Source of the DNA: a virus
Lineage: Duplodnaviria > Caudoviricetes
Virus record (IMG/VR): IMGVR_UViG_3300033074_001936
Location: 1 to 64,000 of that record
Reading direction: 5' to 3' (one strand)
Length of the DNA stretch: 64,000 bases
In this document: positions 1 to 64,000 of the stretch, in pieces
Numbering within the stretch: the first letter of the stretch is position 1
Layout of the letters: each line of letters starts with the position of its first letter
The notes under the pieces: generated by a model
The model's database searches: none
The model's input: only the letters and a program-made list of their open reading frames with translations
Told to the model about the DNA's origin: nothing
Program-made: the position numbers and the translations under genes

Positions 1-414
1 GACGAGGAAGACGAGGGAACGAAGAAGTCGCGCGGGCGCGCGGGCGACCGCGGCAAGACCAAGACCACCAAGACCAAGTCCAGGCGCGCCGCTGACGAGG
101 ACGACGAAGAGGAAGAAGAAGTCGTCGAGGAGGACGAGGAGGAGGAAGAGCCGCGCGGGCGCCGCGCGACTTCGAGTCGCCGCGGGCGCGACGAAGAGGA
201 AGACGAAGAGGTCGAGGACGAAGAAGACGAGGAGGAAGAAGAGGAACCCGCTCCCCGCGGCAAGAAAAAGGCGGCGGCGAAGCGCGGCCGCGACGAGGAC
301 GAAGAAGAAGAGGACGAAGAAGAGGAGGAAGAAGAGGACGAGGACGAGGAAGAAGAGGAGCCCGCTCCCCGCAGCAAGAAGGCCCCCGCTCGCGCGGCGC
401 CGCGGCGCCGCTGA
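1..414 (+). CDS. C-terminal part of an Asp/Glu-rich protein with basic blocks (possibly an ssDNA-binding protein tail); 5' end outside window
   Basis: Frame 1 is open from base 1 to TGA 412-414, with poly-D/E runs alternating with K/R blocks; lies directly upstream of recA. Confidence 0.6.
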   Translation, partial: DEEDEGTKKSRGRAGDRGKTKTTKTKSRRAADEDDEEEEEVVEEDEEEEEPRGRRATSSRRGRDEEEDEEVEDEEDEEEEEEPAPRGKKKAAAKRGRDEDEEEEDEEEEEEEDEDEEEEEPAPRSKKAPARAAPRRR

Positions 415-424
415 GTAGGCGGGC

Positions 425-1462
425 ATGGCTGCGCGCGCGGAGAGCCGGCGGCAGGCCGGCGGACGAGTGGGGGGCGGGGGAAACTACTTCTCCGCCCCCG
501 CGTCCGACGTCGACTTCATCCCGACCGGGTGCCTCCTCCTCGACCTGGCACTCGGCGGCGGCTGGGCCGAGCGCAAGGTCTGCAACCTCATCGGCGACTC
601 GTCGTCGGGCAAGACCCTGCTGGCGACCGAGGCGATGGCGAACTTCCTGGTTAAGTACCCCAAGGGGAAGCCGCGTTTTCGGGACGTCGAGGAGGCGTTC
701 ATCCCGTCCTACGCCGCCACCCTCGGGGTCCCGGTCGACAAGATCGACTTCGGCAAGAAGAAGCTCCTGACGGTCGAGGACCTCCACGCCGATATTAAAG
801 AGGTGACCTCCAAGGCCCGCGGCCCCGAGATCTACGTCCTCGACTCGGTCGACGCCCTGTCCGACGAGGCCGAGCTCAAGCGCGAGTTCGGCGACGCCAC
901 GTTCGGCGGCAACAAGGCCAAGAAGATGTCGGAGCTGTTCCGGCGAATCATGGCGATGATCGAGTCGTCGCAGGTCACCCTCCTCATCATCTCGCAGGTG
1001 CGCGCCGACATCGGGCCGTTCTCGTCGGCGCGGGGGACCAAGCAGTCGGGGGGATGGGCGCTCCGGTTCTATCGGTCGCAGGCCCTCTACTTGTCGACCA
1101 AGCAGAAGATCTACAAGGTGGTCCACGGCATCAAGAAGCCCCTCGGCATCAACGTCCGCGCGTTCGTCGACAAGAATCGGGTCGGGCTGCCCTACCGCGA
1201 GGCGGAGTTCCCGATCCTGTTCGGCTACGGCATCGATGATGTGGCGGCGAGCCTGAACTGGCTCAAGGGCATCAAGAAGCTCGATGCCCTCGGCATCCCG
1301 AACAGCATCGACGACAAGGCCCTCCTCGCTATCAAGCGGCAGTACACGACCTCGGACGGCTCCCCCGAGGTCTCCCCCGAGGCGATAGCCGCGGCGGTGC
1401 GGGAGCACTGGTATGAGATTGAGGCGAAGATCTTGCCCACGCGGAAGAAGTACGGAGGTTGA
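425..1462 (+). CDS. recA: RecA/UvsX-like recombinase
   Basis: [15 protein letters not shown], Walker A GDSSSGKT, Walker [23 protein letters not shown]. Confidence 0.93.
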
Positions 1463-1467
1463 TCGAG

Positions 1468-1914
1468 ATGGAGTTCAAGCACCTAGGCAAGCAAGTCGGC
1501 GCGGCCGCGTCCCCGGACGAGGCCGAGCTCGACCGGGTCCCCAACCCGGCCGCGGGCTCGCACTACGTCGCCCGGTTCACCTGTCCGGAGTTCACGTCGA
1601 TCTGCCCGGCGACCGGCCAGCCCGACTTCGCGCACCTGGTCATCGACTACGTCCCCGACGGGTGGCTGGTCGAGTCGAAGTCCCTCAAGTTGTTCCTGAC
1701 CTCGTTCCGCAACCATGGGGCCTTTCACGAGGCCTGCACCATGATGGTCGCGGGGCGTCTGTGCGAGCTGGTCGAGCCGCACTGGATGCGGGTGGGCGCG
1801 TTCTGGTACCCGCGCGGCGGAATAAGTATTGACGTCGCGTGGCAGTCTGGCCCGCCGCCCGAGGGGGTGCTCATTCCTGTGCTTGATGTGGCGCCCCTCC
1901 GCGGTCGCGGGTAA
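1468..1914 (+). CDS. queF: NADPH-dependent preQ0 (7-cyano-7-deazaguanine) reductase
   Basis: [16 protein letters not shown] (catalytic Cys/Asp), QueF motif [16 protein letters not shown]; GGAGG at 1454-1458. Confidence 0.93.
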
Positions 1915-1920
1915 AAAGCT

Positions 1921-1989
1921 GTGGCGGAGCGCTGGCGGACGGTGCCCGAGTTCCCGAGCTGCGCGACGGGTGGGCGTCATGTTGTCTAG
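1921..1989 (+). pseudogene. Possible NUMOD4/HNH homing endonuclease N-terminal remnant
   Basis: GTG-started 22-codon frame MAERWRTVPEFPSCATGGRHVV resembles the E-x-W-R-x-V-P-x-F-P start of NUMOD4 proteins. Confidence 0.3.
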
Positions 1990-2440
1990 TGTCCGCGTCC
2001 GCCTCGCCGAGACCGAGGAGGAGGCGCTCGCCGCGCACGCGATCCTCAGGGAGAACGTCAAGATGGTGGGCTTCGTGACCCGCGGAGCCGTCCTCGAGAA
2101 GCTCCGGCGCCGGGAGATCGCGGTCGCCCTCGCCCCGCGCAGGCTGGAGGTCTGGGGCTGCGTCTGCTTCCATGTGCGCCGCGACCGGGTGATCACGATC
2201 TACGAGATCGCGGCCGCGCGGGCCGCCGCGGGCCGCGGGGTCGGCCGCGCCCTGGTCGCCTGGTTGGCAGACGCGGGGAGGCGCCGCGGCGCAGTCGCGA
2301 TCAAGCTCAAGTGCACAGCCGACAACGACGCGGGGAACAAGTTCTACGAGCGGGTGGGCTTCACCCTGCGGCGCGAGGAGCCGGGCCGCAAGCGCGCCCT
2401 TCTCGTCTGGCGCATGGAGCTCGGGAGCTCGTTCTTATGA
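1979..2440 (+). CDS. GNAT family N-acetyltransferase
   Basis: IYEIAA..AAGRGVGRAL (acetyl-CoA motif A) and DNDAGNKFYERVGF (motif B). Confidence 0.88.
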   Translation: MLSSVRVRLAETEEEALAAHAILRENVKMVGFVTRGAVLEKLRRREIAVALAPRRLEVWGCVCFHVRRDRVITIYEIAAARAAAGRGVGRALVAWLADAGRRRGAVAIKLKCTADNDAGNKFYERVGFTLRREEPGRKRALLVWRMELGSSFL

Positions 2441-2922
2441 CCCGCGGCTGGATGGTGGTCCGGGTGCGCCCCAACTTGCTCGCGCGGGCGATCATCAACA
2501 TGGAGCGGCAAGACTACGAGTGTTACGCGCCGTACATCCGCGTGCGCGTCAAGGGCCGCTGGCGCCGCGCCGCCATGTTCCCCGGGTACGCGTTTGCGCG
2601 CGCCCGCGACGGGCGCTGGCGCTCGCTCGGCGGGACGCTCGGGGTGCTGGAGATCATCATGAGCGCGGGGGAGGCCCCGGCCCGCATCCCCGATGAGGAG
2701 ATCACCCGCCTGCGCGGCCGCGAGGGCGAGGACGGCCTCATCCACCTGGACGCGCCCCCGCTCTCCCGCGGCGATCCGGTGCAAGTTGCGGTGAGGGGGG
2801 CGGGCCTGCTCGACGCGATCTACGACGGCATGTCCGGCCGCGACCGGGAGTTCGTGCTCCTTAAGATCCTCGGCCGATGGACTCGCACCGAGGTGCGCGC
2901 GGAGGACCTGCGTCATGACTGA
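2437..2922 (+). CDS. NusG/RfaH-like transcription antitermination factor
   Basis: WMVVRVRPN, YAP, MFPGYAFAR NGN-domain motifs; KOW-like C-terminus ending LLKILGR. Confidence 0.85.
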   Translation: MTRGWMVVRVRPNLLARAIINMERQDYECYAPYIRVRVKGRWRRAAMFPGYAFARARDGRWRSLGGTLGVLEIIMSAGEAPARIPDEEITRLRGREGEDGLIHLDAPPLSRGDPVQVAVRGAGLLDAIYDGMSGRDREFVLLKILGRWTRTEVRAEDLRHD

Positions 2923-3367
2923 GCGGCGCCCCAGCGCGCGGGAGGATCGGGCGGCGGGCACGTTCATGTTGGCGGGCGAGGTTGCCGATGACCCCGAGCT
3001 GTCCCGGCTCGAGGCCGCCCTGGCGGTCGATCCTCGCGATCTCCCGCGAGCTCTTGCCGAGCAGGCGGGGAATTATTATCGGGCCGGCCTGCGCGCTGCC
3101 CGCTGCGAGGCGCTGGCGTCCTCTGCCGAGGCCGCCCGGGCGGCGGCGGAGGCGCGGATCATCATGTACCTGCGCGGGCTCCCCCACCCCCCGAGCGGGG
3201 CGGACGTGGTGGCCCGCGCGCGCCAGCACGCGGATGTCGCGGGGGCGGCACGGCGCGCCGACGCGGCGCGGGCCGCCGCCCGCGAGGCTCGCGCGCTCGT
3301 CGCCGCATTTGAGCAGCGCGCCCGCATGCTCGAGGCGCTGAGATGCCCGCAGCCCCGCCGCGGTTGA
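2915..3367 (+). CDS. Helical hypothetical protein (possibly UvsY-like recombination mediator)
   Basis: Ala-rich helical ORF overlapping both neighbours, near recA; family call is weak. Confidence 0.45.
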   Translation: MTERRPSAREDRAAGTFMLAGEVADDPELSRLEAALAVDPRDLPRALAEQAGNYYRAGLRAARCEALASSAEAARAAAEARIIMYLRGLPHPPSGADVVARARQHADVAGAARRADAARAAAREARALVAAFEQRARMLEALRCPQPRRG

Positions 3368-3612
3368 GGCTGCCCGACGGGCGATGGCGGGTGAGCGCCA
3401 ATCGCGACCGGTACTCATTGAATCTTGGAAATGGACTGCGGCTGCGAGTACTATGGGAGGGGAAGGACCGCGCGCGCCCATGGCGTGCGTATGTATTCGA
3501 CGAGGCGCTATACACCCCCTGCGCCACGGCGCGTGAGGCTCGAGCGCACGCTGTCGCCATGGCGTATAAGTACTTAGCCGAGGTCTTATTCAGGGTGAGC
3601 ACCATCAAGTGA
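3343..3612 (+). CDS. Hypothetical protein
   Basis: 89-aa ORF in operon order. Confidence 0.5.
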   Translation: MPAAPPRLRLPDGRWRVSANRDRYSLNLGNGLRLRVLWEGKDRARPWRAYVFDEALYTPCATAREARAHAVAMAYKYLAEVLFRVSTIK

Positions 3613-3688
3613 GAGACCCGGCAATTGATAAGTATTGGGGTCAGACTTGCGCCGGCATGGCCGAGGCCGAGTATGAAGATCTACATCG

Positions 3689-3877
3689 GTGATAACGACA
3701 GGGGCTCAGTACAATCTTCTCGCGCACGCGGTCAGAGTCAGAGATGGAAGAGTGACATGCAGCGAGTCTCACCCGCCCGCACGGAAGCTAATAGAGCTCG
3801 GTCTTGCCACCGGTCATGAGGGCAAGATGGGGCACTATTGGATAGGCGGGACGGAAATTGGCGGGCTAATTTCGTGA
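3689..3877 (+). CDS. Hypothetical protein (lower GC)
   Basis: 62-aa ORF filling the gap before terS. Confidence 0.35.
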   Translation: MITTGAQYNLLAHAVRVRDGRVTCSESHPPARKLIELGLATGHEGKMGHYWIGGTEIGGLIS

Positions 3878-3922
3878 TCATAACCTTTCAGAGTACCCGA
3901 AAGCTCCATTAAAAGGCTTAAC

Positions 3923-3952
3923 TTGCCTGCCGGCGCGGGCCGAAGTTAAGAT
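3923..3952 (+). promoter_or_regulatory. Candidate sigma70-type promoter upstream of terS
   Basis: TTGCCT-N18-TAAGAT following an AT-rich tract. Confidence 0.3.
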
Positions 3953-4056
3953 TGACCCTGCGGCCTCGGGCGCGCGTCGGGCGGTAGCTTGTGCGGCGCG
4001 CAAATAGTTGGCGCCCCGAGCGGAAGTTTGAAAAAGTCAGACTCAGGAGGATAGTT

Positions 4057-4584
4057 GTGATCGAGCGGGCGGTGAGCAAGAGGGTGGAGCGGCGGGGAGG
4101 AGCCCGGCCGGGCGCGGGCAAGCCCAAGGGATCGGTGTCGGAGGCGACCCGCATCGCTCGCATACGCGCCGAGCAGACCGGCGAGCTGCCGCACGAGCTC
4201 CTCCTCAAGTGGGCGCGCACGGGCCGCATGGCATTTCCGCGCCGCACCGGGAAGACGACAATCGTGGATTTGAGCCCGCAGGATCGCATCACATGCGCCC
4301 GCGCCTGCGCCGCCTACTATCGCGCCCCATATCAGGCGCGCCCCATGCCGGGCGAGCAGCCGCCGGTGGTCCGCGTCGAGCTCGATCAGGAGATGGTGGC
4401 GGCGCTGGCGGCCAAGTCCCCGGACAAGCTCGAGGTGCTGCGCGATGTCCTCAAGTCCCTGCAGTCGGGGGGAGGGGTTCTCGAGGCCGCGGCTTCATCG
4501 CGCAGCAACAGTGCGCTGGCCGGTGCCCCGAACCGCTACGGGCAGATGCTGAGCGAGACGTCGGATGTGGAGGGGCGGGCATGA
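4057..4584 (+). CDS. terS: Terminase small subunit (putative)
   Basis: RGGARPGAGKPKGS N-terminal motif; AGGAGG at 4045-4050 before GTG; upstream of terL. Confidence 0.7.
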   Translation: MIERAVSKRVERRGGARPGAGKPKGSVSEATRIARIRAEQTGELPHELLLKWARTGRMAFPRRTGKTTIVDLSPQDRITCARACAAYYRAPYQARPMPGEQPPVVRVELDQEMVAALAAKSPDKLEVLRDVLKSLQSGGGVLEAAASSRSNSALAGAPNRYGQMLSETSDVEGRA

Positions 4585-4886
4585 GCGATCCAGTCGTAGA
4601 AAAGTATCGGGACAAGACCGACCCCGAGCACGTCAGGGCGATGCAGGCGATCGGCGTGGCCCGGATGATGCTCGCGCAGCACCGCGACAGGTACCATGCG
4701 CTGGAGCGAGCCGAGCGCGAGATGCACTCGTTCGGGGGCATGATCGACCCGACGCTCTACCGGGACATGCTGTCCAGCAAGAACTTCGCGCAGCAGGTGC
4801 GCATGGTGCGGGCCGTGCTGGCCTTCCTCGAGGCGGTCGACGCGATCGCCGAGGAGGAGTGCCTTGCGGAGGGCGCGCCTACTTGA
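4581..4886 (+). CDS. Hypothetical protein
   Basis: ATGA overlap with terS; overlaps terL start. Confidence 0.6.
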   Translation: MSDPVVEKYRDKTDPEHVRAMQAIGVARMMLAQHRDRYHALERAEREMHSFGGMIDPTLYRDMLSSKNFAQQVRMVRAVLAFLEAVDAIAEEECLAEGAPT

Positions 4887-6724
4887 CCCACATCGACGCC
4901 TCGCAGGCGCTGTACGCGGTCGAGCAGGCGATCGCGGGCCGGGTCTTGCGCCGCGCGCTGCCCCCGCCGCGGGTCCTCGACCGCGCCGAGTGGCCCCCGA
5001 ACTACGCGCGGGTGCAGGCCTGGCGTCAGCAGCAGCTCACCAAGTTCGAGCAGGACCCGGGGCTGCTCGCGGAGGCCCGGGACTGGTACGCGGGCCGTGA
5101 CCTCACCACCGCCAAGTGCGCCGACCCCAAGAAGTGGGCCGAGCGCTGCTGCGCCTTCATCTGCCACTGGGTCGATACCTACGACCCGCGCAATGCCGGC
5201 AAGCCCGGCATGGCCGCGCGTATGCCCCTCATCTTGTTCCGGCGCCAGGCCGAGCTCGTCGAGTTCATCTTCGCGTGCGTGCTCGGGGACGCGCCGGGCC
5301 TCGCGGAGAAGGCCCGCGACATGGGTGCGACCTGGGTCGGGATCGGGGTCACCCTATGGATGTGGCTGTTCCAGCCCGGCACGGCGATCGGCTGGGGTGC
5401 CAACAAGCTCGAGCTCGTGGACGTCCTCGGGGACCCGGACACGATCATGGAGAGGCTCCGCCAGACCATCCGCCTCCTGCCGGACTGCTTCCGCCCGGCG
5501 GTTGAGGACGGGGTGCACCTCAAGCACAAAGTCTGCCGCAACCCGGACAATGAGTCGGTCGTGTCGGGCCAGGGCGGCAAGGAGATCGGCCGCGGGGGTC
5601 GCCGCCGCCTATACTTCGTGGACGAGGCCGCCCACGTCGACAACCCGGTGGCGATCGAAGCCTCGCTTTCCATGAACACGCGCTGCCGCATTGACATCTC
5701 CTCGGTGTCTTCCCCGGGAACGGTGTATCACCGCAAGCGACTCGCCGGCAAAGAGTGGCAGCCGGGGGCGGCAGTAGTCACTGACTGCGTTAATGTGTTC
5801 GTCATGGACTGGTCCGATCACCCGGAGAAGACCAAGGAGTGGTACTCGGAGCGCCGCCGGTTCTACGAGTCGCAGGGCACCCCCGAGGTCGTGGCGCGCG
5901 AGATCGACCGGGACTACATGGGCGCCGCGCAGGGCATCATAATCAAGTATGAGTGGGTCGAGGCCGCGGTGGACGCGCACCGGGTTCTGGGGCTCGACGA
6001 CTCGGGCGGCTGGTGGGGCGGGCTGGACGTCGCGGACGAGGGGGTCGATACCAACGCTCTAGTGCGGGGGCGCGGTATCGTGGTCCGCCACGCCGAGGAG
6101 TGGGGCGACCGCGACCCGGGGGCGACCGCGCGTCGCGCCTTCCGCCTGTGCCGGGACACCGCGCCCATCATCTTGCAGTATGATTGCATCGGGCTCGGCA
6201 CCAACATCAAGTCCGAGTTCAATCGCCTCACCCAAGACGACGCGCTCGATGTGAGTTGGATCAGCCTGACCCCGTGGAATGCCGGGGCCGCAGTCCTCGA
6301 CCCGGGCATGCCGGTGATTGCCGGGGACCATCAGTCGCCGACCAATAAGAACTATTTCGAGAACTTCAAAGCGCAGGCCTGGTGGAATGTCTCGCGAATG
6401 TTCTATCGCACTTGGCAGGCTGTGCAAGCGGCCCGCGGGGAAGCCGATGCCGCGGAGGCGGGCGAGCTTGACCCGGGCAAGCTCATATCCCTGGACTCGA
6501 AGACGATCCCCGCGGCGACGCTGACCAAGCTCATGCGCGAGCTGTCGCAGGCCACCATGGGGCAATCGAGCCGCCTCAAGCTCTTGGTGAATAAGGCCCC
6601 GGACGGCGCGAAGTCGCCGAACCTCGCCGACGCGTTGGTCATGGGCCGCTTCCCCGCCCGGCGCGGGCCGGCGGGCATGCTGCCCGCGGGAGGGGCGCTC
6701 GGTCCTAAAATGTTCATCGGATGA
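4883..6724 (+). CDS. terL: Terminase large subunit
   Basis: Walker A EKARDMGATW, GRGGR, Walker B YFVDEAAH, nuclease motifs GLDVADEGVD and SPNLADAL; TTG start at 4883 inferred. Confidence 0.92.
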   Translation: MTHIDASQALYAVEQAIAGRVLRRALPPPRVLDRAEWPPNYARVQAWRQQQLTKFEQDPGLLAEARDWYAGRDLTTAKCADPKKWAERCCAFICHWVDTYDPRNAGKPGMAARMPLILFRRQAELVEFIFACVLGDAPGLAEKARDMGATWVGIGVTLWMWLFQPGTAIGWGANKLELVDVLGDPDTIMERLRQTIRLLPDCFRPAVEDGVHLKHKVCRNPDNESVVSGQGGKEIGRGGRRRLYFVDEAAHVDNPVAIEASLSMNTRCRIDISSVSSPGTVYHRKRLAGKEWQPGAAVVTDCVNVFVMDWSDHPEKTKEWYSERRRFYESQGTPEVVAREIDRDYMGAAQGIIIKYEWVEAAVDAHRVLGLDDSGGWWGGLDVADEGVDTNALVRGRGIVVRHAEEWGDRDPGATARRAFRLCRDTAPIILQYDCIGLGTNIKSEFNRLTQDDALDVSWISLTPWNAGAAVLDPGMPVIAGDHQSPTNKNYFENFKAQAWWNVSRMFYRTWQAVQAARGEADAAEAGELDPGKLISLDSKTIPAATLTKLMRELSQATMGQSSRLKLLVNKAPDGAKSPNLADALVMGRFPARRGPAGMLPAGGALGPKMFIG

Positions 6725-6795
6725 GGATGGCAGGCCATGTCGCGAAAGCCGACCATCGCGCTGACTTGTGATTGAATTTTCAGGTGGGCTAACCA

Positions 6796-6978
6796 ATGAT
6801 CTCCGATTTGATTGTTAATCCAAACCTTCAGTTGGTTTTGATCTGGGCGCCGCCGGCTGTGCTATTCTTGCTCGGGCTATATTACTTTTTGAGGTCGGGA
6901 CCGATTTCCGGCAGCCCGCAGGCGATTGAGTCCAACGCAATGGGTAAGCCGTCATCGAATGCATGCTTATCCGGTTAA
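6796..6978 (+). CDS. Small membrane protein
   Basis: One hydrophobic segment; low GC. Confidence 0.4.
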   Translation: MISDLIVNPNLQLVLIWAPPAVLFLLGLYYFLRSGPISGSPQAIESNAMGKPSSNACLSG

Positions 6979-7004
6979 CACACACAAACGCTGAGGCATA
7001 CTAG

Positions 7005-7394
7005 ATGTTGATCCCGTTTGTTGATCGAGATGGTGCCACGCACTTCACCTGTGAGGATTGCGGGCGCTCAGTCCTCGCAGCCTACGAGACTAAGACCTGC
7101 GTTTGTCTGTCTTGCCAGTTTGTCCGCGACCACTCTCTGTCAGAAAAACCATTACAACCTTCGGACAGAGCTGGTTTTGGTTGGATCAATTCTGCCTTAG
7201 CCGCCGGCAGCACGCCCTACCCCTGCGATGTCATTAGGATGGAGGGCGAGAACGAGGTTCTTGAACTGTACGGGCCCTGGTTCCCCGAAGAGGCTTGTCC
7301 CGGCCACGTCGCCAGCAAGAGCGATCCAAAGGTTTGCGGTCGATGCGGCATACATATCGACAGCCTTCGACCCCCTGAAGAGGATGAGCCATGA
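7005..7394 (+). CDS. Cys-rich hypothetical protein (possible Zn-binding)
   Basis: CEDC, CLSC, CPGH, CGRC motifs. Confidence 0.55.
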   Translation: MLIPFVDRDGATHFTCEDCGRSVLAAYETKTCVCLSCQFVRDHSLSEKPLQPSDRAGFGWINSALAAGSTPYPCDVIRMEGENEVLELYGPWFPEEACPGHVASKSDPKVCGRCGIHIDSLRPPEEDEP

Positions 7395-7579
7395 AAAATC
7401 CGCTGCCTTACCCCTTGCGCGCCACTCGTATCTCTCTGGAGCTAAACCCCTTTGGTTTCTGGCTTCTGCCAAGCGCGAGCTTTCGACGCGACCTAACCGA
7501 AGTCGCCAAAGCCGACGGCGAAACTATCTGGTGGGTTCGATGGGCATGGTTCCAACTCAGTTTTGGTCGCTGGCGATGA
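7391..7579 (+). CDS. Hypothetical protein
   Basis: ATGA overlap; aromatic-rich 62 aa. Confidence 0.5.
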   Translation: MKNPLPYPLRATRISLELNPFGFWLLPSASFRRDLTEVAKADGETIWWVRWAWFQLSFGRWR

Positions 7580-7757
7580 CCACAATATCTAGGGCTGTGT
7601 GTCTAAACCGGATAAGCATGATCGAATGGTGGTGGAAACCCTTCCATCACGTCACGCAATCAAAGCGGTGGAATCACGGCCCATACAGTCAGTGGCGGCC
7701 CATCGTGCGGCCCGGCGCCCGTTGACGTACCTCCGGGATAGAAAGGATAACTTGCAC

Positions 7758-10442
7758 ATGCTCGCCCCCATGAATAAAGCCGCCCCCACATTCATGCAGC
7801 GCTTGGTGGGGCTCGTTACTTCGACTCCGCGCGCCAAGCCGTTCTCGGAGATGGGCGTGTCCGGGACGCCCATATACGGGGGGTACGTACAAACGCGTGA
7901 GAAGTCATCGGGGTGGATGGGCGCGCAGCGCTACATCACTATCTCCGACATGGCGGTCAATGCATCTATTGTCGCTGCGGGGGTGCATTACTTCCTCAAC
8001 TTGATCGCGCGCCCGTCGTGGACGGCTCAGCCCGCCGACGAATCCGCCAAGGCCAAGGAGCTCGCGGAGTTTGTCGACGCAGTCCTGCATGACATGCGGC
8101 GCCCGTGGCCGCGGGTGGTGCGCCGGGCAGGCACGTATCGGTTCTTCGGCTTCGGCGTTCAGGAGTGGACCGCCAAGCGCCGCCCGGACGGCAAGATCGG
8201 ATTGGCGTCGGTCGAGCCGCGCCCGCAGCACACAATCGAGCGATGGGCGCTGGACCCTTCCGGGAAAGTTGAGGGCGTGTTTCAACGCGATCCGTCGACG
8301 GGGCAGGAGCTCGGCATTCCGCGCGGCAAGATCATGTACTTGGTCGAAGATGCGATCTCGGACTCCCCGGAGGGAGTCGGCATCTTCCGACACCTCGCCG
8401 AGCCGTGGGAGCGCCTCAAAGTTTACATGGAGCTCGAGGCGCGCGCATTCGAGCGCGACTTGCGGGGCATCCCGGTCGGCCGCGTGCCATACACTCTCCT
8501 CAATGCGGCAGTCAAGGCCGGCGAGATCGACGCGGCCAAGGCCGCCTCTATGAGCCGCATGCTCGAGGACTTTGTGCAGCTGCAAGTGCGCCAATCGAAC
8601 ACGGCGATCACGCTGGACTCGGTTCCTTATTACTCGCAGGCGGCGGACGGCTCCAAAGTTGCCGGCATGCCTCAGTGGGGGCTCGAGCTCTTGCAGGGCG
8701 CGGCGCAGGGGGTGGAGGCCATCGCCGCCGCAATCACGCGCACGCAGATGGAGATGGCGCGCATCTTGACCTGTGAGCACCTCCTCATGGGGGCGGACGG
8801 CTCGGGCAACAGGGCGCTCTCGGAGGACAAGTCCCGCAACCTGTACTTGGTGGCGAATGCCGTGCTGGCGGACATCGCCGAGGCCGCCACCCACGACCTG
8901 GTCGAGCCGATCTGGCTCCTCAACAGCTTCCCGGATGAGCTCAAGCCGCGGCTCGAGGCGGAGGATGTCGCATTCCAAGATGCCGACACGGTCGCGGCGA
9001 CGCTGGCCAAGATGGCGCAGGCGGGGGCGGTGCTGGCGCCCGACGATCCGGTCATCGAGGATGTGCGCGCTCTCATGGGCGTCTCCCCGCCCGCGCCCAT
9101 CCCGCCCGAGCTCGTGGGCATGAAGGGGCCGGAAGATAATGAAGACGGGGGAGAGGTGAAAGATGAACCGTCAGCTGATGCCGATGATGCTGAGATCGAA
9201 GAAGGTGGGCTGGAGAAGGCATTTGACCCGAACCAACCGCGGCATCCTCCAGGCTCACCCGAGGGGGGTCAGTGGGTTAGTTCTCGCGGGAGTGTAGAAG
9301 TATTTCACGGCACCACTGATAATGTGATCGAAAGTATCTTGGCGGGAGGTATACGTGCTCAGCCTGGGGTGGATAATTTTGCTTTTGTTGCGCGCGCGGG
9401 TGGGGAATCTGCGGTATTTGTGACGAACTCCCAAAAGAACGCCCTCGCGTACGCGCGAGCGGCCCAGAATGGTTTTGCCGAGCGGTATTGGGATGCGCAT
9501 TTTGAAGAGGCCGAGGCAATACAGGAAGCACTGCGTCGGAAGTATGGTTCGGTCAAGTCGCAGGAGTTTGGCGGCCCCGTTCCCGCAGCTGAAGCTTATC
9601 CTTTTTTGAATAAAGTTCCAGGCTTGCCTTCAATCGCCGTTGTTCACGCGCGTATCCCGAAGGCGGAGTGGGCGAAGTTCAAGCACGATAGAGAGAGTTT
9701 GGCTCCATCTAAGTATGGCAGGAGAATCAAACCGGAGTGGATTAAATCTATCAAAGTGCGAAAGCCCGGATCAAAATTGACTAGTATATTTCAGAAAGAG
9801 CTTGATAATGGGGAAATCTATTTTGTGATGTTATTTGTAGAGGAAGGGGGGTTGAGCAAGCGCGCGGCCCAGGCCGGTCGGGAGGCCGTCGCGCAGCTCC
9901 GCGGGCTGGGGAAGGCCGCGGGGCGCAAGACTCTCTACGTCAAGCGCCGCCTCCTCAACCCGGAGGACGTGCGGGCGTGGGCGGCCGCGCAGGGCATCGC
10001 GTCGACCCTGCGCCCGGACGACATGCATGTGACTGTCGCATTCTCGCGCGAGCCGGTCGACTGGTCGAAGATTGAGCTCGAGACGGACGCGGTCGTTGTC
10101 TTGGATGACGGGGTGGAAAAGCGCGCGGTCCATCAGTTCCCGCCCCGGTCCACCCCCAACGGCGCGCTCGTCCTCAAGTTCGAGTCGCCCGAGCTCCGCG
10201 CGCGCTGGCAGTACTTCCGCGACGCGGGCGCGTCGTGGGACTTCCCGGAGTACCAGCCGCACGTGACCATCACCTACTCGGTCCCGCAGGCCGATGTTGG
10301 CGCGATCGAGCCGTACCGCGGGCCGCTGATCTTCGGCCCCGAGGAGGCGTCCGAGGTCAACGACGACTGGGCGGGCGAGCTCGTCGAGGAACCGACCAGT
10401 ATGATCTCGGTTGAAGACCGCTGGGTGCCGCAGGGAGGGTAG
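7758..10442 (+). CDS. Portal protein fused to an ADP-ribosyltransferase-like domain and a C-terminal Acb1-like 2H phosphoesterase
   Basis: Follows terL; portal-like N-terminal ~450 aa (FERDLRGIPV, GNRALSEDKS); FDPNQPRHPPGSPEGGQW linker; VFHGTT/AVFVT..ALAYA; two HxT motifs (MHVTVAFS, PHVTITY); AAGGA before ATG 7758. Confidence 0.85.
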   Translation: MLAPMNKAAPTFMQRLVGLVTSTPRAKPFSEMGVSGTPIYGGYVQTREKSSGWMGAQRYITISDMAVNASIVAAGVHYFLNLIARPSWTAQPADESAKAKELAEFVDAVLHDMRRPWPRVVRRAGTYRFFGFGVQEWTAKRRPDGKIGLASVEPRPQHTIERWALDPSGKVEGVFQRDPSTGQELGIPRGKIMYLVEDAISDSPEGVGIFRHLAEPWERLKVYMELEARAFERDLRGIPVGRVPYTLLNAAVKAGEIDAAKAASMSRMLEDFVQLQVRQSNTAITLDSVPYYSQAADGSKVAGMPQWGLELLQGAAQGVEAIAAAITRTQMEMARILTCEHLLMGADGSGNRALSEDKSRNLYLVANAVLADIAEAATHDLVEPIWLLNSFPDELKPRLEAEDVAFQDADTVAATLAKMAQAGAVLAPDDPVIEDVRALMGVSPPAPIPPELVGMKGPEDNEDGGEVKDEPSADADDAEIEEGGLEKAFDPNQPRHPPGSPEGGQWVSSRGSVEVFHGTTDNVIESILAGGIRAQPGVDNFAFVARAGGESAVFVTNSQKNALAYARAAQNGFAERYWDAHFEEAEAIQEALRRKYGSVKSQEFGGPVPAAEAYPFLNKVPGLPSIAVVHARIPKAEWAKFKHDRESLAPSKYGRRIKPEWIKSIKVRKPGSKLTSIFQKELDNGEIYFVMLFVEEGGLSKRAAQAGREAVAQLRGLGKAAGRKTLYVKRRLLNPEDVRAWAAAQGIASTLRPDDMHVTVAFSREPVDWSKIELETDAVVVLDDGVEKRAVHQFPPRSTPNGALVLKFESPELRARWQYFRDAGASWDFPEYQPHVTITYSVPQADVGAIEPYRGPLIFGPEEASEVNDDWAGELVEEPTSMISVEDRWVPQGG

Positions 10443-10448
10443 GATCGC

Positions 10449-11111
10449 ATGCTCGCGCCGGACCATCAAGTCGCGCTCCGCGCGCAGCAGCACCGGGAGG
10501 AAGTCGCCTGCGGGGTCGCTGCGGCTATGCCGATGCTGGTGCGGGTGGCGGGCAATTTGACGCGAGGTCGCGGACCGGACCCGCACGACCTCGCGCAGGG
10601 CGCCGCGCTCAAGGCGATCGAGCACGCGGACTTGTTCCAGCCCGGCACAAACCTGGACGCGTGGCTCGTGACAATCCTGAAAAACTCCTTTATGTCGGGG
10701 CTGCGGCGGCAGCGCTTCGAGGTGGTCGGGGAGGCGGGCGACGCCGCAGACTTGTACGCTAACTCAAGCCGCATCGGCGCGGGGGGTGAGCGCGACGCGA
10801 TCGCGCGCCTCGACCTCGCGCGCCTCGCGTGCTGCCTGTCGAGGCTGCCCCCCGATCAGCAGGAGGTCGTCGAGCTCGTAGTGGTGCAGGGCCGCTCCTA
10901 CGAGGAGGCCGCCCTGGTCCTCGCGGTCCCGGACGGGACCATCAAGAGCCAGTTGTCTCGCGCGCGGGACCAGCTGCTCGCGATGATGGGAGAGGAGTAC
11001 CAGCCCGCCGGCAGCCGGCGCCACCGGCGCCACCGGCGCGAGGAAGAGGACGCGTGGGCGCGCCTGCGCGCGGCTGGGGCGGTCGACGCCCGTGAGTGGG
11101 AGGGCGAGTAG
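10449..11111 (+). CDS. ECF-type sigma-70 factor
   Basis: DLAQ, FQPGTNLDAWLVTILKN (region 2); LPPDQQEV, SYEEAA..PDGTIKSQLSRAR (region 4). Confidence 0.9.
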   Translation: MLAPDHQVALRAQQHREEVACGVAAAMPMLVRVAGNLTRGRGPDPHDLAQGAALKAIEHADLFQPGTNLDAWLVTILKNSFMSGLRRQRFEVVGEAGDAADLYANSSRIGAGGERDAIARLDLARLACCLSRLPPDQQEVVELVVVQGRSYEEAALVLAVPDGTIKSQLSRARDQLLAMMGEEYQPAGSRRHRRHRREEEDAWARLRAAGAVDAREWEGE

Positions 11112-11113
11112 GG

Positions 11114-12070
11114 ATGCTGACGCGCCCGGAGGCCGACACCGGCAACTTTACCTACGTACAGCTGCTCGCGCGCGTCAAGCTCGCGCTCGCCGAGGCCGTA
11201 GAGGTCGCGGTCCCCGCGGCGGAGATACGCCGGTTTCCGGGGCAGCCGCGGGAGTACTTCGACCTCGCGGCGCTCGCGCGCTTGTCGGAGTCGATCGACG
11301 CCTCCGGGCAGACGACCCCGGGAATTATTCGCCGGGCGGAGGGCGCGCCGGGGTACGAGCTCGTGGACGGCGAGCGCCGCTGGCGGGCGGTGCAGATGAT
11401 CCCCGCGGACCGGCGCCCGCTCTACCGCGCGCGCCTGATCGCGTCCGACGATGCGGTCGTTCAGTACCTGATCTCTGGGATCGCCAACTTTAACCGCGAG
11501 GGGCACGCCCCCCTCGAGGTCTCGGACGCCATCGCGCGCATGATGGGCCTCGACCTGCCGGCGCGGGAGATCGCCGCCCTCCTGGGCTTGAGCGAGCAGT
11601 GGGTCTACCAGATGCACGGGCTCTGCCGCCTCGACGGGCGCGTCAGGGCCATGCTCGACCCCGCGCTCCCCAAGAAGGAGCGGCTCCCGACGTCGGCCGC
11701 GGTGGAGATCGCTAAGTGCGCGCACAGCCTGCAGTACAGTTTGGCGCAGCGGGTCTTGCGTCGCGATGTGACCCTGAGCGGCCTGCGGGCCGAGGTCGTT
11801 GAGCGATCGCGCGCGGTCGGCGCGCCGATCCGAACCCGGCGCGCCGACCCTAACAGGCGCTGGCGCTCGGTCGTTAACTCGGTGGGGCATATAGAGCGCG
11901 TCGCCCGCGACATGGAGGCGAGCCTGGGCGCCCCGGGGGTGCGGGGGCTCGCCGTCCGGCGTCCGGCGCACGAGCGCGCCCTCGCGGAGAAGAACCTGCG
12001 CGGAGCCCGCGCGGTCCTCGAGCGCTGCGCGGCGGTCCTCGCAGCGTGGGTGGCAGAAGGGGAGGCCTGA
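11114..12070 (+). CDS. ParB/Spo0J-like protein
   Basis: QPREYFD, GQTTP, YELVDGERRWRA, ANFNRE, then an HTH. Confidence 0.88.
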   Translation: MLTRPEADTGNFTYVQLLARVKLALAEAVEVAVPAAEIRRFPGQPREYFDLAALARLSESIDASGQTTPGIIRRAEGAPGYELVDGERRWRAVQMIPADRRPLYRARLIASDDAVVQYLISGIANFNREGHAPLEVSDAIARMMGLDLPAREIAALLGLSEQWVYQMHGLCRLDGRVRAMLDPALPKKERLPTSAAVEIAKCAHSLQYSLAQRVLRRDVTLSGLRAEVVERSRAVGAPIRTRRADPNRRWRSVVNSVGHIERVARDMEASLGAPGVRGLAVRRPAHERALAEKNLRGARAVLERCAAVLAAWVAEGEA

Positions 12071-12073
12071 GAG

Positions 12074-12517
12074 ATGTTCGTCGTATTCGACCTGGACGGG
12101 ACGCTGTCGTTGAACGCGCACCGCCAGCACTTCCTCGAGCAGGTGCCCAAGCGCTGGGACGAGTGGCACGCGGCCTGCGCCGAAGATCCCCCATGCCTGC
12201 CGGTCATCGAGACGCTCCGCCTCTACTACGCCGCGCGACCGGCGCACCGGGTCGAGATCTGGTCCGGCCGCTCGGACGTTGTGCGCCGGGAGACCGAGCG
12301 TTGGCTCCTCCAGCAGGGCATAAACCCACTCCTCCTCAAGCGCATGCGCCCGGCAAAAGATCATCGGCCCGACGTCGACCTCAAGCGCAAGTGGCTGTGC
12401 GAGGCCCGGGCAAATGGGGGCGCTCCCGACCTCGTCTACGACGATCGGGATCGGGTCGTGGCTATGTGGCGTGAAGAAGGCGTGCGCTGCTTTCAGGTCG
12501 CCCCGGGGCCGTTTTGA
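12074..12517 (+). CDS. HAD phosphatase (polynucleotide kinase/phosphatase C-terminal type)
   Basis: FDLDGTL, SGR, D.RPD..LK, YDDR..VV.MWR...CFQVA. Confidence 0.85.
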   Translation: MFVVFDLDGTLSLNAHRQHFLEQVPKRWDEWHAACAEDPPCLPVIETLRLYYAARPAHRVEIWSGRSDVVRRETERWLLQQGINPLLLKRMRPAKDHRPDVDLKRKWLCEARANGGAPDLVYDDRDRVVAMWREEGVRCFQVAPGPF

Positions 12518-12726
12518 TGAAGATGGCTGACATCCTCGCAGATGGTCCGGCGCGCTTTCATTTTAAGTATGATGATGACCGCACCGTGAGCATTACTATC
12601 GAGTGCAAGTCGCAGTATGATGCGATGCTCGTTATGGGGCGCATTGCCGAAGAGCTTATCAAGGCGGGCAAGGTTGTGGTGGAGTTCACCGCCCAGCCGG
12701 GCGCGAGCATTACGCGGAGATCATGA
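12514..12726 (+). CDS. Hypothetical protein
   Basis: Overlaps both neighbours. Confidence 0.55.
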   Translation: MMKMADILADGPARFHFKYDDDRTVSITIECKSQYDAMLVMGRIAEELIKAGKVVVEFTAQPGASITRRS

Positions 12727-13229
12727 TCATGGAAGTGGTGTTAATCGGAAGTCAACCCTATGATGCATACGTGAGCATCGCGCAGGCGGACGCATACCTC
12801 GCGGCGGCTCTGCATGCGGGGGCGACCTGGTCTGACGCATCCGATGCATCGAAGGGGCAGGCGCTTGTGACCGCTGCGCGCATCCTCGACCGGCAGCGCT
12901 GGCGCGCAGAATATGATACGCAGGCGGAGCGCGATGGGGTCGCAGCGATCCGGGATGCGAGCATTGAGATGGCGCTCGCCCTCCTCGAGGGCTCCGACTT
13001 GCAGACCGAGCAAGTGACCGGGCAGAAGCTGTCCTCGATTCGCGCTGGCTCGGTGTCGCTGTCCTACTTCCGCGGGGCGGAGGGATCGCCGCGGCGCTTC
13101 CCTACAATCGTCCACGAGCTCCTGCGTGATTACTTAGTCGGCGCCGCCGATGGGCTCGCGGGGGCGGCTTGGGGGGCTGATGGAGTCTCGTCGACTGAGG
13201 ATGACTACGGCCACACCGGCGGCATCTGA
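12723..13229 (+). CDS. Putative head-tail adaptor (DnaT-like phage family)
   Basis: AYVSIAQADAYL, KGQALVTAARILD, IRDASIEMAL, AGSVSLSY, LLRDYL pattern. Confidence 0.7.
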   Translation: MIMEVVLIGSQPYDAYVSIAQADAYLAAALHAGATWSDASDASKGQALVTAARILDRQRWRAEYDTQAERDGVAAIRDASIEMALALLEGSDLQTEQVTGQKLSSIRAGSVSLSYFRGAEGSPRRFPTIVHELLRDYLVGAADGLAGAAWGADGVSSTEDDYGHTGGI

Positions 13230-13245
13230 AAAAGGAGAAGTTATC

Positions 13246-13518
13246 ATGGCATCACTGATGGCATCACTGATCGGCGCGCAGGCTGTGCTCGCGGGGTTCC
13301 CGCTCTCGGCGGTCATCCTCGGCATCATCAACATCGTCATCGTGGCGGCGGTCCTGGTCCTCGTGGGCCTCCTCGTTGTCTGGCTCATGGACGCGCTTGC
13401 CTTCCCGGTGCCGCCGATGGTGCGTCGCGTCTACATCATCGTGGTGGCGCTCATCTGTCTGTACATGGTCGCGGCCCTGCTCCTCGGGTTCCCGACGTTC
13501 AATGTCTTGCGGGGGTGA
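13246..13518 (+). CDS. Small membrane protein (2-3 TM)
   Basis: Strongly hydrophobic; AAGGAG RBS. Confidence 0.7.
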   Translation: MASLMASLIGAQAVLAGFPLSAVILGIINIVIVAAVLVLVGLLVVWLMDALAFPVPPMVRRVYIIVVALICLYMVAALLLGFPTFNVLRG

Positions 13519-13841
13519 GGCGCGTGGGGGATCGCCCGGCAAAGCAGGGGGCGGCGCACGTCTACCTCCTGCACTTCTCGCGCCCCCTCCGGCATGCGCG
13601 GCACTACATCGGGCAGACGACGCGCGCCGATGTCATGGAGCGTATTGCGGAGCATCGGGCCGGTCGGGGCGCGCGCATCACGCGCGAGGCCGTGGCGGCC
13701 GGCATCGAGCTCATTGTCGCGCGCGTTTGGGCGGATGCCCCGCGCCGCTATGAGCGGTTTCTCAAGAAGCAAGGCGGCGCGCGCCGCATCTGCCCAGTAT
13801 GTAAGGCGGAGGCGGAGGCGGCAAAGGGGAGTATGAAGTAG
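13515..13841 (+). CDS. GIY-YIG family nuclease (short)
   Basis: VYLLHF...HYIG, RIAEHRAGRGARIT, ERFLKK, CPVC. Confidence 0.8.
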   Translation: MRRVGDRPAKQGAAHVYLLHFSRPLRHARHYIGQTTRADVMERIAEHRAGRGARITREAVAAGIELIVARVWADAPRRYERFLKKQGGARRICPVCKAEAEAAKGSMK

Positions 13842-13843
13842 CA

Positions 13844-16390
13844 ATGCATGGAACGCAGGAGCACTCTACGATCCGCGGCCTCGCGGATGATGAAGTGATG
13901 CAGCAAGTCTGCGTCGATGTGTGGCGCGAGAAGTACCGCTACAATGATGAGCCGGACTACGCAGCCACATGCGCCCGCGTGGTGGCCGCGCTCTGCGCGA
14001 ACGAGTCGGCGGAGTTTCGCAAGGCGGCGCTTCGCGCCATGATCGCGCGGGAGATCATCCCGGCGGGCCGCATCTTGGCCGGCGCGGGGACCAAGAAGCG
14101 GGTGACCTTGATAAACTGCTTCGTGTCTCCGTACATCCAAGATTCCATGGCGACGCACCTCGACCGGCCGGGCAAGGGGATCATGGATTCGCTCGCGGAC
14201 GCGGCCTACTCGTTGCAGATGGGCGGCGGCATCGGCATGGACTTCTCGACCATCAGGCCTCGCGGCGCCGTGGTCAAGCGCACTGGCTCGACATCATCGG
14301 GAGTGCTGCCGTTCATGGATATGTGGAATGCCATGTCCGAGACTATCATGTCGGCGGGGCATCGCCGCGGCGCCATGATGGGGACCCTGCGCTGCGATCA
14401 TCCCGACATCGAGGAGTTCATCGAGGCCAAGCAGCAGCGCGGGCGGCTCGAGAATTTCAACGTTTCGATCTTGGTTACAGATGCATTCATGCAGGCGGTC
14501 GCGGAGGATAAGAATTGGCACTTGGTTTTCGACGTGCCGCCGAGCAAAGACTGCGGAGGCAATCGACTCATCAGCGATGATCGCGGCGTATTCTATCACG
14601 GTCCCTCCGCGACCCATGGGCATGTATATAAGACGGTCCGCGCGCGCGATCTGTGGGAGAAAATCACGGCGGCGACTTACATGCATGCGGAGCCGGGGGT
14701 GATTTTCATCGACCGGGTGAATGAGCAGAACAATCTCTCCTATTGCGAGACCATTCACGCGTGCAATCCATGCGGGGAGCAGATGCTGCCGGACTCGGGG
14801 GCATGCAATCTCGGCCACGTCAACTTGGCGGCAATGGTCATTAACCCATTTACCGAGGGTGCCTTATTCGATGTGATGCGCTTGCGCACCGCCGCTGAAA
14901 TCATGGTGCGCCTCCTCGATAACGTGCTGGATGTAACCCAGTGGCCGACTCGCGAGCAGAAGAAGGAGGGGCGAGCGAAGCGGCGCATCGGGCTGGGCTT
15001 CACCGGGCTGGCATCTGCCCTTCAGCAACTCGGCATCCCCTACGGCTCCGACCGGGCGGTGAAGTTCACTAACGAAGTCATGCGGAACTTGGCGGTCGCG
15101 GCCTATCGGGAGTCATGCGAGCTCGCGCGACTGCGCGGGCCGTTCCCGGCATTCGATGCTGCCAACTTCTGCGAGGCGCCATTCGTGCGCAGGCTCGATG
15201 AGGTCTACGAAGTGATTGATGGCATAAGAAAGCACGGCATCCGCAACGGGGTCTTGCTTTCCATCGCACCCACCGGAACAACTTCCCTCATGGCGGGCAA
15301 CATCTCATCGGGCATCGAGCCCGTCTTCGCGCATCGCTACCGCCGCCGGGTGCGGGCGGAGAATGGAGCCATGGAGGCGGAGTACTCCGTATTCGATTAT
15401 GGTTATTTGAAGTACTGCGCGCATGTCGGCGCGAACCCGGAGGAGGGGGCGGATCTGCCTGCTGCTTTTGTCACGGCCGATCAGCTCACCGTCGAGCAGC
15501 ATCTGCGCATGGCGGTAGCGGCGCAGGAGTGGGTTGACTCGGCGATCTCGAAGACCATCAACTGTCCCGCCTCCATGAGCCTCGGGGAGTTTCGGGAAGT
15601 CTACCGGAGGGCCTATGACTTCGGCCTCAAGGGTTGTACGACCTACCGCCCCGACCCGCGCTCCGCGCGCGGGGCGGTTCTCATCTCGGATGATCGGAAG
15701 GAGGTGATTTCCAGTGGCAGTGAAGAAGAAGGCGCGCGTGGCGGCCAAGGTCAAGACCGTTCGTCCCGCCAAGGTGGTTCGGCGGCCGGCGGCATCGATG
15801 GTGAAGAAGCCGCGCAGCCGAAGCCGCTGACTGCGGCGCCGCGCACCGATGATAAGATCCCCATGCAGGAGGTCGTCGACGCGCGGCGCTATCGCATCAA
15901 GTGGCCGACCGAAGATTGTTCTTACTATGTGATCATCACGGACTATCTCGATGCGAGCGGCCGGCGTCGCCCGTTCGAGCTGTTCATCTCGACCAAGTCC
16001 GAGCGCCATTCGGAATGGGTCAAGGCGTTCTCCCTTCTGGTGACGGCGATCTTTCGTCGAGAAGGCGATCCGGCTTTTGTCGTCGACGAGCTGCGAAGCG
16101 TTTTCTCCGCCGGGGGTGGAGCCTGGGTGCGGGTGCCTTGGGAGGAAAAATCCAAGCTTGCGCCATCGCTCGTGGCGGCCATTGGCCTCAAGATCGAGGA
16201 ACATTTGCGCTGGCTCGAGCTCATCCCGCGGGATGAAATCCTCCCCAAGCTCGTTCTCAAGATGCCGGAGGAGGGGACCATGCCGGCCGCCGAGCTCCTC
16301 GATGTATGCGATACTTGCGGCGCCCGCGCCGTGATTTATTCGGAAGGTTGTGCAACTTGCCACGCTTGCGGGCGGTCGGACTGCGGTTGA
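13844..16390 (+). CDS. nrdJ: Adenosylcobalamin-dependent (class II) ribonucleotide reductase
   Basis: PAGRIL, NCFV, GGGIG.DFS.IRP, RRGAMM, CNPCGEQ, ACNLG, SIAPTGT, DSAISKTIN, KGCTTYR; C-terminal CxxC..EGC..C..CG. Confidence 0.95.
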   Translation: MHGTQEHSTIRGLADDEVMQQVCVDVWREKYRYNDEPDYAATCARVVAALCANESAEFRKAALRAMIAREIIPAGRILAGAGTKKRVTLINCFVSPYIQDSMATHLDRPGKGIMDSLADAAYSLQMGGGIGMDFSTIRPRGAVVKRTGSTSSGVLPFMDMWNAMSETIMSAGHRRGAMMGTLRCDHPDIEEFIEAKQQRGRLENFNVSILVTDAFMQAVAEDKNWHLVFDVPPSKDCGGNRLISDDRGVFYHGPSATHGHVYKTVRARDLWEKITAATYMHAEPGVIFIDRVNEQNNLSYCETIHACNPCGEQMLPDSGACNLGHVNLAAMVINPFTEGALFDVMRLRTAAEIMVRLLDNVLDVTQWPTREQKKEGRAKRRIGLGFTGLASALQQLGIPYGSDRAVKFTNEVMRNLAVAAYRESCELARLRGPFPAFDAANFCEAPFVRRLDEVYEVIDGIRKHGIRNGVLLSIAPTGTTSLMAGNISSGIEPVFAHRYRRRVRAENGAMEAEYSVFDYGYLKYCAHVGANPEEGADLPAAFVTADQLTVEQHLRMAVAAQEWVDSAISKTINCPASMSLGEFREVYRRAYDFGLKGCTTYRPDPRSARGAVLISDDRKEVISSGSEEEGARGGQGQDRSSRQGGSAAGGIDGEEAAQPKPLTAAPRTDDKIPMQEVVDARRYRIKWPTEDCSYYVIITDYLDASGRRRPFELFISTKSERHSEWVKAFSLLVTAIFRREGDPAFVVDELRSVFSAGGGAWVRVPWEEKSKLAPSLVAAIGLKIEEHLRWLELIPRDEILPKLVLKMPEEGTMPAAELLDVCDTCGARAVIYSEGCATCHACGRSDCG
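15714..15830 (+). CDS. Overprinted 38-aa Lys/Arg-rich peptide in the +1 frame of the nrdJ linker
   Basis: AAGGAGGTGAT at 15698-15708, GTG 15714, TGA 15828-15830; MAVKKKARVAAKVKTVRPAKVVRRPAASMVKKPRSRSR. Confidence 0.55.
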   Translation: MAVKKKARVAAKVKTVRPAKVVRRPAASMVKKPRSRSR

Positions 16391-16400
16391 GGAATGGGAG

Positions 16401-16865
16401 ATGATCTTATCTGCGCAGTCGATTCGGGCTTTCCATGGACTCGTGATTCAACCGTTCTACGAGCGCACGGTCGTCGCGGGAATGACCTTCGGTCTGTCTT
16501 GCGCCGGCTATGACATCCGCATCAAAGACGAAGCTCGCCTCATGCCCGGCGATTTTGTCCTTGCCACTACTGTCGAGTACATCAAACTTCCATCGAATCT
16601 TATGTGCCAGCTTGCGGACAAATCATCATGGGCGCGGCGCGGGATCGCGGTGCAAAACACGATCTTCGAGCCGGGCTGGTTCGGCTACCCGACCCTTGAG
16701 ATCTCGAATCACGGGCGTGAATATGTGCGCATCCCCGCGGCGGCGCCCATCGGCCAGCTCATCTTTCACATGCTCGATGAGCCGACAAACCAGCCATATC
16801 GGGGCAAGTATCAGGACCAGCCGCAGCGGCCCATCGCCGCGCTCGAGGAGGAGGAGGGCGCATGA
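16401..16865 (+). CDS. dcd: dCTP deaminase / trimeric dUTPase family
   Basis: GYDIR, DKSSWARRG, NTIFEPGWFGYPTLEI, PIGQLIF, PYRGKYQDQ. Confidence 0.88.
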   Translation: MILSAQSIRAFHGLVIQPFYERTVVAGMTFGLSCAGYDIRIKDEARLMPGDFVLATTVEYIKLPSNLMCQLADKSSWARRGIAVQNTIFEPGWFGYPTLEISNHGREYVRIPAAAPIGQLIFHMLDEPTNQPYRGKYQDQPQRPIAALEEEEGA

Positions 16866-17647
16866 GCGCAATCAAAGTATTTGTCGGGACATCCCCGGCT
16901 GGCGAGGACGCCGAGGCGTGCGCGGTCCTCGAGCATACGCTGCGCAAGCATGCATCGCGCCCGGTCGACATCACTTGGCTCAAGCAGTCATCGGACCCGG
17001 GGGCGCCGGGGCACGGCTGGCGCTCGGAGCGCTGGTCGACTCCCTGGGCGGGCCTGCGCTGGGCCGCGCCCGAGCTTGCGGGCTGGTCCGGGCGCGCGAT
17101 CTACTTGGACTGCGCGCAGATCATCTTGGGCGACGTTGCGGCGCTCGCGGCGGCCCCCATGCCCGAGGGCGTGGTCGTCCTCCTGAGCAGGGATGGCCGC
17201 TTGCTGCACCTCGCCTGCATGGTCTGGGACTGCGAGCGGGCGCGTGCCGTCTTGCCGCCACTCGAAGCCCTGCGCGCCGATGTGGGCGGGCACTTGGCAG
17301 TCGCCTCGATGCTCGCCGACACCCCATCCTTGGTGGGCGCGCTGCCGCGGGGGTGGGCCGTGGGCGATCAGGACTTTGCGCGCATGCCCGAGGGTGGGGC
17401 GCGCTCGGTTCACTGCGCAAACCTGTTCATGCAGCCGCATGCCCGCATGGCCATCCCGCGCCTGCGCCGCGAGGGGCGTCGGCACTGGTTCGACGAGGTG
17501 CGCATGCGGCACTTCTGCCCCGCGCTCGTGGAGCTGTTTGATCGCGAGTATGCCGAAGCGGAGGCCTCCCCGGGTTTCTCCCTCGAGAAATACATCGGGG
17601 GCGAGGATGCGGGAGGGGGACGTGCAAAGCATCAAGAGGCTTCATGA
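16862..17647 (+). CDS. GT8-like (GT-A) phage glycosyltransferase
   Basis: IKVFVG, VLEHTLRKHASRPVDITWL, WSTPW..LRW..PEL, GRAIYLDC; the DxD position reads DCA. Confidence 0.7.
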   Translation: MSAIKVFVGTSPAGEDAEACAVLEHTLRKHASRPVDITWLKQSSDPGAPGHGWRSERWSTPWAGLRWAAPELAGWSGRAIYLDCAQIILGDVAALAAAPMPEGVVVLLSRDGRLLHLACMVWDCERARAVLPPLEALRADVGGHLAVASMLADTPSLVGALPRGWAVGDQDFARMPEGGARSVHCANLFMQPHARMAIPRLRREGRRHWFDEVRMRHFCPALVELFDREYAEAEASPGFSLEKYIGGEDAGGGRAKHQEAS

Positions 17648-17660
17648 GCGGGGGGCTGCG

Positions 17661-18095
17661 ATGCGGCCCTTGCTCCTCGGCATGAACAACTCGCTCTCCG
17701 ACGACCCGGAGTTCGACTTGTTCCCCTACCCGGAGGGCTCGGCGGGCTGGCGCCTGTGGAAGCTCCTGCCCGAGGGTACGCCGCGCCGGGCCTACCTCGA
17801 GTCATTCGAGCGCCTGAACTTGCTGCGGGCGCGCGAGTGGGACATGCGCGCGGCGCGGGCCGCCGCCTCGACGGTGCGGCCCATGCTCGCCGGCCGCCGC
17901 GTGGTCTTACTCGGCACCGAGGTGCGCGCGGCGCTCGGATTCCCGATTACCCCGCCCATGATTTGGCACAACTGCGACGATTTCGATTGGGCAGCCCTCC
18001 CACACCCGTCCGGGCGCAACTTGTGGTATAATTCCTCGGCCAACCGTGCCGCCGCATCCGCCTTCTTGCGGGACTTGATGGGGGCTGCCGCGTGA
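17661..18095 (+). CDS. Uracil-DNA glycosylase-superfamily-like protein
   Basis: GSAGWRL, VVLLG, LPHPSGRNLWYN (HPS motif). Confidence 0.65.
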   Translation: MRPLLLGMNNSLSDDPEFDLFPYPEGSAGWRLWKLLPEGTPRRAYLESFERLNLLRAREWDMRAARAAASTVRPMLAGRRVVLLGTEVRAALGFPITPPMIWHNCDDFDWAALPHPSGRNLWYNSSANRAAASAFLRDLMGAAA

Positions 18096-18943
18096 TCGCC
18101 TGCTACGATTTATCTTGTAATCCCCCGACCTATGACGTGGTGGCGTTTCTTGCGCATGCCGAGATCGAGCGCCTTCGCCGCGGGGAAGAATCCATCTATC
18201 TCCGCGTGCTGCCGGGGCCGGCGGGCGGCTTCCGTCGTGATGGGCTGTGGCCCTACTCGCTCGAGGAGCGGCGGCGACTTCGCGACCGGGTGTTATTGCC
18301 TCTATGCCGCCTCCTGCCATCAGTCGTATCAACCGAAGTCTCCGGCTCCCGCGTGGGGGTCGATGATGCGTTCGGGTTCCGGCAGCGTCTCATCAGCCTG
18401 CCCGCCATCATGTCCGCCCTCCGCGTGGACTCCCGGCCGCTGCGACCGCGGGGGATCAAGCCGCCGCGCTGGCGGGGCCTTGTAACGTTTACTCTGCGCG
18501 AGGCCGAGCATCATAACCTGCGCAACAGCCGGGTCGATGAGTGGGTTGCCGCCGCCCGCGCGCTGCGCCAGTCCGGTTACTCTGTCATAGTGGTCCGGGA
18601 CTACGTGCATGCGAATGAGACCATTGATGATGTTCCGACTTCGCAGGCGGCGGCACTCGATGTCGCCGCCCGCGCACAGCTGTATGCGCAGGCTGATCTC
18701 AATGTGGGCATCTGCAACGGGCCGATGTGGATGGCGATCTTCATGAATGCCCCGACCCTCATGTTGCGGCCGACGACTGATGCGGCCGGCGGCTGTTATG
18801 ATGGCATGTTCTACGCGCGGCATGGGCTGGCCCGCGGGGATCAGCTGCCGACCAGCCCTCCGCATCAGCGGCTTGCTTGGGAGGATGACTCGCGCGACAA
18901 CATCGTGCGCGCGGTGCGGGAGATGATGGAGGCGGCGGGGTGA
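18092..18943 (+). CDS. Putative glycosyltransferase (GT-B/GT9-like)
   Basis: VTFTLRE...RNS...W and RAQLYAQADLNVGICNGP C-terminal pattern; lies in the sugar cluster. Confidence 0.55.
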   Translation: MIACYDLSCNPPTYDVVAFLAHAEIERLRRGEESIYLRVLPGPAGGFRRDGLWPYSLEERRRLRDRVLLPLCRLLPSVVSTEVSGSRVGVDDAFGFRQRLISLPAIMSALRVDSRPLRPRGIKPPRWRGLVTFTLREAEHHNLRNSRVDEWVAAARALRQSGYSVIVVRDYVHANETIDDVPTSQAAALDVAARAQLYAQADLNVGICNGPMWMAIFMNAPTLMLRPTTDAAGGCYDGMFYARHGLARGDQLPTSPPHQRLAWEDDSRDNIVRAVREMMEAAG

Positions 18944-19944
18944 CTCTTACGATCTCTGTACCGGTCTGGGGGTCGCCCGCATACATGCAGATCTTTACCC
19001 ATGCCGCCGCCCCGGCACTCAAGCGCTCGCTTGAAAACCTTCGCATGCCCGCGCGCTTCCTCATTCACACCGATCAGCCCGATGCGGCGCGGGCAGCCCT
19101 CGCCGGCTGCGAAGTCGAGGTGCGGCAGGTGCCGAACAAGTCGACTTATGTGGCGCTGCAGGAGTCGCACGCGGATGCTGTGCGCCGCGCGCGCGTCGGG
19201 GATCGGGTGGTCCTGCTCAACGCGGACTTGGTCGTGAGCAATAACTTCCTCGCCCGCTGCATGCAGCACCTCGACGCGGGGAAGGATGCAGTGGTCCTCC
19301 TGGGCATTCGCACGACTGCCGGCCCCGACGTACCGGCGGGCATGCGCCCGCGCGAGCTCCTCGCTTGGGCGTGGGCGCATCGCCACCAGATCATCCGCGA
19401 CCTCGAGTGGCCGCGCGGGGGGTCGATGATCCCGACCAATCTATTCTTCTCGGGCTCGGGCGGGTCTGTGGTCGCGCGCGGCTTCCACTTGCACCCGGCG
19501 GCCATCATCAAGCGAGCCGACACCAAGTTCTCATCGACTATCGACGGCGATCTGCTGGACTGCATCCCGCGGAGCCGCATCCACGTCGTGGTCGACCCCG
19601 ACGACTGCGCCATGCTCGAGGTCTCGGCGCCTGAGCGGCGCTTCCCCGTGCGGGGCGGCTTGCTCACTCCCGGCCAAGTTGCCGCGTCCATGCGCACGCG
19701 CGCCTCACCGACCCACTGCTGGCTGTTCCGCCACCGCATCACTGTCTGCGGGAGCCCCGCGCAGGTGTCGGATGATCTTGTTGCGTGCGATCAGATCCTT
19801 CGCCTGCTCCGGGCGGCCGCGCCCGATGATGCCCCCGCGGGGGAGATTGTTGCGCCTCGCGAGCCGCGCGCGCCGCGCGGGGCAGCCCCCGCGGGTCGGC
19901 GCCTGCATCCTTACAGGCGCGAGCAGGAGCGGAAGCGCCGATGA
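18940..19944 (+). CDS. GT-A-like protein, paralog 1
   Basis: SVPVWG, IHTD, VLLNAD, WAWAHRH, HP, STID shared with 19941 and 21181. Confidence 0.6.
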   Translation: MTLTISVPVWGSPAYMQIFTHAAAPALKRSLENLRMPARFLIHTDQPDAARAALAGCEVEVRQVPNKSTYVALQESHADAVRRARVGDRVVLLNADLVVSNNFLARCMQHLDAGKDAVVLLGIRTTAGPDVPAGMRPRELLAWAWAHRHQIIRDLEWPRGGSMIPTNLFFSGSGGSVVARGFHLHPAAIIKRADTKFSSTIDGDLLDCIPRSRIHVVVDPDDCAMLEVSAPERRFPVRGGLLTPGQVAASMRTRASPTHCWLFRHRITVCGSPAQVSDDLVACDQILRLLRAAAPDDAPAGEIVAPREPRAPRGAAPAGRRLHPYRREQERKRR

Positions 19945-20888
19945 GTTCTTATCGCAGGCCGGGCGGCCGCCGCGGCTGCGTCCCGACCCCGCCGGTTGGG
20001 CGCTGGATCGTCGCCCTCCCCGCGTGGGGTGATCGCTGCGTCGATGTCGCCATGCGCCATGTAATCCCGTCTCTATGCGCCGCGCTGCGGGAGCTCGGTC
20101 GCCCCGCGGTAGTCGTTGCATGGACCGACCAAGTCGACCGCCTGAGCCAGTTATTCCGATGGGAGGAGGGGGCGATCTCGGTCGTGTTCTCGGGCGTGCC
20201 GGGCGCGGACCGCGCCTTCGGCTCGCTCTCCGACTGCCATCGTCAAGCCCTCGAATCCGCGCAGCCGGGGGATCGCGTCCTCCTCCTGACGGCCGACATG
20301 GTTTTGTCGCGGGAGGTCCTCGCGACCTGCGAGCGGTACATTGCCGCGGGCATGCAGCTCGTTTGCTGCGTCGCCCCCCGCGCCCTCGAGGATGCGCGGC
20401 CCCCCATCGCCGCATCAGGCCGCGAGCTCATGCGGTGGGCGTGGGACAACCGCCATCCCATGACTCGCGACTGCACCTGGCCCGAGGGAAAGTCGTATGA
20501 TGTCTGGCGCATGTACTTCGAGCGAGATGGGGAGGTCGCAGCCCGCGTATTCCTTCCGCACCCATTGGTCGCGGTCCCGTCGGGGCGGCGCCTCCCCTTC
20601 AGCCCCACGATCGACGTCAATCTTGCGGCCAACTTCTCCCCGGCCGTGACCGTGCTCTTGACCTCGCCCGATGAGGGGGCCGCAGTTGAGTTGTCGCCCG
20701 TCGATAAGGAGTATGTTAAGTCAGAGCAAACCATGCGCGCCCGCCTCGAGAGCGGTACTGAGTCTTGCCCGCAGATCGCCCGGTGCGGCAATGCGCGCCA
20801 CCGCATGTTCTTCGGCAAGCGGGTTGTGCTGTGCGGTTCGGGCGGCGCCTGCGATGATGATGAGATGGTGAAGAGGATATTGGGATGA
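19941..20888 (+). CDS. GT-A-like protein, paralog 2
   Basis: LPAWG, WTD, LLTAD, WAWDNRHPMT, PHP, PTID. Confidence 0.6.
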   Translation: MSSYRRPGGRRGCVPTPPVGRWIVALPAWGDRCVDVAMRHVIPSLCAALRELGRPAVVVAWTDQVDRLSQLFRWEEGAISVVFSGVPGADRAFGSLSDCHRQALESAQPGDRVLLLTADMVLSREVLATCERYIAAGMQLVCCVAPRALEDARPPIAASGRELMRWAWDNRHPMTRDCTWPEGKSYDVWRMYFERDGEVAARVFLPHPLVAVPSGRRLPFSPTIDVNLAANFSPAVTVLLTSPDEGAAVELSPVDKEYVKSEQTMRARLESGTESCPQIARCGNARHRMFFGKRVVLCGSGGACDDDEMVKRILG

Positions 20889-21184
20889 CTACTCGCCGTT
20901 CATTTCTCTCACTTCTCGGGCTTTCCCCATTTTTTGCACCCGCGGTTATGGAGGAAGTTCGCGCCGCGGGTGAGGCGCCCGCCATTCCTCCGGCTGACAT
21001 TCCCATTCCGCTCGGCCTATCTCCGGCAGCTGCCTTCAATGGGGTCTTGGTTTGCGATTATTTTATGATCTGCACTAAGGATTGCTCGTTGGCCTTGCGG
21101 CCGGGTCATGACTTTGTAATGATGGAGAAAGGTTCTATTGTTGTTGATGGACCGCGCTTTGTAGCTGTGGATGATGCGCAATGA
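20885..21184 (+). CDS. Hypothetical protein with Tat-like N-terminus
   Basis: MTTRRSFLSLLG followed by a hydrophobic stretch; lower GC. Confidence 0.55.
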   Translation: MTTRRSFLSLLGLSPFFAPAVMEEVRAAGEAPAIPPADIPIPLGLSPAAAFNGVLVCDYFMICTKDCSLALRPGHDFVMMEKGSIVVDGPRFVAVDDAQ

Positions 21185-22059
21185 CGCGTTGGCTCATATC
21201 GGTCCCGGTCTGGGGGCAGCACTATGTTGATGAGTTCTGCGCGGCGGCATTGCCCCCGCTCACGTGCGCCATCGAAGCCCTCGCCGAGCTGCCGGATATT
21301 GAGGCGCGCCTCATCATTCACACGGATCGGGCCGAGCAAGTCGGAGCCGCGACATCGGTGCGAGTCGAGTGCCGCCCTGTGCCTGCCGGGGCGCGGGGCT
21401 TCGACTGCATGTCGCAGGCACATCGCGAAGTGTTGAGGCTCGGCCTGCGCGGGGATGTAGTCGTGTTGCTGACGGCCGGCGCGGTGATCTCGGCGCAGGG
21501 ACTTCGCTACTGCGCAAAAGTGCTCGAGGACCCCCGGCTCCGGCTCGTGTTATGCGCCGTTCCGCGCGCGCTACCGCGCGGCCCCCTCCCTGACGCGGCT
21601 GACGGAGAATCCCTCATGCGCTGGGCGTGGGACAACCGCCACCCCATGACTGAGGAGTGCATCTGGCCGCATGGGCGCTCGCGGGACTTATCCCGGACAT
21701 TTTACTTGGGGGCGGTCGGCTCCGTCGCGACGCGGCAGGCACTCCCGCACCCGCTCGCCGTGCGCATCGACGGTCGGCCCCTGCGCTTCACTCCTACAGT
21801 CGACGCGAACTTGATCCATTGCTTTGATCCATCAGAGATGCACATGACCCCCGACTGCCGCGAGCTCGCGCTTATCAAGCTATCCCCGGAGGACAAGGCG
21901 TTTGACCTAGTCGATGCATCTATGCGCGCGCGGGCAGCCCGCGGGGAGCTCGTCATCGCGGACAAACATCAGCGTTGGTGCCTGGGGCATCGCGTACATC
22001 TATGCGGGTCGGGGGAGATTCAAGATGATGATCATTTTATGGTTGCGCTGCGAGGATGA
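21181..22059 (+). CDS. GT-A-like protein, paralog 3
   Basis: SVPVWG, IHTD, LLTAG, WAWDNRHPMT, PHP, PTVD. Confidence 0.6.
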   Translation: MTRWLISVPVWGQHYVDEFCAAALPPLTCAIEALAELPDIEARLIIHTDRAEQVGAATSVRVECRPVPAGARGFDCMSQAHREVLRLGLRGDVVVLLTAGAVISAQGLRYCAKVLEDPRLRLVLCAVPRALPRGPLPDAADGESLMRWAWDNRHPMTEECIWPHGRSRDLSRTFYLGAVGSVATRQALPHPLAVRIDGRPLRFTPTVDANLIHCFDPSEMHMTPDCRELALIKLSPEDKAFDLVDASMRARAARGELVIADKHQRWCLGHRVHLCGSGEIQDDDHFMVALRG

Positions 22060-22605
22060 ATGCAGATGCAGGCGCTTGTAATTGGGGGTGACGGTAATCT
22101 GGGCCGGGTGCTCTGTCGCGAGCTTGCCGCGCGGGGGCTCATGTTTGTGCGCACTACCCGGCGCAAGACCGATCTTTTTCATCCATCGATTGTTTACTGT
22201 GATCTGCGTGACTTGCGCGACTTCGACCCGGGCGCGGGCATGTGGGTGAATGGCGCAATCACGTTCCGGGTCATCTATATCATGGCGGCAATCACCGGCA
22301 TCATGCGGGCGGAGACTGATCCTGATGCATGGCATGTGAACGCGGAGGCGCCGCTGCTCATCGCGCAGAGGGCGCGCCTTGGCGGGCATCATGTTGTTTT
22401 CATCTCATCTGGGACGGTCGAGCGCGCCCAGCATACAGCGCTCGCGCGGCAGAAGGCATATGCCGATCAAGCCGTACTCATACTCGGGGGATGCGTAGTA
22501 CGTCCGCTCCCTTTCGTCGAGCCGGATAAGTATGTTGAACTTGCGCGCCTCCTTATTCAAGTGGGCTTGGAGCGCCGCTCGGGGCTGGTTCGATGGGAGG
22601 GATGA
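22060..22605 (+). CDS. Short RmlD-like NAD(P)-dependent sugar reductase
   Basis: LVIGGDGNLG, AAIT, AWHVNA, VFISS; only 181 aa. Confidence 0.7.
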   Translation: MQMQALVIGGDGNLGRVLCRELAARGLMFVRTTRRKTDLFHPSIVYCDLRDLRDFDPGAGMWVNGAITFRVIYIMAAITGIMRAETDPDAWHVNAEAPLLIAQRARLGGHHVVFISSGTVERAQHTALARQKAYADQAVLILGGCVVRPLPFVEPDKYVELARLLIQVGLERRSGLVRWEG

Positions 22606-23321
22606 TGAAGAAGTATGCGATTATACTCGGGGCGGGCTCAGACATCGGTGCCGGCATCGCGGAACGGCTCGTGGAAGATGACTGGGAGGTGGCTCTGCAT
22701 CGCCATTCCGATGGCGATCCTCGAGGGTCCATGTTCGATGACTGGGACTTGATCGTTTGCTGTTATGGTACTCTCGAGCCAATCGGAAATTTCTGGGATG
22801 TCGACTTTGATGACTGGCTCGCCGCCTTCGAGGCCAATGCATTCAAGGGTCTGAGGCAGGTGCAGATGCTGTATCCGCAGCGGCGGGCCGGCGCCTCCGT
22901 CTGCTTCTTCTCGGGCGCGGGCGCGAATGGGCCGGCGCCGACTTATTCGGCCTACTGCGCATCGAAGACCTTGCTCACCAAGATGGTCGAGCTCATGGAC
23001 GCGGAGTCGGAGGACTGTAAATTTTTTATCCTCGGCCCCGGCATGATGCGGACCAAGATTCAGGAGCAGACCCTGCGCGCGGCCGCGCGCGCCGCCAACT
23101 TCAATCGCGTGCGGGAGTTCATGGACTCGGGCGCCCCTGGCACCGCTCCCGACTACTTGTATCAATTCTTGAAGGCATGCGTGGCGGCATCAAAGCCCGC
23201 TGTCGGCGGCTGCAACTTCTACGTGCCCCAAGATGATCCGGCCCGCCTCGCCGACCTCGGGCGGCCGCGGGACTGGTTCAAGCTGCGGAGGGCGGGCGAT
23301 GAAGCCATCAGAAGGCGATAA
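22602..23321 (+). CDS. SDR family oxidoreductase
   Basis: ILGAGSDIG, YSAYCASK (YxxxK), PGMMRT. Confidence 0.85.
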   Translation: MMKKYAIILGAGSDIGAGIAERLVEDDWEVALHRHSDGDPRGSMFDDWDLIVCCYGTLEPIGNFWDVDFDDWLAAFEANAFKGLRQVQMLYPQRRAGASVCFFSGAGANGPAPTYSAYCASKTLLTKMVELMDAESEDCKFFILGPGMMRTKIQEQTLRAAARAANFNRVREFMDSGAPGTAPDYLYQFLKACVAASKPAVGGCNFYVPQDDPARLADLGRPRDWFKLRRAGDEAIRRR

Positions 23322-23487
23322 GGCGGCCGATAAGGCGGCTGTGGCGGCTGTTGAGTCATGCGATTGTGCGGCCCACTCCGATGCGCCGGAGCGGTGCAAC
23401 CCTACTCGGGGGCGATTTGGATGTGATGGGAAATATCGCATGCCGCAGCTTCCGCAGGGAATGAAGTGCGCGAGGGGGTTGTTGTGA
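23299..23487 (+). CDS. Small Cys-rich hypothetical protein
   Basis: Fills the gap and overlaps both neighbours. Confidence 0.35.
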   Translation: MKPSEGDKAADKAAVAAVESCDCAAHSDAPERCNPTRGRFGCDGKYRMPQLPQGMKCARGLL

Positions 23488-23999
23488 AGCTATCCGACGC
23501 AGTCGCTGAGTTTCTTGCGCAGCATGTGCAAGTCGCATTTGTGGTCAATGGCGGGGCATGTCTTCATCTCATCCACTCGATTGCGGAGGCGCAGGGCATC
23601 GATTACATCTGCCCTCATCATGAGCAGGCCGCGGGGTTTGCCGCTGACGCGTATGCCCGCCTCACGGGTTTTGGCTGTGCTATCGCGACATCCGGTCCCG
23701 GCGCCACCAATTTGATCACGGCAATCGCTGCCTCCTACTACGATTCTATCCCGGTCTTATACATTACGGGGCAGGTGACGACCGGGCGCATGACCGGCGG
23801 CTCGGGGGTGCGGCAGATGGGCTTTCAGGAGACTCCCATCGTGGATATGGTCCGGCCAGTCACGAAGTTCGCTGAAACCGTCATGCAACCCGGCAGCATC
23901 ATCGAGATATTGCGCTCAGCGGTCACTATTGCGCGCATGGCGCGGCCTGGCCCGGTGTTGATCGACATTCCTGACGACTTGCAGCGCGCGGAGATTTGA
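23484..23999 (+). CDS. ThDP-dependent enzyme (acetolactate synthase/YerE-like), N-terminal PYR domain
   Basis: HHEQAAGFAADAYAR, TSGPGATN, DSIPVLYITGQ, GFQETP, RPGPVLIDIPDDLQ. Confidence 0.9.
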   Translation: MKLSDAVAEFLAQHVQVAFVVNGGACLHLIHSIAEAQGIDYICPHHEQAAGFAADAYARLTGFGCAIATSGPGATNLITAIAASYYDSIPVLYITGQVTTGRMTGGSGVRQMGFQETPIVDMVRPVTKFAETVMQPGSIIEILRSAVTIARMARPGPVLIDIPDDLQRAEI

Positions 24000-24000
24000 G

Positions 24001-24297
24001 ATGAGCAGTGACTTGGTTAAGAAGCCCCCATCAGCCATCGCTCAGGACTTCATCAATGATCTGGCTCTGGTTGTGAATAAGTACCACGCCGAGCTCAACT
24101 CATTTGAAGTCCTTGCTGTGTTGGCGAATTTTGTGGGCAAGCTTATCGCGGTCGAGCCAAGTTCGGCCACCCCCGCGCAACTCATGAAGCTCATGCTCAC
24201 TAACATGGACCAAGGCAACTTGGAAGTTGTGAAGGGTCTCGTTTCCAATGAGCTTGCCGAGCGGCTGTTCAAAGTTCCGCCAGCGGGGAGCGCATAA
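24001..24297 (+). CDS. Hypothetical protein between the two halves of the ThDP enzyme
   Basis: 98-aa ORF exactly filling the gap. Confidence 0.6.
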   Translation: MSSDLVKKPPSAIAQDFINDLALVVNKYHAELNSFEVLAVLANFVGKLIAVEPSSATPAQLMKLMLTNMDQGNLEVVKGLVSNELAERLFKVPPAGSA

Positions 24298-24300
24298 GTA

Positions 24301-25503
24301 ATGCTCAAAGATGCCTTGGACGCGTTGCGTGCGGCCGGCCGCCCCGTTTTGATCTTTGGCGCGGGGGCGCGCGGTGCGGCGCGCGATGCGCGTGGCCTGG
24401 CCGGGCTCCTCCGCATCCCGGTCGCGCCCACGTGGGGCGCTGTCGACTTGTTCCCGGACCTTCCCGACTACTTGTGCGTGGGTGGGTTCGGAACGCATGG
24501 GACGCGGGCGGCGAACTTTGCTGTGCAGAACGCCGATTGGATCTTGTCTGTGGGCGCGCGACTCGACTCGAAGGCCACGGGCACGCCCCGCCGTTACTTC
24601 GCGCGTGAGGCTGCGATCTTCATGGTCGACATCGATGATGCCGAAGTGCGGAAGTTCGGCGGCGTGCTCGGTCGCGCGTTTCGCGGGGTGCAGGCAGATG
24701 CGGGGCTGTTCTTGCGCGATATGATGGCAGCCGTGGAGGCGACCGGCGGTTATGAGCCCCCGACTGCGTGGATCGCGCGGTGCTGCGACTGGCTCGAGCG
24801 CTACCCCGCCTGCCCGCCCGGCTGCACCGACGAGGTCGGTGCCAATCCCTACGCGGTCGTCGCTGCCCTCTCGGAGCTGTGTCAGCCGGGGGACGTCATA
24901 GTCTCGGACACGGGGCTGTCCCTCGCGTGGCTCATGCAGGCGTTCAAGTTCAAGGCGGGGCAGGCATTCGTTCACGCGCTCAACCAGACTCCGATGGGCT
25001 ATGGATTGCCGGCCGCGATCGGCGCGGCGTTCGCTCGGGTGGGGTCACGCATCATCTTGGTCACTGGCGATGGCGGCCTCATGCTGAACCTTCAAGAGCT
25101 GCCGGTCGTCGTGCGGCATCAGCTCCCCATCAAGATCATCCTGCTCAACAACGCGGGCCACGGCATGTGCCGCCAGACGCAAGACCAGTGGCTCGGCGGC
25201 AAGCACTACTCGACATCTTGCATGGACTTGTCGTTCCCGGACTTCTGCGAAGTCGCAGAGGCATGTCAGATTGCCCATAAGATCGGGACGCAATCCATAA
25301 CTTTGAACAGCGATGTGCGTTGGGCGCTCAAGGCGGCGCTGGAAGATTTTGGACCATACTTACTGAATATTCGCATGCGGGAGACGCACCGCCTCACCCC
25401 ACAAGTTCCCTATGGCCGACCCAACGAAGATGGCGAGCCGGCCCTGCCGCGGGACGAGCTCGCGGCGCAGATGTGCGTGGGCATGGTGGAGGAGGGGCAG
25501 TGA
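24301..25503 (+). CDS. ThDP-dependent enzyme, central and C-terminal PP domains
   Basis: RPVLIFGAG, VQNADWILSVGARL, VDID, MGYGLPAAIGA, GDGGLMLNLQEL..LNNAG. Confidence 0.9.
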   Translation: MLKDALDALRAAGRPVLIFGAGARGAARDARGLAGLLRIPVAPTWGAVDLFPDLPDYLCVGGFGTHGTRAANFAVQNADWILSVGARLDSKATGTPRRYFAREAAIFMVDIDDAEVRKFGGVLGRAFRGVQADAGLFLRDMMAAVEATGGYEPPTAWIARCCDWLERYPACPPGCTDEVGANPYAVVAALSELCQPGDVIVSDTGLSLAWLMQAFKFKAGQAFVHALNQTPMGYGLPAAIGAAFARVGSRIILVTGDGGLMLNLQELPVVVRHQLPIKIILLNNAGHGMCRQTQDQWLGGKHYSTSCMDLSFPDFCEVAEACQIAHKIGTQSITLNSDVRWALKAALEDFGPYLLNIRMRETHRLTPQVPYGRPNEDGEPALPRDELAAQMCVGMVEEGQ

Positions 25504-26213
25504 CCGAGATCGACTATCGCGGCCTTGACATCCCCCGCGTGCCGCTCGGAGAGCGGGTGACCTCCGACAATCTATTCGATCCGAATGAGCAAGTGATCTT
25601 CGACTTCTACGCGGCCAACAAGGCGCGTTATCGGCGCGTCTTGGATGTCGGCGCGAACATCGGGGTCCACTCGATCCTCATGGCCCGCGCCGGCTGGGAA
25701 GTTCGCGCCTTCGAGCCGGATGCCAAGCACTTCGCGATGCTCAAGAAGAATGTCGAGAAGCACGGCGTGGCCGCGCACGTGGAGGCCGTTGAGGCAGCGG
25801 TATCGGACGCGGATGGCTGGGCGCGGTTCGTCCGCGTGCTCAACAACACGACGGGGAGCCACATCGAGGGGGCGAAGAGCGCGCATGGCCCATGCCGCCG
25901 GGCGCACGTGCGTACTGTCGACTGTCGCCCGCTGCTTCAGTGGGCAGACTTCGCCAAGATCGACTGCGAGGGGCACGAAGCGACCATTATTTGCGCGGTC
26001 GGTTGGCGCCGCCTGCGCCTGGATGCCATGGTAGAGGTTGGATCGCAGGCGAGCGCGGAGCGCATCTACGCGCATTTGATTGATTCCATTCCCATGTGGG
26101 CGCAGAAGATCGGGTGGGGTCGCGTGCGTTCTATATTCGACATGCCGCATAGCCACCTCGATGGTTCCTTGTTCATCGGGGAATGCGGGCCATTCATAGG
26201 AGATGGGAAATGA
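25500..26213 (+). CDS. FkbM family SAM methyltransferase
   Basis: LDVGANIG, AFEPD, AAVSD, KIDCEGHE. Confidence 0.88.
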   Translation: MTEIDYRGLDIPRVPLGERVTSDNLFDPNEQVIFDFYAANKARYRRVLDVGANIGVHSILMARAGWEVRAFEPDAKHFAMLKKNVEKHGVAAHVEAVEAAVSDADGWARFVRVLNNTTGSHIEGAKSAHGPCRRAHVRTVDCRPLLQWADFAKIDCEGHEATIICAVGWRRLRLDAMVEVGSQASAERIYAHLIDSIPMWAQKIGWGRVRSIFDMPHSHLDGSLFIGECGPFIGDGK

Positions 26214-26794
26214 CCGATGAGCAGCCGCACGCGGCGGAGTTCTACGCGCAGCTCGCGCGCGCGGCGGAGAAGTGCGCTGCAAAGCATGACGTCATGGTCA
26301 AGATGCTCGATGCGCTCCGGCGCCGCCGTGGGCGCTTGTTTATCTTGGGCGTTGGGGGCGGGGCGGCCAATGCCGCGCACGCGGCCTGCGACTTCCGCAA
26401 GCTCTGCGGCATTGAGGCGTACGCGCCGACCGACGGCGTCGCCGAGGTCACTGCGCGGACCAATGATGACGGCTGGCGCACTATCTTTACAAGCTGGTTG
26501 CGCACGAGCGGCATAACTCAGGCTGACATGCTGCTGATCTTCTCGGTCGGTGGGGGCCATGCGAGTGTGAGCGTGTGCATCTACGAGGCGGTTCAGCTGG
26601 CGCGGCAGGTTGGGGCGCTGATGCTGGCCGTGGTGGGCCGCCCCGACGGCATCGCCGGGAGGCTCGCGGACGCCGCCGTCGTGGTCGATGCGCCCGACCG
26701 CTGGATCACCCCAATCACCGAGGCGGCGCAGATCGCAGTGCTCCACGCGCTCGTGAGCGATCCCCGATTGCAAATAGGAGAGACGAAGTGGTAG
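26210..26794 (+). CDS. SIS-domain phosphosugar isomerase (GmhA-like)
   Basis: GVGGGAANAAHAACD, TARTNDDGW, FSVGGG, EAAQIAVLH. Confidence 0.85.
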   Translation: MTDEQPHAAEFYAQLARAAEKCAAKHDVMVKMLDALRRRRGRLFILGVGGGAANAAHAACDFRKLCGIEAYAPTDGVAEVTARTNDDGWRTIFTSWLRTSGITQADMLLIFSVGGGHASVSVCIYEAVQLARQVGALMLAVVGRPDGIAGRLADAAVVVDAPDRWITPITEAAQIAVLHALVSDPRLQIGETKW

Positions 26795-27510
26795 CGCGCA
26801 AGTTCAACATCAAGATCTACGCGGATGGTGCGGACCTGCTCGCCATGCGGGCGCTTGCGGACGACCCCCTCATCGAAGGCTTCACCACCAACCCCTCCCT
26901 CATGCGGCGCGCGGGAGTGGGGGACTACGCGGCATTCGCGCGCGAGGCCCTCGCGATCGCGGGCGGGCGCCCAGTGTCGTTCGAGGTCCTCGCCGATGAC
27001 TTCGGAGAGATGCGGCGCCAAGCGGAGGTGATTGCCGGCTGGGGCGACGCAGCCTACGTCAAGATCCCGGTAATCGACAGTCGCGGCAATTCGGCCGCAC
27101 TTCTCATCGCGTCTTTGTTAAAAGCCGGCATCAAAGTCAATGTGACCGCCGTGTTCACGCATGCGCAAGTTGCGGAGCTCATGCGCGCTGTCCCGACTCA
27201 TGCTTCTCCGCTCATCATCTCCGTGTTTGCGGGCCGCATCTCGGACGCCGGGCGCAATCCCCTCGGCGAAGTTGTCCTTTGCGCATGGGAGGCGGGGCGC
27301 AGCAACTCAGGGGCTGTGGAGATGCTGTGGGCATCTCCCCGGCAAGTTTATGACGTGAAGATGGCGGCGCGAGCGGGCTGCTCAATCATCACCATGACCC
27401 CCGACCTCATCGCCAAGCTCCCCCTCATCGGCAAGGACTTGAATGAGTTCTCCCGCGAGACAGTCGAGATGTTCGCGCGCGACGCTCAGGCCGCCGGTTA
27501 CGTGATTTGA
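26788..27510 (+). CDS. Transaldolase (short FSA/TalC type)
   Basis: IYADGAD, GFTTNPSL, SFEV, YVKIP, VNVTAVF, ISVFAGRI, LWASPR. Confidence 0.9.
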   Translation: MVARKFNIKIYADGADLLAMRALADDPLIEGFTTNPSLMRRAGVGDYAAFAREALAIAGGRPVSFEVLADDFGEMRRQAEVIAGWGDAAYVKIPVIDSRGNSAALLIASLLKAGIKVNVTAVFTHAQVAELMRAVPTHASPLIISVFAGRISDAGRNPLGEVVLCAWEAGRSNSGAVEMLWASPRQVYDVKMAARAGCSIITMTPDLIAKLPLIGKDLNEFSRETVEMFARDAQAAGYVI

Positions 27511-27524
27511 GAGAGGAGGCGAGA

Positions 27525-27794
27525 ATGCCAAAGGGCCAGCATAAGTACGCCGACGTCAATCTGCTGCCGAGCGATGCTCCCCTGATCCAGCTCATGCGGC
27601 CCGAGCATGCCGCGGTCATGCGCCTGCCCGGCTCCCTCGGGGACAAGGCGCGGGCGCTTGGTGTTCCCATCGGCACGGTGCGGTCGCGGCTCCACCGCGC
27701 GCGGGCCCACTTGGTGCGCCTCCGCCTCGTGCGCGAGCTCGAGAATAAAGTGCGCGCCGAGTGCGCCGCCGGGGAGGATGCAGATGCTCCTTGA
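27525..27794 (+). CDS. Sigma region-4-like HTH protein
   Basis: ARALGVPIGTVRSRLHRARAHL. Confidence 0.7.
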   Translation: MPKGQHKYADVNLLPSDAPLIQLMRPEHAAVMRLPGSLGDKARALGVPIGTVRSRLHRARAHLVRLRLVRELENKVRAECAAGEDADAP

Positions 27795-29325
27795 TCATCA
27801 TCGCGCGAAGATCGTTCAGCCCGACGTGCTCGCCGGCTTGCTCGGGCAGCGGCCGCGCGAGCGGTCCGTAGTCATGTGCCATGGGGTATTCGATGTTGTC
27901 CACCCGGGACATCTGCGGCACTTGCTTTACGCCAAATCAAAGGCGCCTATACTTGTATGCTCGTTGACGGCCGACCGCTGGATCAGCAAGGGGCCTTATC
28001 GCCCGCATGTGCCGGAGTCTTTGCGGGCTGCAAATTTAGCGCTCCTTGATATTGTTGATTATGTCGTCATTGATGACTGCGCGGAGCCGTCAGGGCTCAT
28101 CGCTCGCATTCGACCCGACATCTATGCCAAGGGGTTCGAGTATTCGCCAGCGTCGCGCCCCCGGCGGGTTGCCGAGGCGGCGGCGGTCGAGGCTTACGGT
28201 GGAGAAGTTCTATTCACCCCCGGCGATGTTGTTTATTCATCATCGGCGCTGATCGAGCGCGATGCCCCCGACCTGCGATGGGACAAGCTCGCGATCATCA
28301 TGCGGCGTGCCGAGCTCACCTTCGATGCGCTACGCCATGCGGTTGCGGGACTGCGCGGGGTCGCGGCGCATATTGTCGGCGATTCAATCGTCGACGTACT
28401 CACGCGGGGCGAAATGATCGGGGCGAATGCCAAGACACCAACTATGTCGGTGCGCCGCGTGGGGCATGATCGTTTTGTAGGCGGGGCCGCTATTGTTGCC
28501 TTGCATGCGCGAGCGGCCGGCGCGCAAGTGCAGTTCAGTACCATCCTCGGTGATGATTGGGGCGGGGAGTTCATCTTGACATCGCTGCAAGCGGCCGGGG
28601 TCGATGTGCATCCACTCATCGAGCGGGCGCGCCCGACAACCATCAAGGAGGCGATCATTGTTGATGGCTACCGCCTCCTTAAGATTGACACCGTCGATAA
28701 TCGCCCGATTTCGGATGGGGTGCTCGCGCGCTTGTGCGATCAAGTGCGCGGAACGGCTCCCGGCCGCGCCGCCGTCGTGTTCTCCGACTTTCGTCACGGC
28801 ATCTTCAATGCGCGGACTATTCCGGCGTTGATTGCTGCGATCCCGCGGTCCGCGCTTCGAGTTGCCGACTCGCAGGTCGCCAGCCGCTGGGGAAACATCC
28901 TTCAATTCGAGCAGTTCGATTTGATTGCCGCGAATGAGCGCGAGGCGCGCTTCGCCCTCGGTGATCAAGACTCCGGCGTGCGCCCGCTGGCGGCAAACCT
29001 TTATGAAGCGGCATGCTGCTCCTACCTCTTGCTCAAGCTCGGCGCGCGCGGCATGCTCGGATTCGCCCCCGGAGAGAATGATACCGAGCGTTCATTTGCC
29101 CTCGACTCATTCGTCGACACCGCAGTCGATGCTGTGGGGGCGGGAGATGCCCTCCTCGCGTATGGATCGCTCGCTCTCACATCGGGTGCATCTTTTCCAG
29201 CGGCCGCAATCATCGGCGCTCTCGCCGCCGCTGCGGAGTGCGAGTATGATGGAAATATCCCGATCACCCCCGATCATGTTCTGGCAAAGATTGATGCAGC
29301 CGAGCGCGGGGTCGGCGCATTGTAA
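27778..29325 (+). CDS. Bifunctional nucleotidyltransferase/PfkB kinase (HldE/RfaE-like, transferase domain first)
   Basis: HGVFDVVHPGHLRHL, KG..RP, PDIYAKG, SSS; then VGDSIVD, GGAAIVA, SDFRHG, NERE, DAVGAGD. Confidence 0.9.
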   Translation: MQMLLDHHRAKIVQPDVLAGLLGQRPRERSVVMCHGVFDVVHPGHLRHLLYAKSKAPILVCSLTADRWISKGPYRPHVPESLRAANLALLDIVDYVVIDDCAEPSGLIARIRPDIYAKGFEYSPASRPRRVAEAAAVEAYGGEVLFTPGDVVYSSSALIERDAPDLRWDKLAIIMRRAELTFDALRHAVAGLRGVAAHIVGDSIVDVLTRGEMIGANAKTPTMSVRRVGHDRFVGGAAIVALHARAAGAQVQFSTILGDDWGGEFILTSLQAAGVDVHPLIERARPTTIKEAIIVDGYRLLKIDTVDNRPISDGVLARLCDQVRGTAPGRAAVVFSDFRHGIFNARTIPALIAAIPRSALRVADSQVASRWGNILQFEQFDLIAANEREARFALGDQDSGVRPLAANLYEAACCSYLLLKLGARGMLGFAPGENDTERSFALDSFVDTAVDAVGAGDALLAYGSLALTSGASFPAAAIIGALAAAAECEYDGNIPITPDHVLAKIDAAERGVGAL

Positions 29326-29351
29326 ATGAAATACCGCAAGGAGAAAAGTAC

Positions 29352-30434
29352 ATGCGAATCTTGATAACGGGCGGCGCCGGGTATGTGGGAAGTAAGCTTG
29401 TGCCTGCTCTGTTGCAAGATGGCCATAGAGTCATCGTCTTCGACACCTTCTGGTTCGGGGATTACTTGCCGGCGGCTGGTGGCGGCAATGACCTTGCAAA
29501 GATCGAAGGAGACATTCGCGATGTCGATGCATTGCGGGCAACATTCTCCCGTGCGGGGGTCGATGTCGTTATTCACTTGGCATGCCTGAGCAATGATCCC
29601 TCATCGGAGATCGACAAAGAGTTGACCAAGGCGATCAATCTGGACGCCTTCATCCCGCTCGTCGAACTAGCGCGCCGCGCAGGGGTGCGCCGCTTCATCA
29701 ATTGTTCGACCTCATCGGTCTATGGTGTCTCTGATGCACCGGATGTGCGCGAAGATCACCCCCACGTCCCGCTGACCTTATACAATACCTACAAGTCGCA
29801 ATGCGAAGAACGGTTCTCCGCATTCTTCGACTCCATGGAATGTGTTACTATTCGTCCTTCGACCATCTGCGGATATGCGCCGCGGCAGCGCCTGGACTTG
29901 GCTGTAAACATCCTCACAAACCTCGCCTACCACAAGGGCATCATCACTGTGTTCGGCGGGCAACAGCTGCGCCCTAACTTGCACATCGATGATATGGTGG
30001 ATTGCTATCGCGCGCTGCTCAACGCGCCCGTCGACAAGATTGCGGGGGAGACTTTCAATGTCGGCGCCGGCAATATCTCAATCGCCGACTTAGCGCATAT
30101 GGTCGCCTGCGAAGTCGGCGCCCGCATCAGCCGCGCCGTCGAGATCGAGACCAAGCCAATCAATGATGAGCGGTCTTATCAAGTGAACAGTGAAAAGATC
30201 GCCCAAGTCCTCGACTTTGTACCGCAGCGTACCGTGCAGCAAGCCATTCATGATCTGGTCGATGCGTTTCAGGGTGGCTTGCTGCCGGATGCGATGGCCG
30301 ACAGTCGATACTACAATGTCAAGCGCATGAAGGAAGTGCATGCCGAGCTTTACCGCGATGCTCCGCCGTCGGCATTCCGCCCCGAGGATGGAGTATTGAG
30401 CGAAATAGACATGCGCCGGGGGGCGCGCGCATGA
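29352..30434 (+). CDS. NAD-dependent nucleotide-sugar epimerase/dehydratase
   Basis: ITGGAGYVG, HLACLSNDP, STSSVYG, YNTYK, RPNLHIDD. Confidence 0.9.
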   Translation: MRILITGGAGYVGSKLVPALLQDGHRVIVFDTFWFGDYLPAAGGGNDLAKIEGDIRDVDALRATFSRAGVDVVIHLACLSNDPSSEIDKELTKAINLDAFIPLVELARRAGVRRFINCSTSSVYGVSDAPDVREDHPHVPLTLYNTYKSQCEERFSAFFDSMECVTIRPSTICGYAPRQRLDLAVNILTNLAYHKGIITVFGGQQLRPNLHIDDMVDCYRALLNAPVDKIAGETFNVGAGNISIADLAHMVACEVGARISRAVEIETKPINDERSYQVNSEKIAQVLDFVPQRTVQQAIHDLVDAFQGGLLPDAMADSRYYNVKRMKEVHAELYRDAPPSAFRPEDGVLSEIDMRRGARA

Positions 30435-31111
30435 TCGCACCCATCAGAGCGGCATTCCTCGGCGATACTCATCTCGCGCAGACCCTTCGGCGCGCTGCTG
30501 AGCTGCGGGGCATTGCCCCTGCGGAAGGCCCTCAACCTAATCTTATCTTCATTGCGCGGGACATCACCGAGCATTCCGCGTTGGAAGAAGTTAATGCCGA
30601 TGTGGAGCGCGTGGTTTGTGGAGAAGCGCCTCAAGCCCTCATCATTGCGAGTCAAGTTCCACCCGGGTATGCGCGCCGCCTGCGCGAGCGCTCATTTGCG
30701 TTTCCGATCTTTACGCAAGTCGACACAATCATCATGCGCCAGGCCCTTGCGCGCGCATCTGCGCCCGAGCAATTTATCATCGGGTGCGCAGACCCGGAGG
30801 CGCCCCTACCACTCGCCTATCAGGAGTATTTGCTGGCGCACGAGGCGCCGGTGCGTCAGATGTCTTATGAGTCGGCGGAAGTCGCCAAGCTCGCCATCAA
30901 CTACATGCTCATGAAGCAGATCGAGGCAGCAAACGATCTCGCAGTGGTAGCGCGGATCGTCGGGGCTGATTACGCGGATGTGCGGGCGGCGATGATGGGC
31001 GATGCTCGCATCGGGCCGCATGCGTATCTGCGGCCGGGCAAGACCAATCAACATTTGAACCGTGATATCGCTACGGTTCGCGCGCTGCTCGAGGGAATGC
31101 GCTATGGGTGA
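30431..31111 (+). CDS. Truncated UDP-glucose/GDP-mannose dehydrogenase-like protein
   Basis: SQVPPG, MSYESAEVAKLAIN, DARIG..AYLRPG; no GxGxxG and no catalytic GGxC. Confidence 0.65.
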   Translation: MIAPIRAAFLGDTHLAQTLRRAAELRGIAPAEGPQPNLIFIARDITEHSALEEVNADVERVVCGEAPQALIIASQVPPGYARRLRERSFAFPIFTQVDTIIMRQALARASAPEQFIIGCADPEAPLPLAYQEYLLAHEAPVRQMSYESAEVAKLAINYMLMKQIEAANDLAVVARIVGADYADVRAAMMGDARIGPHAYLRPGKTNQHLNRDIATVRALLEGMRYG

Positions 31112-31760
31112 ATACGTCAATCTTTTGCACGCGCTCCCGCGCGCATCGCGCGATGTGCGGGCGCGCGCGGCCGATAAGACCCCCGAGGTTGTCGCCATCG
31201 CCAAGCGCTATGGTAGCGAGTACTTCGACGGTGATCGTAAATTCGGCTACGGCGGTTACGGTTATGATGGGCGGTGGGGTCCAGTCGCGCGGGACATCAT
31301 TGCACACTACGGACTGGCGGGGAAGCGGGCCAAGGTGCTCGATGTGGGCTGCGCAAAGGGCTTCTTGGTTTATGATTTGCTCACCCTCGATCACGTTGAC
31401 GCTTACGGCCTCGATATCTCGCGTTATGCCTTGGATAACTGCCCGCCTGCATGCGTGGGGCGATTGCACTTGGGTGCGGCCGACTCCCTGCCGTTCCCTG
31501 ATCGCTCATTTGATTTGGTGTTATCCATCAACACCCTGCATAACTTGCCCTACCCGCGGCTGCTCCGAGCATTGCGCGAGATCGCCCGCGTGGCGCGCGG
31601 TCCCGCATTTGTACAAGTCGATGCATACCGCACCGCGGAGGAGAAGGCCCGCTTCGAGGACTGGGTACTGACGGCGGAGTGGGTCGGGCATCCGGACGAG
31701 TGGTTGGCCGCATTTGCAGCCGCTGGGTACGATGGGGACTACTGTTGGACAATTGCTTGA
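31104..31760 (+). CDS. Class I SAM-dependent methyltransferase
   Basis: YFDGDRKFGYGGY.YDGRW, LDVGCAKG, LPFPDRSFDLVLSINTLHNL. Confidence 0.9.
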   Translation: MGEYVNLLHALPRASRDVRARAADKTPEVVAIAKRYGSEYFDGDRKFGYGGYGYDGRWGPVARDIIAHYGLAGKRAKVLDVGCAKGFLVYDLLTLDHVDAYGLDISRYALDNCPPACVGRLHLGAADSLPFPDRSFDLVLSINTLHNLPYPRLLRALREIARVARGPAFVQVDAYRTAEEKARFEDWVLTAEWVGHPDEWLAAFAAAGYDGDYCWTIA

Positions 31761-31773
31761 TGGGAAAGAAGAT

Positions 31774-32787
31774 ATGAGGATGGGAAAGGTGTACTGCATA
31801 CTGGGTGGGGGCGGGGCGTTCGCCCTCCATACTGCCCACCACATCTTGGACACCCTCGATAATGCTCGGGTGGTGGGTATCGGACGCAACCCTCTGCGCC
31901 CGAGCGCCTTTACTCTTGGCATCGAGCGCCGGATGCCTCGATTTGAATACAAACCCTTTCACGTCGGGCATGAGACTGACTTGTTACTGGAGTATTTGGA
32001 TGAACTCCAGCCGGATGTAATCATCAACTTTGCGGCGCAGGGTGAGGGGGCCGCATCATGGAGACATTCGTGGCGATTTTTTGACACGAATGCGACCGCG
32101 CTCGCGCGCCTGCATGAGGTGCTCTCCGAGCGAGACTGGGCCATGGGCGGTCACTTCATCCAGATCGGGACTTCCGAGCTCTACGGCTCGGTCGATGAGC
32201 CTGTTAATGAAGATGCCCCGATCCGGTCATCGAGCCCATACTCGGCATCTAAGGCCGCCTTCGATCTCTACTTGCTCGCTCTCGCGCGCGCCGGCCGCGG
32301 CATGCCGACGACAATCCTGCGCCCATCGAATGCTTACTGCTCGGGGCAGCTCTTGCATCGGATCATCCCGCGGGCCATCGTCGCGGGGCTGATGGGGCGC
32401 CGCATCCCTCTCCACGGAGGTGGCGCCGCGCGCAAGTCGTACATTCATGCCGAGGATCTCGCGCGCGCTATCCTGCTTGTTTCCGCCATGCCGCGGGCAT
32501 TTGGGCGAGTCTACAACGTCGGGCCTGCCGCGCCGACTGCAATCAGTGAAGTTGCCATGCGATGCGCCGCCGCTGTGGGGGTAGCGTTCGCCGATATGTT
32601 TGAGGATGCGCCGGAACGCGTTGGGCAGGACTCATGCTATTGGCTCGACTCTTCAGCCATCGCCCGCGACTTTGGCTGGCAGCCCTTAGTTGATTGGGAT
32701 GTAGGGCTCGCCGATGTTGTGAGCTGGGCGCGGCATAATTTGAATGTACTGGGCGATTGGCCCACCGATTACCAGCTGAGGGCATGA
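31774..32787 (+). CDS. NDP-sugar 4,6-dehydratase-like extended SDR
   Basis: NFAAQG, GTSELYGS, PYSASKAA, RPSNAY, GQLLHRIIP, SYIHAED. Confidence 0.88.
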   Translation: MRMGKVYCILGGGGAFALHTAHHILDTLDNARVVGIGRNPLRPSAFTLGIERRMPRFEYKPFHVGHETDLLLEYLDELQPDVIINFAAQGEGAASWRHSWRFFDTNATALARLHEVLSERDWAMGGHFIQIGTSELYGSVDEPVNEDAPIRSSSPYSASKAAFDLYLLALARAGRGMPTTILRPSNAYCSGQLLHRIIPRAIVAGLMGRRIPLHGGGAARKSYIHAEDLARAILLVSAMPRAFGRVYNVGPAAPTAISEVAMRCAAAVGVAFADMFEDAPERVGQDSCYWLDSSAIARDFGWQPLVDWDVGLADVVSWARHNLNVLGDWPTDYQLRA

Positions 32788-32793
32788 AGTCCG

Positions 32794-33618
32794 ATGGAGT
32801 CCTCCTCCGCTACTCGCTGCCGCCGCTATCGGCGTCGCATCCTCGAGATCTCGCAGCAGGTGGATGCCGCGCATGTCGCGCCGGCATTCTCCTGTATCGA
32901 GATCGTCGACGCGCTTTATCATGAAGTCATGCGACCGCAAGATATCTTCATCATGTCCAAAGGTCATGGCTGCCTCGCGCAGTATGTAGTACTTGAAGAT
33001 CGCGAGTGGCCCACTCGCAGCCGTGAGAGCAAGCATGAGCGCCTCCTTGACAGGTATTGCGCGGGGGGAAAGTTGGGGGCACACCCGGATCGCAATCGAG
33101 CTCTCGGCATTCATGCCTCGACCGGTTCGCTCGGTCACGGGCTGGGTATCGCGGCCGGGCAAGCGCTCGCGGAGAAGATGCAAAACACTGATGCGCGAGT
33201 ATACGTCTTGCTCTCTGATGGTGAGTGCCAAGAGGGATCGACGTGGGAGGCCGCGATGGTGGCGGCGAACTTGGGGCTCGGCAACCTTGTGGCGCTGGTC
33301 GATTATAATGACTTCACCGGCATGGATCGCATGAGCGCGAAGCACCCGGCCCTTGCCCCGCTCGCGGCCAAATTCTCTGCATTCGCCTGGGATGTTCCGG
33401 TTTCGATTGTCGATGGCCATCAATCTCATGAAATCGTGGGGTCAATTCGCATGGCGGAGTGGTATGGCGCGAGGCCCGGTGCGATTGTGTTTCGCACCAT
33501 CAAAGGCAAGGGGGTCTCATTCATTGAGAATGACCCAATATGGCACTACCGGTCCCCCTCCCCGGAGGAGTATCAAGCCGCATTGGAGGAGCTATGCGAC
33601 TCCGACTCCTCGATTTGA
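32794..33618 (+). CDS. Transketolase, N-terminal (ThDP-binding) subunit
   Basis: SKGHG, GAHP, STGSLGHGLG, SDGECQEGSTWEA, DGH, TIKGKG..WHY. Confidence 0.92.
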   Translation: MESSSATRCRRYRRRILEISQQVDAAHVAPAFSCIEIVDALYHEVMRPQDIFIMSKGHGCLAQYVVLEDREWPTRSRESKHERLLDRYCAGGKLGAHPDRNRALGIHASTGSLGHGLGIAAGQALAEKMQNTDARVYVLLSDGECQEGSTWEAAMVAANLGLGNLVALVDYNDFTGMDRMSAKHPALAPLAAKFSAFAWDVPVSIVDGHQSHEIVGSIRMAEWYGARPGAIVFRTIKGKGVSFIENDPIWHYRSPSPEEYQAALEELCDSDSSI

Positions 33619-33749
33619 GGCCTGATTACTATCGCCCGCATCGGCTGCTGCGCTGCCTTTGGTTCGGCTGGCGTCGAGGAATGATTTTGCGGATTTGGTC
33701 GCGGCAAGTTGATTTATTCTGGGGCCGCGCCCCGAATGAGAGGTCTTGA
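33594..33749 (+). CDS. Small hypothetical protein between the transketolase halves
   Basis: GGAGGAG RBS; Arg/Trp-rich 51 aa. Confidence 0.4.
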   Translation: MRLRLLDLRPDYYRPHRLLRCLWFGWRRGMILRIWSRQVDLFWGRAPNERS

Positions 33750-33750
33750 A

Positions 33751-34674
33751 ATGCGCAATGCCCTTGCCCGCGCGCTTTTTGCTGAGGCGCAGAAGGATGA
33801 GCGCATCTGCGTGCTGGTCGCGGACATCTCCCCGGCCGGTGCTATGGATGACTTTCGGCGCGAGTTTCCGCAGCGGTTCATCAACGTCGGAGTCGCCGAG
33901 CAAGCGATGATCGGCCTTGCAGCCGGCCTCGCCGCGCGCGGGTTCAAGCCGTTCTGTTATACTATCGCGACGTTTGCGCTTTTCCGCCCTTATGAGTTCA
34001 TACGATGCGACTTGGCATATCAAAATTTGCCTGTGACTGTTGTCGGTATGGGGGCGGGCCTGTCCTACCCGACGCTCGGAGGCACGCATCAAGCCATCGA
34101 TGATGTCGCCGCCGCTTGCGCCATGCCGAATCTCACAGTTCTCACCCCGAGCGGACCGAATGAAGTCGCCCAATGTGTGCGATGGTGCGCGGAGCGCGAG
34201 TCGGGCGGTCCTATTTATATGCGCCTCGGCAAGGCGGGAGAAGCTGATGTCGATGTCCAGCGCTCGGAAGGTAAGTTTCCTTGCAGCGTGCAATGGATTC
34301 ATGTGTCTCCGTCGGATTGCCTCATTATCTCCTACGGCCCTATCACGACTGAGGCGCTCGAAGTCGCGCGGATGATCAGTGCAGATATGATGACCGTGGC
34401 GCAGGTTCGCCCGCTGCCCCCTCAACTTGGTGATATTATGCGCAGATACAAGCGCGTGGTTGTGATTGAGGAAGCGACCGGCGCCCCCCTCGGGGCTGCG
34501 CTACGAGCTTGTAATCACGGTGGGGGGAGCATCGAAACATTTGCGCTGCCGGAGGGTTTTCCGCATATTATCCGGGCAACGCGGGGGAAGATGCTCCTTG
34601 AGGTTGGACTGACCGCCTATGCGATACTCACCAAGATGGAGAGACGTAGTCATGGCAACGCAGAACTGGACTGA
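33751..34674 (+). CDS. Transketolase, C-terminal (pyrimidine-binding) subunit
   Basis: RFINVGVAEQAMIGLAAGLA, RPYEFIR, GGTHQ, YMRLG. Confidence 0.92.
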   Translation: MRNALARALFAEAQKDERICVLVADISPAGAMDDFRREFPQRFINVGVAEQAMIGLAAGLAARGFKPFCYTIATFALFRPYEFIRCDLAYQNLPVTVVGMGAGLSYPTLGGTHQAIDDVAAACAMPNLTVLTPSGPNEVAQCVRWCAERESGGPIYMRLGKAGEADVDVQRSEGKFPCSVQWIHVSPSDCLIISYGPITTEALEVARMISADMMTVAQVRPLPPQLGDIMRRYKRVVVIEEATGAPLGAALRACNHGGGSIETFALPEGFPHIIRATRGKMLLEVGLTAYAILTKMERRSHGNAELD

Positions 34675-34870
34675 AGAAGAAATTGATACTTTGCGCAAGA
34701 TGGCCGCCGCCGGCGTTGCGCCGCCCGTGATCGCGCACGCCCTCAAGCGGACTAAGAACTCGGTCATTGGTCGGGCCCATAGGCTCGGCATCAACTTCAT
34801 TTTCCTTCGCCGCCAACTTCGTCGAAACAGGCGGCCCGAGAATGTCGATGATGTCACCCGGATCGCTTAA
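34652..34870 (+). CDS. GcrA-like N-terminal HTH protein
   Basis: WTEEEIDTLRKM..G.....IAHALKRTKNSVIGRAHRLG. Confidence 0.75.
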   Translation: MATQNWTEEEIDTLRKMAAAGVAPPVIAHALKRTKNSVIGRAHRLGINFIFLRRQLRRNRRPENVDDVTRIA

Positions 34871-34961
34871 GCATGTCCCGCGGCGCGGAGTGGCGGCGGC
34901 GAAGGAACTGCGGCGCATGGGACTCGATGTCATATCGGCGCCCAAAGATGAGGAGCAAATC

Positions 34962-35243
34962 ATGAGCAATGATGTCAAGCAAGTCGCTGATGTCGCGCGC
35001 GAGATCGCCGATGTCGGGCGCCGCGCCCGCGCGGTCGCCGATGAGCTTCGCGGCAACTTGGCGGCAGTGGGCGAAGCGCTCGAGATTGCGGAGGGCGTAT
35101 CAAAGGCTCTCCGGGATGCGGGCGCCGAGCTTCGTGGAGTTCTCGGCGCCCAGACGAATAACCCTCCTTCCGAGTCTCCTGTCGGCGGTGATGCTGGCGG
35201 TACTGTTGGTGGCCCTCGTGGTGGCGGCGGCATTACTGGATGA
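34962..35243 (+). CDS. Coiled-coil hypothetical protein
   Basis: GAGGAG RBS; helical composition. Confidence 0.5.
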   Translation: MSNDVKQVADVAREIADVGRRARAVADELRGNLAAVGEALEIAEGVSKALRDAGAELRGVLGAQTNNPPSESPVGGDAGGTVGGPRGGGGITG

Positions 35244-35511
35244 TAATGAGGGGCGCCCCGAGCGCATCTACTTTGCCCTCCCCTCGGCCCCGCTCGCATT
35301 CCCGCCGCCCGCGCGGGCGTGGGAAGTGGAGGGGGAGGTCGTTTTATCGCGCGAGCGCCCGCGCCATGCGCGGCAGGTTGGGCAAAAAGCGGCGCCGGCT
35401 CCGCGCCCCCGGAAGGCGCAGCCCGCGCGCTCGAAGGGGAAGGGGCGGCCGCTCTGCATTGTGCCGCGCGCCTATGGGCTCTGCAATTGAAGCAAGGGAG
35501 GAGGAGTAGTT

Positions 35512-36159
35512 ATGAAAGCAGTCGACCCGCGAGATTATGCATATGAGCATGCCCACGGCGGCATGTCACGTCAAGCTTATGAAGACGATCCCAAACGTCT
35601 CGCCTTCACCCTTGCGCGCTACAAGCATACTGCCAAGCTCCTCGAGGGGTTCGCAAACATCCTCGAAGTGGGATGCGGCGATGGATTCGGGACGCGCATT
35701 GTGCGTCAGCATGTGGGGGCGCTGACAGCAATTGATACTGATGAGCGCTCCATACAAGAGGCTCGCATTGCCTCGAGCTCGAGGTGGCCGGTCGCATTCA
35801 TTGTCGAAGATGTGCGCTCGGCATTCGCCCCCGGGGCGAGCGGGCAGGAGTTCGATGCGGTTTATTCATTGGATGTGCTCGAGCACATCTCCCCCGATGA
35901 TGAGTTCTTGCGCGCACTCGTGCGGGCGGCACCCATCGCCGTGATCGGGACTCCATCGAAGGAGTCGCAGCAGTTCGCATCGCCGCCGAGCCGCGCCGGT
36001 CACGTCAACTGCTATTCGGGGGATGAGCTGCGCGCGCGCCTGCTTAAGTATTGGGATCGAGTATTTTTGTTTACCATGCATGATGAGATCCTCGGGACGA
36101 GTTTCCTCCCGATGGCGCAATACTTGCTGGCGCTCTGCGTTGGCCGGCGCATTCGCTGA
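35512..36159 (+). CDS. Class I SAM-dependent methyltransferase
   Basis: LARYK, LEVGCGDGFG, FDAVYSLDVLEH, GTPS, GHVN. Confidence 0.88.
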   Translation: MKAVDPRDYAYEHAHGGMSRQAYEDDPKRLAFTLARYKHTAKLLEGFANILEVGCGDGFGTRIVRQHVGALTAIDTDERSIQEARIASSSRWPVAFIVEDVRSAFAPGASGQEFDAVYSLDVLEHISPDDEFLRALVRAAPIAVIGTPSKESQQFASPPSRAGHVNCYSGDELRARLLKYWDRVFLFTMHDEILGTSFLPMAQYLLALCVGRRIR

Positions 36160-36560
36160 TGCCAGGAAAAGGGAGATCACAGATGAGCGTATCGACGGCG
36201 GCGGTATTTGCGCCGCGAGAGCGTCGGGCTGGTCGACGCCGCATATTCACCCAGGATGTACTCAAGATGATCCCGCAGTGGGTCGAGGATGGTGCAAACC
36301 GCGAGGAGATCGCGGCGGCGCTGGGGGTCACTGTCGGTTCGCTCCAATCAATGTGCTCGCATCACGGCATTCGGCTCAACTCGCCATCGGTCGGCCTCGA
36401 GGCGCGGCTAGGGGCGGAGCGGTGGGCAAAAGTCAAGCAACAAGCGGACCGGCGCGGAACCACTGCATTCTTGCTCAGCATTAAGTTGCTGGCGGCTATC
36501 GTCGATGGCGATTTATTCATGGCCGTACTCGATGATAATGGGGAAGATGATGATGAGTGA
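36159..36560 (+). CDS. HTH-containing hypothetical protein
   Basis: REEIAAALGVTVGSLQSMCSHHGIRL. Confidence 0.55.
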   Translation: MPGKGRSQMSVSTAAVFAPRERRAGRRRIFTQDVLKMIPQWVEDGANREEIAAALGVTVGSLQSMCSHHGIRLNSPSVGLEARLGAERWAKVKQQADRRGTTAFLLSIKLLAAIVDGDLFMAVLDDNGEDDDE

Positions 36561-37125
36561 ACCGCGTCGGGTCATCATCGTCGGCCGCGCGCGGGGGGCG
36601 CTCGCGGAGTATGCGGCGGCGCGCGCAATGGCGCACTTCGATGAGATCATCGTGGTCGGCAAGATGGGAGAAGTATTCCCGGATGAGATCGATTATTGGG
36701 CCTCATTTCATAGCAATTTATTCGACCGCTGGGCCGCCCGCCGGGCGGCCAACAACTTGGCCCCGGCCGGACATTATTGGGGCGGCATCTACAACGGCAA
36801 GCGCATCGGTGCCGGGCAGGTGAAGTGCGAGCCAATCACATGGGTGTCGACCAGCGGGGGTTCATCGGGCTTCCTGGCACTTGAGGGTGCGCTGAGCATA
36901 TTACAAGCCGAGCGCATTGTGCTCGCCGGCATTCCCATGGATGCGGAGGCATCTCATGAGCCGGAGGCGAGCGAGGCGGGAGAAGATGGGCCGTGGCGTG
37001 AGGCGCATTTGTATTGGGCAACGTGGGAGGCGCGCATGGAGCAGCTGCGCGGGCGTGTGCGCAGCATGAGCGGTCGCACGCGCGCGGCGCTCGGCGCCCC
37101 CACATCCGATTGGCTCCGCGAATGA
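36547..37125 (+). CDS. Putative Maf/DUF115-like (sialyltransferase-type fold) protein
   Basis: VIIVG, YWASFH, GGSSGFLA, RIVLAGIPMD, VRSMSGRT pattern; family call by eye. Confidence 0.5.
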   Translation: MMMSEPRRVIIVGRARGALAEYAAARAMAHFDEIIVVGKMGEVFPDEIDYWASFHSNLFDRWAARRAANNLAPAGHYWGGIYNGKRIGAGQVKCEPITWVSTSGGSSGFLALEGALSILQAERIVLAGIPMDAEASHEPEASEAGEDGPWREAHLYWATWEARMEQLRGRVRSMSGRTRAALGAPTSDWLRE

Positions 37126-38114
37126 GCGCGGCTGACCTCCGGCGCATTGAGCAACTCCTCGCGCGCGCGGAGGCGCGGGTGCGGCGCGCGATCCGACGCT
37201 TCCTTGATGATGCCCGTTCCCCGGAGATCATGCGCCAAGTGCGGCGCATGCTCGAGCGCGGAAGCATCGAGGAAGTGCTGCGCATAGTCGATTCTTACTC
37301 GGCGCGGGTCGGGGAGGCGATCCCGGACATCTTCATATCGGCAGGTGCCGGCGAGATGGAGGCGCTGGCGGAGCAGCTGCGGCGTCAGGGGGTGCGCTTG
37401 GGCTTGTCATTCGATCCCTCGCATCCGCGCGCCGCCGAGCTCATGCGGCGCAACCGCCTCGAGTTCATACGTGAATTTACTAGAGCGCAGCGATTGACAG
37501 TCCGGGATGCGCTCGCCGAAGCCCTCCAATCGGGGCTCGGTCCCATTCAAGCGGCGCGGGAGTTCCGTGATAGCATTGGGCTCACGCAACATCAGCGACG
37601 TTCGGTCGCCAACTATCGGCGCTTGCTCGAGGCGGGAGATGTGGCTGCGCTCGAGCGCGATTTGCGCGACCGGCGCTTTGATTCCTCTGTGCGCCGCGCG
37701 CTTCGTGATGGAGAGCCGCTCGGGGCGGAGCGCATAAGGCGTATGGTCGCCCGCTACCGGGAGCGCTTCTTGCAGTATCGGGCGGAGGTGATCGCGCGCA
37801 CAGAGTCCCTGCGCGTCCTACATCAGGCACGAGAAGAAGCACTCAGCCAAATCGTCGAGGACATCGAGCTGCCGCCCGGAGCCGTGCGCCGCGTCTGGGC
37901 ATCGACTCGCGACAAGCGCGTGCGGGATACCCATCGCGCCATGGACGGCCAAGTCCGCGCCATGAATGAGCCATTCGACAGCCCGTCCGGCGCGCGCCTG
38001 CCGACCCCGGGAGACGGCTCGCTCGGTGCCCCGCCCGGGGAGCTCATCAACTGCCGCTGCGTTGTACTCATACAAGTATCTACTCGCGATGTTCGTCTGC
38101 TTAAAGAACTTTAA
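37122..38114 (+). CDS. Head morphogenesis protein (SPP1 gp7/Mu gpF-like)
   Basis: RAEVIARTE, W.STRD.RVRDTH..MDGQ, PGD, INCRC. Confidence 0.9.
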   Translation: MSAADLRRIEQLLARAEARVRRAIRRFLDDARSPEIMRQVRRMLERGSIEEVLRIVDSYSARVGEAIPDIFISAGAGEMEALAEQLRRQGVRLGLSFDPSHPRAAELMRRNRLEFIREFTRAQRLTVRDALAEALQSGLGPIQAAREFRDSIGLTQHQRRSVANYRRLLEAGDVAALERDLRDRRFDSSVRRALRDGEPLGAERIRRMVARYRERFLQYRAEVIARTESLRVLHQAREEALSQIVEDIELPPGAVRRVWASTRDKRVRDTHRAMDGQVRAMNEPFDSPSGARLPTPGDGSLGAPPGELINCRCVVLIQVSTRDVRLLKEL

Positions 38115-38278
38115 TAAACCACTTAATTTGCATACCAGCCTCCAGGCTACTTGAATTGCCAAGTCATGCGGGCTGCATGGCGAGGAGGCCGGGGAGTTTT
38201 TCTTCGCGCCTCAATGGCGGTAGCTTGAGAAACCTCCCCTCGCGCACCCGCCCTCTCGCCTCATCCCGCACGTCGGAT

Positions 38279-38401
38279 GGTGGCGGCTCCTGCCCTCAGA
38301 GGCGGGGCACTTCCCGTCCCCCCAGGCCCCCGCCGTGAGGGACAAGATATCGCTCCGGGAACATTCCCTCGAGTGCCTCAGGCGCGATGGGGGCCGCCAC
38401 C
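38279..38401 (+). ncRNA. Candidate structured RNA leader (multibranch) upstream of the protease gene
   Basis: 12-bp closing stem 38279-38290/38390-38401 enclosing three 5-bp stems; ends 11 nt before the RBS. Confidence 0.35.
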
Positions 38402-38429
38402 GGACCTCGGAAGAAGGATTTCTCTGCAA

Positions 38430-39050
38430 GTGCCTTGGAAGACGAACACCGAGCTGCCTGAGTCGATCAAGTCGGCGCTCCCGGCCGATGCTCAGTCGCG
38501 CTTTCGCTCGGTCGCCAACGAGCGCATGCGCGCGGGTGCGAGCGAGACCTCGGCCATCGCGCAGGCTTGGCACGTGGTCAAGCAGGGCTGGGAGAAGGCC
38601 GCAAGTGGAGGCAAGTGGGTGCGCAAGCAAGATCATCATGGCGACGAGCCGGAGTTCCGCAAGGCGGAAGTCGTCAAAGTCAGCGACGAGCTCGGCTTGG
38701 TCTTCGGGCTCGCAATTGTCTGCAAAGTGGACGGCGCGCCCTATTTTGACTTGCAGGGCGACCACATCCCCGAGGATGCGATGCTCAAGGCGGTGACTGA
38801 CTTCATGATCCACAGCCGGGTCGCGAAGGAGATGCACAGCGGCAAGCAGATCGGGGATGTTGTATTTGCGTTCCCGCTCACGCAGGAGATCGCGGACTCG
38901 CTGGAGATCACGACCAAGTACACCGGCTGCCTCGTCGCCATGAAGCCCTCCCCCGAGGTGCTCGCGAAGTTCAAATCGGGCGAGTACTCCGGCTTTTCGA
39001 TCGGCGGCAAGCGCCTGCATGATGAAGAAGCCGAGAAGGGTGCCTACTAG
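38430..39050 (+). CDS. ChaB domain fused to an XkdF-like prohead serine protease
   Basis: MPW..N.ELP.SIK..LP..AQ..F / AW..VK..W.K..GKW (ChaB); LVFG, DLQGD.I, KEMH, GEYSGFSIGG; GAAGGA before GTG. Confidence 0.82.
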   Translation: MPWKTNTELPESIKSALPADAQSRFRSVANERMRAGASETSAIAQAWHVVKQGWEKAASGGKWVRKQDHHGDEPEFRKAEVVKVSDELGLVFGLAIVCKVDGAPYFDLQGDHIPEDAMLKAVTDFMIHSRVAKEMHSGKQIGDVVFAFPLTQEIADSLEITTKYTGCLVAMKPSPEVLAKFKSGEYSGFSIGGKRLHDEEAEKGAY

Positions 39051-39221
39051 ATGCCTGCTCCCACCAAAGAGCCCGACAACCGGCACACCCTCCCGCCGCT
39101 TCGGACTTACCACATTCCCGGCGGTCCACTCGCGAAGAACTTGGGAGAAGTCGAAGTCATCAAGCTGGCGGAGATCGTCCGCGGCGGCGAGGGTGATGCC
39201 GGCTACGGAGATAAGAGGTAA
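39051..39221 (+). CDS. Small hypothetical protein (56 aa; not in the ORF track)
   Basis: ATG directly after the protease stop; open to TAA 39219-39221. Confidence 0.4.
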   Translation: MPAPTKEPDNRHTLPPLRTYHIPGGPLAKNLGEVEVIKLAEIVRGGEGDAGYGDKR

Positions 39222-39226
39222 GAGAG

Positions 39227-40513
39227 ATGGCTGATCGCGCGCGCTCGAGCCGCAAGAACATCATGCGGGAGTTCGTAATCAACGAGCTCTCCGCGGTCGA
39301 CCGGCCGGCGCAGGCCCACGCCCGCGCCGTCATCATGAAGCGAGATGATGGAGGCGTCGGCAAAGACGTCGGCAAAGACTATGATTCTCCGGCCGTTGTC
39401 GCCCTCGCGACGGTGGGGCGGAAGGTGCGCGCGATGGACTTCGATGAGGTCGTCGCCGAGCAGGGGTCGCGGGAAGCTGCAGAGCGCGTCCAGAGCTGCG
39501 TCCGCACAAAGTGGCAGGCGCTCCAGCGTGCGTTCGACAGCATTGCTGCTGATGAGTCGCTGGCTCCCGCCGACAAAGTGGGCGCCATGCGTGACTCTGT
39601 CGGACAGTTTCTTGACGCCGTGCGGGCGGAGTCCGAGGCAATCGCCGATGCCATCACCAAGTCTCTAGCCGCAGTTCCGGCACTTGCCGAGCTGCTCGAC
39701 CAAGTCGGCAACGAAGGAGATGAACCGATGACCGACGCCGAAAAGAAGCAGCTCGCCGAGATGCAGAAGACTGTCGCCTCCCTCAAGGCGCAGCTCGAGG
39801 CGGCATCCGCCGATGACCCGGCCAAGAAGGCGGCCGAGCTGCAAGATGCGCTCGACAAGGTGCAAATCGAGCTGGCCGATCTCACCAAGAAGCTCGAGAC
39901 TTCGGAAGCCGAGAAGGCATCGGCGCTGGCGAAGGCCGGCATGTCCGATGCCGAGAAGGAATATCTCGCCGGCTTGTCGGGCGAGGACAAGGTCAAGTTC
40001 ATGCAGGCATCGCCGGCCGACCGCAAGAAGATGATGGCCAAGGCCGCGGATGCGGACCCGATCATCTACAAGGCCGCTGATGGGCAGGAATATCGCGGCA
40101 GCGATGATCCCCGCCTGGTCGCCATGGCCAAGCGCGCCGATGAGATGACGAAGCGGGCCGACGAAGAGCGGACTGCTCGCGAGACTGCCGAGCTCACCAA
40201 GCGGGCCGACGACTTCCTCAAGGCCTTCGCCGGCGACTCTGCGGAGAAGGTCGAGGTCTTGCGCGCTATCGCCAAGATGACGGATGAGCCGCGCAAGGCG
40301 CTGGAGAAGATGCTGGAGGCCGGCGGCAAGGCCATCGCCGCGGCGTTCCAGACCATCGGCCGCGCGTCGGGCGAGCTGAGCAAGAGCGCCGCCGACTTCA
40401 ACAAGCGGGTCGATGAGATCCAGAAGCGCGACAACTGCTCGCGCGTCGACGCCATGTCCAAGGCGCGCATCGAGGACCCGGCGGCCTTCGAGGCCATGCA
40501 GGCGTCGAACTAA
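39227..40513 (+). CDS. Scaffolding protein with an N-terminal protease-like strand
   Basis: INELSAVDRPAQ; long A/E/K-rich coiled coil; upstream of the capsid genes. Confidence 0.7.
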   Translation: MADRARSSRKNIMREFVINELSAVDRPAQAHARAVIMKRDDGGVGKDVGKDYDSPAVVALATVGRKVRAMDFDEVVAEQGSREAAERVQSCVRTKWQALQRAFDSIAADESLAPADKVGAMRDSVGQFLDAVRAESEAIADAITKSLAAVPALAELLDQVGNEGDEPMTDAEKKQLAEMQKTVASLKAQLEAASADDPAKKAAELQDALDKVQIELADLTKKLETSEAEKASALAKAGMSDAEKEYLAGLSGEDKVKFMQASPADRKKMMAKAADADPIIYKAADGQEYRGSDDPRLVAMAKRADEMTKRADEERTARETAELTKRADDFLKAFAGDSAEKVEVLRAIAKMTDEPRKALEKMLEAGGKAIAAAFQTIGRASGELSKSAADFNKRVDEIQKRDNCSRVDAMSKARIEDPAAFEAMQASN

Positions 40514-40540
40514 CCCCCGGCGAGGAAAGGAACAGCACTC

Positions 40541-40918
40541 ATGTCCATCCAGAAGATTGACGAGGCATTCACGTACGCGGAGAACGCGGGCGCGGACTTG
40601 TCCGAGAAGCTCCACTTCTTCGCCAAGATCGACACCGATGGCGACATCGTGCTCGCCGGCGATGGCGGGCCGGTTGCCGGCGTCATCATCGAGTCGGCGG
40701 CGGAGAACTATCCCGTTTCCATCGCGTTCGGCGCCATCGGCAAGGTGATCTGTGCCGAAGCGATCACTCCGGGGGCGATCATCGCCTCCGACGCCGACGG
40801 CAAGGCGGTTGCGGCGGCGGCCGGCGACTGGATCGTCGGCATCGCCATCAACAAAGCCGCCTCCACCGCAGGTGACCTCGTTCCGTTCATCTTCGCGTCC
40901 GGTCGCCGGCACGCATAA
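40541..40918 (+). CDS. Capsid decoration/cement protein
   Basis: Small Gly/Ala-rich beta protein (SDADGKAV..A..GD) just before the MCP. Confidence 0.7.
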   Translation: MSIQKIDEAFTYAENAGADLSEKLHFFAKIDTDGDIVLAGDGGPVAGVIIESAAENYPVSIAFGAIGKVICAEAITPGAIIASDADGKAVAAAAGDWIVGIAINKAASTAGDLVPFIFASGRRHA

Positions 40919-40949
40919 CCCCTGATTAACTCAAACAGGAGACCCCGCG

Positions 40950-41936
40950 ATGCCCGCGAGTAACATTCGAGGCACCATCCACGTCGACCGGTACCTGACG
41001 AACTTTTCTCTGGCCTGGATTCAGAGTCAAGTTCACTTCGTCGGGCGTCGCGCGTCGACCATCATCCCGGTCACCAATCAGTCCAACAAGTACGTCGTGT
41101 ATCCGCGCGGCTACTTCTGGCGGGATGAGTCCAAGCCGCGCCCCCTCGGCGGCCGCCCCGTTCAGATCACCTACGAGGTCGGGGAGGGCACCTACTCCGC
41201 GCAGGAGTGGGCGCTCGAGCACCTCATCGACGACCGGCAGCGTGCCAACACCGACGCGCCCATCAACCTCGACGAGAATGCCACGCGGCTCCTGTCGATG
41301 AAGCAGATGATTCGCATGGATCGTCTGTGGGCGGAGAAGTTCTTCGTCCCCGGCGCCTGGACGACCTTGCGCGTCGGCACCGCATCGACGCCCGGCGCCG
41401 GTCAGTTCCTGCAGTTCGGCGACGCGAACTCCGATCCGATCATGACCATCGACGCCGCCAAGGATGCGATGTTCAAGATCACCGGGTTTATGCCGAATAC
41501 GCTGGTCCTGGGATCCGATGTGCGGACCCAACTGCGGAGCCACCCCGACATCGCCGACCGCATCAAGTACACCGGCGTGGGCCTGGCCGATGAGGCCAAG
41601 CTTCAGGAGCTGTTCGACGTGCCGAACGTGGTGACGGCCCGCGCGCTGTACACGACGTCCGCGGAGGGCGCCACCGATGCGTTCGACCACATCGTCGACT
41701 CCAAGTCGATGTGGCTCGGGTACATCGCCCCCTCCCCGGCGCTCGACACTCCGACGGCCATCGCGACGTTCGCGTGGACGGGCCTCCTCCCCGGCGTGAC
41801 CAACGCCCTCGGCGGGGTCATGGAGCGCGGCCGTGATGATCGCGCGCACTCCGACTGGTTCCACAATCGGATGGCGTTCGACATCAAGCAGGTGTCGGCC
41901 GACCTCGGCATCTTCTTTCAGAACGCCGTCGCGTAA
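40950..41936 (+). CDS. Major capsid protein
   Basis: HVDRYLTNFSLAW, PNTLVLG, HPDIADRIKYT; size and position; strong codon bias. Confidence 0.88.
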   Translation: MPASNIRGTIHVDRYLTNFSLAWIQSQVHFVGRRASTIIPVTNQSNKYVVYPRGYFWRDESKPRPLGGRPVQITYEVGEGTYSAQEWALEHLIDDRQRANTDAPINLDENATRLLSMKQMIRMDRLWAEKFFVPGAWTTLRVGTASTPGAGQFLQFGDANSDPIMTIDAAKDAMFKITGFMPNTLVLGSDVRTQLRSHPDIADRIKYTGVGLADEAKLQELFDVPNVVTARALYTTSAEGATDAFDHIVDSKSMWLGYIAPSPALDTPTAIATFAWTGLLPGVTNALGGVMERGRDDRAHSDWFHNRMAFDIKQVSADLGIFFQNAVA

Positions 41937-41960
41937 GCGCGGCCTGCGGGAGGATGAACC

Positions 41961-42347
41961 ATGGTTGCTCAGCAGCGCCGTACGGCGTTTGATCCGGGGC
42001 TGACCTACGAAGTCGCGCGGGAGTTTCGCCTCAACGGCGAGCTCCTGTGCCCCGGAGATGCATTCGACGCGGGCAAGGCTGACCCGCGCCGGATGCGCCA
42101 GCTCTACGACACCAGGCTCATCCGGGCGGCCCCCGGAAGCGATGGGCGGCGGCTTGTTGCCCGCCGGCCCCTCGTTGTCGGGGGGGCGCATTACGCGCCG
42201 GGCGATGCGATCCCCCGTGATGCCGTGAAGTCGGCGGCCCGGCTCTCCCAGCTCATCGCGCGAGGGGACGTCGGCTTGCAAGCTGAGGCGGCGCGCGCCC
42301 GCCCCCGCCCCCGCCCCTCCCCGCGCCGGGCAAGGCTCGAGGAGTGA
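41961..42347 (+). CDS. Virion-associated hypothetical protein
   Basis: Two internal PGDA-containing repeats; RP-rich tail. Confidence 0.6.
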   Translation: MVAQQRRTAFDPGLTYEVAREFRLNGELLCPGDAFDAGKADPRRMRQLYDTRLIRAAPGSDGRRLVARRPLVVGGAHYAPGDAIPRDAVKSAARLSQLIARGDVGLQAEAARARPRPRPSPRRARLEE

Positions 42348-42351
42348 GCGC

Positions 42352-42729
42352 TTGGCGTCTCTCCTTGAGTCCGCGATCAAGGCGCAAGTAGCGTCGGCGT
42401 TTCGTGGCCGCTTGTTGCCCGGCACCCTGCGTCGCGTCCCCTACTCCTCCGTCGATGCGCTCGGCGATCCGACTCCGGGGGCCCCGCAGACATGGTCCTT
42501 CGACGGCATCGTGGACTCGTTCAGCGCATTCTTCGCGGCGCAGGCGGGCATCCCCGCGACCGACTCGCGCATCTTGATCATCGCCGGGTCCCTCGCGACC
42601 CCGCCGCAGAAGGACGACCAAGTGAAGCTCCGCGGCAAGTGGTACCAACTGCGTCGCCTCGTGGAGCAGGACCCGGCGGGGGCGACGTACATCTTCTCTG
42701 GGTATGAGATCGAAGACCCGACTGCATGA
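42352..42729 (+). CDS. Head closure/head-tail joining protein (putative)
   Basis: Position; D.RILI, DPAGATY. Confidence 0.65.
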   Translation: MASLLESAIKAQVASAFRGRLLPGTLRRVPYSSVDALGDPTPGAPQTWSFDGIVDSFSAFFAAQAGIPATDSRILIIAGSLATPPQKDDQVKLRGKWYQLRRLVEQDPAGATYIFSGYEIEDPTA

Positions 42730-43127
42730 CTGTTCGGCTCAATGAGCGTGAGCTCCAGCAGCGCGTAGTGCGCGGCATGCAGCGCGGCATCTTCGCCGCA
42801 ACCGAGGCGGTGCGCAACGAGGCCATCCGCCTGGTCCTGTCGCCCCCGAAGACCGGGCGCATCTATCGACGCCGCGGCGTCGAGCATCAGGCGTCGGCGC
42901 CGGGCGAGGCCCCGGCAAGTGACACCGGCCGCCTCGCCGCCTCGATCCGCACCCGCTACGAAGACAACTACTTCACCGGCATTGTCGTCGCGTCGACGCT
43001 CTACGCGAGCTATCTCGAGTTCGGGACCTCCCGCATGGAGCCGCGCCCCTACATGCGCCCCGCGCTGGCGGCGATCAATGTTCGCGGCATGATCGAGGAT
43101 GCCGTGGTGGCGGCAATCGATGCCTGA
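42726..43127 (+). CDS. HK97 gp10-like neck/tail completion protein
   Basis: ASAPGEAPASDTGRLAASI, YASYLEFGT..M.PRPYMRPA. Confidence 0.85.
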   Translation: MTVRLNERELQQRVVRGMQRGIFAATEAVRNEAIRLVLSPPKTGRIYRRRGVEHQASAPGEAPASDTGRLAASIRTRYEDNYFTGIVVASTLYASYLEFGTSRMEPRPYMRPALAAINVRGMIEDAVVAAIDA

Positions 43128-43569
43128 TCTCCTCGCCGCGCTGCGCTCCGCGCTCGTTGGCTCCGGCGCCGTCGCAGGTGAGCTGCCGGAGTACGCGGGC
43201 TCGCTCCCCATCTTCACCCGGCGCCCCGTTCCCGATGATGCCCCCATGCCCATGATCATCATCAACCCGCAGATTCAGGCCGGGCAGGCCGACGGCATGC
43301 GCGATCAGCGGCCGGTCATCGTGCATGACATCATCGCGTATGGGCGCAACGGAACCGCGGGGACTTCGGATGACTACCGCCGCATCGAGCGCCTCGCCCA
43401 CGCCGTGCAGCAGCTGCTTCACAGGCGGCCGGACCGCCTGTCGCCCGCCAACGGGTGGGCGATCATCGATGTCGTCGCGAGCGGCCCATCGCCGGCCCCC
43501 GGCGATGATGAGCAGACCATCGCGCGGCGGGTCGAAGTGACCGTACGGGCCGCGCGCTTGACCGCGTAA
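43120..43569 (+). CDS. Tail terminator protein (putative)
   Basis: Position before the major tail protein; size. Confidence 0.6.
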   Translation: MPDLLAALRSALVGSGAVAGELPEYAGSLPIFTRRPVPDDAPMPMIIINPQIQAGQADGMRDQRPVIVHDIIAYGRNGTAGTSDDYRRIERLAHAVQQLLHRRPDRLSPANGWAIIDVVASGPSPAPGDDEQTIARRVEVTVRAARLTA

Positions 43570-43585
43570 AGAAGGAGAAGCCAAG

Positions 43586-44041
43586 ATGCCCTTGTATCCC
43601 GTCGCAGGATCGACCATTGACATCGGGCAGGTCATGGACCCGTCTGTTGATGATTTGGTCGCCGCAGATTTTGCCGGCCAGTCATGGCTCAACATTCCTT
43701 GGTGGGAGTCGGGTTCTCCGTTCGGCGATGAGGCCGCGGAGATCGCGACTGATTACATCGACTCCGGCCGCACGCATAAGTCTAAAGGAACGCGCAACGC
43801 GGGCACCATGACCTGCGTGTTCGGCATCGATGATGATAGTGATGGTCAAGCGACGTTGTATGGCGCTGAGACCACCAACGACAACTATGCGTTTCGCATC
43901 ACCTACCCATCGGGAGCCGTGCGCTACTTCCTCGCGCAAGTCATGTCTGCGCGCGAAGATGTTTCTGGCCCCAACAACGACTTGAAGCTCACGGCGGCGC
44001 TGGGCATCAACTCGAACGTCGTACGGGTGGCGGCGGCTTAA
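43586..44041 (+). CDS. Major tail (tube) protein
   Basis: KGTRNAG, GQ..L..A, NYAFRI, RYF.A.VMS; AAGGAG RBS. Confidence 0.85.
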   Translation: MPLYPVAGSTIDIGQVMDPSVDDLVAADFAGQSWLNIPWWESGSPFGDEAAEIATDYIDSGRTHKSKGTRNAGTMTCVFGIDDDSDGQATLYGAETTNDNYAFRITYPSGAVRYFLAQVMSAREDVSGPNNDLKLTAALGINSNVVRVAAA

Positions 44042-44071
44042 GTTGTTTGATGCAAGAGGGAGGACTAATAA

Positions 44072-44494
44072 ATGTCTGACTACAAGCCGAGGCTCGGCTC
44101 GGGCAACGTGCGCATTACAATCGATGGGGAAGCGCTCGAACTCGTGCCGACGTACGCAGCCATGGCGAAGATCAGCTCGCGGGGCGGTGGCCTGCGCGGG
44201 GCAATGGAGCGCATCTTGCAGCTCGACGCCGACACCATCGTCGATGTGATCACTGTCGGTCTCGGCTACGGGGCGAACAAGCGGCCTCCGAAGGACCTAT
44301 CTGAGCGCATCTGGCGCACGGGCTTCACGCTCACGACTGGCGGCATCGCCGACGCAGCATTCGAGTACGTGAATGTCCTCGCGAACGGCGGTCAGCCCGT
44401 GCCGAAGGACGAGCCGGGCAGTGAAGAGGCTGAGGCAGAGGGGGCGCGCCAAGACTCCCAGGACCCTCCGCCACCGACGACGCTCCCTCAGTAG
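44072..44494 (+). CDS. Tail assembly chaperone (gpG-like)
   Basis: Between the tail tube and tape measure genes; GAGGA RBS. Confidence 0.75.
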   Translation: MSDYKPRLGSGNVRITIDGEALELVPTYAAMAKISSRGGGLRGAMERILQLDADTIVDVITVGLGYGANKRPPKDLSERIWRTGFTLTTGGIADAAFEYVNVLANGGQPVPKDEPGSEEAEAEGARQDSQDPPPPTTLPQ

Positions 44495-44769
44495 AGGAGT
44501 ACTACGAAGCCCTCATGAAGATCGCGCTGGGCGAGCTCGGATGGCCGCCCGATCAAGCGTACTGGACAGACGTGAACGCAATCATACTCGCGAGCGAGGG
44601 CCGCGCCGATCTGCTGTGCAGGATCGGCCTCATGCGGCGCAAGGACCCCTCGCTTACTACCGCAAGGCCGCCGCGGGATGCCCGCGGGCGGCCCTCATCA
44701 TTTGAGGCCGCGTTTGAGCGACGCATCTCGGCCATGAACGCGCGGCGTCGCAGCAGCAAACCCCGATGA
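44434..44769 (+). CDS. Tail assembly chaperone -1 frame extension (gpT-like)
   Basis: -1 frame open from 44434, overlapping the gpG end; VEEYYEALMKIALGELGWPPDQAYW. Confidence 0.6.
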   Translation, partial: GRGGAPRLPGPSATDDAPSVEEYYEALMKIALGELGWPPDQAYWTDVNAIILASEGRADLLCRIGLMRRKDPSLTTARPPRDARGRPSSFEAAFERRISAMNARRRSSKPR

Positions 44770-47039
44770 CCCTACAAGTCGGTGAAGTCTCCATCCACAT
44801 CCGCGCAGACTCCACGACGCTGTCTGCGGACATCGCTCGTGCGCGGCGCCAGCTCGACGACTTCGACAAGTCGGTGACGCGCAATTCTTCGAACATGCGG
44901 GGGCTGACTGCGGCAGGGGCGGCGGCTGTGGGCTTCTTGGGCGGCTTTGTCGGCAGCCTCATCGCGTCGACGATCAACATCGACATGTTGACTTTGGGGG
45001 TGAGCAAGGCCGTCCGCTCATTCGCTGAGCTGGAGCTCGAGCAGGCGACTTACAATGGGGTGCTGCGTGCGACGGGGCTCGCTGCCGGGCGCACTGCGGC
45101 AGACATCGAAGAGCTCGCGGAAGGCATCCGTCAAACCACGCTGGCGACTGAGGGAGGAGTCCGCTCTGCGGCGGCCAAGCTCCTCACATTTCGCTCGGTC
45201 ACGGGGGAGACGTTTGACGAGGCACTTAAGCTGTCGCAAGATCTCGCTGCTGTGGGCTTCGGGTCGATTACTTCCGCCGCGACTATGATGGGCAGGGCCC
45301 TCGAGGATCCCATCGCCGGAATGACGGCGCTGCGCCGCGCTGGTATTGTATTCTCCACCGCTCAAAAGGAGATCATAAAAGACCTCATCGAGACTGGACA
45401 GCAGGCGAAGGCCATGGAGACCTTGCTGAGCAGCGTGCGTCAGCAAGTCGGTGGGGCAGGAAGCAGCCAAGGGAACACCCTAGCGGGCGCCTTTAATCAG
45501 GCCAGCGAGTCACTGAACAACTGGTTTGAAATCGTCGGGCAGGGGATAGTAAGAGCAACCGGCCTGCGCGGCGTCATCCTCGGTATAGTCGGGGCCTTGG
45601 ATGAGTTTAACAAAAGGGCGCAGGCGGCTGGGACCGCTGCCGGGCAAGTCGAGCTCCTTGAGGAGGAGCTGCAAAAGCTTCGCGAGACCTACAATACTGG
45701 TTGGGGTATTGATGTTGGGCTGACGCGGGCGCGCATAGCCGAGATCGAACGACAGCTTCCCGCGCTCAGGCAAGTAGCCGCCAACGAGAAGCTTGCTGCG
45801 GAACAAGCCAAACTCATTGCCAGCAACTCCGCCTTTGAGCAGTCGGAGAAGACCAAGCGCGAGGCCTTCTCGGGGACCATCACTATCTTGCGGTCGGAGA
45901 CTGAGGAACTTCGCAAGAGTACGCTTGAGCAAGAAGTTAACAAGCGCATCAGGCAAGCGCGCATCGATGTAACCACGCAAGAGGGGCTGGCGCGCGCTCA
46001 GGCGATCCGCGCCGAGGTCACAGAACAATTTTACCTCAAGAGTGGCGCATCCCTCCTGAACCAGCGCATCTCTCTCCTCGGCGAGCTCGCGACCGCCGAA
46101 GAACGCGCGGCCGCCTCGAACCGCCAGATTACCGAGGCGCGCAAGGCGGGGGCATCTTTCACCGCGCGTGAGATCGCCCTCATGCGCGAGCGCAATGCGA
46201 TGCGGGCACAGGAGCAAGTCCTCAGTGAGCGCGTGACTTACGGGCTCGCCTCGAGCACTGAGATCGCGGCTCAGCGCCAGCGTGAGTTCAACGTCGTCGT
46301 CGCGCAGTATAACTTGAGCGCGCAGGAGCAGCTCATCCTCGGAGCGGCCCTCGATCGCAAGTATAAGGAGCTCGGAGATACAGTGGCGATCACGGCCTCG
46401 CGCTTTCCCGAGCTCACGCGCGCCGGCCTTGATGCCACCGACTTGTCCAAGCAGCTCGATTCTACGATTGTCAAGACCCTCAATGATATGTCGACTGTGA
46501 TTGTCGACATTGCCGCCGGAACTCTGACGTGGCAGGAGGGGTTCAAGAAGCTCGCGTCCTCTGTCCTCCGAGACTTGGGGCAGATGCTCATCCGGGCAGC
46601 ATTGTTCCGCGCAGCGATGGCAGTCTTCGGGGGGCCGACAGGCCAGCCGCTGAGCATCCTGCCGAAGTTCTCGGCGGGTGGCTTCACCGGCTCCGGCGGC
46701 AAGTACGAGCCCGCCGGAATCGTTCATCGGGGAGAATTTGTGCTCAACCGCGACGCCACGCGCCGCGTCGGCCTCCCGCGGCTGCACGCCCTCAACCGCG
46801 GTTATGCGGAGGGCGGTCTCGTCGACGCGCTCGAGGGGACTGCCTCTGCTCGCGCGCAGGGCATGCATGTCTCTGTCGGAGTGTCAGTAGACAGGGATGG
46901 CAACCTTCAAGCCTATGTTAAAGACATCGCGCGCGGAGAGAGCGCGCGGGCGGCGCGCCAGTTCACCCGGACTGATGAGTTTCGCGCGCGGGCCGCGAGC
47001 GCATCGGCGGACTTCCGGGAGCGGCGCATCACAGCGTGA
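44766..47039 (+). CDS. Tape measure protein
   Basis: Helical 757 aa; GRALEDPIAGMTALRRAG; FSAGGFTG.GGKYEPAG.VH.GEFV. Confidence 0.92.
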   Translation: MTLQVGEVSIHIRADSTTLSADIARARRQLDDFDKSVTRNSSNMRGLTAAGAAAVGFLGGFVGSLIASTINIDMLTLGVSKAVRSFAELELEQATYNGVLRATGLAAGRTAADIEELAEGIRQTTLATEGGVRSAAAKLLTFRSVTGETFDEALKLSQDLAAVGFGSITSAATMMGRALEDPIAGMTALRRAGIVFSTAQKEIIKDLIETGQQAKAMETLLSSVRQQVGGAGSSQGNTLAGAFNQASESLNNWFEIVGQGIVRATGLRGVILGIVGALDEFNKRAQAAGTAAGQVELLEEELQKLRETYNTGWGIDVGLTRARIAEIERQLPALRQVAANEKLAAEQAKLIASNSAFEQSEKTKREAFSGTITILRSETEELRKSTLEQEVNKRIRQARIDVTTQEGLARAQAIRAEVTEQFYLKSGASLLNQRISLLGELATAEERAAASNRQITEARKAGASFTAREIALMRERNAMRAQEQVLSERVTYGLASSTEIAAQRQREFNVVVAQYNLSAQEQLILGAALDRKYKELGDTVAITASRFPELTRAGLDATDLSKQLDSTIVKTLNDMSTVIVDIAAGTLTWQEGFKKLASSVLRDLGQMLIRAALFRAAMAVFGGPTGQPLSILPKFSAGGFTGSGGKYEPAGIVHRGEFVLNRDATRRVGLPRLHALNRGYAEGGLVDALEGTASARAQGMHVSVGVSVDRDGNLQAYVKDIARGESARAARQFTRTDEFRARAASASADFRERRITA

Positions 47040-47042
47040 ACC

Positions 47043-47693
47043 ATGGCGATTACTTTTCCCCGCACTGATGTTATGTCGTACTGCAATTTCCAGCCGGCGG
47101 CCGTGCCTCTGCGCCTGCATCGGCGGCAAGAGTTCTCGAGCACGGCGGGCGGCACCATCATCTCGAAAGATTTGGGACCGGCGATCTGGGTGGGATCGTT
47201 CGTGACCGAGCCCCTCGACATCATCGACATGGTCGAGTTCGAAGCCATTCTTCGTTCCCTCGACGGAGGCATCAGAAAGTTCGAGGCAGGCGACCTGCGG
47301 CGCAAGTATCCTGTGGCGCATCGCGATGGTAATTTCAACGATGTGGCAACATTGTTTGCTGTGCAGGCGGGTGGCGGTGCCATCCGGCTCGATGGCTGCG
47401 ATGCAGGCTTCACTATCACGCGTGGGGATTATTTCGAGTTCGATCATCCCGACGGCTCGCGCGCTCTTCATCAAGCGATGGAGACGGTCGTTGCCTCGGG
47501 CGCGGGAGTGACTGGGTATTTTGAAGTGAGGCCTCAGATTCGCGAGGAGGGCCTGACGCTGACCCCGCCCGTTGAAGTGCGGTTTAAGCAGCCAATGGGA
47601 CTCTTCATCTTGGTACCCAGCACTGTATCATCTGAGATGTTGGGCGGAGTCAACGGCATTATCAAGTTCGGCGCGGTCCAGGCGGTTACTTGA
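47043..47693 (+). CDS. Distal tail protein (putative)
   Basis: Immediately after the tape measure gene; 216 aa. Confidence 0.65.
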   Translation: MAITFPRTDVMSYCNFQPAAVPLRLHRRQEFSSTAGGTIISKDLGPAIWVGSFVTEPLDIIDMVEFEAILRSLDGGIRKFEAGDLRRKYPVAHRDGNFNDVATLFAVQAGGGAIRLDGCDAGFTITRGDYFEFDHPDGSRALHQAMETVVASGAGVTGYFEVRPQIREEGLTLTPPVEVRFKQPMGLFILVPSTVSSEMLGGVNGIIKFGAVQAVT

Positions 47694-47694
47694 G

Positions 47695-48324
47695 ATGCGG
47701 GGATCGTTATCAGCTGGAGTACTCGCAGCACTCGTGGCGAAGCGACTTGTTGCGCGCGACTTTCTCTGGATCATCGCGCGGCATCGCGATACGGGGGCTG
47801 ATGTTCCCATCGGGTTTTGGTCGGACTTGGGTCCTAAGACCGCGCAGGTCGTCGATCCGGATAGTGGCTCCACGCAAGAACGCGAGTTTTACGGGGCGGG
47901 GGAGTTCATCAAGGTATCATCGGTCCCGCTCACCGCTAACTTGTCGGTGCAGACAGTGACTATCAGCATGTCGCAGATTGCGGACAGTGTGAATAGCTTT
48001 ATCCGCACTTATGACTGCAAGCAAGGTCGAGTGCAGTTGTTTCGCGGCTTGTTTAGTCCGACGACGCGGGTGCTCGTCGCCCCCGCCCCGTGCCGCTTTG
48101 TGGGCTTTATTGATGGGATCAACATCAATACGCCCGAGGAAAATGAGGATGGAGAGATTGTCATCAGGTGCATGTCGCACACGCAAGAGATGATGCGGAG
48201 TAACTCCGATACCCGCTCGGATGCTTCGCAGAAGCTGCGCAGCGCAACGGACAACTTCTATCAAGACGCTGGAGTCGTCGGCGAGTGGGAGTTGTTCTGG
48301 GGCGGCGAGTCGGGGAACGGTTGA
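47695..48324 (+). CDS. Tail tip/hub protein (putative)
   Basis: Position; GFWS, FYGAG, RSDASQ..R...DNFY. Confidence 0.65.
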   Translation: MRGSLSAGVLAALVAKRLVARDFLWIIARHRDTGADVPIGFWSDLGPKTAQVVDPDSGSTQEREFYGAGEFIKVSSVPLTANLSVQTVTISMSQIADSVNSFIRTYDCKQGRVQLFRGLFSPTTRVLVAPAPCRFVGFIDGININTPEENEDGEIVIRCMSHTQEMMRSNSDTRSDASQKLRSATDNFYQDAGVVGEWELFWGGESGNG

Positions 48325-48788
48325 TGCGCGCAGTCCGCCACGCGCGACCGGTCGATAAGGAGTCCATCACTGCGATGATGCCGCCCGCCTATCGCGCGGC
48401 GGGCTTGCATGAGATCTTGAAGGCTGAGCCGTCACCGGAGCAGCTAGAGTGGCTGTTTCAATGCCACCTGAACTTCGACAACGCGACTTGCATCGTGCTC
48501 GAGCAAGATGGCAAAGTCGCCGGCTTCCTCATGGCGGCAATCATGGAGCAGCCATTCGTCAAAGTCCGCATCGCCAAGGACACTTGCTGGTGGGTCGAGC
48601 CATCCCACCGCGGTTATATTTTTGCATGCAACGATATGTTGAATAAGTACGAGCAGTGGGCAGCGAGCTGCGGGTGCGCGTTCGCGGGCCTCGCCGGCAT
48701 GGGGTCCGCGCCCCGTGTCGGCAAGCTCTACGCGCGCCGTGGCTATGCCGTCGCCGAGACACACTACCTCAAGTCGCTGATCGACTGA
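48324..48788 (+). CDS. GNAT-like protein in the tail module
   Basis: VRHARPVD, WWVEPSHRG, YEQWA, LYARRGY..AETHY.K. Confidence 0.75.
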   Translation: MRAVRHARPVDKESITAMMPPAYRAAGLHEILKAEPSPEQLEWLFQCHLNFDNATCIVLEQDGKVAGFLMAAIMEQPFVKVRIAKDTCWWVEPSHRGYIFACNDMLNKYEQWAASCGCAFAGLAGMGSAPRVGKLYARRGYAVAETHYLKSLID

Positions 48789-48791
48789 CAG

Positions 48792-51700
48792 ATGCCCGTC
48801 TTTACAGCTATTGCTACATCTATCTTCGCCGGCACGGCGCTTGCCGGCACATGGATTGTCGGTGCCACTGCTTTTGGCCTGCGAGTGGCGACGGGCGTCG
48901 GGATGAGCCTCGCTGCGCAGGAGCTCGCCGGGAAGCAGGCTCCGCAGGCGCTCGCGGAGTCATCCCTCATGAATTATGGCGTGCGGGGGACCATCAGCCG
49001 CGGCGGTGATGTTCCCCGCTCCTTCCCGCTCGGCTGGCGGCAGACGGCGGGATCCCTCGTTTACGCGAACACTTGGGGTTCTGAGAATGATACGCCGAAT
49101 GCTTACTTGACTTACGTCATCGCGTTATCGGACATCCCACTGCGGTCCGGCAGCGATGGCCTCGTCGGCTTCTATGTCAACGGAGCTAAGTGCATCATTG
49201 AGTGGGACAACGAAGACCTCCCACGCGGCTTCCCCGTAACCGAGTATACTTATAACGGCACTCAACATTTGTGGGTGAAGTTTTATGATGGGACGCAGGT
49301 TGCCGCTGACCCGCTCCTGGTCGATACCATCGGTGGCGATGATCGCCCTTATGAGTCGACGCGGGTGGGCGTCGGTGTTGCCTACGCAGTTGTCACCGCG
49401 CGCGTCAATGCTGAGCTGTGGAGTGGCTTTCCGCAGTACAAATTTGAGCTTACCGGCATCAAGCTCTACGATATTACTAAAGACTCTACCGCCGGTGGCA
49501 GCGGTGCGCAGCGATGGTCAAATCCGTCTACATGGGGTGGCGACGGCGATGATCTGCCGGCGGTGCAAATTTACAACATCCTGCGCGGCATCTCTTATGA
49601 TGACGAGTGGATGTACGGATTGCAGGGGATGGTCGCGGCGCGGCTCCCCGCAGTCGACTGGATCGCAGCTATTGAGAAGTGCCGTGCCGAAGTCGCGGGG
49701 CCGGATGGGGATGAGCCGACTTATCGCTCTTCCCTTGAAGTATTTGTTAACCAACCCCCAGTGGATACATCAGAGCAATTGTTGACCGCCTGCCAAGGCC
49801 GCCTCGCCGAGATCGGCGGCTTCTACAAGCTCTATGTTGGTGCGCCTGACTCGCCGGTGATGGCGTTTGATGACGATGACATCATCTCGACTCAGGAGCA
49901 GTCATTTAGCCCATTCTTCGGCCTCGCCCGCACCATCAACGGGATCACGGGAACTTACCCCGAGCCGGAGGAAGGGTGGAACAACAAGACAGCCCCGCCG
50001 CTCTATCGCTCCGACTTGGAAGTGCTCGCCGGCAACCGTCGGTTGCTCGCCGACCCCCGCTTCGATGCCGTGCCGTATGCGCGGCAAGTGCAGCAGCTCA
50101 TGAAGGAGGCGTTGCAAGAAGCGCAGCGAGCGCGCCGTCATACTCTCGTGCTGCCGCCGTCATACTGGCCGCTTGAGCCAGGCGACATTGTCGCATGGAC
50201 ATCGGCGCGAAATGGCTATGTCACCAAGCTGTTTCGTGTTGACGGCGTCGATGATCGCGCCGACCTTGATGTCATGGTTGATCTCACTGAGGTTGATCCT
50301 GACGACTACGACTTCGACTTCGATGCTGACTATGACCCGCCCGTGATCGGGCCGCTGGTGCAAGTGCTCCCACCGGCTCAGCTGATCATCGATTTTGCTG
50401 CGGTCGCGGTCGAGGTCACGGGAGATGGAGTCGCCAAGCGGCCAGGCATCCAGTTGTCGTGGTCGGCGAGTGTTGTCGACGACATTGCCGCCGTTCAGTT
50501 TGAGGTTCGACGCGCCTCCGATGGCGAGGTTATCATTCGCGACCGCGTTGATGATGTGGCGGCCGGCGGCGCAATCATCGTTGGCAATGGGCTATTGCCG
50601 GCGACTGATTATGAGGTTCGCGCCCGCTACATTCCGAAAGGAGGAAACCGCGCGACGCTGTGGTCTGATTGGATTGCCGTCACCACGACCGACACTCGCT
50701 TTGAGTTTGCTGATCTTGCGTTTGCGGAGCTAGATCTCATCCGCGACTCCATCTGGCGCGAGATCGAAGGTGTCAAGGAGAAGATACAGAAGATCGCGGC
50801 CTCAGTCACTCAACAAGACTCGCATAACTGGACTGACAAGCAGGAGACGCGCACCCTCCTGCAATCCGTCAACGAGAACCACATCGCCAACACCAAGGCG
50901 CAAGTGGAGGTGGTGCAAAGCGCGGTCACGGCAGTTGATGCCGCGCTGGCGAGTTTCCAGATCACTGTGGGTGCGACTTACGCGACGAAGGATGAACTCA
51001 CGACATCCATTGCCGGCGTCAATAGTACAATCACGACGTTCGCGTCCGGCTACGCCACGCTCGCGGCTTATGATACTGAGGTCACTGCCGCGTATCAGGA
51101 CTACGCCGATGCTGCGCAGGCCGCAGCGGAGGCGACGGCCGCAAGCGCGCTGTCGACCTTCGCGTCCGGCTATGCATCGTTGGCGACGTACAACACTGCC
51201 GTCACTGCGGCCTATCAAGGCTATGCAGATGATGCCGCGGACGCCGCGCAGGCCGCAGCGGAGGCGACGGCCGCAAGCGCGCTGTCGACCTTCGCGTCCG
51301 GCTATGCATCGTTGGCGACGTACAACACTGCCGTCACTGCGGCCTATCAAGGCTATGCAGATGATGCCGCGGACGCCGCGCAGGCCGCAGCGGAGGCGAC
51401 GGCCGCAAGCAACCTCACCGCTTTCGCAGATGGCCACGCCTCGCTCGCCGAGTACGAGACCTACCTGCGGGCGGAGCTGGACGATCAATATGCGCTGCTG
51501 ACGTTCGTCTCATCCACCTACGTGACGCAAGCGGGCATTGCCGCGTTCCACGGGCTCACGCTCGATGTGAACGGCTATGTCGTCGGCTACAAGCTCTGGA
51601 ACAGCGGCGACCTCGGCGCCATCACCTTCAACGTCGACTACTTCCAGGTCGCGAAGGCGGGCGTGTCCGGCGGCGCGGCCAAGACGGTGTTCGAGATCGG

Positions 51701-52838
51701 CACCGTCAGCGGCGCCGCCGCGATCAAGTTCAAGGGCAATATGTATGGGGACGGCGACATCGCCGCCCGCAACATTGCTGCCAAAGCCATCACCACGAGC
51801 AAACTCGCCATCGCGAGCGCGGTCGCCAATCTCTGCACCAACGGCGACTTCGAGGACGGTATCAATGGCTGGACCAAGATCGGCGCGGCCGGCACCATCG
51901 CGCATGAGACATCAGGCTCGCATACGCGATCCGGCGCGGGCGCGATCAAGCTCAGCGGCACCGTGGCGGAGAGCGTCCTTGCTCGCTACGAGCTGATCCC
52001 CGTCGAGCCCAGCAAGTACTACGAGCTCGCGGCCTGGGCAAAGGCGTCCTCGGCGGCGGGCGCGGGCTTCTACCTGCGGGCGTTCTGGTACCAGGCGGAC
52101 GGCACCACGGCGGCGTCGACCACGTTTACCGATGCCGTCGCCAACGTCGCACTGACCACGAGCTACGCGCTCAAGTCGGCGCGCATCCAGGCGCCCGCCA
52201 ACGCCGCCTATGCCCGCGTCGGCTTCTACAAGCACCTGTCATCGGTCTCCGACTTCTACGTGGACGACGTTTCGTTCAAGCCCGCGGTGCGCGGCACGCT
52301 GATCGAGGACGGCGTCATCAAGGGCGACCACCTCGAAGTCGATACCATCACGGTTCGGGAAATTCTCTCCGGCTCCGCGACGGCGCTGGCAGACGCGACC
52401 GGAGCGACGGAATCCGACAACGGCGATCTTTCGACGGATGGGTTTACGCTTGTGCAGGTCACCATGACTTTGGTGACCGGCAACGTGGTGGTGTTCTTCG
52501 ATGCCGCGGCCAACTTCGACGATGGCGCCGGGACTGCCGCCTCGCGCAGCATCATCCTCGGCCTGTATGTTGGTGCGGTGGAGAAGGAGACGCGCACCTT
52601 CACCGGCCGGCGTGTCGTGATCGGAGGCACGGAGGGGGTTAACTCTAATACGGCATGGCCGCTGCTTTACGAGTGCGCGTTCGATGGATCGCTGGCCTTC
52701 ATGGCGCGCCTGACCGGCCTCTCGGCGGGTTCGACCACCTTCTACGTCAAGATCAAGAACGAGACGTTCTCCGCCGGCTCCGGCTGGTCGGGTGAAGTCC
52801 GCACCCCGCGCATCGCAGTCTTCGAGTCCCGCAGATGA
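48792..52838 (+). CDS. Tail tip/host-specificity protein (gpJ-like) with coiled-coil repeat and carbohydrate-binding-like module
   Basis: LEPGD, FN3-like region, 44-aa repeats, LDVNGYVVG, NLCTNGDFE..W..YVDDVSF. Confidence 0.85.
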   Translation: MPVFTAIATSIFAGTALAGTWIVGATAFGLRVATGVGMSLAAQELAGKQAPQALAESSLMNYGVRGTISRGGDVPRSFPLGWRQTAGSLVYANTWGSENDTPNAYLTYVIALSDIPLRSGSDGLVGFYVNGAKCIIEWDNEDLPRGFPVTEYTYNGTQHLWVKFYDGTQVAADPLLVDTIGGDDRPYESTRVGVGVAYAVVTARVNAELWSGFPQYKFELTGIKLYDITKDSTAGGSGAQRWSNPSTWGGDGDDLPAVQIYNILRGISYDDEWMYGLQGMVAARLPAVDWIAAIEKCRAEVAGPDGDEPTYRSSLEVFVNQPPVDTSEQLLTACQGRLAEIGGFYKLYVGAPDSPVMAFDDDDIISTQEQSFSPFFGLARTINGITGTYPEPEEGWNNKTAPPLYRSDLEVLAGNRRLLADPRFDAVPYARQVQQLMKEALQEAQRARRHTLVLPPSYWPLEPGDIVAWTSARNGYVTKLFRVDGVDDRADLDVMVDLTEVDPDDYDFDFDADYDPPVIGPLVQVLPPAQLIIDFAAVAVEVTGDGVAKRPGIQLSWSASVVDDIAAVQFEVRRASDGEVIIRDRVDDVAAGGAIIVGNGLLPATDYEVRARYIPKGGNRATLWSDWIAVTTTDTRFEFADLAFAELDLIRDSIWREIEGVKEKIQKIAASVTQQDSHNWTDKQETRTLLQSVNENHIANTKAQVEVVQSAVTAVDAALASFQITVGATYATKDELTTSIAGVNSTITTFASGYATLAAYDTEVTAAYQDYADAAQAAAEATAASALSTFASGYASLATYNTAVTAAYQGYADDAADAAQAAAEATAASALSTFASGYASLATYNTAVTAAYQGYADDAADAAQAAAEATAASNLTAFADGHASLAEYETYLRAELDDQYALLTFVSSTYVTQAGIAAFHGLTLDVNGYVVGYKLWNSGDLGAITFNVDYFQVAKAGVSGGAAKTVFEIGTVSGAAAIKFKGNMYGDGDIAARNIAAKAITTSKLAIASAVANLCTNGDFEDGINGWTKIGAAGTIAHETSGSHTRSGAGAIKLSGTVAESVLARYELIPVEPSKYYELAAWAKASSAAGAGFYLRAFWYQADGTTAASTTFTDAVANVALTTSYALKSARIQAPANAAYARVGFYKHLSSVSDFYVDDVSFKPAVRGTLIEDGVIKGDHLEVDTITVREILSGSATALADATGATESDNGDLSTDGFTLVQVTMTLVTGNVVVFFDAAANFDDGAGTAASRSIILGLYVGAVEKETRTFTGRRVVIGGTEGVNSNTAWPLLYECAFDGSLAFMARLTGLSAGSTTFYVKIKNETFSAGSGWSGEVRTPRIAVFESRR
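51114..51410 (+). repeat. Exact 132-bp tandem repeat (2 copies plus 33 bp)
   Basis: Unit starts at 51114, 51246 and 51378; encodes AQAAAEATAASALSTFASGYASLATYNTAVTAAYQGYADDAADA. Confidence 0.95.
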
Positions 52839-53086
52839 CAGAGACCCCCGATCCCCGCGAGCGCTACTTCGCGCTCATCGATGTCGTGAAGATGAAGGTG
52901 AAGGTGTGCGGCACGCTCAGCGCCGGAATTTATGGCGACACCACCATCGAGCACCAAGCGAGCGAGCCGCACCTCGTCAGCGTCGAGACGGATCGGCGCT
53001 ACACCCCGGACGAATTGTTCGTCCTCGACGATCTTGTGGTGCGGCGGCGCGCCGATGGCGCATCGGTAGCGATTAAGAGGGACTGA
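52835..53086 (+). CDS. Hypothetical protein
   Basis: ATGA overlap with the tail tip gene. Confidence 0.55.
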   Translation: MTETPDPRERYFALIDVVKMKVKVCGTLSAGIYGDTTIEHQASEPHLVSVETDRRYTPDELFVLDDLVVRRRADGASVAIKRD

Positions 53087-53090
53087 GCTC

Positions 53091-55055
53091 ATGGCCGAGA
53101 CCGATCTCCTCTACGATGTCGGCACCGTCGCCGTTAACAACGGCAGCGCGACCGTCACCGGCACCGGCACGCTCTGGAACACGCCGTCCGCCGCCCCGCG
53201 CATCAAGGCGGGCGACACGCTGGTTGTGACCGGCAGCGCCGACAAGAACAGCTACAAGATCAAGACCGTCAACAGCGACACGTCGCTGACCCTTGAGCGC
53301 GCATTTCAAGGATCGAACGGTTCGGGCCTCACATACCACATCTATAAGGATTCCGTCATCAACCGCGCCGACACCGCGCTCCTCATGGAGCAGGTGCGCG
53401 CGGCCATCGCCGCCATCGCCGCGATCACGGCCTCCGTCACCATCACCGCCAACGCCAATGCCGTGAACAAGATCGGGCTCGCCGACGCGACCGCCGGCAA
53501 TGCACCGCAGATTTCAGCGACGGGGACGGATACCAACGTCGCCCTGCGCTACGCCACGCAAGGCACGGGCGAGCATATCTGGCGCGTCAATGGCATCGAT
53601 GAACTGAAGCTGTCGGCAAGCGCGCTCTATCCGAATGCGAACGATGGGCTTGCTCTTGGATCGGCTACTCTCAGTTATGCGGACCTGTTCCTTGCCTCCG
53701 GCGGTGTCATTAACTGGAACAACGGTGACGTTACTGCGACACATGCGGCCAACAGCCTTGCCTTTGCCGGAGCATCGTCGGGGTATTCGTTTGATGCGAA
53801 TATCACGCTGAACTCTACGGCTCCGGTCCTATGGCTTAAAGACAACGCATCGGGTGCCAGTGCTGTTTCAAACAGCATGGCGGGATTAGCCCTCACTGGC
53901 GCTGGTCATAACACTACAAGCAAATATACGCCTGCAATCAAGTTTGGGTCGACGGATGGCGAACTTACGACCACCAACCCAAAATTTGGCGCGTTGATTG
54001 CGGGCTACGCCATTGAAAGCTACTCATCCGATATCGATGGCGGCATGGGGCTGGAGTTCTTCGTCACAGGGGCCGATCCAGGTGCGTCGGGCAACGCTTT
54101 TGTTTCGGCGATAACCCTGACTTCTACTTTGGCGTCCGTGCTAGTGCCGAGCTTCATTGGTACTACTTCCGCCACAGCCGTGCCATTACGCATCTTTGCA
54201 CAAGCGGCTGCATCCGAGTTTTCTCCGGATGATGGGGTTACGGGGCCGCGCCATTCGACCCTTGAACTTTACAGCAATGTCACCGGCACCCAAGGCACCT
54301 ACGGCGCCGCTCTCGTGTTTGGTGCCCCTAATTCGTCCCGCCGTCGCGCCGCCATCGCAGCAAAATTTACGGGCGCGAACGTGCAGCAGATGGGTCTTGC
54401 GTTTTTTGCCAAGGCCAGCACGACAACTTCGACCGATGCCATCTTCGAAGCGATGGAGCTAAGTCATCTAGGCGATCTTACATTGGGGTTTGGTGGCGTA
54501 ACTGCTTTCGGATTTATTCCGTCAAGTTCGAGCGTGCCAACTAACGGAATGTATCTGCCGGCGGCAAATACTCTTGGGTTTTCTACAAACTCCGGGCTTC
54601 GCTGGTCGATCATGAATGACGGTCATTTCCTTCCGGCCGCAAATAGCACCTATGACGTAGGCAGCACATCACTGCGCGTCCGCACGTTCTACGCTCAGAA
54701 CGCGCTCAACACCTCCGATCGCAGGGTCAAGGACAAGCTGACCATCGCCGACGTACTCGATCGCGCCATGCGACTGCCGGTGTATGAATTTGACTATTAC
54801 GACGGTGCCAACCTTGTCGACGGCAGACTGGAGCGCGGCCATGGCTGCCGCCGCTCCATCGGCGTCATCGCGCAGGAGGCGCGCGATCTGTTCCCAGAGA
54901 TCGTATTCGGCGATGAAGACAAAGAGTTGCTGTCCATCACCGAAAGCAAGATCGGTGTGATCGCGCTCGCAGCGGTGCAGCAGCATCGGGAGCGCGTAGC
55001 AGATGAGATTGCGGCGCTGCAAGCGCGCATCGCCTTCTTGGAATCCAAACTCTAA
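53091..55055 (+). CDS. Tail fibre/spike with C-terminal peptidase S74-type intramolecular chaperone
   Basis: GTVAVNNGSATVTGTGT.W N-terminus; TSDRRVK, GVIAQE..FPE.V, terminal coiled coil. Confidence 0.88.
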   Translation: MAETDLLYDVGTVAVNNGSATVTGTGTLWNTPSAAPRIKAGDTLVVTGSADKNSYKIKTVNSDTSLTLERAFQGSNGSGLTYHIYKDSVINRADTALLMEQVRAAIAAIAAITASVTITANANAVNKIGLADATAGNAPQISATGTDTNVALRYATQGTGEHIWRVNGIDELKLSASALYPNANDGLALGSATLSYADLFLASGGVINWNNGDVTATHAANSLAFAGASSGYSFDANITLNSTAPVLWLKDNASGASAVSNSMAGLALTGAGHNTTSKYTPAIKFGSTDGELTTTNPKFGALIAGYAIESYSSDIDGGMGLEFFVTGADPGASGNAFVSAITLTSTLASVLVPSFIGTTSATAVPLRIFAQAAASEFSPDDGVTGPRHSTLELYSNVTGTQGTYGAALVFGAPNSSRRRAAIAAKFTGANVQQMGLAFFAKASTTTSTDAIFEAMELSHLGDLTLGFGGVTAFGFIPSSSSVPTNGMYLPAANTLGFSTNSGLRWSIMNDGHFLPAANSTYDVGSTSLRVRTFYAQNALNTSDRRVKDKLTIADVLDRAMRLPVYEFDYYDGANLVDGRLERGHGCRRSIGVIAQEARDLFPEIVFGDEDKELLSITESKIGVIALAAVQQHRERVADEIAALQARIAFLESKL

Positions 55056-55069
55056 CAACGAGGACGATT

Positions 55070-55498
55070 ATGAAACTGACCTTTGCGCAAATCGATCGCG
55101 CCATCTCCGCCCTGCAATACTTCTCCGCGCGGCAGAAGGAGGTGAAGATCGACGACAAGGTGACGCTCGTGCCGAACCCTTGCTACTTCGGCGACAAGCA
55201 TTGGGACTTCGCCGAGAACGAGTCCATGCTGCGCGCCCGCTGGGATGCCCACCAGGCCGCGCGCAAGGCGCTGCTGGCGAAGCACCAGATCAAGGGCATG
55301 AAGCCATCCGAGCCAACCGGCGAGTACCTCAACGACAGCAACGTGCTCGAAGATACGGCTTACGAAGTCGACATTATCATGATCCCGGAAGCCGACCTGA
55401 AGCAGGACGAGAACAAGATTCCGGTGTCCTTCCTGTCCTACATCGCGTTCATGGTCGACCGTGGCAAGCGCCGCAAGATCGCGGCGGCGGCGGCATAG
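55070..55498 (+). CDS. Hypothetical protein (possible fibre assembly factor)
   Basis: GAGGA RBS; phage codon bias. Confidence 0.6.
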   Translation: MKLTFAQIDRAISALQYFSARQKEVKIDDKVTLVPNPCYFGDKHWDFAENESMLRARWDAHQAARKALLAKHQIKGMKPSEPTGEYLNDSNVLEDTAYEVDIIMIPEADLKQDENKIPVSFLSYIAFMVDRGKRRKIAAAAA

Positions 55499-55507
55499 GA
55501 TTGCAAA

Positions 55508-55897
55508 ATGGGCATTCAGACAGAACTTCCGGCCGCGCCGGTCACGGCCGAAAACCGCACCTGGCGCATCCAGATCGAATGCGGCTTTGACACTCCGGTT
55601 ACGGAACGCACGGTCACCTTCCTGCGCGAAGTTGTGCCGCTCGATGCCCAAGGGGCGCGCGCCGGCCCGAGCATCCAAAGCAATGTCGCGGTCGGGGACA
55701 ACGGCGCATTCCCGCTGAGCGTCACCGCGAAGGCGGCGCAGTTGCTCCCGCGCAGCTTCACCGATCCGAACACCGGCAAAACAATGTCCGGCGCCGAGAT
55801 GATGAGCATGCTTTCGTACATCGGCGATACTCTCTGGCAAGAGGTGGTCGACGCCGAGCTGGCAGAGCAAACGGAGCAAGCGGAGCAAGCGGAATGA
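55508..55897 (+). CDS. Hypothetical protein
   Basis: AGGA RBS; phage codon bias. Confidence 0.6.
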   Translation: MGIQTELPAAPVTAENRTWRIQIECGFDTPVTERTVTFLREVVPLDAQGARAGPSIQSNVAVGDNGAFPLSVTAKAAQLLPRSFTDPNTGKTMSGAEMMSMLSYIGDTLWQEVVDAELAEQTEQAEQAE

Positions 55898-55932
55898 TGC
55901 GTAATCTCTTTCACAACTTACAGGTGAAACCA

Positions 55933-56505
55933 ATGCTGCGACTGATCGCAGCCGCATGCGCGCTTGCGTGTGCGGCGATGATGACCCCCGCCTCCGCACA
56001 AGTCAATTTTCAGGGGACGTACAAGTATTATCCCTACAAACAGATGGCGAAGAAGAAGGCTGCCATGAAGCGGGCAGCATGGCGGGCGAAGCGCAGGGCC
56101 TGGCGCAAATCGTGGCGCAATGCGCGCGTGCCGCGCGCGGCGAAACGGGCGAGGCCGAACATCCTTCGGTCTGATCGCGCGGCGTCCGCATCGCGCTCTT
56201 GCCTGACGGCACCGACCCAGGCCATGCTTGCCTCGCTCGAGCGCGCCATCGGCCCTGTGCGCGTCATCTCTACTTGTCGGCCGGGGGCGGTGATTGCAGG
56301 CACGCGGCGACCATCGTTTCATCGCCTCGGGATGGCAGTGGACTTCTCGACCATGCGCAGGGCGGCCGCCATTGCATACCTGCGGTCAAGAGGAGCCTTC
56401 GTAATGACCTACTGCAACATGGGGCACATCCACTTCAACCTTGGCCAGAGCGGCTACAGTGGCTGTGGGCGCGCAGCATACGCCTCGGCGCGGAGGCGAC
56501 GATGA
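55933..56505 (+). CDS. Secreted peptidase M15-like (LAS) protein
   Basis: Signal peptide ..ASAQ; ISTCR, SFH..GMAVDF, HIH. Confidence 0.75.
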   Translation: MLRLIAAACALACAAMMTPASAQVNFQGTYKYYPYKQMAKKKAAMKRAAWRAKRRAWRKSWRNARVPRAAKRARPNILRSDRAASASRSCLTAPTQAMLASLERAIGPVRVISTCRPGAVIAGTRRPSFHRLGMAVDFSTMRRAAAIAYLRSRGAFVMTYCNMGHIHFNLGQSGYSGCGRAAYASARRRR

Positions 56506-56903
56506 TCTCATCTTCTCGCTCGATCTGGTGGATCGCAGGCATCATTGCCAGCATCCCAGCCGCCGGCATGATCTTCTTTCTCGCGATCATGTTGCTGCCG
56601 GGGCTCGCCAACTCCGCGGCACACTCTAATCCATGGCTGCTGACGTGGATTCCAGCAACCTGCTGCGTCACTAACGACTGCTGCTGGCAGATATCGGCTC
56701 GTGAGTTGCGGCCGCTGCCTGATGATGCTTATGAGATTCGCTCGACCGGGCAGGTAATTCGGCGGACGGCGTGGTCACCGGATGGTTTATACTATCGCTG
56801 CGCATGCGATCGCGATGACGCGAGTAAGCGCTGGGTGCGGCACCAGGGTGCGCATACCCGCTGCCTCTTTGTGCCCCTGCAATTTACCGGGAGGATGCCA
56901 TGA
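56502..56903 (+). CDS. Membrane-anchored Cys-rich protein
   Basis: N-terminal TM; CC..DCC, SPDG.YYRC, TRCLFVP. Confidence 0.6.
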   Translation: MISSSRSIWWIAGIIASIPAAGMIFFLAIMLLPGLANSAAHSNPWLLTWIPATCCVTNDCCWQISARELRPLPDDAYEIRSTGQVIRRTAWSPDGLYYRCACDRDDASKRWVRHQGAHTRCLFVPLQFTGRMP

Positions 56904-58093
56904 CATGGCGCGTTGCGGACTCACTCGAGCGACTGCTTGGAGAAATCAATGCTTATGCGTCAAACCGCAGCACTGCGGCGGACGGCGGCATCGGCGATGC
57001 GGCGCACGCAAGCCGCACCTCTGACCACAACCCCTACATCAAGGACAGTCGCGGCGTCGGCGTCGTGCGGGCGCGCGACTTCACCCACGATCCTAAGAAT
57101 GGCTTCGACAGCTATCGCTTCGCGCGGACGCTTGTGCTGACACCGGACGAGCGCATTCGCTACGTGATCTCGAATGGCGAGATCTGGAATCCGAGCGTTG
57201 TCAATAAATGGCGGCCATACTCTGGCAAGAACCCGCATGATCACCATGCGCATGTTTCCGTGGTCGAGCGGCCGCAATCTCTCTATGACGACAAGTCGGA
57301 CTGGAAGTGGGAGGCCAAGCCCGTCGATATGGCGGGCGACAGGCCCATCAAACCAGTCCCCGACGACCCGGTTTTGAGGCGCGGGAGCAAGAGCGAGGCT
57401 GTCCGCGAACTTCAGAATCTCCTCGGCATCAAGGTTGATGGCGATTTCGGGCCGGCGACGGAGCGCGCGGTCAAGGCGTTCCAGACCTCGCGCGGGCTCG
57501 GCAGCGACGGAATTGCCGGCTTCTACACATGGAAGGCTCTGCGGGCGGCAAAGGCGGTCGCCCCGAAGCAGCCCGCCGTCGTCCTTGTCAGCTCGCTCCA
57601 GCAAATCCGCGAGTATGTGTTCTCCGATGAGGGCCGCGAACTGACGGTCCATTCGGACGAACCAGGCGGGGCATCGCGGCTCGGAATTTCCATCGACACG
57701 CTCTCGCGCACCATCGGGCGGCGCGCGACGCAAGACGATCTCCGCAAGATGACCGAGGATGAGGCGTGGTCGATCTACGACCGCGACTTCTGGGACCGCA
57801 TCAAGGCGGACGATCTGAAGCCCGGCCTGAACTACGCCGCCTTTGACTTCGCGGTGAACTCCGGGCCGGCGGTGGTTGATGGCGATCCGGTCAACAATCC
57901 GAAGATCGTCGAAGACTTCCTCACTCGCGCGTTGCGTGAGCCGAACGTCGAAAAGCAGATCGACCGGCTGTGTGACTTGCGCCTCGAATACATGCAGAGC
58001 AACAAGCAGAAGTGGGAGCGCTATCGCCGCGGCTGGTTGGCGCGCGTCAGCCGCGTCCGCTCGCGCGCGCATGCAATGGCAGGAGGTGAATAA
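56900..58093 (+). CDS. Modular endolysin: LAS/M15-like peptidase, PG-binding domain, GH108-like muramidase
   Basis: IGDAAH..SDHNP..ARD..HAHVS; LRRGS..VRELQ..DGDFGPATERAVKAFQ; EG..D.PGG...GI, FDFAVNSG, GWLARV. Confidence 0.85.
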   Translation: MTWRVADSLERLLGEINAYASNRSTAADGGIGDAAHASRTSDHNPYIKDSRGVGVVRARDFTHDPKNGFDSYRFARTLVLTPDERIRYVISNGEIWNPSVVNKWRPYSGKNPHDHHAHVSVVERPQSLYDDKSDWKWEAKPVDMAGDRPIKPVPDDPVLRRGSKSEAVRELQNLLGIKVDGDFGPATERAVKAFQTSRGLGSDGIAGFYTWKALRAAKAVAPKQPAVVLVSSLQQIREYVFSDEGRELTVHSDEPGGASRLGISIDTLSRTIGRRATQDDLRKMTEDEAWSIYDRDFWDRIKADDLKPGLNYAAFDFAVNSGPAVVDGDPVNNPKIVEDFLTRALREPNVEKQIDRLCDLRLEYMQSNKQKWERYRRGWLARVSRVRSRAHAMAGGE

Positions 58094-58611
58094 TGGCCAA
58101 AGAAGTTAACGTATTATTTATCCACGGCGCCGGCCCGAACATCATGTTCGGCGGGGCGCTCGAACAGTTGCGGAACATCACCATCAGGCATTTCGGCAGG
58201 CGCATCTACGCGCCCCCGGCCGTCGATCATCAGGAGGCGGGCCTCATCGCCCGGTACCTCGATAAATGGAAAGATGATCAGATCTTGATCGGGCTCTCCT
58301 GCGGATGCTCGGCGATCAACAAGATCGCCGCTTCTCGGCCAAGCGAGCGCATTCCATTCGCCATGTACTGCTCACCCTCGCGCTGGTGCAATCTCGGCTA
58401 TGTGCCGCCCAATGTGCGGCATGCAATGCAAGTGACATCGAATGCATGGGACGGATGGAATCTCGGTGGGGCGCAAATCGTGCAGCGCCGTGATCCCACG
58501 CAGGGGAGCCTCGTGGAGGTATTCAAGTCCGGCTACGGGCATACGACATCACCGTTACATCCGCACGCATGGGCGCGGTTGCGCGAAGAGATCGAGAGGG
58601 CTTTGGCATGA
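58093..58611 (+). CDS. Minimal alpha/beta-hydrolase-like protein
   Basis: LFIHG, nucleophile elbow GLSCG, C-terminal GH. Confidence 0.55.
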   Translation: MAKEVNVLFIHGAGPNIMFGGALEQLRNITIRHFGRRIYAPPAVDHQEAGLIARYLDKWKDDQILIGLSCGCSAINKIAASRPSERIPFAMYCSPSRWCNLGYVPPNVRHAMQVTSNAWDGWNLGGAQIVQRRDPTQGSLVEVFKSGYGHTTSPLHPHAWARLREEIERALA

Positions 58612-58817
58612 GTGCGACTATACTCATATGCCATCTTCTCATCGGCGCGCACATCGACCACTTTCCAGTCGCATCCCGCGCCGAGTGCCGGGCGGCAGCG
58701 CAAGCCAGGGGTGCGATCCAGATGGATGCGAGCCGCTATACCCGGCGCCAGCTCCGGCATATATCATGCGGAGCAAACCTTCCTCCGGGCGTGATCTCGG
58801 AGACTTGTCGCTACTGA
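58608..58817 (+). CDS. Small hypothetical protein
   Basis: ATGA overlap. Confidence 0.45.
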   Translation: MSATILICHLLIGAHIDHFPVASRAECRAAAQARGAIQMDASRYTRRQLRHISCGANLPPGVISETCRY

Positions 58818-58846
58818 AGTCAATTCAACAAAGAGAGGTATCGAAC

Positions 58847-59326
58847 ATGTGCCACATCTGCAAAGCAACGCGACTGCTCATGCTCGCGCTCATCCTTCCC
58901 TTCTTCCTGCTCGGAGTCGCGCTCTGGCTCTCGAGCATGGCGCTCGCGCAGACCACCGTCTCCGGCGCGGGGTTATATGAAGTCGTCCGCCCCTACCTCC
59001 TGGAGATCGCCGGGGTCCTCGCGGCGGCCATCGTCGCATGGATCGCCGATCTCGTGCGCCGGAAGCTCGGGTTGGAGATCGAGCAAAAGCACCGGGATGC
59101 GCTCCAGACGGCGCTCAAGAACGCGGCCGGCCTCGCCATCGCGAAGGGCGGGGTGATTGCCGAGGGGCAGAAATTCAGCCTGCACAGTCCGCTGATGATC
59201 GAGGCGGTGAAGTATGTCGAAAAGGCCGCGCCCGACGCGCTCAAGTACTTCGGCATCAGCCCCGAGTCCGTGGCGGAGAAGATCGCCGCCAAGCTCGGCG
59301 TGATGAAGGCCGTTCCCGATGCTTGA
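58847..59326 (+). CDS. Holin-like membrane protein
   Basis: TM segments; HRDALQTAL, AVKYV...PDALKYFG; in the lysis cassette. Confidence 0.6.
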   Translation: MCHICKATRLLMLALILPFFLLGVALWLSSMALAQTTVSGAGLYEVVRPYLLEIAGVLAAAIVAWIADLVRRKLGLEIEQKHRDALQTALKNAAGLAIAKGGVIAEGQKFSLHSPLMIEAVKYVEKAAPDALKYFGISPESVAEKIAAKLGVMKAVPDA

Positions 59327-59561
59327 GGCCCTGTCCTCATTCGTCGTCTCATTCCTCGTCTCCTTCCTGCGCGGTTGGCTCTCCGATCTCCGGGGCGCGG
59401 CCGCGCAGAGAGAGGCAGGGGCGGCTTCCGCGCGTGAGGCCGGGCGCAGGGATGAGGACGCGGCGCTGGAGCGCGCCAGAGAGGCCGCTAATGCTGCTGA
59501 GGCCCGCCACAAGGGCGATCCTTCCGATGGCGCTTTCCGCAACACAGACTTCAGGGACTGA
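59319..59561 (+). CDS. Inner spanin-like protein
   Basis: N-terminal TM, then an Ala/Glu/Arg coiled coil. Confidence 0.5.
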   Translation: MLEALSSFVVSFLVSFLRGWLSDLRGAAAQREAGAASAREAGRRDEDAALERAREAANAAEARHKGDPSDGAFRNTDFRD

Positions 59562-59564
59562 GCC

Positions 59565-59768
59565 ATGACATGCATCGGGATCGCGGTCGGCTTTGCCTAC
59601 CTGCTTTGCTCGCAGCCGGCGGCAGCGCCGTCAGGCCGCGCGCCGTTCTGTCAGGTCATGGATCAATCGGGCGGAAAGATCAGGCCGTCTCGATCCGATA
59701 CGCGGCTGACCAAGGAGCGTGCCGACACCCTCAACGCGCAATACGACGCGCTCTGCCGGGGCCGGTGA
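59565..59768 (+). CDS. Outer spanin-like small lipoprotein
   Basis: Hydrophobic N-terminus ending in Cys; FC..SR.DT..T..N..Y..LC. Confidence 0.5.
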   Translation: MTCIGIAVGFAYLLCSQPAAAPSGRAPFCQVMDQSGGKIRPSRSDTRLTKERADTLNAQYDALCRGR

Positions 59769-60032
59769 GTGGACGCCGGCTTCTCCGCCATCGTCTCGCT
59801 TCTCCGGGAGGCCGGGCCATGGGCCATTGCCATCGTGTTCATGTACCTGTGGTGGGAGGAGCGCAAGGAGCGCCGATCTTCGCAGACGACATGCGCGACC
59901 TTGCACGAGTCCAGGTTTCAGGACGCAACGACGCGCGGCGCGGCCGTGGTCAGCGTGGTCGAAAAGAACACCCAGGCCATGACGGCGCAATCGGAACTGA
60001 TCCGCTCCCTATTGGACAGGGGCCGCCCATGA
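59769..60032 (+). CDS. Membrane protein (holin-like)
   Basis: Single TM then coiled coil. Confidence 0.5.
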   Translation: MDAGFSAIVSLLREAGPWAIAIVFMYLWWEERKERRSSQTTCATLHESRFQDATTRGAAVVSVVEKNTQAMTAQSELIRSLLDRGRP

Positions 60033-60223
60033 AGCTGTGGCGCAGGCTGTTCGGCGCGCCGAATGGAGAGGTTCGGCAGCAGGAGCAAATTCAGCAATCG
60101 TGCGAGCGAGTCCACGAGCGCGAAATGCATCTCTTGCAAAAAGCCCTCGATGCCAACAGCCATCAGCACAACGTCCTCACCGAGCTGGTTGAAGAAATGC
60201 AAAAGCGGAGAGGGGCGCGATGA
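60029..60223 (+). CDS. Hypothetical protein
   Basis: ATGA overlaps on both sides. Confidence 0.5.
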   Translation: MKLWRRLFGAPNGEVRQQEQIQQSCERVHEREMHLLQKALDANSHQHNVLTELVEEMQKRRGAR

Positions 60224-60639
60224 AGTACACGGTGAATGAATTTCTGATCCTCGCGAACGCCTTCGAGCTTGGCATCTCTCTAGGCGCCGCTGCATTGCTC
60301 CTGCGCTTCATCCTGTCGCAGATCAGCGGCCCAATCGACGCACTGCGACGCGCCAGCCGGGCAATCATGGGGGACTTCCAAGGCGGGGCCTATGACCTAG
60401 CCGTGGCCATCTTTGTGATCTTCGTCGGCAAGTTCATCCGCACGCAAACGGTGTGGGAATGGCGCGTGTTCGCCGACGATCTCGACCGCTTCCGCGTGAT
60501 GCTGGGAATCATGGTGTCGACGGTCGGTGCCATCTGCTTGATCCGCGTCCTCTCGCCGACTCGGTTCTTCAACGTCTATTGGGTCGTCACCGTTATCCTC
60601 GCGCTTATCTTCGCGATCTTTTCTGCTTCGATCTCATAG
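60220..60639 (+). CDS. Four-TM membrane protein
   Basis: Four hydrophobic segments. Confidence 0.65.
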   Translation: MKYTVNEFLILANAFELGISLGAAALLLRFILSQISGPIDALRRASRAIMGDFQGGAYDLAVAIFVIFVGKFIRTQTVWEWRVFADDLDRFRVMLGIMVSTVGAICLIRVLSPTRFFNVYWVVTVILALIFAIFSASIS

Positions 60640-60897
60640 CCGCCCGCGAGAGGCGGCAACCTCGATAGTGGACCGCGAAGGCCGCCGGTCGCGCATCTGT
60701 ATCGTGCGGGCCGCCTGGGCGCAGGCGGTCGAGCAGTAGCGCGCGGTGCGATAGGCCGTCGCGGGCATCGCGCCGCCGCAATGTTTGCATCGCTTGACCG
60801 TCAAGTTGCGCTCTCGTCGATGGCGTTGCACGCCGCCTCCATCAGCGCCGCGAGCTTTTCCGTTGGCGGCGGCATAACACATAATCGGCGCTGCCAT
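60634..60897 (-). CDS. Zn-finger hypothetical protein
   Basis: CKHC...RYCSTAC. Confidence 0.5.
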   Translation of the reverse strand: MAAPIMCYAAANGKARGADGGGVQRHRRERNLTVKRCKHCGGAMPATAYRTARYCSTACAQAARTIQMRDRRPSRSTIEVAASRGRL

Positions 60898-61231
60898 AGA
60901 TCACGCCAGTCCCGGTATCGGCGGGCTCCTCTTCGGGAAGCGGGCAGCCGCCGCCGCCGGCCGGAGGGTGCCATGACCCCGGCGGAACTGCACCTCCACG
61001 GGCCTGATCGTCCAGCGGTGTTTGCTAAAGCCGTTGTTCGACCACAGGCCTAGGGGCTCTCCCTTTTCATCAACCCTGGTCGCTGATTACGCCGAGCCGC
61101 GCCTTGTGCTTCGCGACAACCTTCTCCAACTTTTCCTTCACGCGCTCGTCTAGCTTGTCGCCTTCGATGCCGAAGCACTTTGCGAATTGCCGTTCTCAAC
61201 ACATGCATACGAAGGGGGATGCCGGCTTTCT

Positions 61232-63091
61232 TTATCTCGACTGGATGCGGGCGCCTTCTACACCATGTTCAATTATTATGGTCGAAGCGAATTGCAGCCC
61301 CTCCTCGGAGTGGTGGTCAACGTAGAAGATCTTAAGGCCGGCGGCTTGTGCATACTCTCCGAGCAGTAGCACGAGGTCGCGAACCCCCTCCCGCGACAAG
61401 CCGCGGGTCGGCTCATCGAGAACGCGGAAGTCCAAGCACATCCCAGCATGGCTGAGGAGAGCCTCGGATAAGGCCAGCGCGCCGGCCAGCCGCAGTCGCT
61501 GCCTCTCACCGCCTGAGTATGACTCCCACCGCGCGCCGCCGGCAGGGCCGCCCGGCGCCCGCACCACGACCGCCAGCGCCCGCTGCGTCGTGCCACTCTT
61601 GGTCTCCCGCTCTGTCGCGTATTTGACTTCCCACTCCCCGAGCCCGAGCCCCTCGAGGACTTCGGCGGTCGTTGCGGTCAAGTCGGCAAGGAGATCATCA
61701 ATGAGGCGCAGCCGGATGTCGCGAAAGCCGCGTGCCCAAAACTGCGCGCGTTCAATGCCGGACTCAATTTTGGAGAGGATGGTTTCCTTAGCCTTGATCT
61801 CTCGCTTGAGTCCGGCGATGCGGCCGCGCGCCTCCCGCGCGGCGTCGCGGTGCGGGTTCTCCGCAGCCTCCGCTTCCCGGAGCGCGACGTCTGCGGCTGC
61901 GTACTGCGCCTGAGCCTCCCCTACTCCCCGCTCGAGGAGGCGCAAGTTGCCCTCGGCTTTGCTCTCTTCTTCGACGAGCTTGCGCAGCCGCGGCTCATCT
62001 CGGCGGAGGCGCTCGCGCGCGGCATCGCATGACTTCAAGGCAGCTTGGGCCGCCTTGTCGGCCGCTGCGAGCGCCGCTTCCGCTTCTTTGAGCCGGGCGG
62101 CGAACCGGGCCTCCTGCCCGGCGCCGATGGCCTGCCCGCATGTCGGGCAGCGCGCCGACTTCTTCTTGGTCGTGATCGCGGCGAGGTGCGCGCGCAGCTC
62201 GCGAGCCTCGGCATCGGCGGCTCGCGCGGCGGCATTTGCCCCCCGCGCCTCCGCCTCGAGCCGCATGACGTCCGCCCGGAGCGCCTCTACATCCGGGCGC
62301 AGGAGGCGCGCCGCCAGCCCGGCCCGGTCCGACTCCGCGGCGGCTTCCCCCCGGAGGGCCTCGAGCTGATCCGCTCGCGCTCGCGCAGCCTTGAGCTCTG
62401 ATGCGTTTTTCTCGATTATGGCGGCATGAGAGCCCACCCAGCGGTTCGACGCATCTCTGGCCGCCCTGAGCGCCCCCAGGCCATGCTCCAGGGCCGCCCG
62501 GAGCCCCCGCACCTCCCCCTCCAGCCCCGCCCGGCGCCTATCTAGCCGCCGGGCGCGGTCCCCCGCGGCCTCGGCCCGCCGCTCCCAGCGCTCGAGCCCG
62601 AGGGCGTCGGATAGGAGGGCCATCTTGTCGCGCGGGGGGAGGTCGAAGAAGAGCGGCTGGCCCTGCCCGAGGACCACGGCTTGGCACCAAGCGTCGAATG
62701 ACAAGCCCATGATCGCGGCGGGGTCCTCCGACCCGGCGATCTTGCCATTGATCGTCGGCTGCGCGGAGCGGGCAGCCCGGCGCTCAATTTTAGAAATTGC
62801 GTCATCACGCTCGAGTGTGATCGCGACCTGAGGGGCCTCCTTTGCGCCCCATGATTTGATGTCGGTCGCGCGCAGCCCCTCTACAGTGCGACCATACAGG
62901 CACCAAGTCACTGCGTCAGAGAAGAATGTCGACTTACCGGCGCCGTTGGATTCGAGGCGTGGGTTAACGCGGTTGATGCCGCGAACTTGATGCAGGCCGG
63001 GCGGAAGCGCCGCGACATCGAGGGCTGCGCGGCGGGCGAACGCCTTGAATGCCTCGACTTCGATGCGGGCGAGGGAGATGTGTTCGCTCAT
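61232..63091 (-). CDS. SbcC/Rad50-like (T4 gp46-like) ATPase
   Basis: SNGAGKST, Zn hook CPTCG within a coiled coil, YSGGE, VLDEP, DH. Confidence 0.92.
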   Translation of the reverse strand: MSEHISLARIEVEAFKAFARRAALDVAALPPGLHQVRGINRVNPRLESNGAGKSTFFSDAVTWCLYGRTVEGLRATDIKSWGAKEAPQVAITLERDDAISKIERRAARSAQPTINGKIAGSEDPAAIMGLSFDAWCQAVVLGQGQPLFFDLPPRDKMALLSDALGLERWERRAEAAGDRARRLDRRRAGLEGEVRGLRAALEHGLGALRAARDASNRWVGSHAAIIEKNASELKAARARADQLEALRGEAAAESDRAGLAARLLRPDVEALRADVMRLEAEARGANAAARAADAEARELRAHLAAITTKKKSARCPTCGQAIGAGQEARFAARLKEAEAALAAADKAAQAALKSCDAARERLRRDEPRLRKLVEEESKAEGNLRLLERGVGEAQAQYAAADVALREAEAAENPHRDAAREARGRIAGLKREIKAKETILSKIESGIERAQFWARGFRDIRLRLIDDLLADLTATTAEVLEGLGLGEWEVKYATERETKSGTTQRALAVVVRAPGGPAGGARWESYSGGERQRLRLAGALALSEALLSHAGMCLDFRVLDEPTRGLSREGVRDLVLLLGEYAQAAGLKIFYVDHHSEEGLQFASTIIIEHGVEGARIQSR

Positions 63092-63999
63092 GCGACTTCC
63101 CCCGCGATCTTGAGGCCTGATGCGATGGTCCCCTTGCCTTTTCCCATCTGGCGGGCATATGCGCAGATCAAGTCTTCATCGGAGGAGCGCCGCCGCGCGG
63201 CATGCGCCTTGCGCGCGCTCTCCCCGGCCCGCGATGCGACAACTTGCACTGCGTGAAGGTGCGCCTTCGCACCCTCGACCCACGCGGCGACCGCGGTCCG
63301 CGCCTGCGCGCGGGTGATGTCGGAGCCGGGCGGGAGCTCGACCCGGACCTTGATTATGTCGCCCGCGCGGATCGGGCGCCCCCTAATATCTAAGCCCCCG
63401 AGGGGGTCGCGGCCGGACAAGACGATGAGGCGCTTTTGCGGCCCCTTGCTCGGGATCGAGCGCGCGGCATCACTGTCGAGAAGGAGGACCCGCGGCTTGT
63501 ACTCATCACCGAAGTCGACGCGGTAAGGTGCGCCTACATACGTCACGGGGCCGATGGTCTGCGGGACGTGCACGTCGCCGGAGATGACGCGAGCATCAGG
63601 GGGAAAGGGCGGCGGCTCGCCCGGCGCGGCGCGGCCGCCGAGGTCGGCTCCGCCGAATGTTTGGTGGCAAAATATCCAGTTGTGCGGCCTCGCGGGGATC
63701 GAGTACTCCTCGCGGAATGGGCGCGGGGTGTGCGGAAGGAATAAGCACCGCCCGAGTCCTCGCAGCTCCAGGCCGGTTGCCGCGTTGATCCAATGCACGC
63801 GGCGCAGGTGGCGGAGGAACTTGTAAAACGGCACATCTTCCGCGACATAGTCGTGATTGCCGCATAAGGCGTAGACTTGGGCGACTTCCGCGAGCGCCGC
63901 GAATCCATCTACAATGGCATTGACCAGCCCCGCGCGGTGCCCATCCTTTGCCTCGGTGATGTCGCCGAGGATGAGGACGCGGCCGGCGCTATACTCGCG
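63088..63999 (-). CDS. SbcD/Mre11-like (T4 gp47-like) nuclease; 5' end outside window
   Basis: The frame extends past the ORF call to the window edge with ILGD and GNHD; also FCHQ, SGDVH.PQ, YVGAP..DFG. Confidence 0.9.
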   Translation of the reverse strand, partial: REYSAGRVLILGDITEAKDGHRAGLVNAIVDGFAALAEVAQVYALCGNHDYVAEDVPFYKFLRHLRRVHWINAATGLELRGLGRCLFLPHTPRPFREEYSIPARPHNWIFCHQTFGGADLGGRAAPGEPPPFPPDARVISGDVHVPQTIGPVTYVGAPYRVDFGDEYKPRVLLLDSDAARSIPSKGPQKRLIVLSGRDPLGGLDIRGRPIRAGDIIKVRVELPPGSDITRAQARTAVAAWVEGAKAHLHAVQVVASRAGESARKAHAARRRSSDEDLICAYARQMGKGKGTIASGLKIAGEVA

Positions 64000-64000
64000 C

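Follow-up and report, generated by a model that had tools for sequence, protein, structure and literature searches.

A phage portal protein carrying an ART-like module and an Acb1-family phosphodiesterase in a single chain

An uncultured phage with a genome of 94.9 kb, known from an IMG/VR virus record, carries a gene in which a Mu-type portal, an ART-like module and an Acb1-family 2H phosphodiesterase follow one another in a single reading frame. The architecture recurs among related portals and the ART cassette is a recent insertion. The product is probably a polymorphic portal-cargo ('polyvalent') head protein, whose enzymes would be packaged, released and injected. The portal-cargo concept has already been published and the locus is a good example of the cargo-on-portal strategy predicted in 2017. 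Coordinates refer to the window, the 64,000-nucleotide stretch of the record that was analysed.

The reading frame and its genomic setting

The open reading frame (7758-10442, + strand) encodes 894 residues and lies within a stop-to-stop frame of 7599-10442. The ATG at 7758 is backed as the start by the relative P0022, which has the same MLAP N-terminal residues, and a database copy (P0002) is identical to the product. Along the chain the Mu-type portal is followed by an acidic linker (residues 455-487), the peptide FDPNQPRHPPGSPEGGQW, a middle module of ~200 residues and the 2H phosphodiesterase. The original prediction had placed a portal, a linker, a peptide and two downstream domains in one ORF; all of the motifs that it quoted were found in one frame (FDPNQPRH at 9222, VFHGT at 9300, VFVT at 9414, HVT at 10026 and 10260), as were the domain hits for all three parts.

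The portal domain occupies residues 1-457 (7758-9128, +). Pfam PF06074 (Portal_Mu/DUF935) matches residues 84-429 at E 3e-21, with 76.6 bits against a threshold of 23.9 and coverage of model positions 25-328 of 336, and phrog_113 matches at E 5e-50; with E-values so far past chance the portal assignment made originally was upheld. Homology extends to approximately residue 457 (~9128); Rhizobium phage portals of ~462 residues are 53% identical, and the solved portals 9mt4 and 9c39 are matched at E 1e-15. From this homology the protein would be expected to form a dodecamer at one capsid vertex. The setting is that of a packaging module, with a large terminase gene adjoining the portal gene upstream (4565-6724, +; phrog_2, E 5e-19) and with MuF, protease and major capsid protein genes clustered at 37-42 kb, ~27 kb from the portal. 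The MuF head protein (37014-38114, +; PF04233, E 1e-15) is without cargo, and the prohead protease (38277-39050, +; PF14550, E 1.2e-7; phrog_3017) is of the ChaB plus Peptidase_S78_2/XkdF type.

On its sequence the C-terminal domain (residues 725-881; 9930-10400, +) is a member of the Acb1 family, as had been proposed. PF23474 (Acb1) matches residues 724-872 at E 3.7e-38, scoring 130.9 bits where the cut-off is 27, and the rival 2H models score low (LigT_PEase 19.6 bits, 2_5_RNA_ligase2 16.9 bits). Both HxT motifs, H757-V-T and H835-V-T (10026-10034 and 10260-10268), align with those of the solved Acb1 of Erwinia phage FBB1 (PDB 7t26/7t27; 7t26 at E 8e-12), which belongs to the same PF23474 family. 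In T4 and FBB1 Acb1 stands alone, as a protein of ~150 residues, whereas here the domain makes up the last third of a portal chain. A closer parallel is the portal gp3 of the cultured cyanophage Pam3 (PDB 8hds, 621 residues), whose C-terminus, with an Acb1-like end at residues 470-615, matches the domain at E 3.5e-18; unlike the present protein gp3 has only two parts and is without an ART module. The Pam3 structure paper does not discuss the Acb1-like portal tail (PMC9942802).

The middle module

The middle module (residues 505-694; 9270-9839, +) is an ART-like family outside the standard catalogues. Direct family searches of Pfam, NCBIfam, PHROGs and PDB sequences gave no meaningful match, and the HMMs for PARP (PF00644), ART-PolyVal (PF18760), Tox-ART-HYD1 (PF15633) and ADPrib_exo_Tox (PF03496) did not match the module at E-values up to 10. 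A tblastn search of 50,697 GenBank phages with the module or its homologue P0003 was likewise without a match, and a word-indexed search of 5.8 billion proteins returned only the protein itself. When contigs of IMG/VR and of JGI metagenomes were scanned with patterns from the family alignment, no relatives were confirmed, probably because confirmation relied on a divergent first sequence. When the ART-PolyVal copy of another portal, P0113, was compared with the module by hhalign, only the HGT and aromatic-strand motifs were aligned, at a probability of 1.2%. Because a direct family match was absent, the motif-based assignment to the ADP-ribosyltransferases that had been made originally needed additional evidence; it stood as regards the fold, at modest strength.

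The additional evidence came from family alignment, structure searches that ranked ART enzymes first, and profile and ESM matches. A structure search with a model of P0003 gave KptA at 5.8, pertussis S1 at 5.4 and EcPltA at 5.2, with further matches to TreX, DarT, LT, Tpt1, Arr, diphtheria-like toxins and PARPs, and ~30 of the top 50 rows belonged to the ART superfamily. Foldseek searches of PDB and BFVD were not significant for either model, with KptA/Tpt1 rows at a probability of 0.3-0.5. The sole match of the family profile in PDB was Tpt1, over the FHGT motif, at E 0.2-1.5. The nearest ESM clusters were Tox-ART-HYD1 (0.92), which is a lead only, and one copy of the family (P0004), alone among the relatives, clears the Pfam PARP threshold at 38.4 against 26.7 bits. 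Four weak lines of evidence agree, and the split beta-sheet fold of the ARTs is probable rather than proven.

Every family member has H517, and position 554 holds either F or Y (Phe here); Y565 is conserved, D644 occurs in 11/12 members and E660, present here, in 8/12. The members are only ~35% identical, and the putative triad would be H517, F554 and either E660 or D644. The family alignment also revealed an insertion of ~55 residues inside the module (9465-9632, +), for which a helix is predicted at low confidence; it is missing from 10 of the 12 members and common only to P0105.

Junction peptides and linkers

Each module junction carries one copy of a heptapeptide, EEGGLEK at the end of the acidic linker (9198-9218, +) and EEGGLSK after the ART-like module (9840-9860, +), and a motif scan found these to be the only two copies of EEGGLxK in six frames of the 94.9-kb genome. 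The DNA of the two copies differs at synonymous sites; the motifs are conserved as protein and not as DNA, and a DNA-level duplication as the source of both was rejected since the codons differ at many sites. A similar peptide, DDGGVGK, stands near the N-terminus of a scaffold-like protein adjoining the protease. The first heptapeptide is followed by the module-delimiting peptide FDPNQPRHPPGSPEGGQW (9222-9275, +), and the second by a linker (9861-9929, +; third-position GC 0.95) that ends in GLGK-AAGRK directly before Acb1.

The delimiting motif, [FY]-[DN]-P-x-Q-P-R-[DH]...G-[RQ]-W, preceded by a Lys at a distance of one or two residues, was found 75 times in 130 related proteins, and all 75 instances stand ahead of a cargo module. 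Of the 40 Acb1 junctions examined, nearly all have a Lys ~6 residues ahead of TLYV, where Acb1 begins. A paper on MuF polymorphic toxins makes no mention of a junction motif.

Exchange of the ART cassette

The third-position GC of codons falls to 0.49 within 9132-9845 (+; codons 459-696, a stretch that takes in the ART-like module together with the delimiter peptide and some of the acidic linker) compared with 0.87 in the remaining gene. The log-likelihood ratio of the two-breakpoint model was 66, against a maximum of 8.1 among 60 shuffles, and the 3' breakpoint (9845) falls inside EEGGLSK. In P0022, the closest relative, the portal is 64% and the Acb1 domain 68% identical to those of this protein, while the middle modules are 39% identical over 56 residues only; the gene has the same shift in GC3, so that a non-orthologous module with the same shift in composition occupies the same slot. 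It follows from the step in GC3 and from this composition-shifted module that the middle cargo is a laterally exchanged cassette, as the original prediction of a swappable cargo had it: a portal-Acb1 fusion recently received the ART cassette in its linker by lateral exchange.

Recurrence among related portals

Among 120 portal relatives the cargo was Acb1 in 38, Zeta toxin in 19, ADPrib_exo_Tox (an exotoxin-type ART) in 10 and the present ART-like module in seven. Two of them (P0014 and P0042) have the order portal-ART-Acb1 with an ART from a different family, two (P0021 and P0022) carry the same ART-like family as this protein, and P0113 combines a portal with two ARTs and a Zeta toxin. The portal-ART-Acb1 architecture is therefore not unique, and the suggestion that the three-part form is unusual was overstated for this portal clade. 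Three of the seven portals with the module also have Acb1, which is not distinguishable from the background of 38/120 and gives no ground for a functional coupling of this ART family with Acb1; among all distinct proteins with the ART-like module Acb1 is carried by 7/17.

Fusions of 2H and ART domains to portal or MuF proteins are described by Iyer, Burroughs, Anand, de Souza and Aravind (2017; PMC5512222) and by Iyer et al. (2022; PMC9503650), where ARTs are the commonest protein-modifying cargo, injection of portal-fused cargo is predicted and the portal-borne 2H domain is predicted to degrade immune nucleotides. The 2017 paper also reports ART, Zeta toxin and 2H cargo on internal head proteins, MuF among them (PMC5512222). 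As in those polyvalent fusions, a virion structural domain and unrelated conflict domains share one chain in a terminase-portal phage. Polyvalent proteins are recognised by at least two biochemically unrelated effector domains in a head-gene context, and here an ART-like and a 2H domain are found on a portal. The present gene differs in that its ART module lies outside the catalogued models by HMM and in having no zincin peptidase, and neither a junction peptide nor compositional proof of cassette exchange was found in the searched passages of the two papers (PMC5512222, PMC9503650).

Proposed function and alternative explanations

Since portal C-termini point to the capsid interior, the head would enclose both modules, with 12 copies to a virion by portal stoichiometry and analogy. 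The S78-type prohead protease may then cut the Lys-containing junctions (EEGGLEK with FDPNQPRH...GGQW, and EEGGLSK...GLGK), and on infection the freed enzymes would exit together with the DNA. Once in the host, the Acb1 domain is predicted to hydrolyse cyclic oligonucleotide signals of the CBASS type; the ART-fold module may use NAD+ to modify a host target. The working model for a capsid-delivered ART that enters with the DNA is T4 Alt, which is directed to the scaffold core and is a substrate for trimming by the prohead protease of T4. Alt is a separate protein of the R-S-E class, whereas the present module, from its motifs, would belong to the H-Y-[E/D] class and forms one covalent chain with the portal.

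A wider reading, tentative and on balance rather unlikely, takes the Lys junctions (h-E-K then FDPNQPRDxxGRW, or K-A-x-x-R before Acb1) as a grammar of cargo cassettes, serving both as sites where the prohead protease releases the enzymes, 12 copies of each, in the head and as recombination joints for effector exchange; the uncatalogued H-[F/Y]-[D/E] ART would then be a new injected counter-defence enzyme, beside Acb1, against nucleotide-signalling immunity.

It is also conceivable, at something like one chance in a few, that the enzymes are not injected and that fusion couples their synthesis to late structural expression, so that they act in the producer cell or remain tethered in the virion without a role in the next host. 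The gene does sit in the late packaging block beside terminase, and action in the producer cell would coincide with the build-up of portal and procapsid, when structural proteins commonly trigger CBASS. Cleavage is so far inferred, and a literature search (Acb1 with portal, virion or fusion; Mu gpH cleavage) found no experimental paper on portal-fused cargo, and the papers found offer no experimental precedent for the delivery of a portal-attached domain. On the other hand, the strongly conserved Lys junction peptide before every cargo (75 instances; 40 Acb1 junctions) is hard to explain without processing, the same cargo types occur on further internal head proteins, including MuF (PMC5512222), and an enzyme of the cytoplasm only needs no fusion to a scarce protein. 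An abrupt change of composition within one ORF of an uncultured-virus contig could also be produced by a metagenome assembly chimera, which is highly improbable here; the frame is intact across both boundaries, both boundaries lie in linkers, and the three-part gene, with a compositional step of its own, recurs in a syntenic relative on an independent JGI contig (L005).

Two further alternatives concern the enzymes themselves. The pair might repair RNA instead of countering signalling, with a KptA/Tpt1-like NAD+-dependent 2'-phosphotransferase and a 2H cyclic phosphodiesterase acting against tRNA-cutting defences; a gene for a PNKP-type phosphatase lies 1.6 kb downstream (12074-12517) and some phage 2H domains are linked to KptA and ligases (Iyer et al. 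2022, PMC9503650). The 2H domain, in contrast, scores 131 bits on Acb1 and 17-20 bits on LigT and 2'-5' ligase. Tpt1/KptA does provide the best sequence-profile matches of the middle module, is among its top structural matches and, of solved structures, comes nearest to the FHGT...I...G[IL] motif of the NAD+ lobe, yet the matches are confined to that lobe (~residues 101-180 of 9ld3). The module starts right after the linker and has no N-terminal RNA-binding lobe, which in Tpt1 holds most of the Arg-His-Arg-Arg catalytic tetrad; it is not a member of that family, and RNA repair is a distinctly improbable function. A catalytically dead ART fold, serving as a spacer or binding, for example, a host protein or NAD-derived signals, is unlikely too, if slightly less so. 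In its favour, Phe stands where Tyr is canonical, some family members are without the strand-5 Glu and the fold is broken by the 55-residue insertion; against this, His517-Gly-Thr, the aromatic 554, Tyr565 and Asp644 are conserved at ~35% identity, as in a maintained NAD+ pocket, and PARP-type enzymes without the Glu retain mono-ADP-ribosylation.

Implications

Effectors borne on portal or MuF proteins were predicted in 2017, and an experimental test was not found in the literature. To that prediction the locus adds an ART-like family missing from the standard catalogues, a clear case of module exchange within a gene, in which one slot holds different foreign-codon cassettes in two related phages, and a short conserved junction peptide that is a candidate release site. 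Cyanophage Pam3, a cultured phage whose virion has been solved and whose portal is fused to Acb1, is a ready experimental system. If the enzymes are delivered, CBASS-type signalling could be disarmed and host proteins modified before any phage gene is transcribed, and models of the first minute of the conflict between phage and host would change.

Genome context and domain organisation

The source record is linear, 94,914 bases long and estimated to be 88% complete (IMG/VR), and GC content is ~63%. One uninterrupted reading frame spans 7599-10442 on the plus strand; its ATG at 7758, in agreement with the start of P0022, a metagenomic protein and the nearest relative, gives a product of 894 residues. 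The motifs on which the original prediction of a portal with ART-like and Acb1-like cargoes was based were all found in this frame, where it had placed them. The head genes form two separate blocks: terminase and portal (4565-10442) come first, and ~27 kb further downstream lie those for MuF, protease, scaffold, major capsid and head closure (37014-42729); between the blocks are a sigma factor, ParB, a PNKP phosphatase, a class II RNR and many further genes. On L005, the contig carrying P0022, sigma factor and ParB precede the portal, whereas in the window genome both come after it. The large terminase (4565-6724, 719 residues) is divergent, with a moderate best PHROG match (phrog_2, E 5e-19) and no Pfam match at E 1e-3.

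The Mu-type portal domain of the fusion (7758-10442) occupies residues 84-429 by HMM (PF06074, E 3e-21; phrog_113, E 5e-50), with homology extending to ~457. It is followed by an acidic linker with the peptide FDPNQPRH...GGQW (residues 455-506), a middle module without a direct family match (residues ~505-694) and an Acb1-family 2H phosphodiesterase (residues 724-872). The last scores 130.9 bits against PF23474 (cut-off 27 bits) compared with only 17-20 for LigT-type 2H models, and matches the solved Acb1 7t26 (E 8e-12) with both HxT motifs kept. Plain portals of ~460 residues occur in cultured relatives (Rhizobium RHEph19-like, Roseobacter RDJL and Pseudomonas KPP23), and these portal relatives hint at an alphaproteobacterial host.

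The middle module

Searches with residues 505-715 gave no match in Pfam, PHROG, NCBIfam or PDB sequences, and the module had none among GenBank phages. When 1.84 billion cluster representatives were searched exhaustively with phmmer, the only hits were nine weak relatives (E 3e-7 to 4e-4), and these align over the full length of the module. The window copy carries in addition ~55 inserted residues that only P0105, a related metagenomic protein, has as well. Conserved in the family (894-residue numbering) are F-H517-G-T, in which the His is invariant, V-[F/Y]554-V-T, A-x-x-Y565-A, P634, F641-x-x-D644 (Asp in 11/12 members) and I-P-P-E660-W-I (Glu in 8/12).

The copy in the metagenomic protein P0004 exceeds the Pfam PARP threshold (38.4 against 26.7 bits) and other members match PARP weakly, across the His-to-aromatic region. 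Against the PDB the family profile found only Tpt1/KptA, over the FHGT motif (E 0.2-1.5), and the closest ESM-Atlas clusters are Tox-ART-HYD1 and a viral cluster bearing PARP (0.92). Each line of evidence is weak alone, but their agreement argues for an ART fold, and the module can be taken as a probable ART-fold domain that is of the H-Y-[E/D] type but outside every catalogued family. Identity with Tpt1 was rejected because only the NAD+ lobe is present.

Cassette exchange and junction peptides

GC3 is 0.84 in the portal segment, 0.50-0.51 in the linker and ART-like module and 0.91 in the Acb1 segment. Maximum likelihood placed breakpoints at 9132 and 9845 (inside 0.49, outside 0.87, LLR 66; the highest LLR in 60 shuffles was 8.1). 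The independent, syntenic JGI contig of P0022 (terminase, sigma factor, ParB, portal fusion, PNKP phosphatase, adaptor, RNR) has its own step in the same slot, from 0.96 to 0.68 to 0.97 (LLR 63). Identity is 64% between the portals and 68% between the Acb1 domains, against only 39%, over 56 residues, between the two middle modules. Given this divergence and the recurrence of the step, it is clear that the portal-Acb1 slot has been refilled, from lower-GC donors, and the swappable middle cargo proposed from the sequence is borne out.

The six-frame translation of the genome contains no more than two copies of EEGGLxK (9198 and 9840), one per cassette end, and the 3' GC3 breakpoint lies within the second. 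The copies differ at synonymous sites, which rules out a recent DNA duplication as their origin and indicates maintenance at the protein level. In 130 related proteins [FY]-[DN]-P-x-Q-P-R-[DH]...G-[RQ]-W was found 75 times, always ahead of a cargo module and with a Lys 1-2 residues upstream, often within V/L-E-K; K-A-x-x-R-TLYV nearly always precedes Acb1 domains. The Lys junctions are candidate maturation cleavage sites. The motif DDGGVGK (39347-39367; residues 41-47 of ORF 39227-40513), near the N-terminus of a scaffold-like protein adjoining the S78/XkdF-type prohead protease (38277-39050), resembles the two EEGGLxK junctions and could be another, third target of this protease.

Recurrence of the architecture

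Among the best 120 portal relatives (491-1565 residues) Acb1 was found in 38, the majority being two-part proteins of ~650 residues, Zeta toxin in 19, an ADPrib_exo_Tox ART in 10 and, using a local HMM, the new module in seven. P0014 and P0042 are portal-ART (R-S-E type)-Acb1 proteins, P0113 combines portal, ART-PolyVal, ADPrib_exo_Tox and Zeta toxin, and module and Acb1 follow the window order in P0022 and the reverse in P0021. Contrary to what had been supposed, the three-part form is therefore not unusual; the portal architecture is polymorphic.

The module also occurs in non-portal polyvalent proteins. The metagenomic proteins P0004 (1588 residues, 4-5 copies) and P0011 (639 residues) carry several in tandem, each with a QPRD...GRW peptide ahead, and P0004 additionally bears Acb1 and an ADPrib_exo_Tox ART. 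In P0005 (263 residues, 1.1-kb contig) the module is joined straight to the second half of Acb1, with one HxT motif; this protein has either arisen by deletion or been called as a gene fragment. P0008 and P0010 combine it with DUF7178 (PF23802), a domain of unknown function that may be another head-associated carrier.

Proposed delivery, alternatives and novelty

The best-supported reading of the fusion is the published polyvalent-protein model. Cargo would ride into the procapsid on the C-termini of the 12 portal subunits, which point inward, be freed by the head protease and be expelled with the DNA, whereupon Acb1 would clear cyclic-oligonucleotide alarm signals and the ART would modify a host target. 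Of this model, the part that concerns the domains can be regarded as secure with high confidence, while for delivery the chances are about even.

That the enzymes act only in the producing cell, or stay tethered to the portal permanently, is unlikely though deserving of consideration. A catalytically dead ART-like binding module in the middle position is improbable, and slightly more so is an RNA-repair pair of KptA-like and 2H domains, for which the FHGT match to Tpt1/KptA would speak and the low LigT-type scores would not. An assembly chimera is very unlikely as the source of the three-part gene, the same order being present in P0022.

Among the points made by Iyer et al. 2017 (PMC5512222) are that 2H domains are fused to MuF or portal and were proposed to degrade defence nucleotides, and that ARTs are the commonest protein-modifying cargo; both are restated for portal fusions by Iyer et al. 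2022 (PMC9503650). New here are this particular ART-like family, the quantitative demonstration that cassettes have been exchanged in the portal-Acb1 slot, and an explicit junction grammar. Residues 470-615 of portal gp3 of the cultured cyanophage Pam3 (PDB 8hds chain A) form an Acb1-like 2H domain (E 3.5e-18), an end of the portal that the structure paper does not mention (PMC9942802). Pam3 offers a system in which portal-borne Acb1 can be studied experimentally straight away.

What the first reader, a model, noticed from the sequence alone, without database searches (positions are those of the whole stretch)
9198..9860. The ART-like cargo is a low-GC cassette bracketed by a duplicated EEGGL-x-K motif
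Seen: 9198-9218 (gaagaaggtgggctggagaag, EEGGLEK) and 9840-9860 (gaggaaggggggttgagcaag, EEGGLSK) match at 15 of 21 nt. The DNA between them is much richer in A/T-ending codons than the flanking domains. Inference: an in-frame, recently acquired module sits in an exchangeable slot bounded by recombination and/or cleavage sites, like a polymorphic-effector system built on the portal.
Basis: partly seen in the sequence, partly recalled or inferred. Interest (0 to 1): 0.72.

Follow-up and report, generated by a model that had tools for sequence, protein, structure and literature searches.

The report
Swappable enzyme cargo on phage portal
A phage portal protein carries two enzyme modules on its tail end, and one of them (an ADP-ribosyltransferase-like domain) is a recently acquired, AT-richer insert in a slot that related phages leave empty or fill with other enzymes; this is a clear example of an already described kind of phage "polyvalent" cargo protein.

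Summary
Observation confirmed. EEGGLEK (9198-9218) and EEGGLSK (9840-9860) match at 15/21 nt. GC3 falls from 0.85 to 0.49 over codons 512-749 (nt 9132-9845).

The gene (7758-10442) encodes a Mu-type portal, an acidic linker, an ART-fold module and an Acb1-type 2H phosphoesterase, in an uncultured 95-kb phage.

The "exchangeable slot" reading holds:
- 18 homologous portal-Acb1 proteins have only a 50-88 aa linker in this slot.
- 6 carry a 204-294 aa module there.
- The sister portal carries a Zeta toxin instead.
- The next relative has Acb1 alone.

The role given to EEGGLxK does not hold:
- The heptad pair is weak on its own; 17% of shuffles give one.
- It is absent from homologs.
- The left copy lies 63-75 nt inside the foreign tract.

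The recurring delimiter is an extended junction, [VLI]-x-K-(A)-[FY]-[DNS]-P-x-Q-P-R...GG[QR]W. It precedes modules of many types, up to four times per protein. It also follows portals of other Pfam families. EEGGL[ES]K is best read as the module tail plus junction lead.

Cleavage at the junction and delivery into the host are inferred, not shown.

This is a new member of a known kind, the polyvalent proteins of Iyer et al. 2017. Other first-reader notes of this scan cover the same gene.

The parts
7758..10442 (+). Portal-ART-Acb1 fusion gene. The ORF is open from GTG 7599; the likely start is ATG 7758.
   Evidence: ORF list and translation. The database copy P0002 (894 aa) and the homolog N-termini align from about aa 54.
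8007..9131 (+). Mu-type portal core. Pfam Portal_Mu covers aa 137-482; conservation runs to about aa 511.
   Evidence: PF06074 at 76.5 bits and phrog_113 at E 6e-50. Nucleotide identity of 85-88% to the sister portal P0010 collapses at about nt 9110-9135.
9132..9845 (+). Low-GC3 foreign tract: acidic linker, junction and ART-fold module.
   Evidence: Change-point fit gives GC3 0.49 against 0.85, a gain of 58 log-likelihood units. The tract is absent from the closest portal-Acb1 homologs.
9198..9218 (+). EEGGLEK, copy 1. It is the lead of the complete junction motif (GLEK is an h-x-K lead).
   Evidence: An h-x-K lead is found in 52% of 322 junctions against 2.7% background.
9219..9275 (+). Junction motif AFDPNQPRHPPGSPEGGQW, the only complete copy in the 94.9-kb phage record.
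   Evidence: Motif survey and logo. Six-frame scan of the whole record. The same motif follows other portal families.
9282..9833 (+). ART-fold module, aa 562-745. Candidate triad: H570 (9306-9308), F607 (9417-9419), D697 (9687-9689). A lineage-specific helical insert lies at about aa 620-678.
   Evidence: AlphaFold model with pLDDT 75. All 50 best structural matches are ARTs, led by KptA at Z 10.7 and TreX at Z 10.2. Profile against PDB: Tpt1 1.3e-4, cholix toxin 7e-3. Family conservation. Family HMM envelope.
9840..9860 (+). EEGGLSK, copy 2. It is the tail after the last strand of the ART module, where a next junction would begin. The GC3 recovery point lies inside it.
   Evidence: Analogous tails in homologs are followed directly by a junction: VDGGVEK|YSPNQPR in P0122 and VDGVEK|AFDPSQPR in P0133.
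9861..9929 (+). High-GC3 resident linker RAAQAGREAVAQLRGLGKAAGRK, with a third G-L-x-K lead (GLGKA) before Acb1.
   Evidence: Third-base map. Compare P0003..DLGKAYNPDQPR|TLYV. List of h-x-K sites.
9927..10373 (+). Acb1-type 2H phosphoesterase, aa 777-925. Both H-x-T motifs are present: H810-V-T812 (10026-10034) and H888-V-T890 (10260-10268).
   Evidence: PF23474 at 130.8 bits against a cut-off of 27. H810, T812, H888 and T890 are invariant in A1. Nucleotide identity to the Acb1 of P0003 is mostly 67-85%.
38277..39050 (+). ChaB plus XkdF-type head serine protease. It is a candidate enzyme for releasing the portal cargo; that link is inferred.
   Evidence: PF06150 at 34.4 bits and PF14550 (Peptidase_S78_2) at 32.2 bits against a cut-off of 24. 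It sits in the head module next to the MuF, scaffold and major head genes.

Best explanation
The gene encodes a phage portal protein whose C-terminus is a modular ("polyvalent") cargo arm. After the Mu-type portal core comes an acidic linker. Then come modules, each introduced by a short junction, [VLI]-x-K-(A)-[FY]-[DNS]-P-x-Q-P-R...GG[QR]W.

In this phage's lineage the resident cargo was an Acb1-type 2H phosphoesterase, predicted to destroy cyclic-oligonucleotide immune signals. An ART-fold module of the H-[F/Y]-D type, with its own linker and junction, was later inserted in frame between the portal core and Acb1. It came from a source of lower GC. The left crossover lies at the end of the portal core (about nt 9123-9135). 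The right crossover lies in the junction lead that follows the module (about nt 9836-9854).

The duplicated EEGGL-x-K is not a special site. It is the module-tail / junction-lead sequence (..GG-L-x-K) seen once before the complete junction and once, truncated, after the module.

Inferred, not shown:
- Twelve copies of the arm sit inside the capsid.
- The head protease cuts them at or near the junctions.
- The freed enzymes enter the host with the DNA and act on host targets (ADP-ribosylation) and on CBASS-type signals.
For: Architecture: Portal_Mu plus Acb1 by Pfam and PHROGs.

ART fold of the middle module:
- All 50 best structural matches are ARTs, led by KptA at Z 10.7 and TreX at Z 10.2.
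- The family profile hits Tpt1 and cholix toxin.
- The homologs P0122 and P0136 pass Pfam's PARP cut-off.
- H570 is invariant, F607 is F or Y in all rows, and D697 is kept in 26 of 29.

Foreign origin:
- GC3 change-points at 9132 and 9845.
- Nucleotide identity to the sister portals P0010 and P0003 collapses at the same left point and resumes at Acb1.
- The cassette-free homolog P0003 has a flat GC3 of 0.92.

Variable slot:
- Slot length is bimodal, 18 proteins at 50-88 aa and 6 at 204-294 aa.
- On the portal tree this protein is sister to a Zeta-toxin carrier, and the next relative has Acb1 only, with 100/94 and 100/98 support.
- ART-like modules occur at different positions in 7 of 120 portal homologs.

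Junction:
- It recurs up to four times per protein before unrelated domains.
- 19 of 45 ART-like modules are followed by one within 4-22 residues.
- The h-x-K lead is enriched about 19-fold.
- The junction also follows PF04860 and PF06381 portals.

Feasibility of processing:
- A ChaB-XkdF head protease is encoded.
- The C-terminal 124 residues of the Mu portal gp29 are missing from virions, which the authors attribute to protease I (PMC11915804).
- Portal-2H and portal/MuF-effector fusions have been described as injected polyvalent proteins (PMC5512222).
Against: - No donor sequence was found. The best full-length relatives of the module are only 31-36% identical, and there is no DNA match among cultured phages.
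- Low GC3 also marks the variable modules of P0014 (0.68) and P0005 (about 0.52). This could reflect weaker codon selection on cargo rather than recent transfer.
- The module lacks two residues that the family usually keeps. Y599 is R and R602 is G here. It also carries a 58-aa insert, so it may be inactive or have a changed function.
- The position of D697 in the fold was not verified residue by residue.
- Cleavage, packaging and injection are untested. A portal-tethered enzyme could instead act in the producing cell before assembly.
Confidence: 0.75

Rival explanations
1. One reading: the two EEGGL-x-K copies are themselves the functional borders of the cassette, either the recombination crossover sites or the protease cleavage sites that excise the ART module.
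For: One copy abuts the junction and the other coincides with the right GC3 change-point. Both contain an h-x-K lead (GLEK, GLSK), a feature enriched before junctions. A head protease is encoded.
Against: An EEGG[LIVM] motif occurs in only one other of 76 portal homologs. Only a handful of the roughly 310 junctions in the proteins fetched up to then show a comparable GG-type lead. The left copy lies 63-75 nt inside the low-GC tract. The two copies differ at synonymous sites, so they are not a recent DNA duplication. A 6/7 heptad pair arises in 17% of shuffles.
Confidence: 0.12
2. The heptad repeat is pure coincidence. The cassette is real, but its two ends share nothing meaningful.
For: The shuffle test gives p of about 0.17. 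Other short DNA repeats of similar quality are scattered through the region.
Against: Both copies sit at the same structural position, directly before a junction or where one is expected. Homologous modules end in similar tails: VDGGVEK in P0122, VDGVEK in P0133, CDGGEAK in P0230 and VEDGGGVNK in P0200.
Confidence: 0.25
3. The low GC3 does not mark recent transfer. Cargo modules in this portal family are long-resident but under relaxed or different codon selection, so they drift toward AT.
For: The variable modules of P0014 and P0005 also have lower GC3 than their portal and Acb1 parts.
Against: The cargo of the sister P0010 (unknown domain plus Zeta toxin) keeps GC3 at 0.80-0.97. The closest portals lack the module or carry others. 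The GC3 edges are sharp to within a few codons and coincide with the loss of nucleotide homology.
Confidence: 0.12
4. Metagenome assembly chimera: reads from a lower-GC phage were wrongly joined into this contig.
For: The record is an uncultured IMG/VR contig, and the composition changes abruptly.
Against: The insert is in frame. Both flanks are parts of one gene that is contiguous in relatives. The same portal-ART-like-Acb1 order exists independently in P0014 from another sample.
Confidence: 0.03

Closest known systems
Polyvalent proteins of phages and conjugative elements (Iyer, Burroughs, Anand, de Souza, Aravind 2017, PMC5512222)
   Same: Several effector-type domains lie in one polypeptide that is tied to the virion. 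That paper describes fusions of 2H phosphoesterases and other effectors to portal or MuF domains. It names ARTs of an H-Y-D configuration as the commonest protein-modifying domain, and it predicted that the 2H domains degrade nucleotide immune signals. Relatives here show the same mosaicism.
   Different: The ART module here is not recognised by Pfam ART-PolyVal or any other Pfam model. I found neither the junction motif nor a linker discussion in that paper (0 occurrences of 'linker' and 'QPR'). The GC3 evidence for a dated insertion is specific to this locus.
MuF polymorphic toxins of temperate phages (Jamet et al. 2017, PMC5576092)
   Same: A conserved head-associated N-terminal domain is followed by a variable C-terminal toxin or effector domain, including ARTs, in the DNA-packaging module.
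   Different: The carrier here is the portal itself, not MuF; this phage has a separate MuF gene at 37014-38114. No immunity gene follows. Two cargo modules sit in series.
Phage T4 Acb1 (anti-CBASS 2H phosphoesterase; Pfam PF23474)
   Same: The C-terminal domain matches the family model end to end (130.8 bits) and keeps both H-x-T motifs.
   Different: T4 Acb1 is, from my own knowledge, a free-standing protein. Here the domain is fused to a portal behind another module. Activity was not tested.
Phage T4 Alt (ART packaged in the head and injected)
   Same: It is a working model for an ART delivered with the DNA to modify host proteins (cited in PMC5512222).
   Different: Alt belongs to the R-S-E clade and is not fused to the portal. 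The module here is H-[F/Y]-D-like and nearest in structure to KptA/Tpt1 and Rhs TreX.
Phage Mu portal gp29 (gpH) C-terminal processing
   Same: Same portal family (PF06074). The last 124 residues of gp29 are absent from the virion structure, which the authors attribute to protease I (PMC11915804).
   Different: The Mu tail carries no enzyme domains that I know of. The protease here is XkdF-type. A search for the Mu-like protease family found nothing, but its control also stayed silent.

Membership tests
Polyvalent proteins (Iyer et al. 2017) | Two or more distinct effector-type domains in one polypeptide | tested here: met
   ART-fold module plus Acb1/2H behind the portal core.
Polyvalent proteins (Iyer et al. 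2017) | Encoded by a phage or conjugative element and linked to virion or transfer machinery (portal/MuF fusion or late genes) | tested here: met
   Fused to a Portal_Mu domain next to the large terminase, in an IMG/VR phage record.
Polyvalent proteins (Iyer et al. 2017) | Mosaic, rapidly reshuffled domain architectures among relatives | tested here: met
   Extensions after the end of the portal core run from 81 to 998 aa with ART, Zeta, Acb1 and unknown modules. Sister portals carry different cargo.
Polyvalent proteins (Iyer et al. 2017) | Packaged and delivered into the recipient cell with the DNA | not testable with these tools
   Needs virion proteomics and infection assays.
ADP-ribosyltransferase (ART) superfamily | ART fold | tested here: met
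   Model pLDDT 75. VIA-align gives KptA Z 10.7, TreX Z 10.2, pertussis S1 Z 8.8 and scabin Z 8.7, and all 50 listed matches are ARTs. Foldseek hits are the same families but weak, E 0.017 and above.
ADP-ribosyltransferase (ART) superfamily | Strand-1 His (H-G-[ST]) and strand-2 aromatic of the H-Y-[E/D] division | tested here: met
   H570-G-T is invariant in 30/30 rows. Position 607 is F in 21 and Y in 9; it is F here. The HGT block aligns to the Tpt1 HGT.
ADP-ribosyltransferase (ART) superfamily | Catalytic acidic residue on strand 5 | tested here: inconclusive
   D697 is kept in 26/29 rows. E713 of the PEW motif is kept in only 5 of 8 rows read by eye in A2. No residue-level superposition was available. 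The Atlas nearest clusters are Tox-ART-HYD1 at score 0.92, a lead only.
ADP-ribosyltransferase (ART) superfamily | Match to a curated ART sequence model | tested here: not met
   There is no Pfam hit in aa 534-776 at E up to 1 and no PHROG hit. Homologs reach PARP only weakly, or above the cut-off in P0122 and P0136.
ADP-ribosyltransferase (ART) superfamily | NAD+-dependent transfer activity | not testable with these tools
   Needs an enzyme assay. This copy lacks the family-typical Y599 and R602.
Acb1 / 2H phosphoesterase | Full-length match to PF23474 above the curated cut-off | tested here: met
   130.8 bits against 27; profile positions 1-142 of 144.
Acb1 / 2H phosphoesterase | Two H-x-[ST] catalytic motifs | tested here: met
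   MHVTV (H810, T812) and PHVTI (H888, T890) are invariant in A1.
Acb1 / 2H phosphoesterase | Cleavage of cyclic oligonucleotide signals | not testable with these tools
   Needs an enzyme assay.
Classical polymorphic toxin system | Cognate immunity gene directly downstream of the toxin end | tested here: not met
   The next gene (10449-11111) is a sigma-factor homolog, followed by ParB and PNKP. The same neighbours occur in relatives.
Classical polymorphic toxin system | Silent spare cassettes in the same genome for recombination | tested here: not met
   There is no second copy of the cassette DNA and no second junction motif in any frame of the 94.9-kb record. The record is 88% complete.
Tpt1/KptA RNA 2'-phosphotransferase | N-terminal RNA-binding lobe carrying the catalytic Arg-His, in addition to the NAD+ lobe | tested here: not met
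   Structural matches cover only the C-lobe, KptA residues 91-180. The module begins about 10 residues before strand 1, right after the junction.
Mu-type portal (PF06074) | Match above the curated cut-off | tested here: met
   76.5 bits against 23.9, aa 137-482.

The most novel reading that the evidence does not exclude
The extended junction [VLI]-x-K-(A)-[FY]-[DNS]-P-x-Q-P-R-x(2-10)-GG[QR]W could be a universal, so far undescribed "module delimiter" of phage capsid-cargo proteins. It is shared by portals of at least three Pfam families and by many non-portal polyvalent proteins.

It could act in either of two ways:
- as the processing site (by the head protease after h-x-K, or by self-cleavage at the D/N-P bond) that frees each enzyme inside the capsid;
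- as the conserved in-frame splice point that lets modules move between unrelated phages.

The insertion at this locus would then be a caught-in-the-act example, with one crossover inside a junction lead.
Probability: 0.25. Interest if true: 0.6.

Novelty: new member of a known kind. Interest (0 to 1): 0.4.

Why it matters
Portal-borne cargo would reach the host at the first moment of infection, so its content indicates which host defences a phage lineage faces. Here that content is an anti-CBASS-type phosphoesterase plus an NAD+-using transferase.

This locus gives unusually clean evidence that such cargo is exchanged module by module. The composition break is sharp. The loss of homology to sister portals falls at the same place. 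The slot is empty or differently filled in the nearest relatives.

The junction motif that delimits the modules is short, widespread and easy to search for. It could serve as a practical handle for finding and segmenting unknown phage effector domains. If it proves to be a cleavage site, it would also explain how tethered cargo is released.

Tried and rejected
- DNA search of the cassette in 50,697 cultured phage records (blastn, distant mode): no match. The phage's own genome has only the one copy.
- tblastn with the 25-aa junction against cultured phages: no match, probably because the query is short and filtered.
- Literature string search for PNQPR, PSQPR, PDQPR and NQPRD: only irrelevant papers. 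The MuF toxin paper does not use the words linker, motif or recombination.
- Search for the donor: in 1.84 billion representatives no protein matches below E 1e-30. Most hits match only the junction.
- Apparent conservation of the "GG" of EEGGLSK in alignment A3: rejected as an end-of-alignment artefact after reading the rows. It was replaced by explicit module tails.
- The 14-mer repeat 9207-9220 / 9903-9916 (13/14 identical, GLEKA against GLGKA): no better than ten other short repeats in the region. It is used only as a protein-level h-x-K lead.
- Target-site duplication or transposon insertion: rejected. The copies differ at synonymous sites and the left one is inside the foreign tract.
- Tpt1/KptA identity, and an RNA-repair reading with the nearby PNKP: rejected for membership because the N-lobe is absent.
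- Mu-like protease family PF10123: no hit, but the control was silent too, so this is uninformative. Peptidase_S78 (PF04586): no hit. The protease was then found as PF14550.
- P0012 DNA could not be fetched.
Full report
WHAT IS THERE. The window is the first 64 kb of a 94.9-kb uncultured phage record (IMG/VR; CheckV completeness 88%). ORF 7599-10442 (+) encodes 947 aa. The database copy and the homolog alignment start at ATG 7758. Pfam finds Portal_Mu at aa 137-482 (76.5 bits) and Acb1, the anti-CBASS 2H phosphoesterase, at aa 777-925 (130.8 bits against a cut-off of 27). PHROGs agrees, giving portal and "RNA ligase"/2H. Nothing in Pfam or PHROGs covers aa 534-776. The large terminase lies just upstream. 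A sigma-factor homolog, ParB and PNKP lie downstream.

THE OBSERVATION. They differ at three synonymous third positions and in the E/S codon. They are therefore alike as protein, not as recently duplicated DNA. A 6/7 heptad pair appears in 17% of shuffles of this protein, so the repeat is not significant by itself.

The composition signal is strong. A two-change-point fit on third-position GC gives a low tract at codons 512-749 (nt 9132-9845). Support is 9123-9135 on the left and 9836-9854 on the right. GC3 is 0.49 inside against 0.85 outside, a gain of 58 log-likelihood units. The right edge lies inside EEGGLSK. The left edge lies 63-75 nt before EEGGLEK, exactly where the conserved portal core ends.

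THE MIDDLE MODULE IS AN ART. An AlphaFold model built on 30 homologs has mean pLDDT 75. An all-against-all structural search puts only ADP-ribosyltransferase-fold proteins in its 50 listed matches:
- KptA/Tpt1 C-lobe, Z 10.7
- Rhs toxin TreX, Z 10.2
- pertussis S1, Z 8.8
- scabin, Z 8.7
- PARP16, DarT and diphtheria toxin further down

Foldseek finds the same families weakly. A profile of the family hits Tpt1 at E 1.3e-4 and cholix toxin at E 7e-3 among PDB sequences. Two homologous modules, in P0122 and P0136, pass Pfam's PARP cut-off.

Across 30 homologs H570-G-T is invariant. Position 607 is F (21 rows) or Y (9 rows). D697 is kept in 26 of 29. This fits the H-Y-D configuration that Iyer et al. 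report for ARTs of polyvalent proteins, and the Atlas lead to Tox-ART-HYD1.

This copy is atypical in two ways. It has R and G where the family has Y599 and R602, and it carries a helical insert of about 58 aa. It is not a Tpt1, because only the NAD+ lobe is present.

THE SLOT IS VARIABLE. A word-indexed search returned 187 portal homologs of 520-1483 aa. The closest (57-72% identical) are portal, linker and Acb1 with no middle module, and the gap in their alignment spans this segment (A1). Among 24 homologs with a recognisable Acb1 start, the distance from the end of the portal core to Acb1 is bimodal. Eighteen have 50-88 aa and six have 204-294 aa. The six occupied slots hold an ADPrib_exo_Tox domain (P0005), an ART-like module homologous to ours (P0014) or unknown domains. 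Other homologs carry modules after Acb1, or Zeta toxin/AAA_33 instead of it.

On a maximum-likelihood tree of the portal core, this protein is sister to P0010, which carries an unknown domain plus Zeta toxin and no Acb1 (support 100/94). The next relative is P0003, with Acb1 only (100/98). Elsewhere, nearly identical portals (P0012 and P0030, branch lengths 0.026 and 0.055) carry different cargo. The ART-like module type occurs at different positions in 7 of 120 portal homologs.

WHERE THE INSERT BEGINS AND ENDS. Codon-aligned DNA comparison shows 85-88% nucleotide identity to P0010 and P0003 up to about aa 503-510. Identity then collapses. Against P0003 it resumes at about nt 9930, at the start of Acb1, and stays mostly at 67-85% from there. 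The cassette-free P0003 gene has a flat GC3 of 0.92. P0014 shows a milder dip over its module (0.68 against 0.97). P0005 dips at both of its variable modules. The P0010 cargo stays at 0.80-0.97.

Low GC3 is therefore frequent in cargo but not universal. Here it coincides with the homology break. I read this as a fairly recent in-frame insertion into a portal-Acb1 ancestor, taken from a lower-GC source. No donor was found.

WHAT THE HEPTADS ARE. An EEGG[LIVM] motif occurs in only one other of 76 portal homologs. Among the junctions found in the proteins fetched, the consensus is [FY]-[DNS]-P-x-Q-P-R-x-P-x-G-x-P-x-G-G-[QR]-W, usually preceded by K. It occurs up to four times per ORF and stands before unrelated domains, including ART-like, Zeta, topoisomerase IB and unknown ones.

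In 52% of 322 junctions a [VLIMF]-x-K lead ends 0-1 residues before the aromatic, against 2.7% at random positions. In an independent IMG/VR sample the figures are 20% against 3.2%.

Of 45 ART-like modules that reach the end of the family profile, 19 are followed by a junction within 4-22 residues of the last strand, and 6 end the protein. Some tails look very like ours, which is ..IYFVMLFVEEGGLSK:
- ..MYMVLLVDGGVEK|YSPNQPR (P0122)
- ..LYLVVLVDGVEK|AFDPSQPR (P0133)
- ..LYAVVVCDGGEAK (P0230)
- ..FVVILVEDGGGVNK (P0200)

So copy 1 (EEGGLEK|AFDPNQPR) is the lead of a complete junction. Copy 2 is the module tail and lead where the next junction would begin, but the resident high-GC3 linker starts there instead. 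A third lead, RGLGKA, precedes Acb1 and corresponds to ..DLGKAYNPDQPR|TLYV in P0003. The heptad repeat is thus best explained by the periodicity of modules and junctions in the donor type of protein. The right crossover fell in a junction lead.

HOW WIDE THE JUNCTION REACHES. An exact-pattern scan for FDPNQPR in IMG/VR returned 81 stretches of DNA. In the 80 that were analysed, the motif lay in 84 ORFs, 65 of which also had the following G[QRKE][WF]. Among nine long ORFs tested, the junction follows portals of PF04860 (two cases, one with a 2H domain) and PF06381, and it occurs in ART-bearing proteins. The phage studied here has only this one junction in all six frames. I found no description of the motif in the searched literature.

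HOW IT PROBABLY WORKS. Shown here are the domain identities, the modular variation and the foreign composition. The rest is inferred from known systems.

From general knowledge of portal structure, portal C-termini face the capsid interior. The last 124 residues of the Mu portal gp29 are missing from the virion structure, which the authors attribute to protease I (PMC11915804). This phage encodes a ChaB-XkdF-type head serine protease in its head module. Iyer et al. proposed that portal- and MuF-fused effectors are packaged and injected, and that the 2H domains counter nucleotide-based defence signalling.

I therefore propose that the arm is cut at or near the junctions during head maturation. 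The ART and Acb1 enzymes would then enter the host with the DNA. An alternative is that unassembled portal acts late in the producing cell.

VERDICT. It is wrong about the heptad being the operative boundary. The system is a new member of the polyvalent-protein kind. The junction motif and the cleanly dated insertion are the parts worth following up. Other first-reader notes of this scan cover the same gene (e1-5938433) and propose cutting after h-x-K (e1-5938435). I tested only the enrichment of that lead, not cleavage.

Noticed in passing
window 4565-10442 versus 37014-47039: The large terminase and the portal lie about 27 kb away from the rest of the head and tail module. That module holds MuF-like head morphogenesis 37014-38114, ChaB-XkdF protease 38277-39050, cement/scaffold-like 40541-40918, major head 40950-41936, neck, major tail and tape measure.
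   Followed up: partly
window 10449-12517; also L003 and the P0012 contig: A sigma-factor homolog, a ParB-like protein and a PNKP (HAD_PNKP) gene accompany the portal. In the window and on the P0012 contig all three follow the portal gene. In L003 (P0014) the sigma factor and ParB precede it and PNKP follows. This is unusual company for a packaging gene.
   Followed up: no
L050:3789-6434, L045:199-2343, L078:854-3775: The same FDPNQPR..GGxW junction follows portals of other Pfam families: PF04860 in L050 and L078, PF06381 in L045. L078 also carries a 2H phosphoesterase before its junction.
   Followed up: partly
P0211 (263 aa) and P0006 (954 aa): In P0211 an ART-like module runs straight into the second half of an Acb1 domain (..DIGK|RAVERF..). 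In P0006 the Acb1 match comes in two stretches. This suggests that modules can also sit inside Acb1, or that these are partial gene calls.
   Followed up: no
window 9456-9632 (aa 620-678): This ART-like copy has a helical insert of about 58 aa that most homologs lack. It also lacks the family-typical Y599 and R602 (R and G here). It may be inactive or have a changed function.
   Followed up: partly
window 6701-7650: A second low-GC stretch (0.525-0.537) lies between the terminase and the portal. Its small ORFs (7005-7394, 7228-7725) have no PHROG match. Other low-GC islands lie at 20851-21200, 23951-24300 and 53651-54800.
   Followed up: no
P0163 (1435 aa), P0122 (1588 aa), P0199 (554 aa): The pairing of an ART-like module with Acb1 recurs in non-portal polyvalent proteins. 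P0163 has ART-like, Acb1 and later MuF. P0122 has Acb1 followed by several ART-like modules and an ADPrib_exo_Tox domain. The two activities may be selected together.
   Followed up: no

Follow-up and report, generated by a model that had tools for sequence, protein, structure and literature searches.

The nrdJ locus and its features

The stretch of phage DNA analysed here (64,000 nucleotides, hereafter the window) carries a gene for a class II ribonucleotide reductase (RNR), within which lies a short open reading frame (ORF) in the +1 frame. The features concerned are as follows:

13844–16390, + strand: nrdJ, encoding a phage class II (B12-dependent) ribonucleotide reductase, 848 codons
15698–15708, + strand: Shine–Dalgarno (SD) sequence AAGGAGGTGAT, read as K-E-V-I in the nrdJ frame
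15705–15707, + strand: +1-frame TGA, three codons before the GTG, common to the related loci L008, L010, L012 and L015
15710–15850, + strand: disordered NrdJ linker, residues 623–669 in the nrdJ frame, pLDDT < 50 in AlphaFold2 (AF2)
15714–15716, + strand: GTG start of the nested ORF, across the nrdJ codons AGT-GGC (Ser-Gly)
15714–15830, + strand: nested ORF of 38 codons closed by TGA, +1 relative to the 848-codon nrdJ frame
15878–16390, + strand: folded C-terminal part of NrdJ, residues 679–848 (Pfam and AF2)

NrdJ has the layout of a class II reductase with a long C-terminus: a catalytic barrel (PF02867, residues 92–601, E = 3e-125) is followed by a disordered linker and by a C-terminal TSCPD/IscU-like domain (PF12637, residues 688–788) with a Cys-rich zinc-finger end, and cysteines C822, C825, C836, C839, C842 and C847 are invariant. 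The AF2 model has a mean pLDDT of 87, which falls below 50 at residues 623–669. Among the thousands of NrdJ homologues this linker is hypervariable: in the alignment it spans roughly 10 to over 100 residues and shows no conservation of sequence. The closest NrdJ proteins in cultured phages are at most 42% identical, and the phage itself is uncultured.

The nested ORF overlaps nrdJ codons 624–663 and thus lies wholly in the interdomain linker, the location between the catalytic and C-terminal domains that a preliminary description of this DNA had given it. Because it is contained entirely in a longer gene on the same strand and is read in another frame, its arrangement is one of overprinting. 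In the nrdJ frame the overlap is mildly acidic and rich in Gly, Glu, Ala and Arg, and only if this frame stays open across the nested ORF are NrdJ residues 679–848 reached. In the +1 frame it encodes a peptide rich in Ala, Val and Pro with 8 Lys, 7 Arg and not one Asp or Glu, in agreement with the earlier count of 15 basic and no acidic residues among 38. The spacing described earlier also holds: five bases separate AAGGAGGTGAT from the GTG, and the GGAGG core ends 9 nt before it, within the 4–11 nt seen at real genes of this phage. The TGA at 15705–15707 closes the +1 frame upstream, which excludes entry by frameshifting from further upstream.

Within one genome these signals are only mildly unusual, as combinations of an SD with a short ORF and look-alikes of the SD occur elsewhere in the window. 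The exact 11-mer is found once in the 64 kb. If a single mismatch is tolerated, 3 matches appear where 0.61 are expected; both additional ones are likewise intragenic and at least one of them (55136) is encoded by K-E-V codons, so that the SD taken by itself says little. GGAGG followed by a start and an ORF of 20–60 codons occurs in about a dozen cases inside other genes of the window. Moreover, an (R/K)-E-E-V motif of the nrdJ frame, present also in linkers that lack the ORF, partly explains the SD. On the other hand, most of the 47 matches to the motif SD-N-GTG-GCN in IMG/VR lie upstream of genuine genes of 120–140 codons.

Orthologous ORFs in related phages

We compared the DNA of nine phage nrdJ genes with a linker of the E/G/A/R type, namely the window copy and L006, L008, L009, L010, L011, L012, L015 and L016. 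All nine have, at the same place, an SD 6–9 nt before a start (AGGAGG or GAGAGGAG in the orthologues), 28–38 codons in the +1 frame, and a stop. Their +1 ORFs are rich in Ala, Lys and Pro, with 11–15 Lys plus Arg and at most one acidic residue each. The preliminary description had set its proposal against the possible loss of the SD or of the open +1 frame in homologues that keep the linker; 9/9 homologues with this linker keep the SD, the start and an open, Lys-rich +1 frame.

This layout persists across considerable divergence, the NrdJ proteins being 59–71% identical and their linkers differing at 35–40% of aligned bases. The start is formed in three configurations of nrdJ codons (AGT-GGC and TGT-GGC giving GTG, GAT-GCC giving ATG), and a +1 stop stands three codons upstream of it in five of the nine genes. 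PAKK-type units occur in seven of the nine peptides. The window copy is the least canonical, being rich in Val and Arg (87% A/K/P/R/V) and carrying PAKV and RPAA in place of an exact PAKK unit. Over the pooled ORFs Lys prevails over Arg (91 AAG vs about 23 Arg codons).

The ORF is absent from the close relatives L013, L014 and L074 and, judged by protein, from P0021, and is therefore dispensable or mobile. In a tree made with a quick search only, the other eight carriers form one clade (99) and the window NrdJ falls in another (98); the latter is about equally distant from all its relatives. The ORF may have spread by common ancestry with losses, or by exchange of linkers. Searches for further carriers gave one partial locus in a metagenome scan, relatives of at most 55% identity with short linkers in IMG/VR, and alphaproteobacterial nrdJ genes of 42–46% identity in GTDB genomes; the hits of a DNA-pattern scan of IMG/VR were starts of unrelated genes.

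Codon usage in the overlap

The nine genes show a local reversal of codon choice in the nrdJ frame. Within the overlaps Glu is encoded by 77 GAA vs 5 GAG (94% GAA), as against 55 GAA vs 515 GAG (10% GAA) outside them (Fisher P = 3e-57); in three ORF-less relatives the Glu codons of the linker are 5 GAA vs 16 GAG. Similarly, AAA reaches 90% and CAA 78% in the overlap, where the common codons GGC (83%), GCC (70%) and CGC (72%) are also raised. Third positions of nrdJ are thus restricted here to A or C, which are the second letters of +1 Lys, Ala and Pro codons, and Lys in the +1 frame is written as 91 AAG vs 2 AAA. Synonymous sites of nrdJ are thus constrained within the overlap, and the constraint is of a compositional kind. 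The enrichment of common GGC, GCC and CGC rules out a generic cluster of rare codons, and avoidance of SD-like sequence is ruled out as the cause of the GAA bias since Glu-Glu dipeptides outside the overlap are mostly GAG (51 GAG vs 4 GAA).

In the window gene, the largest excess of +1 over nrdJ-frame GC3 anywhere in nrdJ is at codon 624 (0.84 vs 0.55), which upholds the earlier remark that the +1 frame uses G/C-ending codons where the nrdJ frame becomes atypical. The high +1 value is, however, partly automatic, since codons for Glu, Gly, Ala and Arg begin with G or C, and the informative part of the contrast is the fall in nrdJ-frame GC3.

Resampling of nrdJ-frame synonymous codons gave a similar picture for the start. 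The GTG of the window survives in 5–6% of such resamplings, and the starts of the individual genes in a fraction of 0.05–0.39, or about 1e-5 across five lineages. In all nine carriers start and composition are conserved beyond what the host frame leads one to expect. Openness of the +1 frame is, by contrast, uninformative, being expected at 0.82–1.0 from nrdJ-frame composition alone. In the opposite direction, the nrdJ frame has no stops across the nine overlaps, where 7.1 would be expected if the +1 codons were free (P = 0.0008). As far as these sequence tests go, both frames are constrained across the overlap.

Taken together, the SD, start, ORF and composition kept in nine lineages, the dictation of nrdJ codon choice by +1 amino acids and the maintained openness of the nrdJ frame argue that 15714–15830 is a real nested (overprinted) gene in the nrdJ linker, a reading to which we give a probability of roughly 0.65. 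Conservation among relatives and codon usage in the overlap thus partly bear out the real gene proposed in the preliminary description, and fit a +1 frame coding for Lys, Ala and Pro, in which translation would begin at 15714.

Alternative explanations

The alternative that survives best, although we consider it unlikely, is that the ORF is no gene but a by-product of the way a low-complexity linker evolves: a purine-rich unit of the GAAGAAGCC type would spread by replication slippage and bring with it both the GAA bias and a Lys-rich +1 reading, the SD would come from the E-E-V motif, and the start would be inherited without selection. Several observations fit. L012 and L009 contain weak tandem units of 9, 18 and 21 nt, so that some of the codon bias could have been spread by slippage, and substitutions among the nine ORFs are even over codon phases (0.39, 0.35 and 0.36, in low-complexity alignments that are not positionally homologous), so that what is conserved appears to be composition, with no sign of position-specific purifying selection. 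The E-E-V motif of the ORF-less linkers, an open +1 frame that follows from composition alone and the loss of the ORF in related lineages are likewise as such a by-product would have them. It accounts poorly, however, for the window copy, which has no tandem repeat yet shows GAA in 5/5 cases and CAA in 3/4, together with GGT and AGT codons, and at the divergence of these proteins and linkers an unselected synonymous signature should have decayed. Nor does it explain why the start persists in three different contexts at the price of rare codons in the nrdJ frame, such as AGT or TGT (AGT, required by the GTG of the window, is 5% of Ser codons elsewhere in these nrdJ genes), or why the codon reversal begins at the start codon while the GAG GAG of the SD sits just upstream.

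Far less probable is a programmed +1 frameshift stimulated by the internal SD, which would yield an NrdJ catalytic core cut short before the C-terminal domain and ending in a basic tail. There is a precedent in prfB, where an SD-like element lies upstream of a +1 shift site, and the +1 frame downstream is open with good codons. But the upstream +1 stop leaves only 6 nt for a shift in five of the nine genes, and these 6 nt are unconserved and contain neither a slippery sequence nor a stop-codon shift site; a frameshift would moreover have no need of the GTG or ATG that is conserved at the cost of rare codons. Two ways back to NrdJ were also considered and rejected: a -1 shift into the nrdJ frame at the end of the ORF, where there is no slippery heptamer, and reinitiation at the conserved Met674, which has no SD upstream and is conserved in ORF-less genes too.

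We attach as little weight to a translational pause, by which SD-like sequence and rare codons would delay ribosomes and let the catalytic domain fold ahead of the appearance of the C-terminal domain. The anti-SD match and the rare GAA, AAA, CAA and AGT codons do stand exactly at the domain boundary, yet the only A-ending codons enriched are those that create AAG in the +1 frame, Gly, Ala and Arg move towards their commonest C-ending codons, and linkers of ORF-less relatives show a mild effect only; the start codon, the stop and the Ala/Lys/Pro reading would be left unexplained. Finally, an assembly or sequencing artefact, in which two compensating indels put an in-frame Ala/Lys/Pro linker out of frame, is barely conceivable: the idea is prompted only by the good +1 codon usage and found no support. 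The frame layout, each time with a +1 stop, recurs in nine assemblies made independently from different samples. Two further public runs, which belong to another study (X2 record 6, X5 record 23), reproduce it without indels, their contigs covering 15392–15883 and 15699–16390 with 1–2 differences and no gaps, and it is therefore not an assembly frameshift.

Searches for a family, copies and RNA features

Searches of Pfam, PHROGs and PDB sequences, and a profile search against 1.8 billion representatives, yielded no match to the nested peptides; hmmscan of the nine against Pfam found nothing even at E up to 10, and none of the nine is present among about 15 billion predicted proteins. A feature search of the Atlas returned small hypothetical proteins and, as a lead only, one cluster (score 0.89) with PF07382 in 20% of its members. 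Ala/Lys/Pro-rich segments of 22 residues were not found elsewhere in the six frames of the window, in about 70 phage loci or in 466 kb around 80 alphaproteobacterial nrdJ genes. One phage protein with an Ala/Lys/Pro-rich stretch (84986–85720 of the full record) was considered as a source by duplication and rejected, as it resembles the nested ORF in neither nucleotide nor peptide sequence.

The preliminary description had offered, as its other reading, a small gene captured in frame by nrdJ; this finds no backing, in that scans of the phage genome and of the other loci turned up no separate copy, and we regard an origin by overprinting as at least as likely as capture.

No RNA records were found among the listed public holders of the stretch, which include wastewater and sludge samples (runs X2 and X3), and Rfam gave no match at 13000–17500. 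The start regions of the nine genes gave folding z-scores between +1.7 and -1.6, a mixed result that supports neither a conserved structure nor consistent openness.

Nature of the predicted peptide and comparison with known systems

The label 'histone/protamine-like' given earlier to the product rested on composition, has no profile match behind it and does not suit the homologues, which are rich in Lys, Ala and Pro and resemble PAKKA/H1-type tails rather than protamines. The Arg-dominated core of a protamine is lacking, Lys dominating the pooled codons and the window copy having 8 K vs 7 R.

For Hlp, HU and Ku, binding and bridging of DNA by lysine-rich PAKKA repeats has been reported (PMC3553676). 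Like the PAKKA/H1-like tails of mycobacterial Hlp, Mycobacterium smegmatis Ku, Deinococcus HU and Streptomyces HupS (PMC3553676), the nested peptides are rich in Ala, Lys and Pro, have PAKK units in seven of the nine cases and almost no acidic residues; both evolve fast by repeat change, and electrostatic binding or bridging of DNA would be expected of both. The tails, however, sit on a folded DNA-binding domain (HU, Ku or the H1 globular domain), whereas the nested peptide stands alone at 28–38 residues, and profile-level homology of the nested peptides to PAKKA-type tails was not found. The chlamydial protein Hc2 (PF07382), of 165–237 residues with a variable number of lysine/alanine-rich pentamer repeats (PMC2848022), is similar in its Lys/Ala richness, but none of the nine peptides matches its or any other Pfam family.

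Phage genes nested out of frame are known from Rz1 inside Rz of lambda and E inside D of phiX174, both of which serve in lysis and carry a lipobox or a transmembrane segment. The nrdJ case is like these in that a short ORF, equipped with an SD and a start of its own, is read in the +1 frame wholly within a longer gene on the same strand, in a tolerant segment of its host gene and in a compact phage genome. It differs in that the putative product is predicted to be a soluble, unstructured polycation, and in that the host gene is a metabolic enzyme with the overlap confined to a disordered linker.

The same boundary, between the catalytic barrel and the IscU-like domain with its zinc finger, is the one at which class II RNRs are split into NrdJa and NrdJb (PMC9669993), from which it follows that the junction tolerates large changes. 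Unlike in the split enzymes, each of the nine phage genes is a single ORF, apparently kept open by selection, and the small ORF is out of frame and not intergenic.

On the reading of a nested gene, the stretch 15714–15830 would code in two frames, of which that of nrdJ would supply a flexible tether and need only remain open and flexible. Free 30S subunits would bind the SD at 15698–15708 and begin +1-frame translation at GTG 15714, producing a polycationic peptide of 38 residues (28–38 residues, Ala/Lys/Pro-rich and with PAKK-type units, in the relatives). From its composition we infer an unstructured polycation that would bind nucleic acid in the manner of lysine-rich PAKKA/H1-type tails, and which might condense or bridge DNA, or neutralize charge, in the replication phase, when nrdJ would be expressed. 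Such a gene could have arisen by overprinting of an acidic linker, with selection for Lys then fixing GAA; a basic peptide is easily derived from an acidic linker because GAR followed by a codon starting with G reads Lys or Arg in the +1 frame. The fullest version of this proposal, that an uncultured phage clade, probably infecting Alphaproteobacteria, makes a free H1-tail-like polycation of 28–38 residues from a gene born by overprinting the acidic nrdJ linker, and that this peptide condenses or shields phage or host DNA during replication, we put forward tentatively and consider rather less likely to be right than wrong.

Implications

Gene callers do not report ORFs nested within longer genes. 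If the nested gene is real, a group of wastewater and sludge phages has one more conserved small gene, and new genes can find room in the disordered linkers of essential enzymes. Overprinting could also be studied conveniently on this example, with its nine orthologues, its starts in three configurations and its natural losses, and the coding logic of its origin would be simple: an acidic frame, when read with an offset of one base, turns into a basic one. The signature found here furthermore suggests a way to search GC-rich genomes for such cases, by a local reversal of two-fold codon choice (GAA, AAA, CAA) combined with enrichment of common C-ending codons. For the biology of ribonucleotide reductases it would be a warning that the odd sequence of this linker reflects another layer of coding rather than a need of the enzyme. 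Should the reading of the peptide as a polycation also be true, these phages would have a protamine-like function and would offer a clean case of de novo gene birth.

An SD-led reading frame in the nrdJ linker

The window forms the first 64 kb of an IMG/VR virus record of 94.9 kb and 64% GC. Its NrdJ has Pfam matches to the RNR barrel (residues 92-601) and TSCPD (residues 688-788), and an AlphaFold2 model with 86 homologues as input has a mean pLDDT of 87, the low-confidence parts being the N-terminus, one short loop and residues 623-669. The linker is hypervariable over the family in the homologue alignment. A preliminary description had placed in it an SD, a GTG start and a basic +1 ORF, and on rechecking its coordinates and composition proved exact:

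13844-16390, plus strand: nrdJ, 848-residue class II ribonucleotide reductase
15698-15708, plus strand: SD, sequence match AAGGAGGTGAT
15714, plus strand: GTG start codon of the nested ORF
15714-15830, plus strand: nested ORF in the +1 frame, 38 codons (15 K/R, no acidic residues), TGA stop at 15828-15830

As the nested ORF overlaps nrdJ codons 624-663, it lies wholly within the disordered linker. The perfect SD 11-mer occurs only once in the window; both one-mismatch copies lie within genes, and K-E-V codons account for at least one of them (55136). About a dozen cases of GGAGG, a start and a 20-60-codon ORF occur inside other genes of the window, and an SD with a short ORF is only moderately unusual for one genome. 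Combinations of GGAGG and a start with 30-36-codon ORFs also lie within genes at 9962-10075, 15606-15707 and 16267-16390, the latter two within nrdJ itself.

Conservation among relatives

The nearest NrdJ proteins (59-71% identical) are encoded on contigs of uncultured phages, beside genes for a Mu-type portal, Acb1 and a DnaT-like protein. We compared the DNA of 12 relatives, eight of which (loci L006/L007, L008, L009, L010, L011, L012, L015 and L016) have an E/G/A/R-rich linker resembling that of the window. Aligning nrdJ homologues had been suggested as a check, and it bore out the description: in all nine genes with such a linker, window included ('carriers'), an SD, a start, a Lys-rich +1 ORF and a stop occupy the same place. 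The SDs (AGGAGG or GAGAGGAG) lie 6-9 nt ahead of the start codon, and the ORFs run for 28-38 codons and encode Ala/Lys/Pro-rich products that contain 11-15 K+R and no more than one acidic residue. The start is GTG from AGT-GGC in six genes, GTG from TGT-GGC in two and ATG from GAT-GCC in one; the Ser to Cys change in the nrdJ frame leaves the +1 reading synonymous (CCA to CCT).

Three relatives whose linkers are of other types have no nested ORF; in 17 further phage nrdJ genes the linker is short and likewise has no such ORF. One of the three, L074, retains the SD, followed by ATG-AGG-TAG, the ORF body being gone. Close relatives appear to have lost the nested ORF. In a quick tree the other eight carriers form a clade that does not include the window's NrdJ, which is almost equally distant from all relatives. 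The SD-to-GTG segments of the window and L010 agree at about 20 of 21 bases and so point to common origin, not convergence. Differences among the nine ORFs spread evenly over all three codon phases, and selection, if present, would act on composition rather than positions.

Two further features of these genes were observed. Many close NrdJ homologues, of 1100-1450 residues, carry inteins and HNH endonuclease domains (P0005, P0012, P0017, P0021, P0023, P0024, P0029 and P0033; e.g. L015:2483-5824, L016:3001-6339); the window's nrdJ has neither, and two intein-bearing nrdJ genes keep the nested ORF. Directly ahead of the E-E-V/SD segment, several linkers that otherwise do not align (P0004, P0026, P0022, P0023, P0027; for instance L010 and L012, 5' of the SD, and L074) share a short, conserved sequence in the nrdJ frame, of the form T-L-R-V-G-x-x-S-R-T-E-R, perhaps a linear motif or recombination module.

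Codon evidence for dual coding

The shift in codon usage described for the window's linker was upheld, and it is a better signal than the SD with its short ORF. The excess of +1 over nrdJ-frame GC3 reaches its nrdJ-wide maximum at codon 624. By a codon-adaptation contrast the nested ORF ranks among the top 2% of open windows in alternative frames; most others in this tail are real genes with an over-extended ORF lying across them. Since codons for Glu, Gly, Ala and Arg have G or C in first position, a high +1 GC3 arises in part by itself, and it is the fall of nrdJ-frame GC3 that carries information.

Codon use in the nrdJ frame, nine carrier genes pooled (overlap; remainder of each gene)
GAA (Glu): 94% (77/82); 10% (55/570)
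AAA (Lys): 90%; 8%
CAA (Gln): 78%; 2%
GGC (Gly): 83%; 40%
GCC (Ala): 70%; 34%
CGC (Arg): 72%; 46%

The Glu contrast alone is extreme (Fisher P=3e-57). Since both rare A-ending and common C-ending codons are enriched in the overlap, nrdJ-frame third positions there are A or C, matching the second letter of Lys, Ala and Pro codons in the +1 frame. Lys codons in the nine +1 ORFs are AAG 91 times and AAA twice. SD avoidance as the cause of GAA was ruled out, as EE dipeptides elsewhere have 51 GAG and four GAA; linkers without the nested ORF have five GAA and 16 GAG. Under synonymous resampling of the nrdJ frame the start was kept in 5-39% of trials per gene (~1e-5 over five lineages); the +1 frame stayed open in 82-100%, so that its openness is uninformative. 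Conversely, normal +1 codon usage would give 7.1 nrdJ-frame stops over the nine overlaps, where none is observed (P=0.0008). Both frames are constrained, the signature of dual coding.

Alternative readings

That the ORF is an untranslated low-complexity by-product seems unlikely, although it is the alternative that survives best: weak tandem units in two homologues could let part of the codon signature spread by slippage, and an nrdJ-frame E-E-V motif, present also in linkers without the nested ORF, accounts in part for the SD. The window's copy, however, has no repeat. A prfB-like +1 frameshift is highly improbable, as a shift site is absent and a +1 TGA stands three codons ahead of the start in five genes. 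We give just as little credence to a translational pause site; the codon pattern is against it, and a generic rare-codon pause cluster was ruled out by the rise of common C-ending codons. Contigs of another study with the same frame layout and no indels exclude, for practical purposes, an assembly artefact.

In three runs, Logan contigs break off at the linker or close by (X2 at 15699-15706, X4 at 15691, X3 with a gap at 15672-15853, window 15671-15854), breaks that would fit strain-level linker variation in wastewater and sludge populations, of which the contigs are no proof.

Product, function and origin

Our best reading, with a probability of about 0.65, is a nested gene within nrdJ, whose translation would initiate at GTG 15714 in the +1 frame and whose product would be an unstructured polycation. 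Its composition suggests a putative DNA-binding function: for the lysine-rich PAKKA/H1-type repeats of Hlp, HU and Ku, DNA binding and bridging have been reported (PMC3553676). PAKK units occur in seven of the nine orthologous peptides, the window's being richer in Val and Arg. Although alike in composition to PAKKA/H1 tails, the nested peptide does not qualify as one, because it has neither a profile match to any family nor an attached folded domain. None of the nine peptides is present in a collection of 15 billion proteins.

An acidic nrdJ linker could plausibly have given rise to the ORF by overprinting, since GAR with a G after it is read as Lys or Arg in the +1 frame. The alternative first proposed, a small gene captured by nrdJ, found no support in any free-standing copy or similar sequence: no other Ala/Lys/Pro-rich 22-residue stretch was found in the window (all places and frames), in ~70 phage loci or in 466 kb around 80 alphaproteobacterial nrdJ genes.

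Outside the window, between QueC-like and FolE-like genes, the phage encodes a 244-residue protein (G000:C1:84986-85720 of the full virus record; L155:1487-2221, plus strand). Between its N-terminal and C-terminal domains lie a long run of Asp/Glu and then, in frame, an Ala/Lys/Pro-rich stretch with AAKK/PKKA units. It has only sub-threshold, low-complexity Pfam matches and no sequence similarity to the nested ORF; an H1-like basic region thus also occurs in an ordinary frame, beside 7-deazaguanine genes. In L074, whose nrdJ lacks the nested ORF body, the gene directly 3' of nrdJ (4093-4404) has a GapR_DNA-bd domain (PF10073). GapR is an alphaproteobacterial nucleoid protein, which fits an alphaproteobacterial host; it also prompts the question whether these phages can swap one DNA-binding function near nrdJ for another. 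The same SD-N-GTG-GCN-AAG motif also stands ahead of Lys-rich ORFs of only 10-18 codons in unrelated viral contigs (IMG/VR loci L164/L192, L177, L183, L185 and L202), several with a Glu-rich -1 frame. Such ORFs might encode additional small basic peptides or be due to chance.

Nested phage genes are known, among them Rz1 (within Rz) and phiX174 E (within D). The nrdJ ORF would work alike but differs from these in product and host gene, and we file it as an overprinted phage gene in kind, outside any protein family, with putative translation and function. The comparative signal for this candidate nested gene is strong, and the ORF offers an experimentally tractable case.
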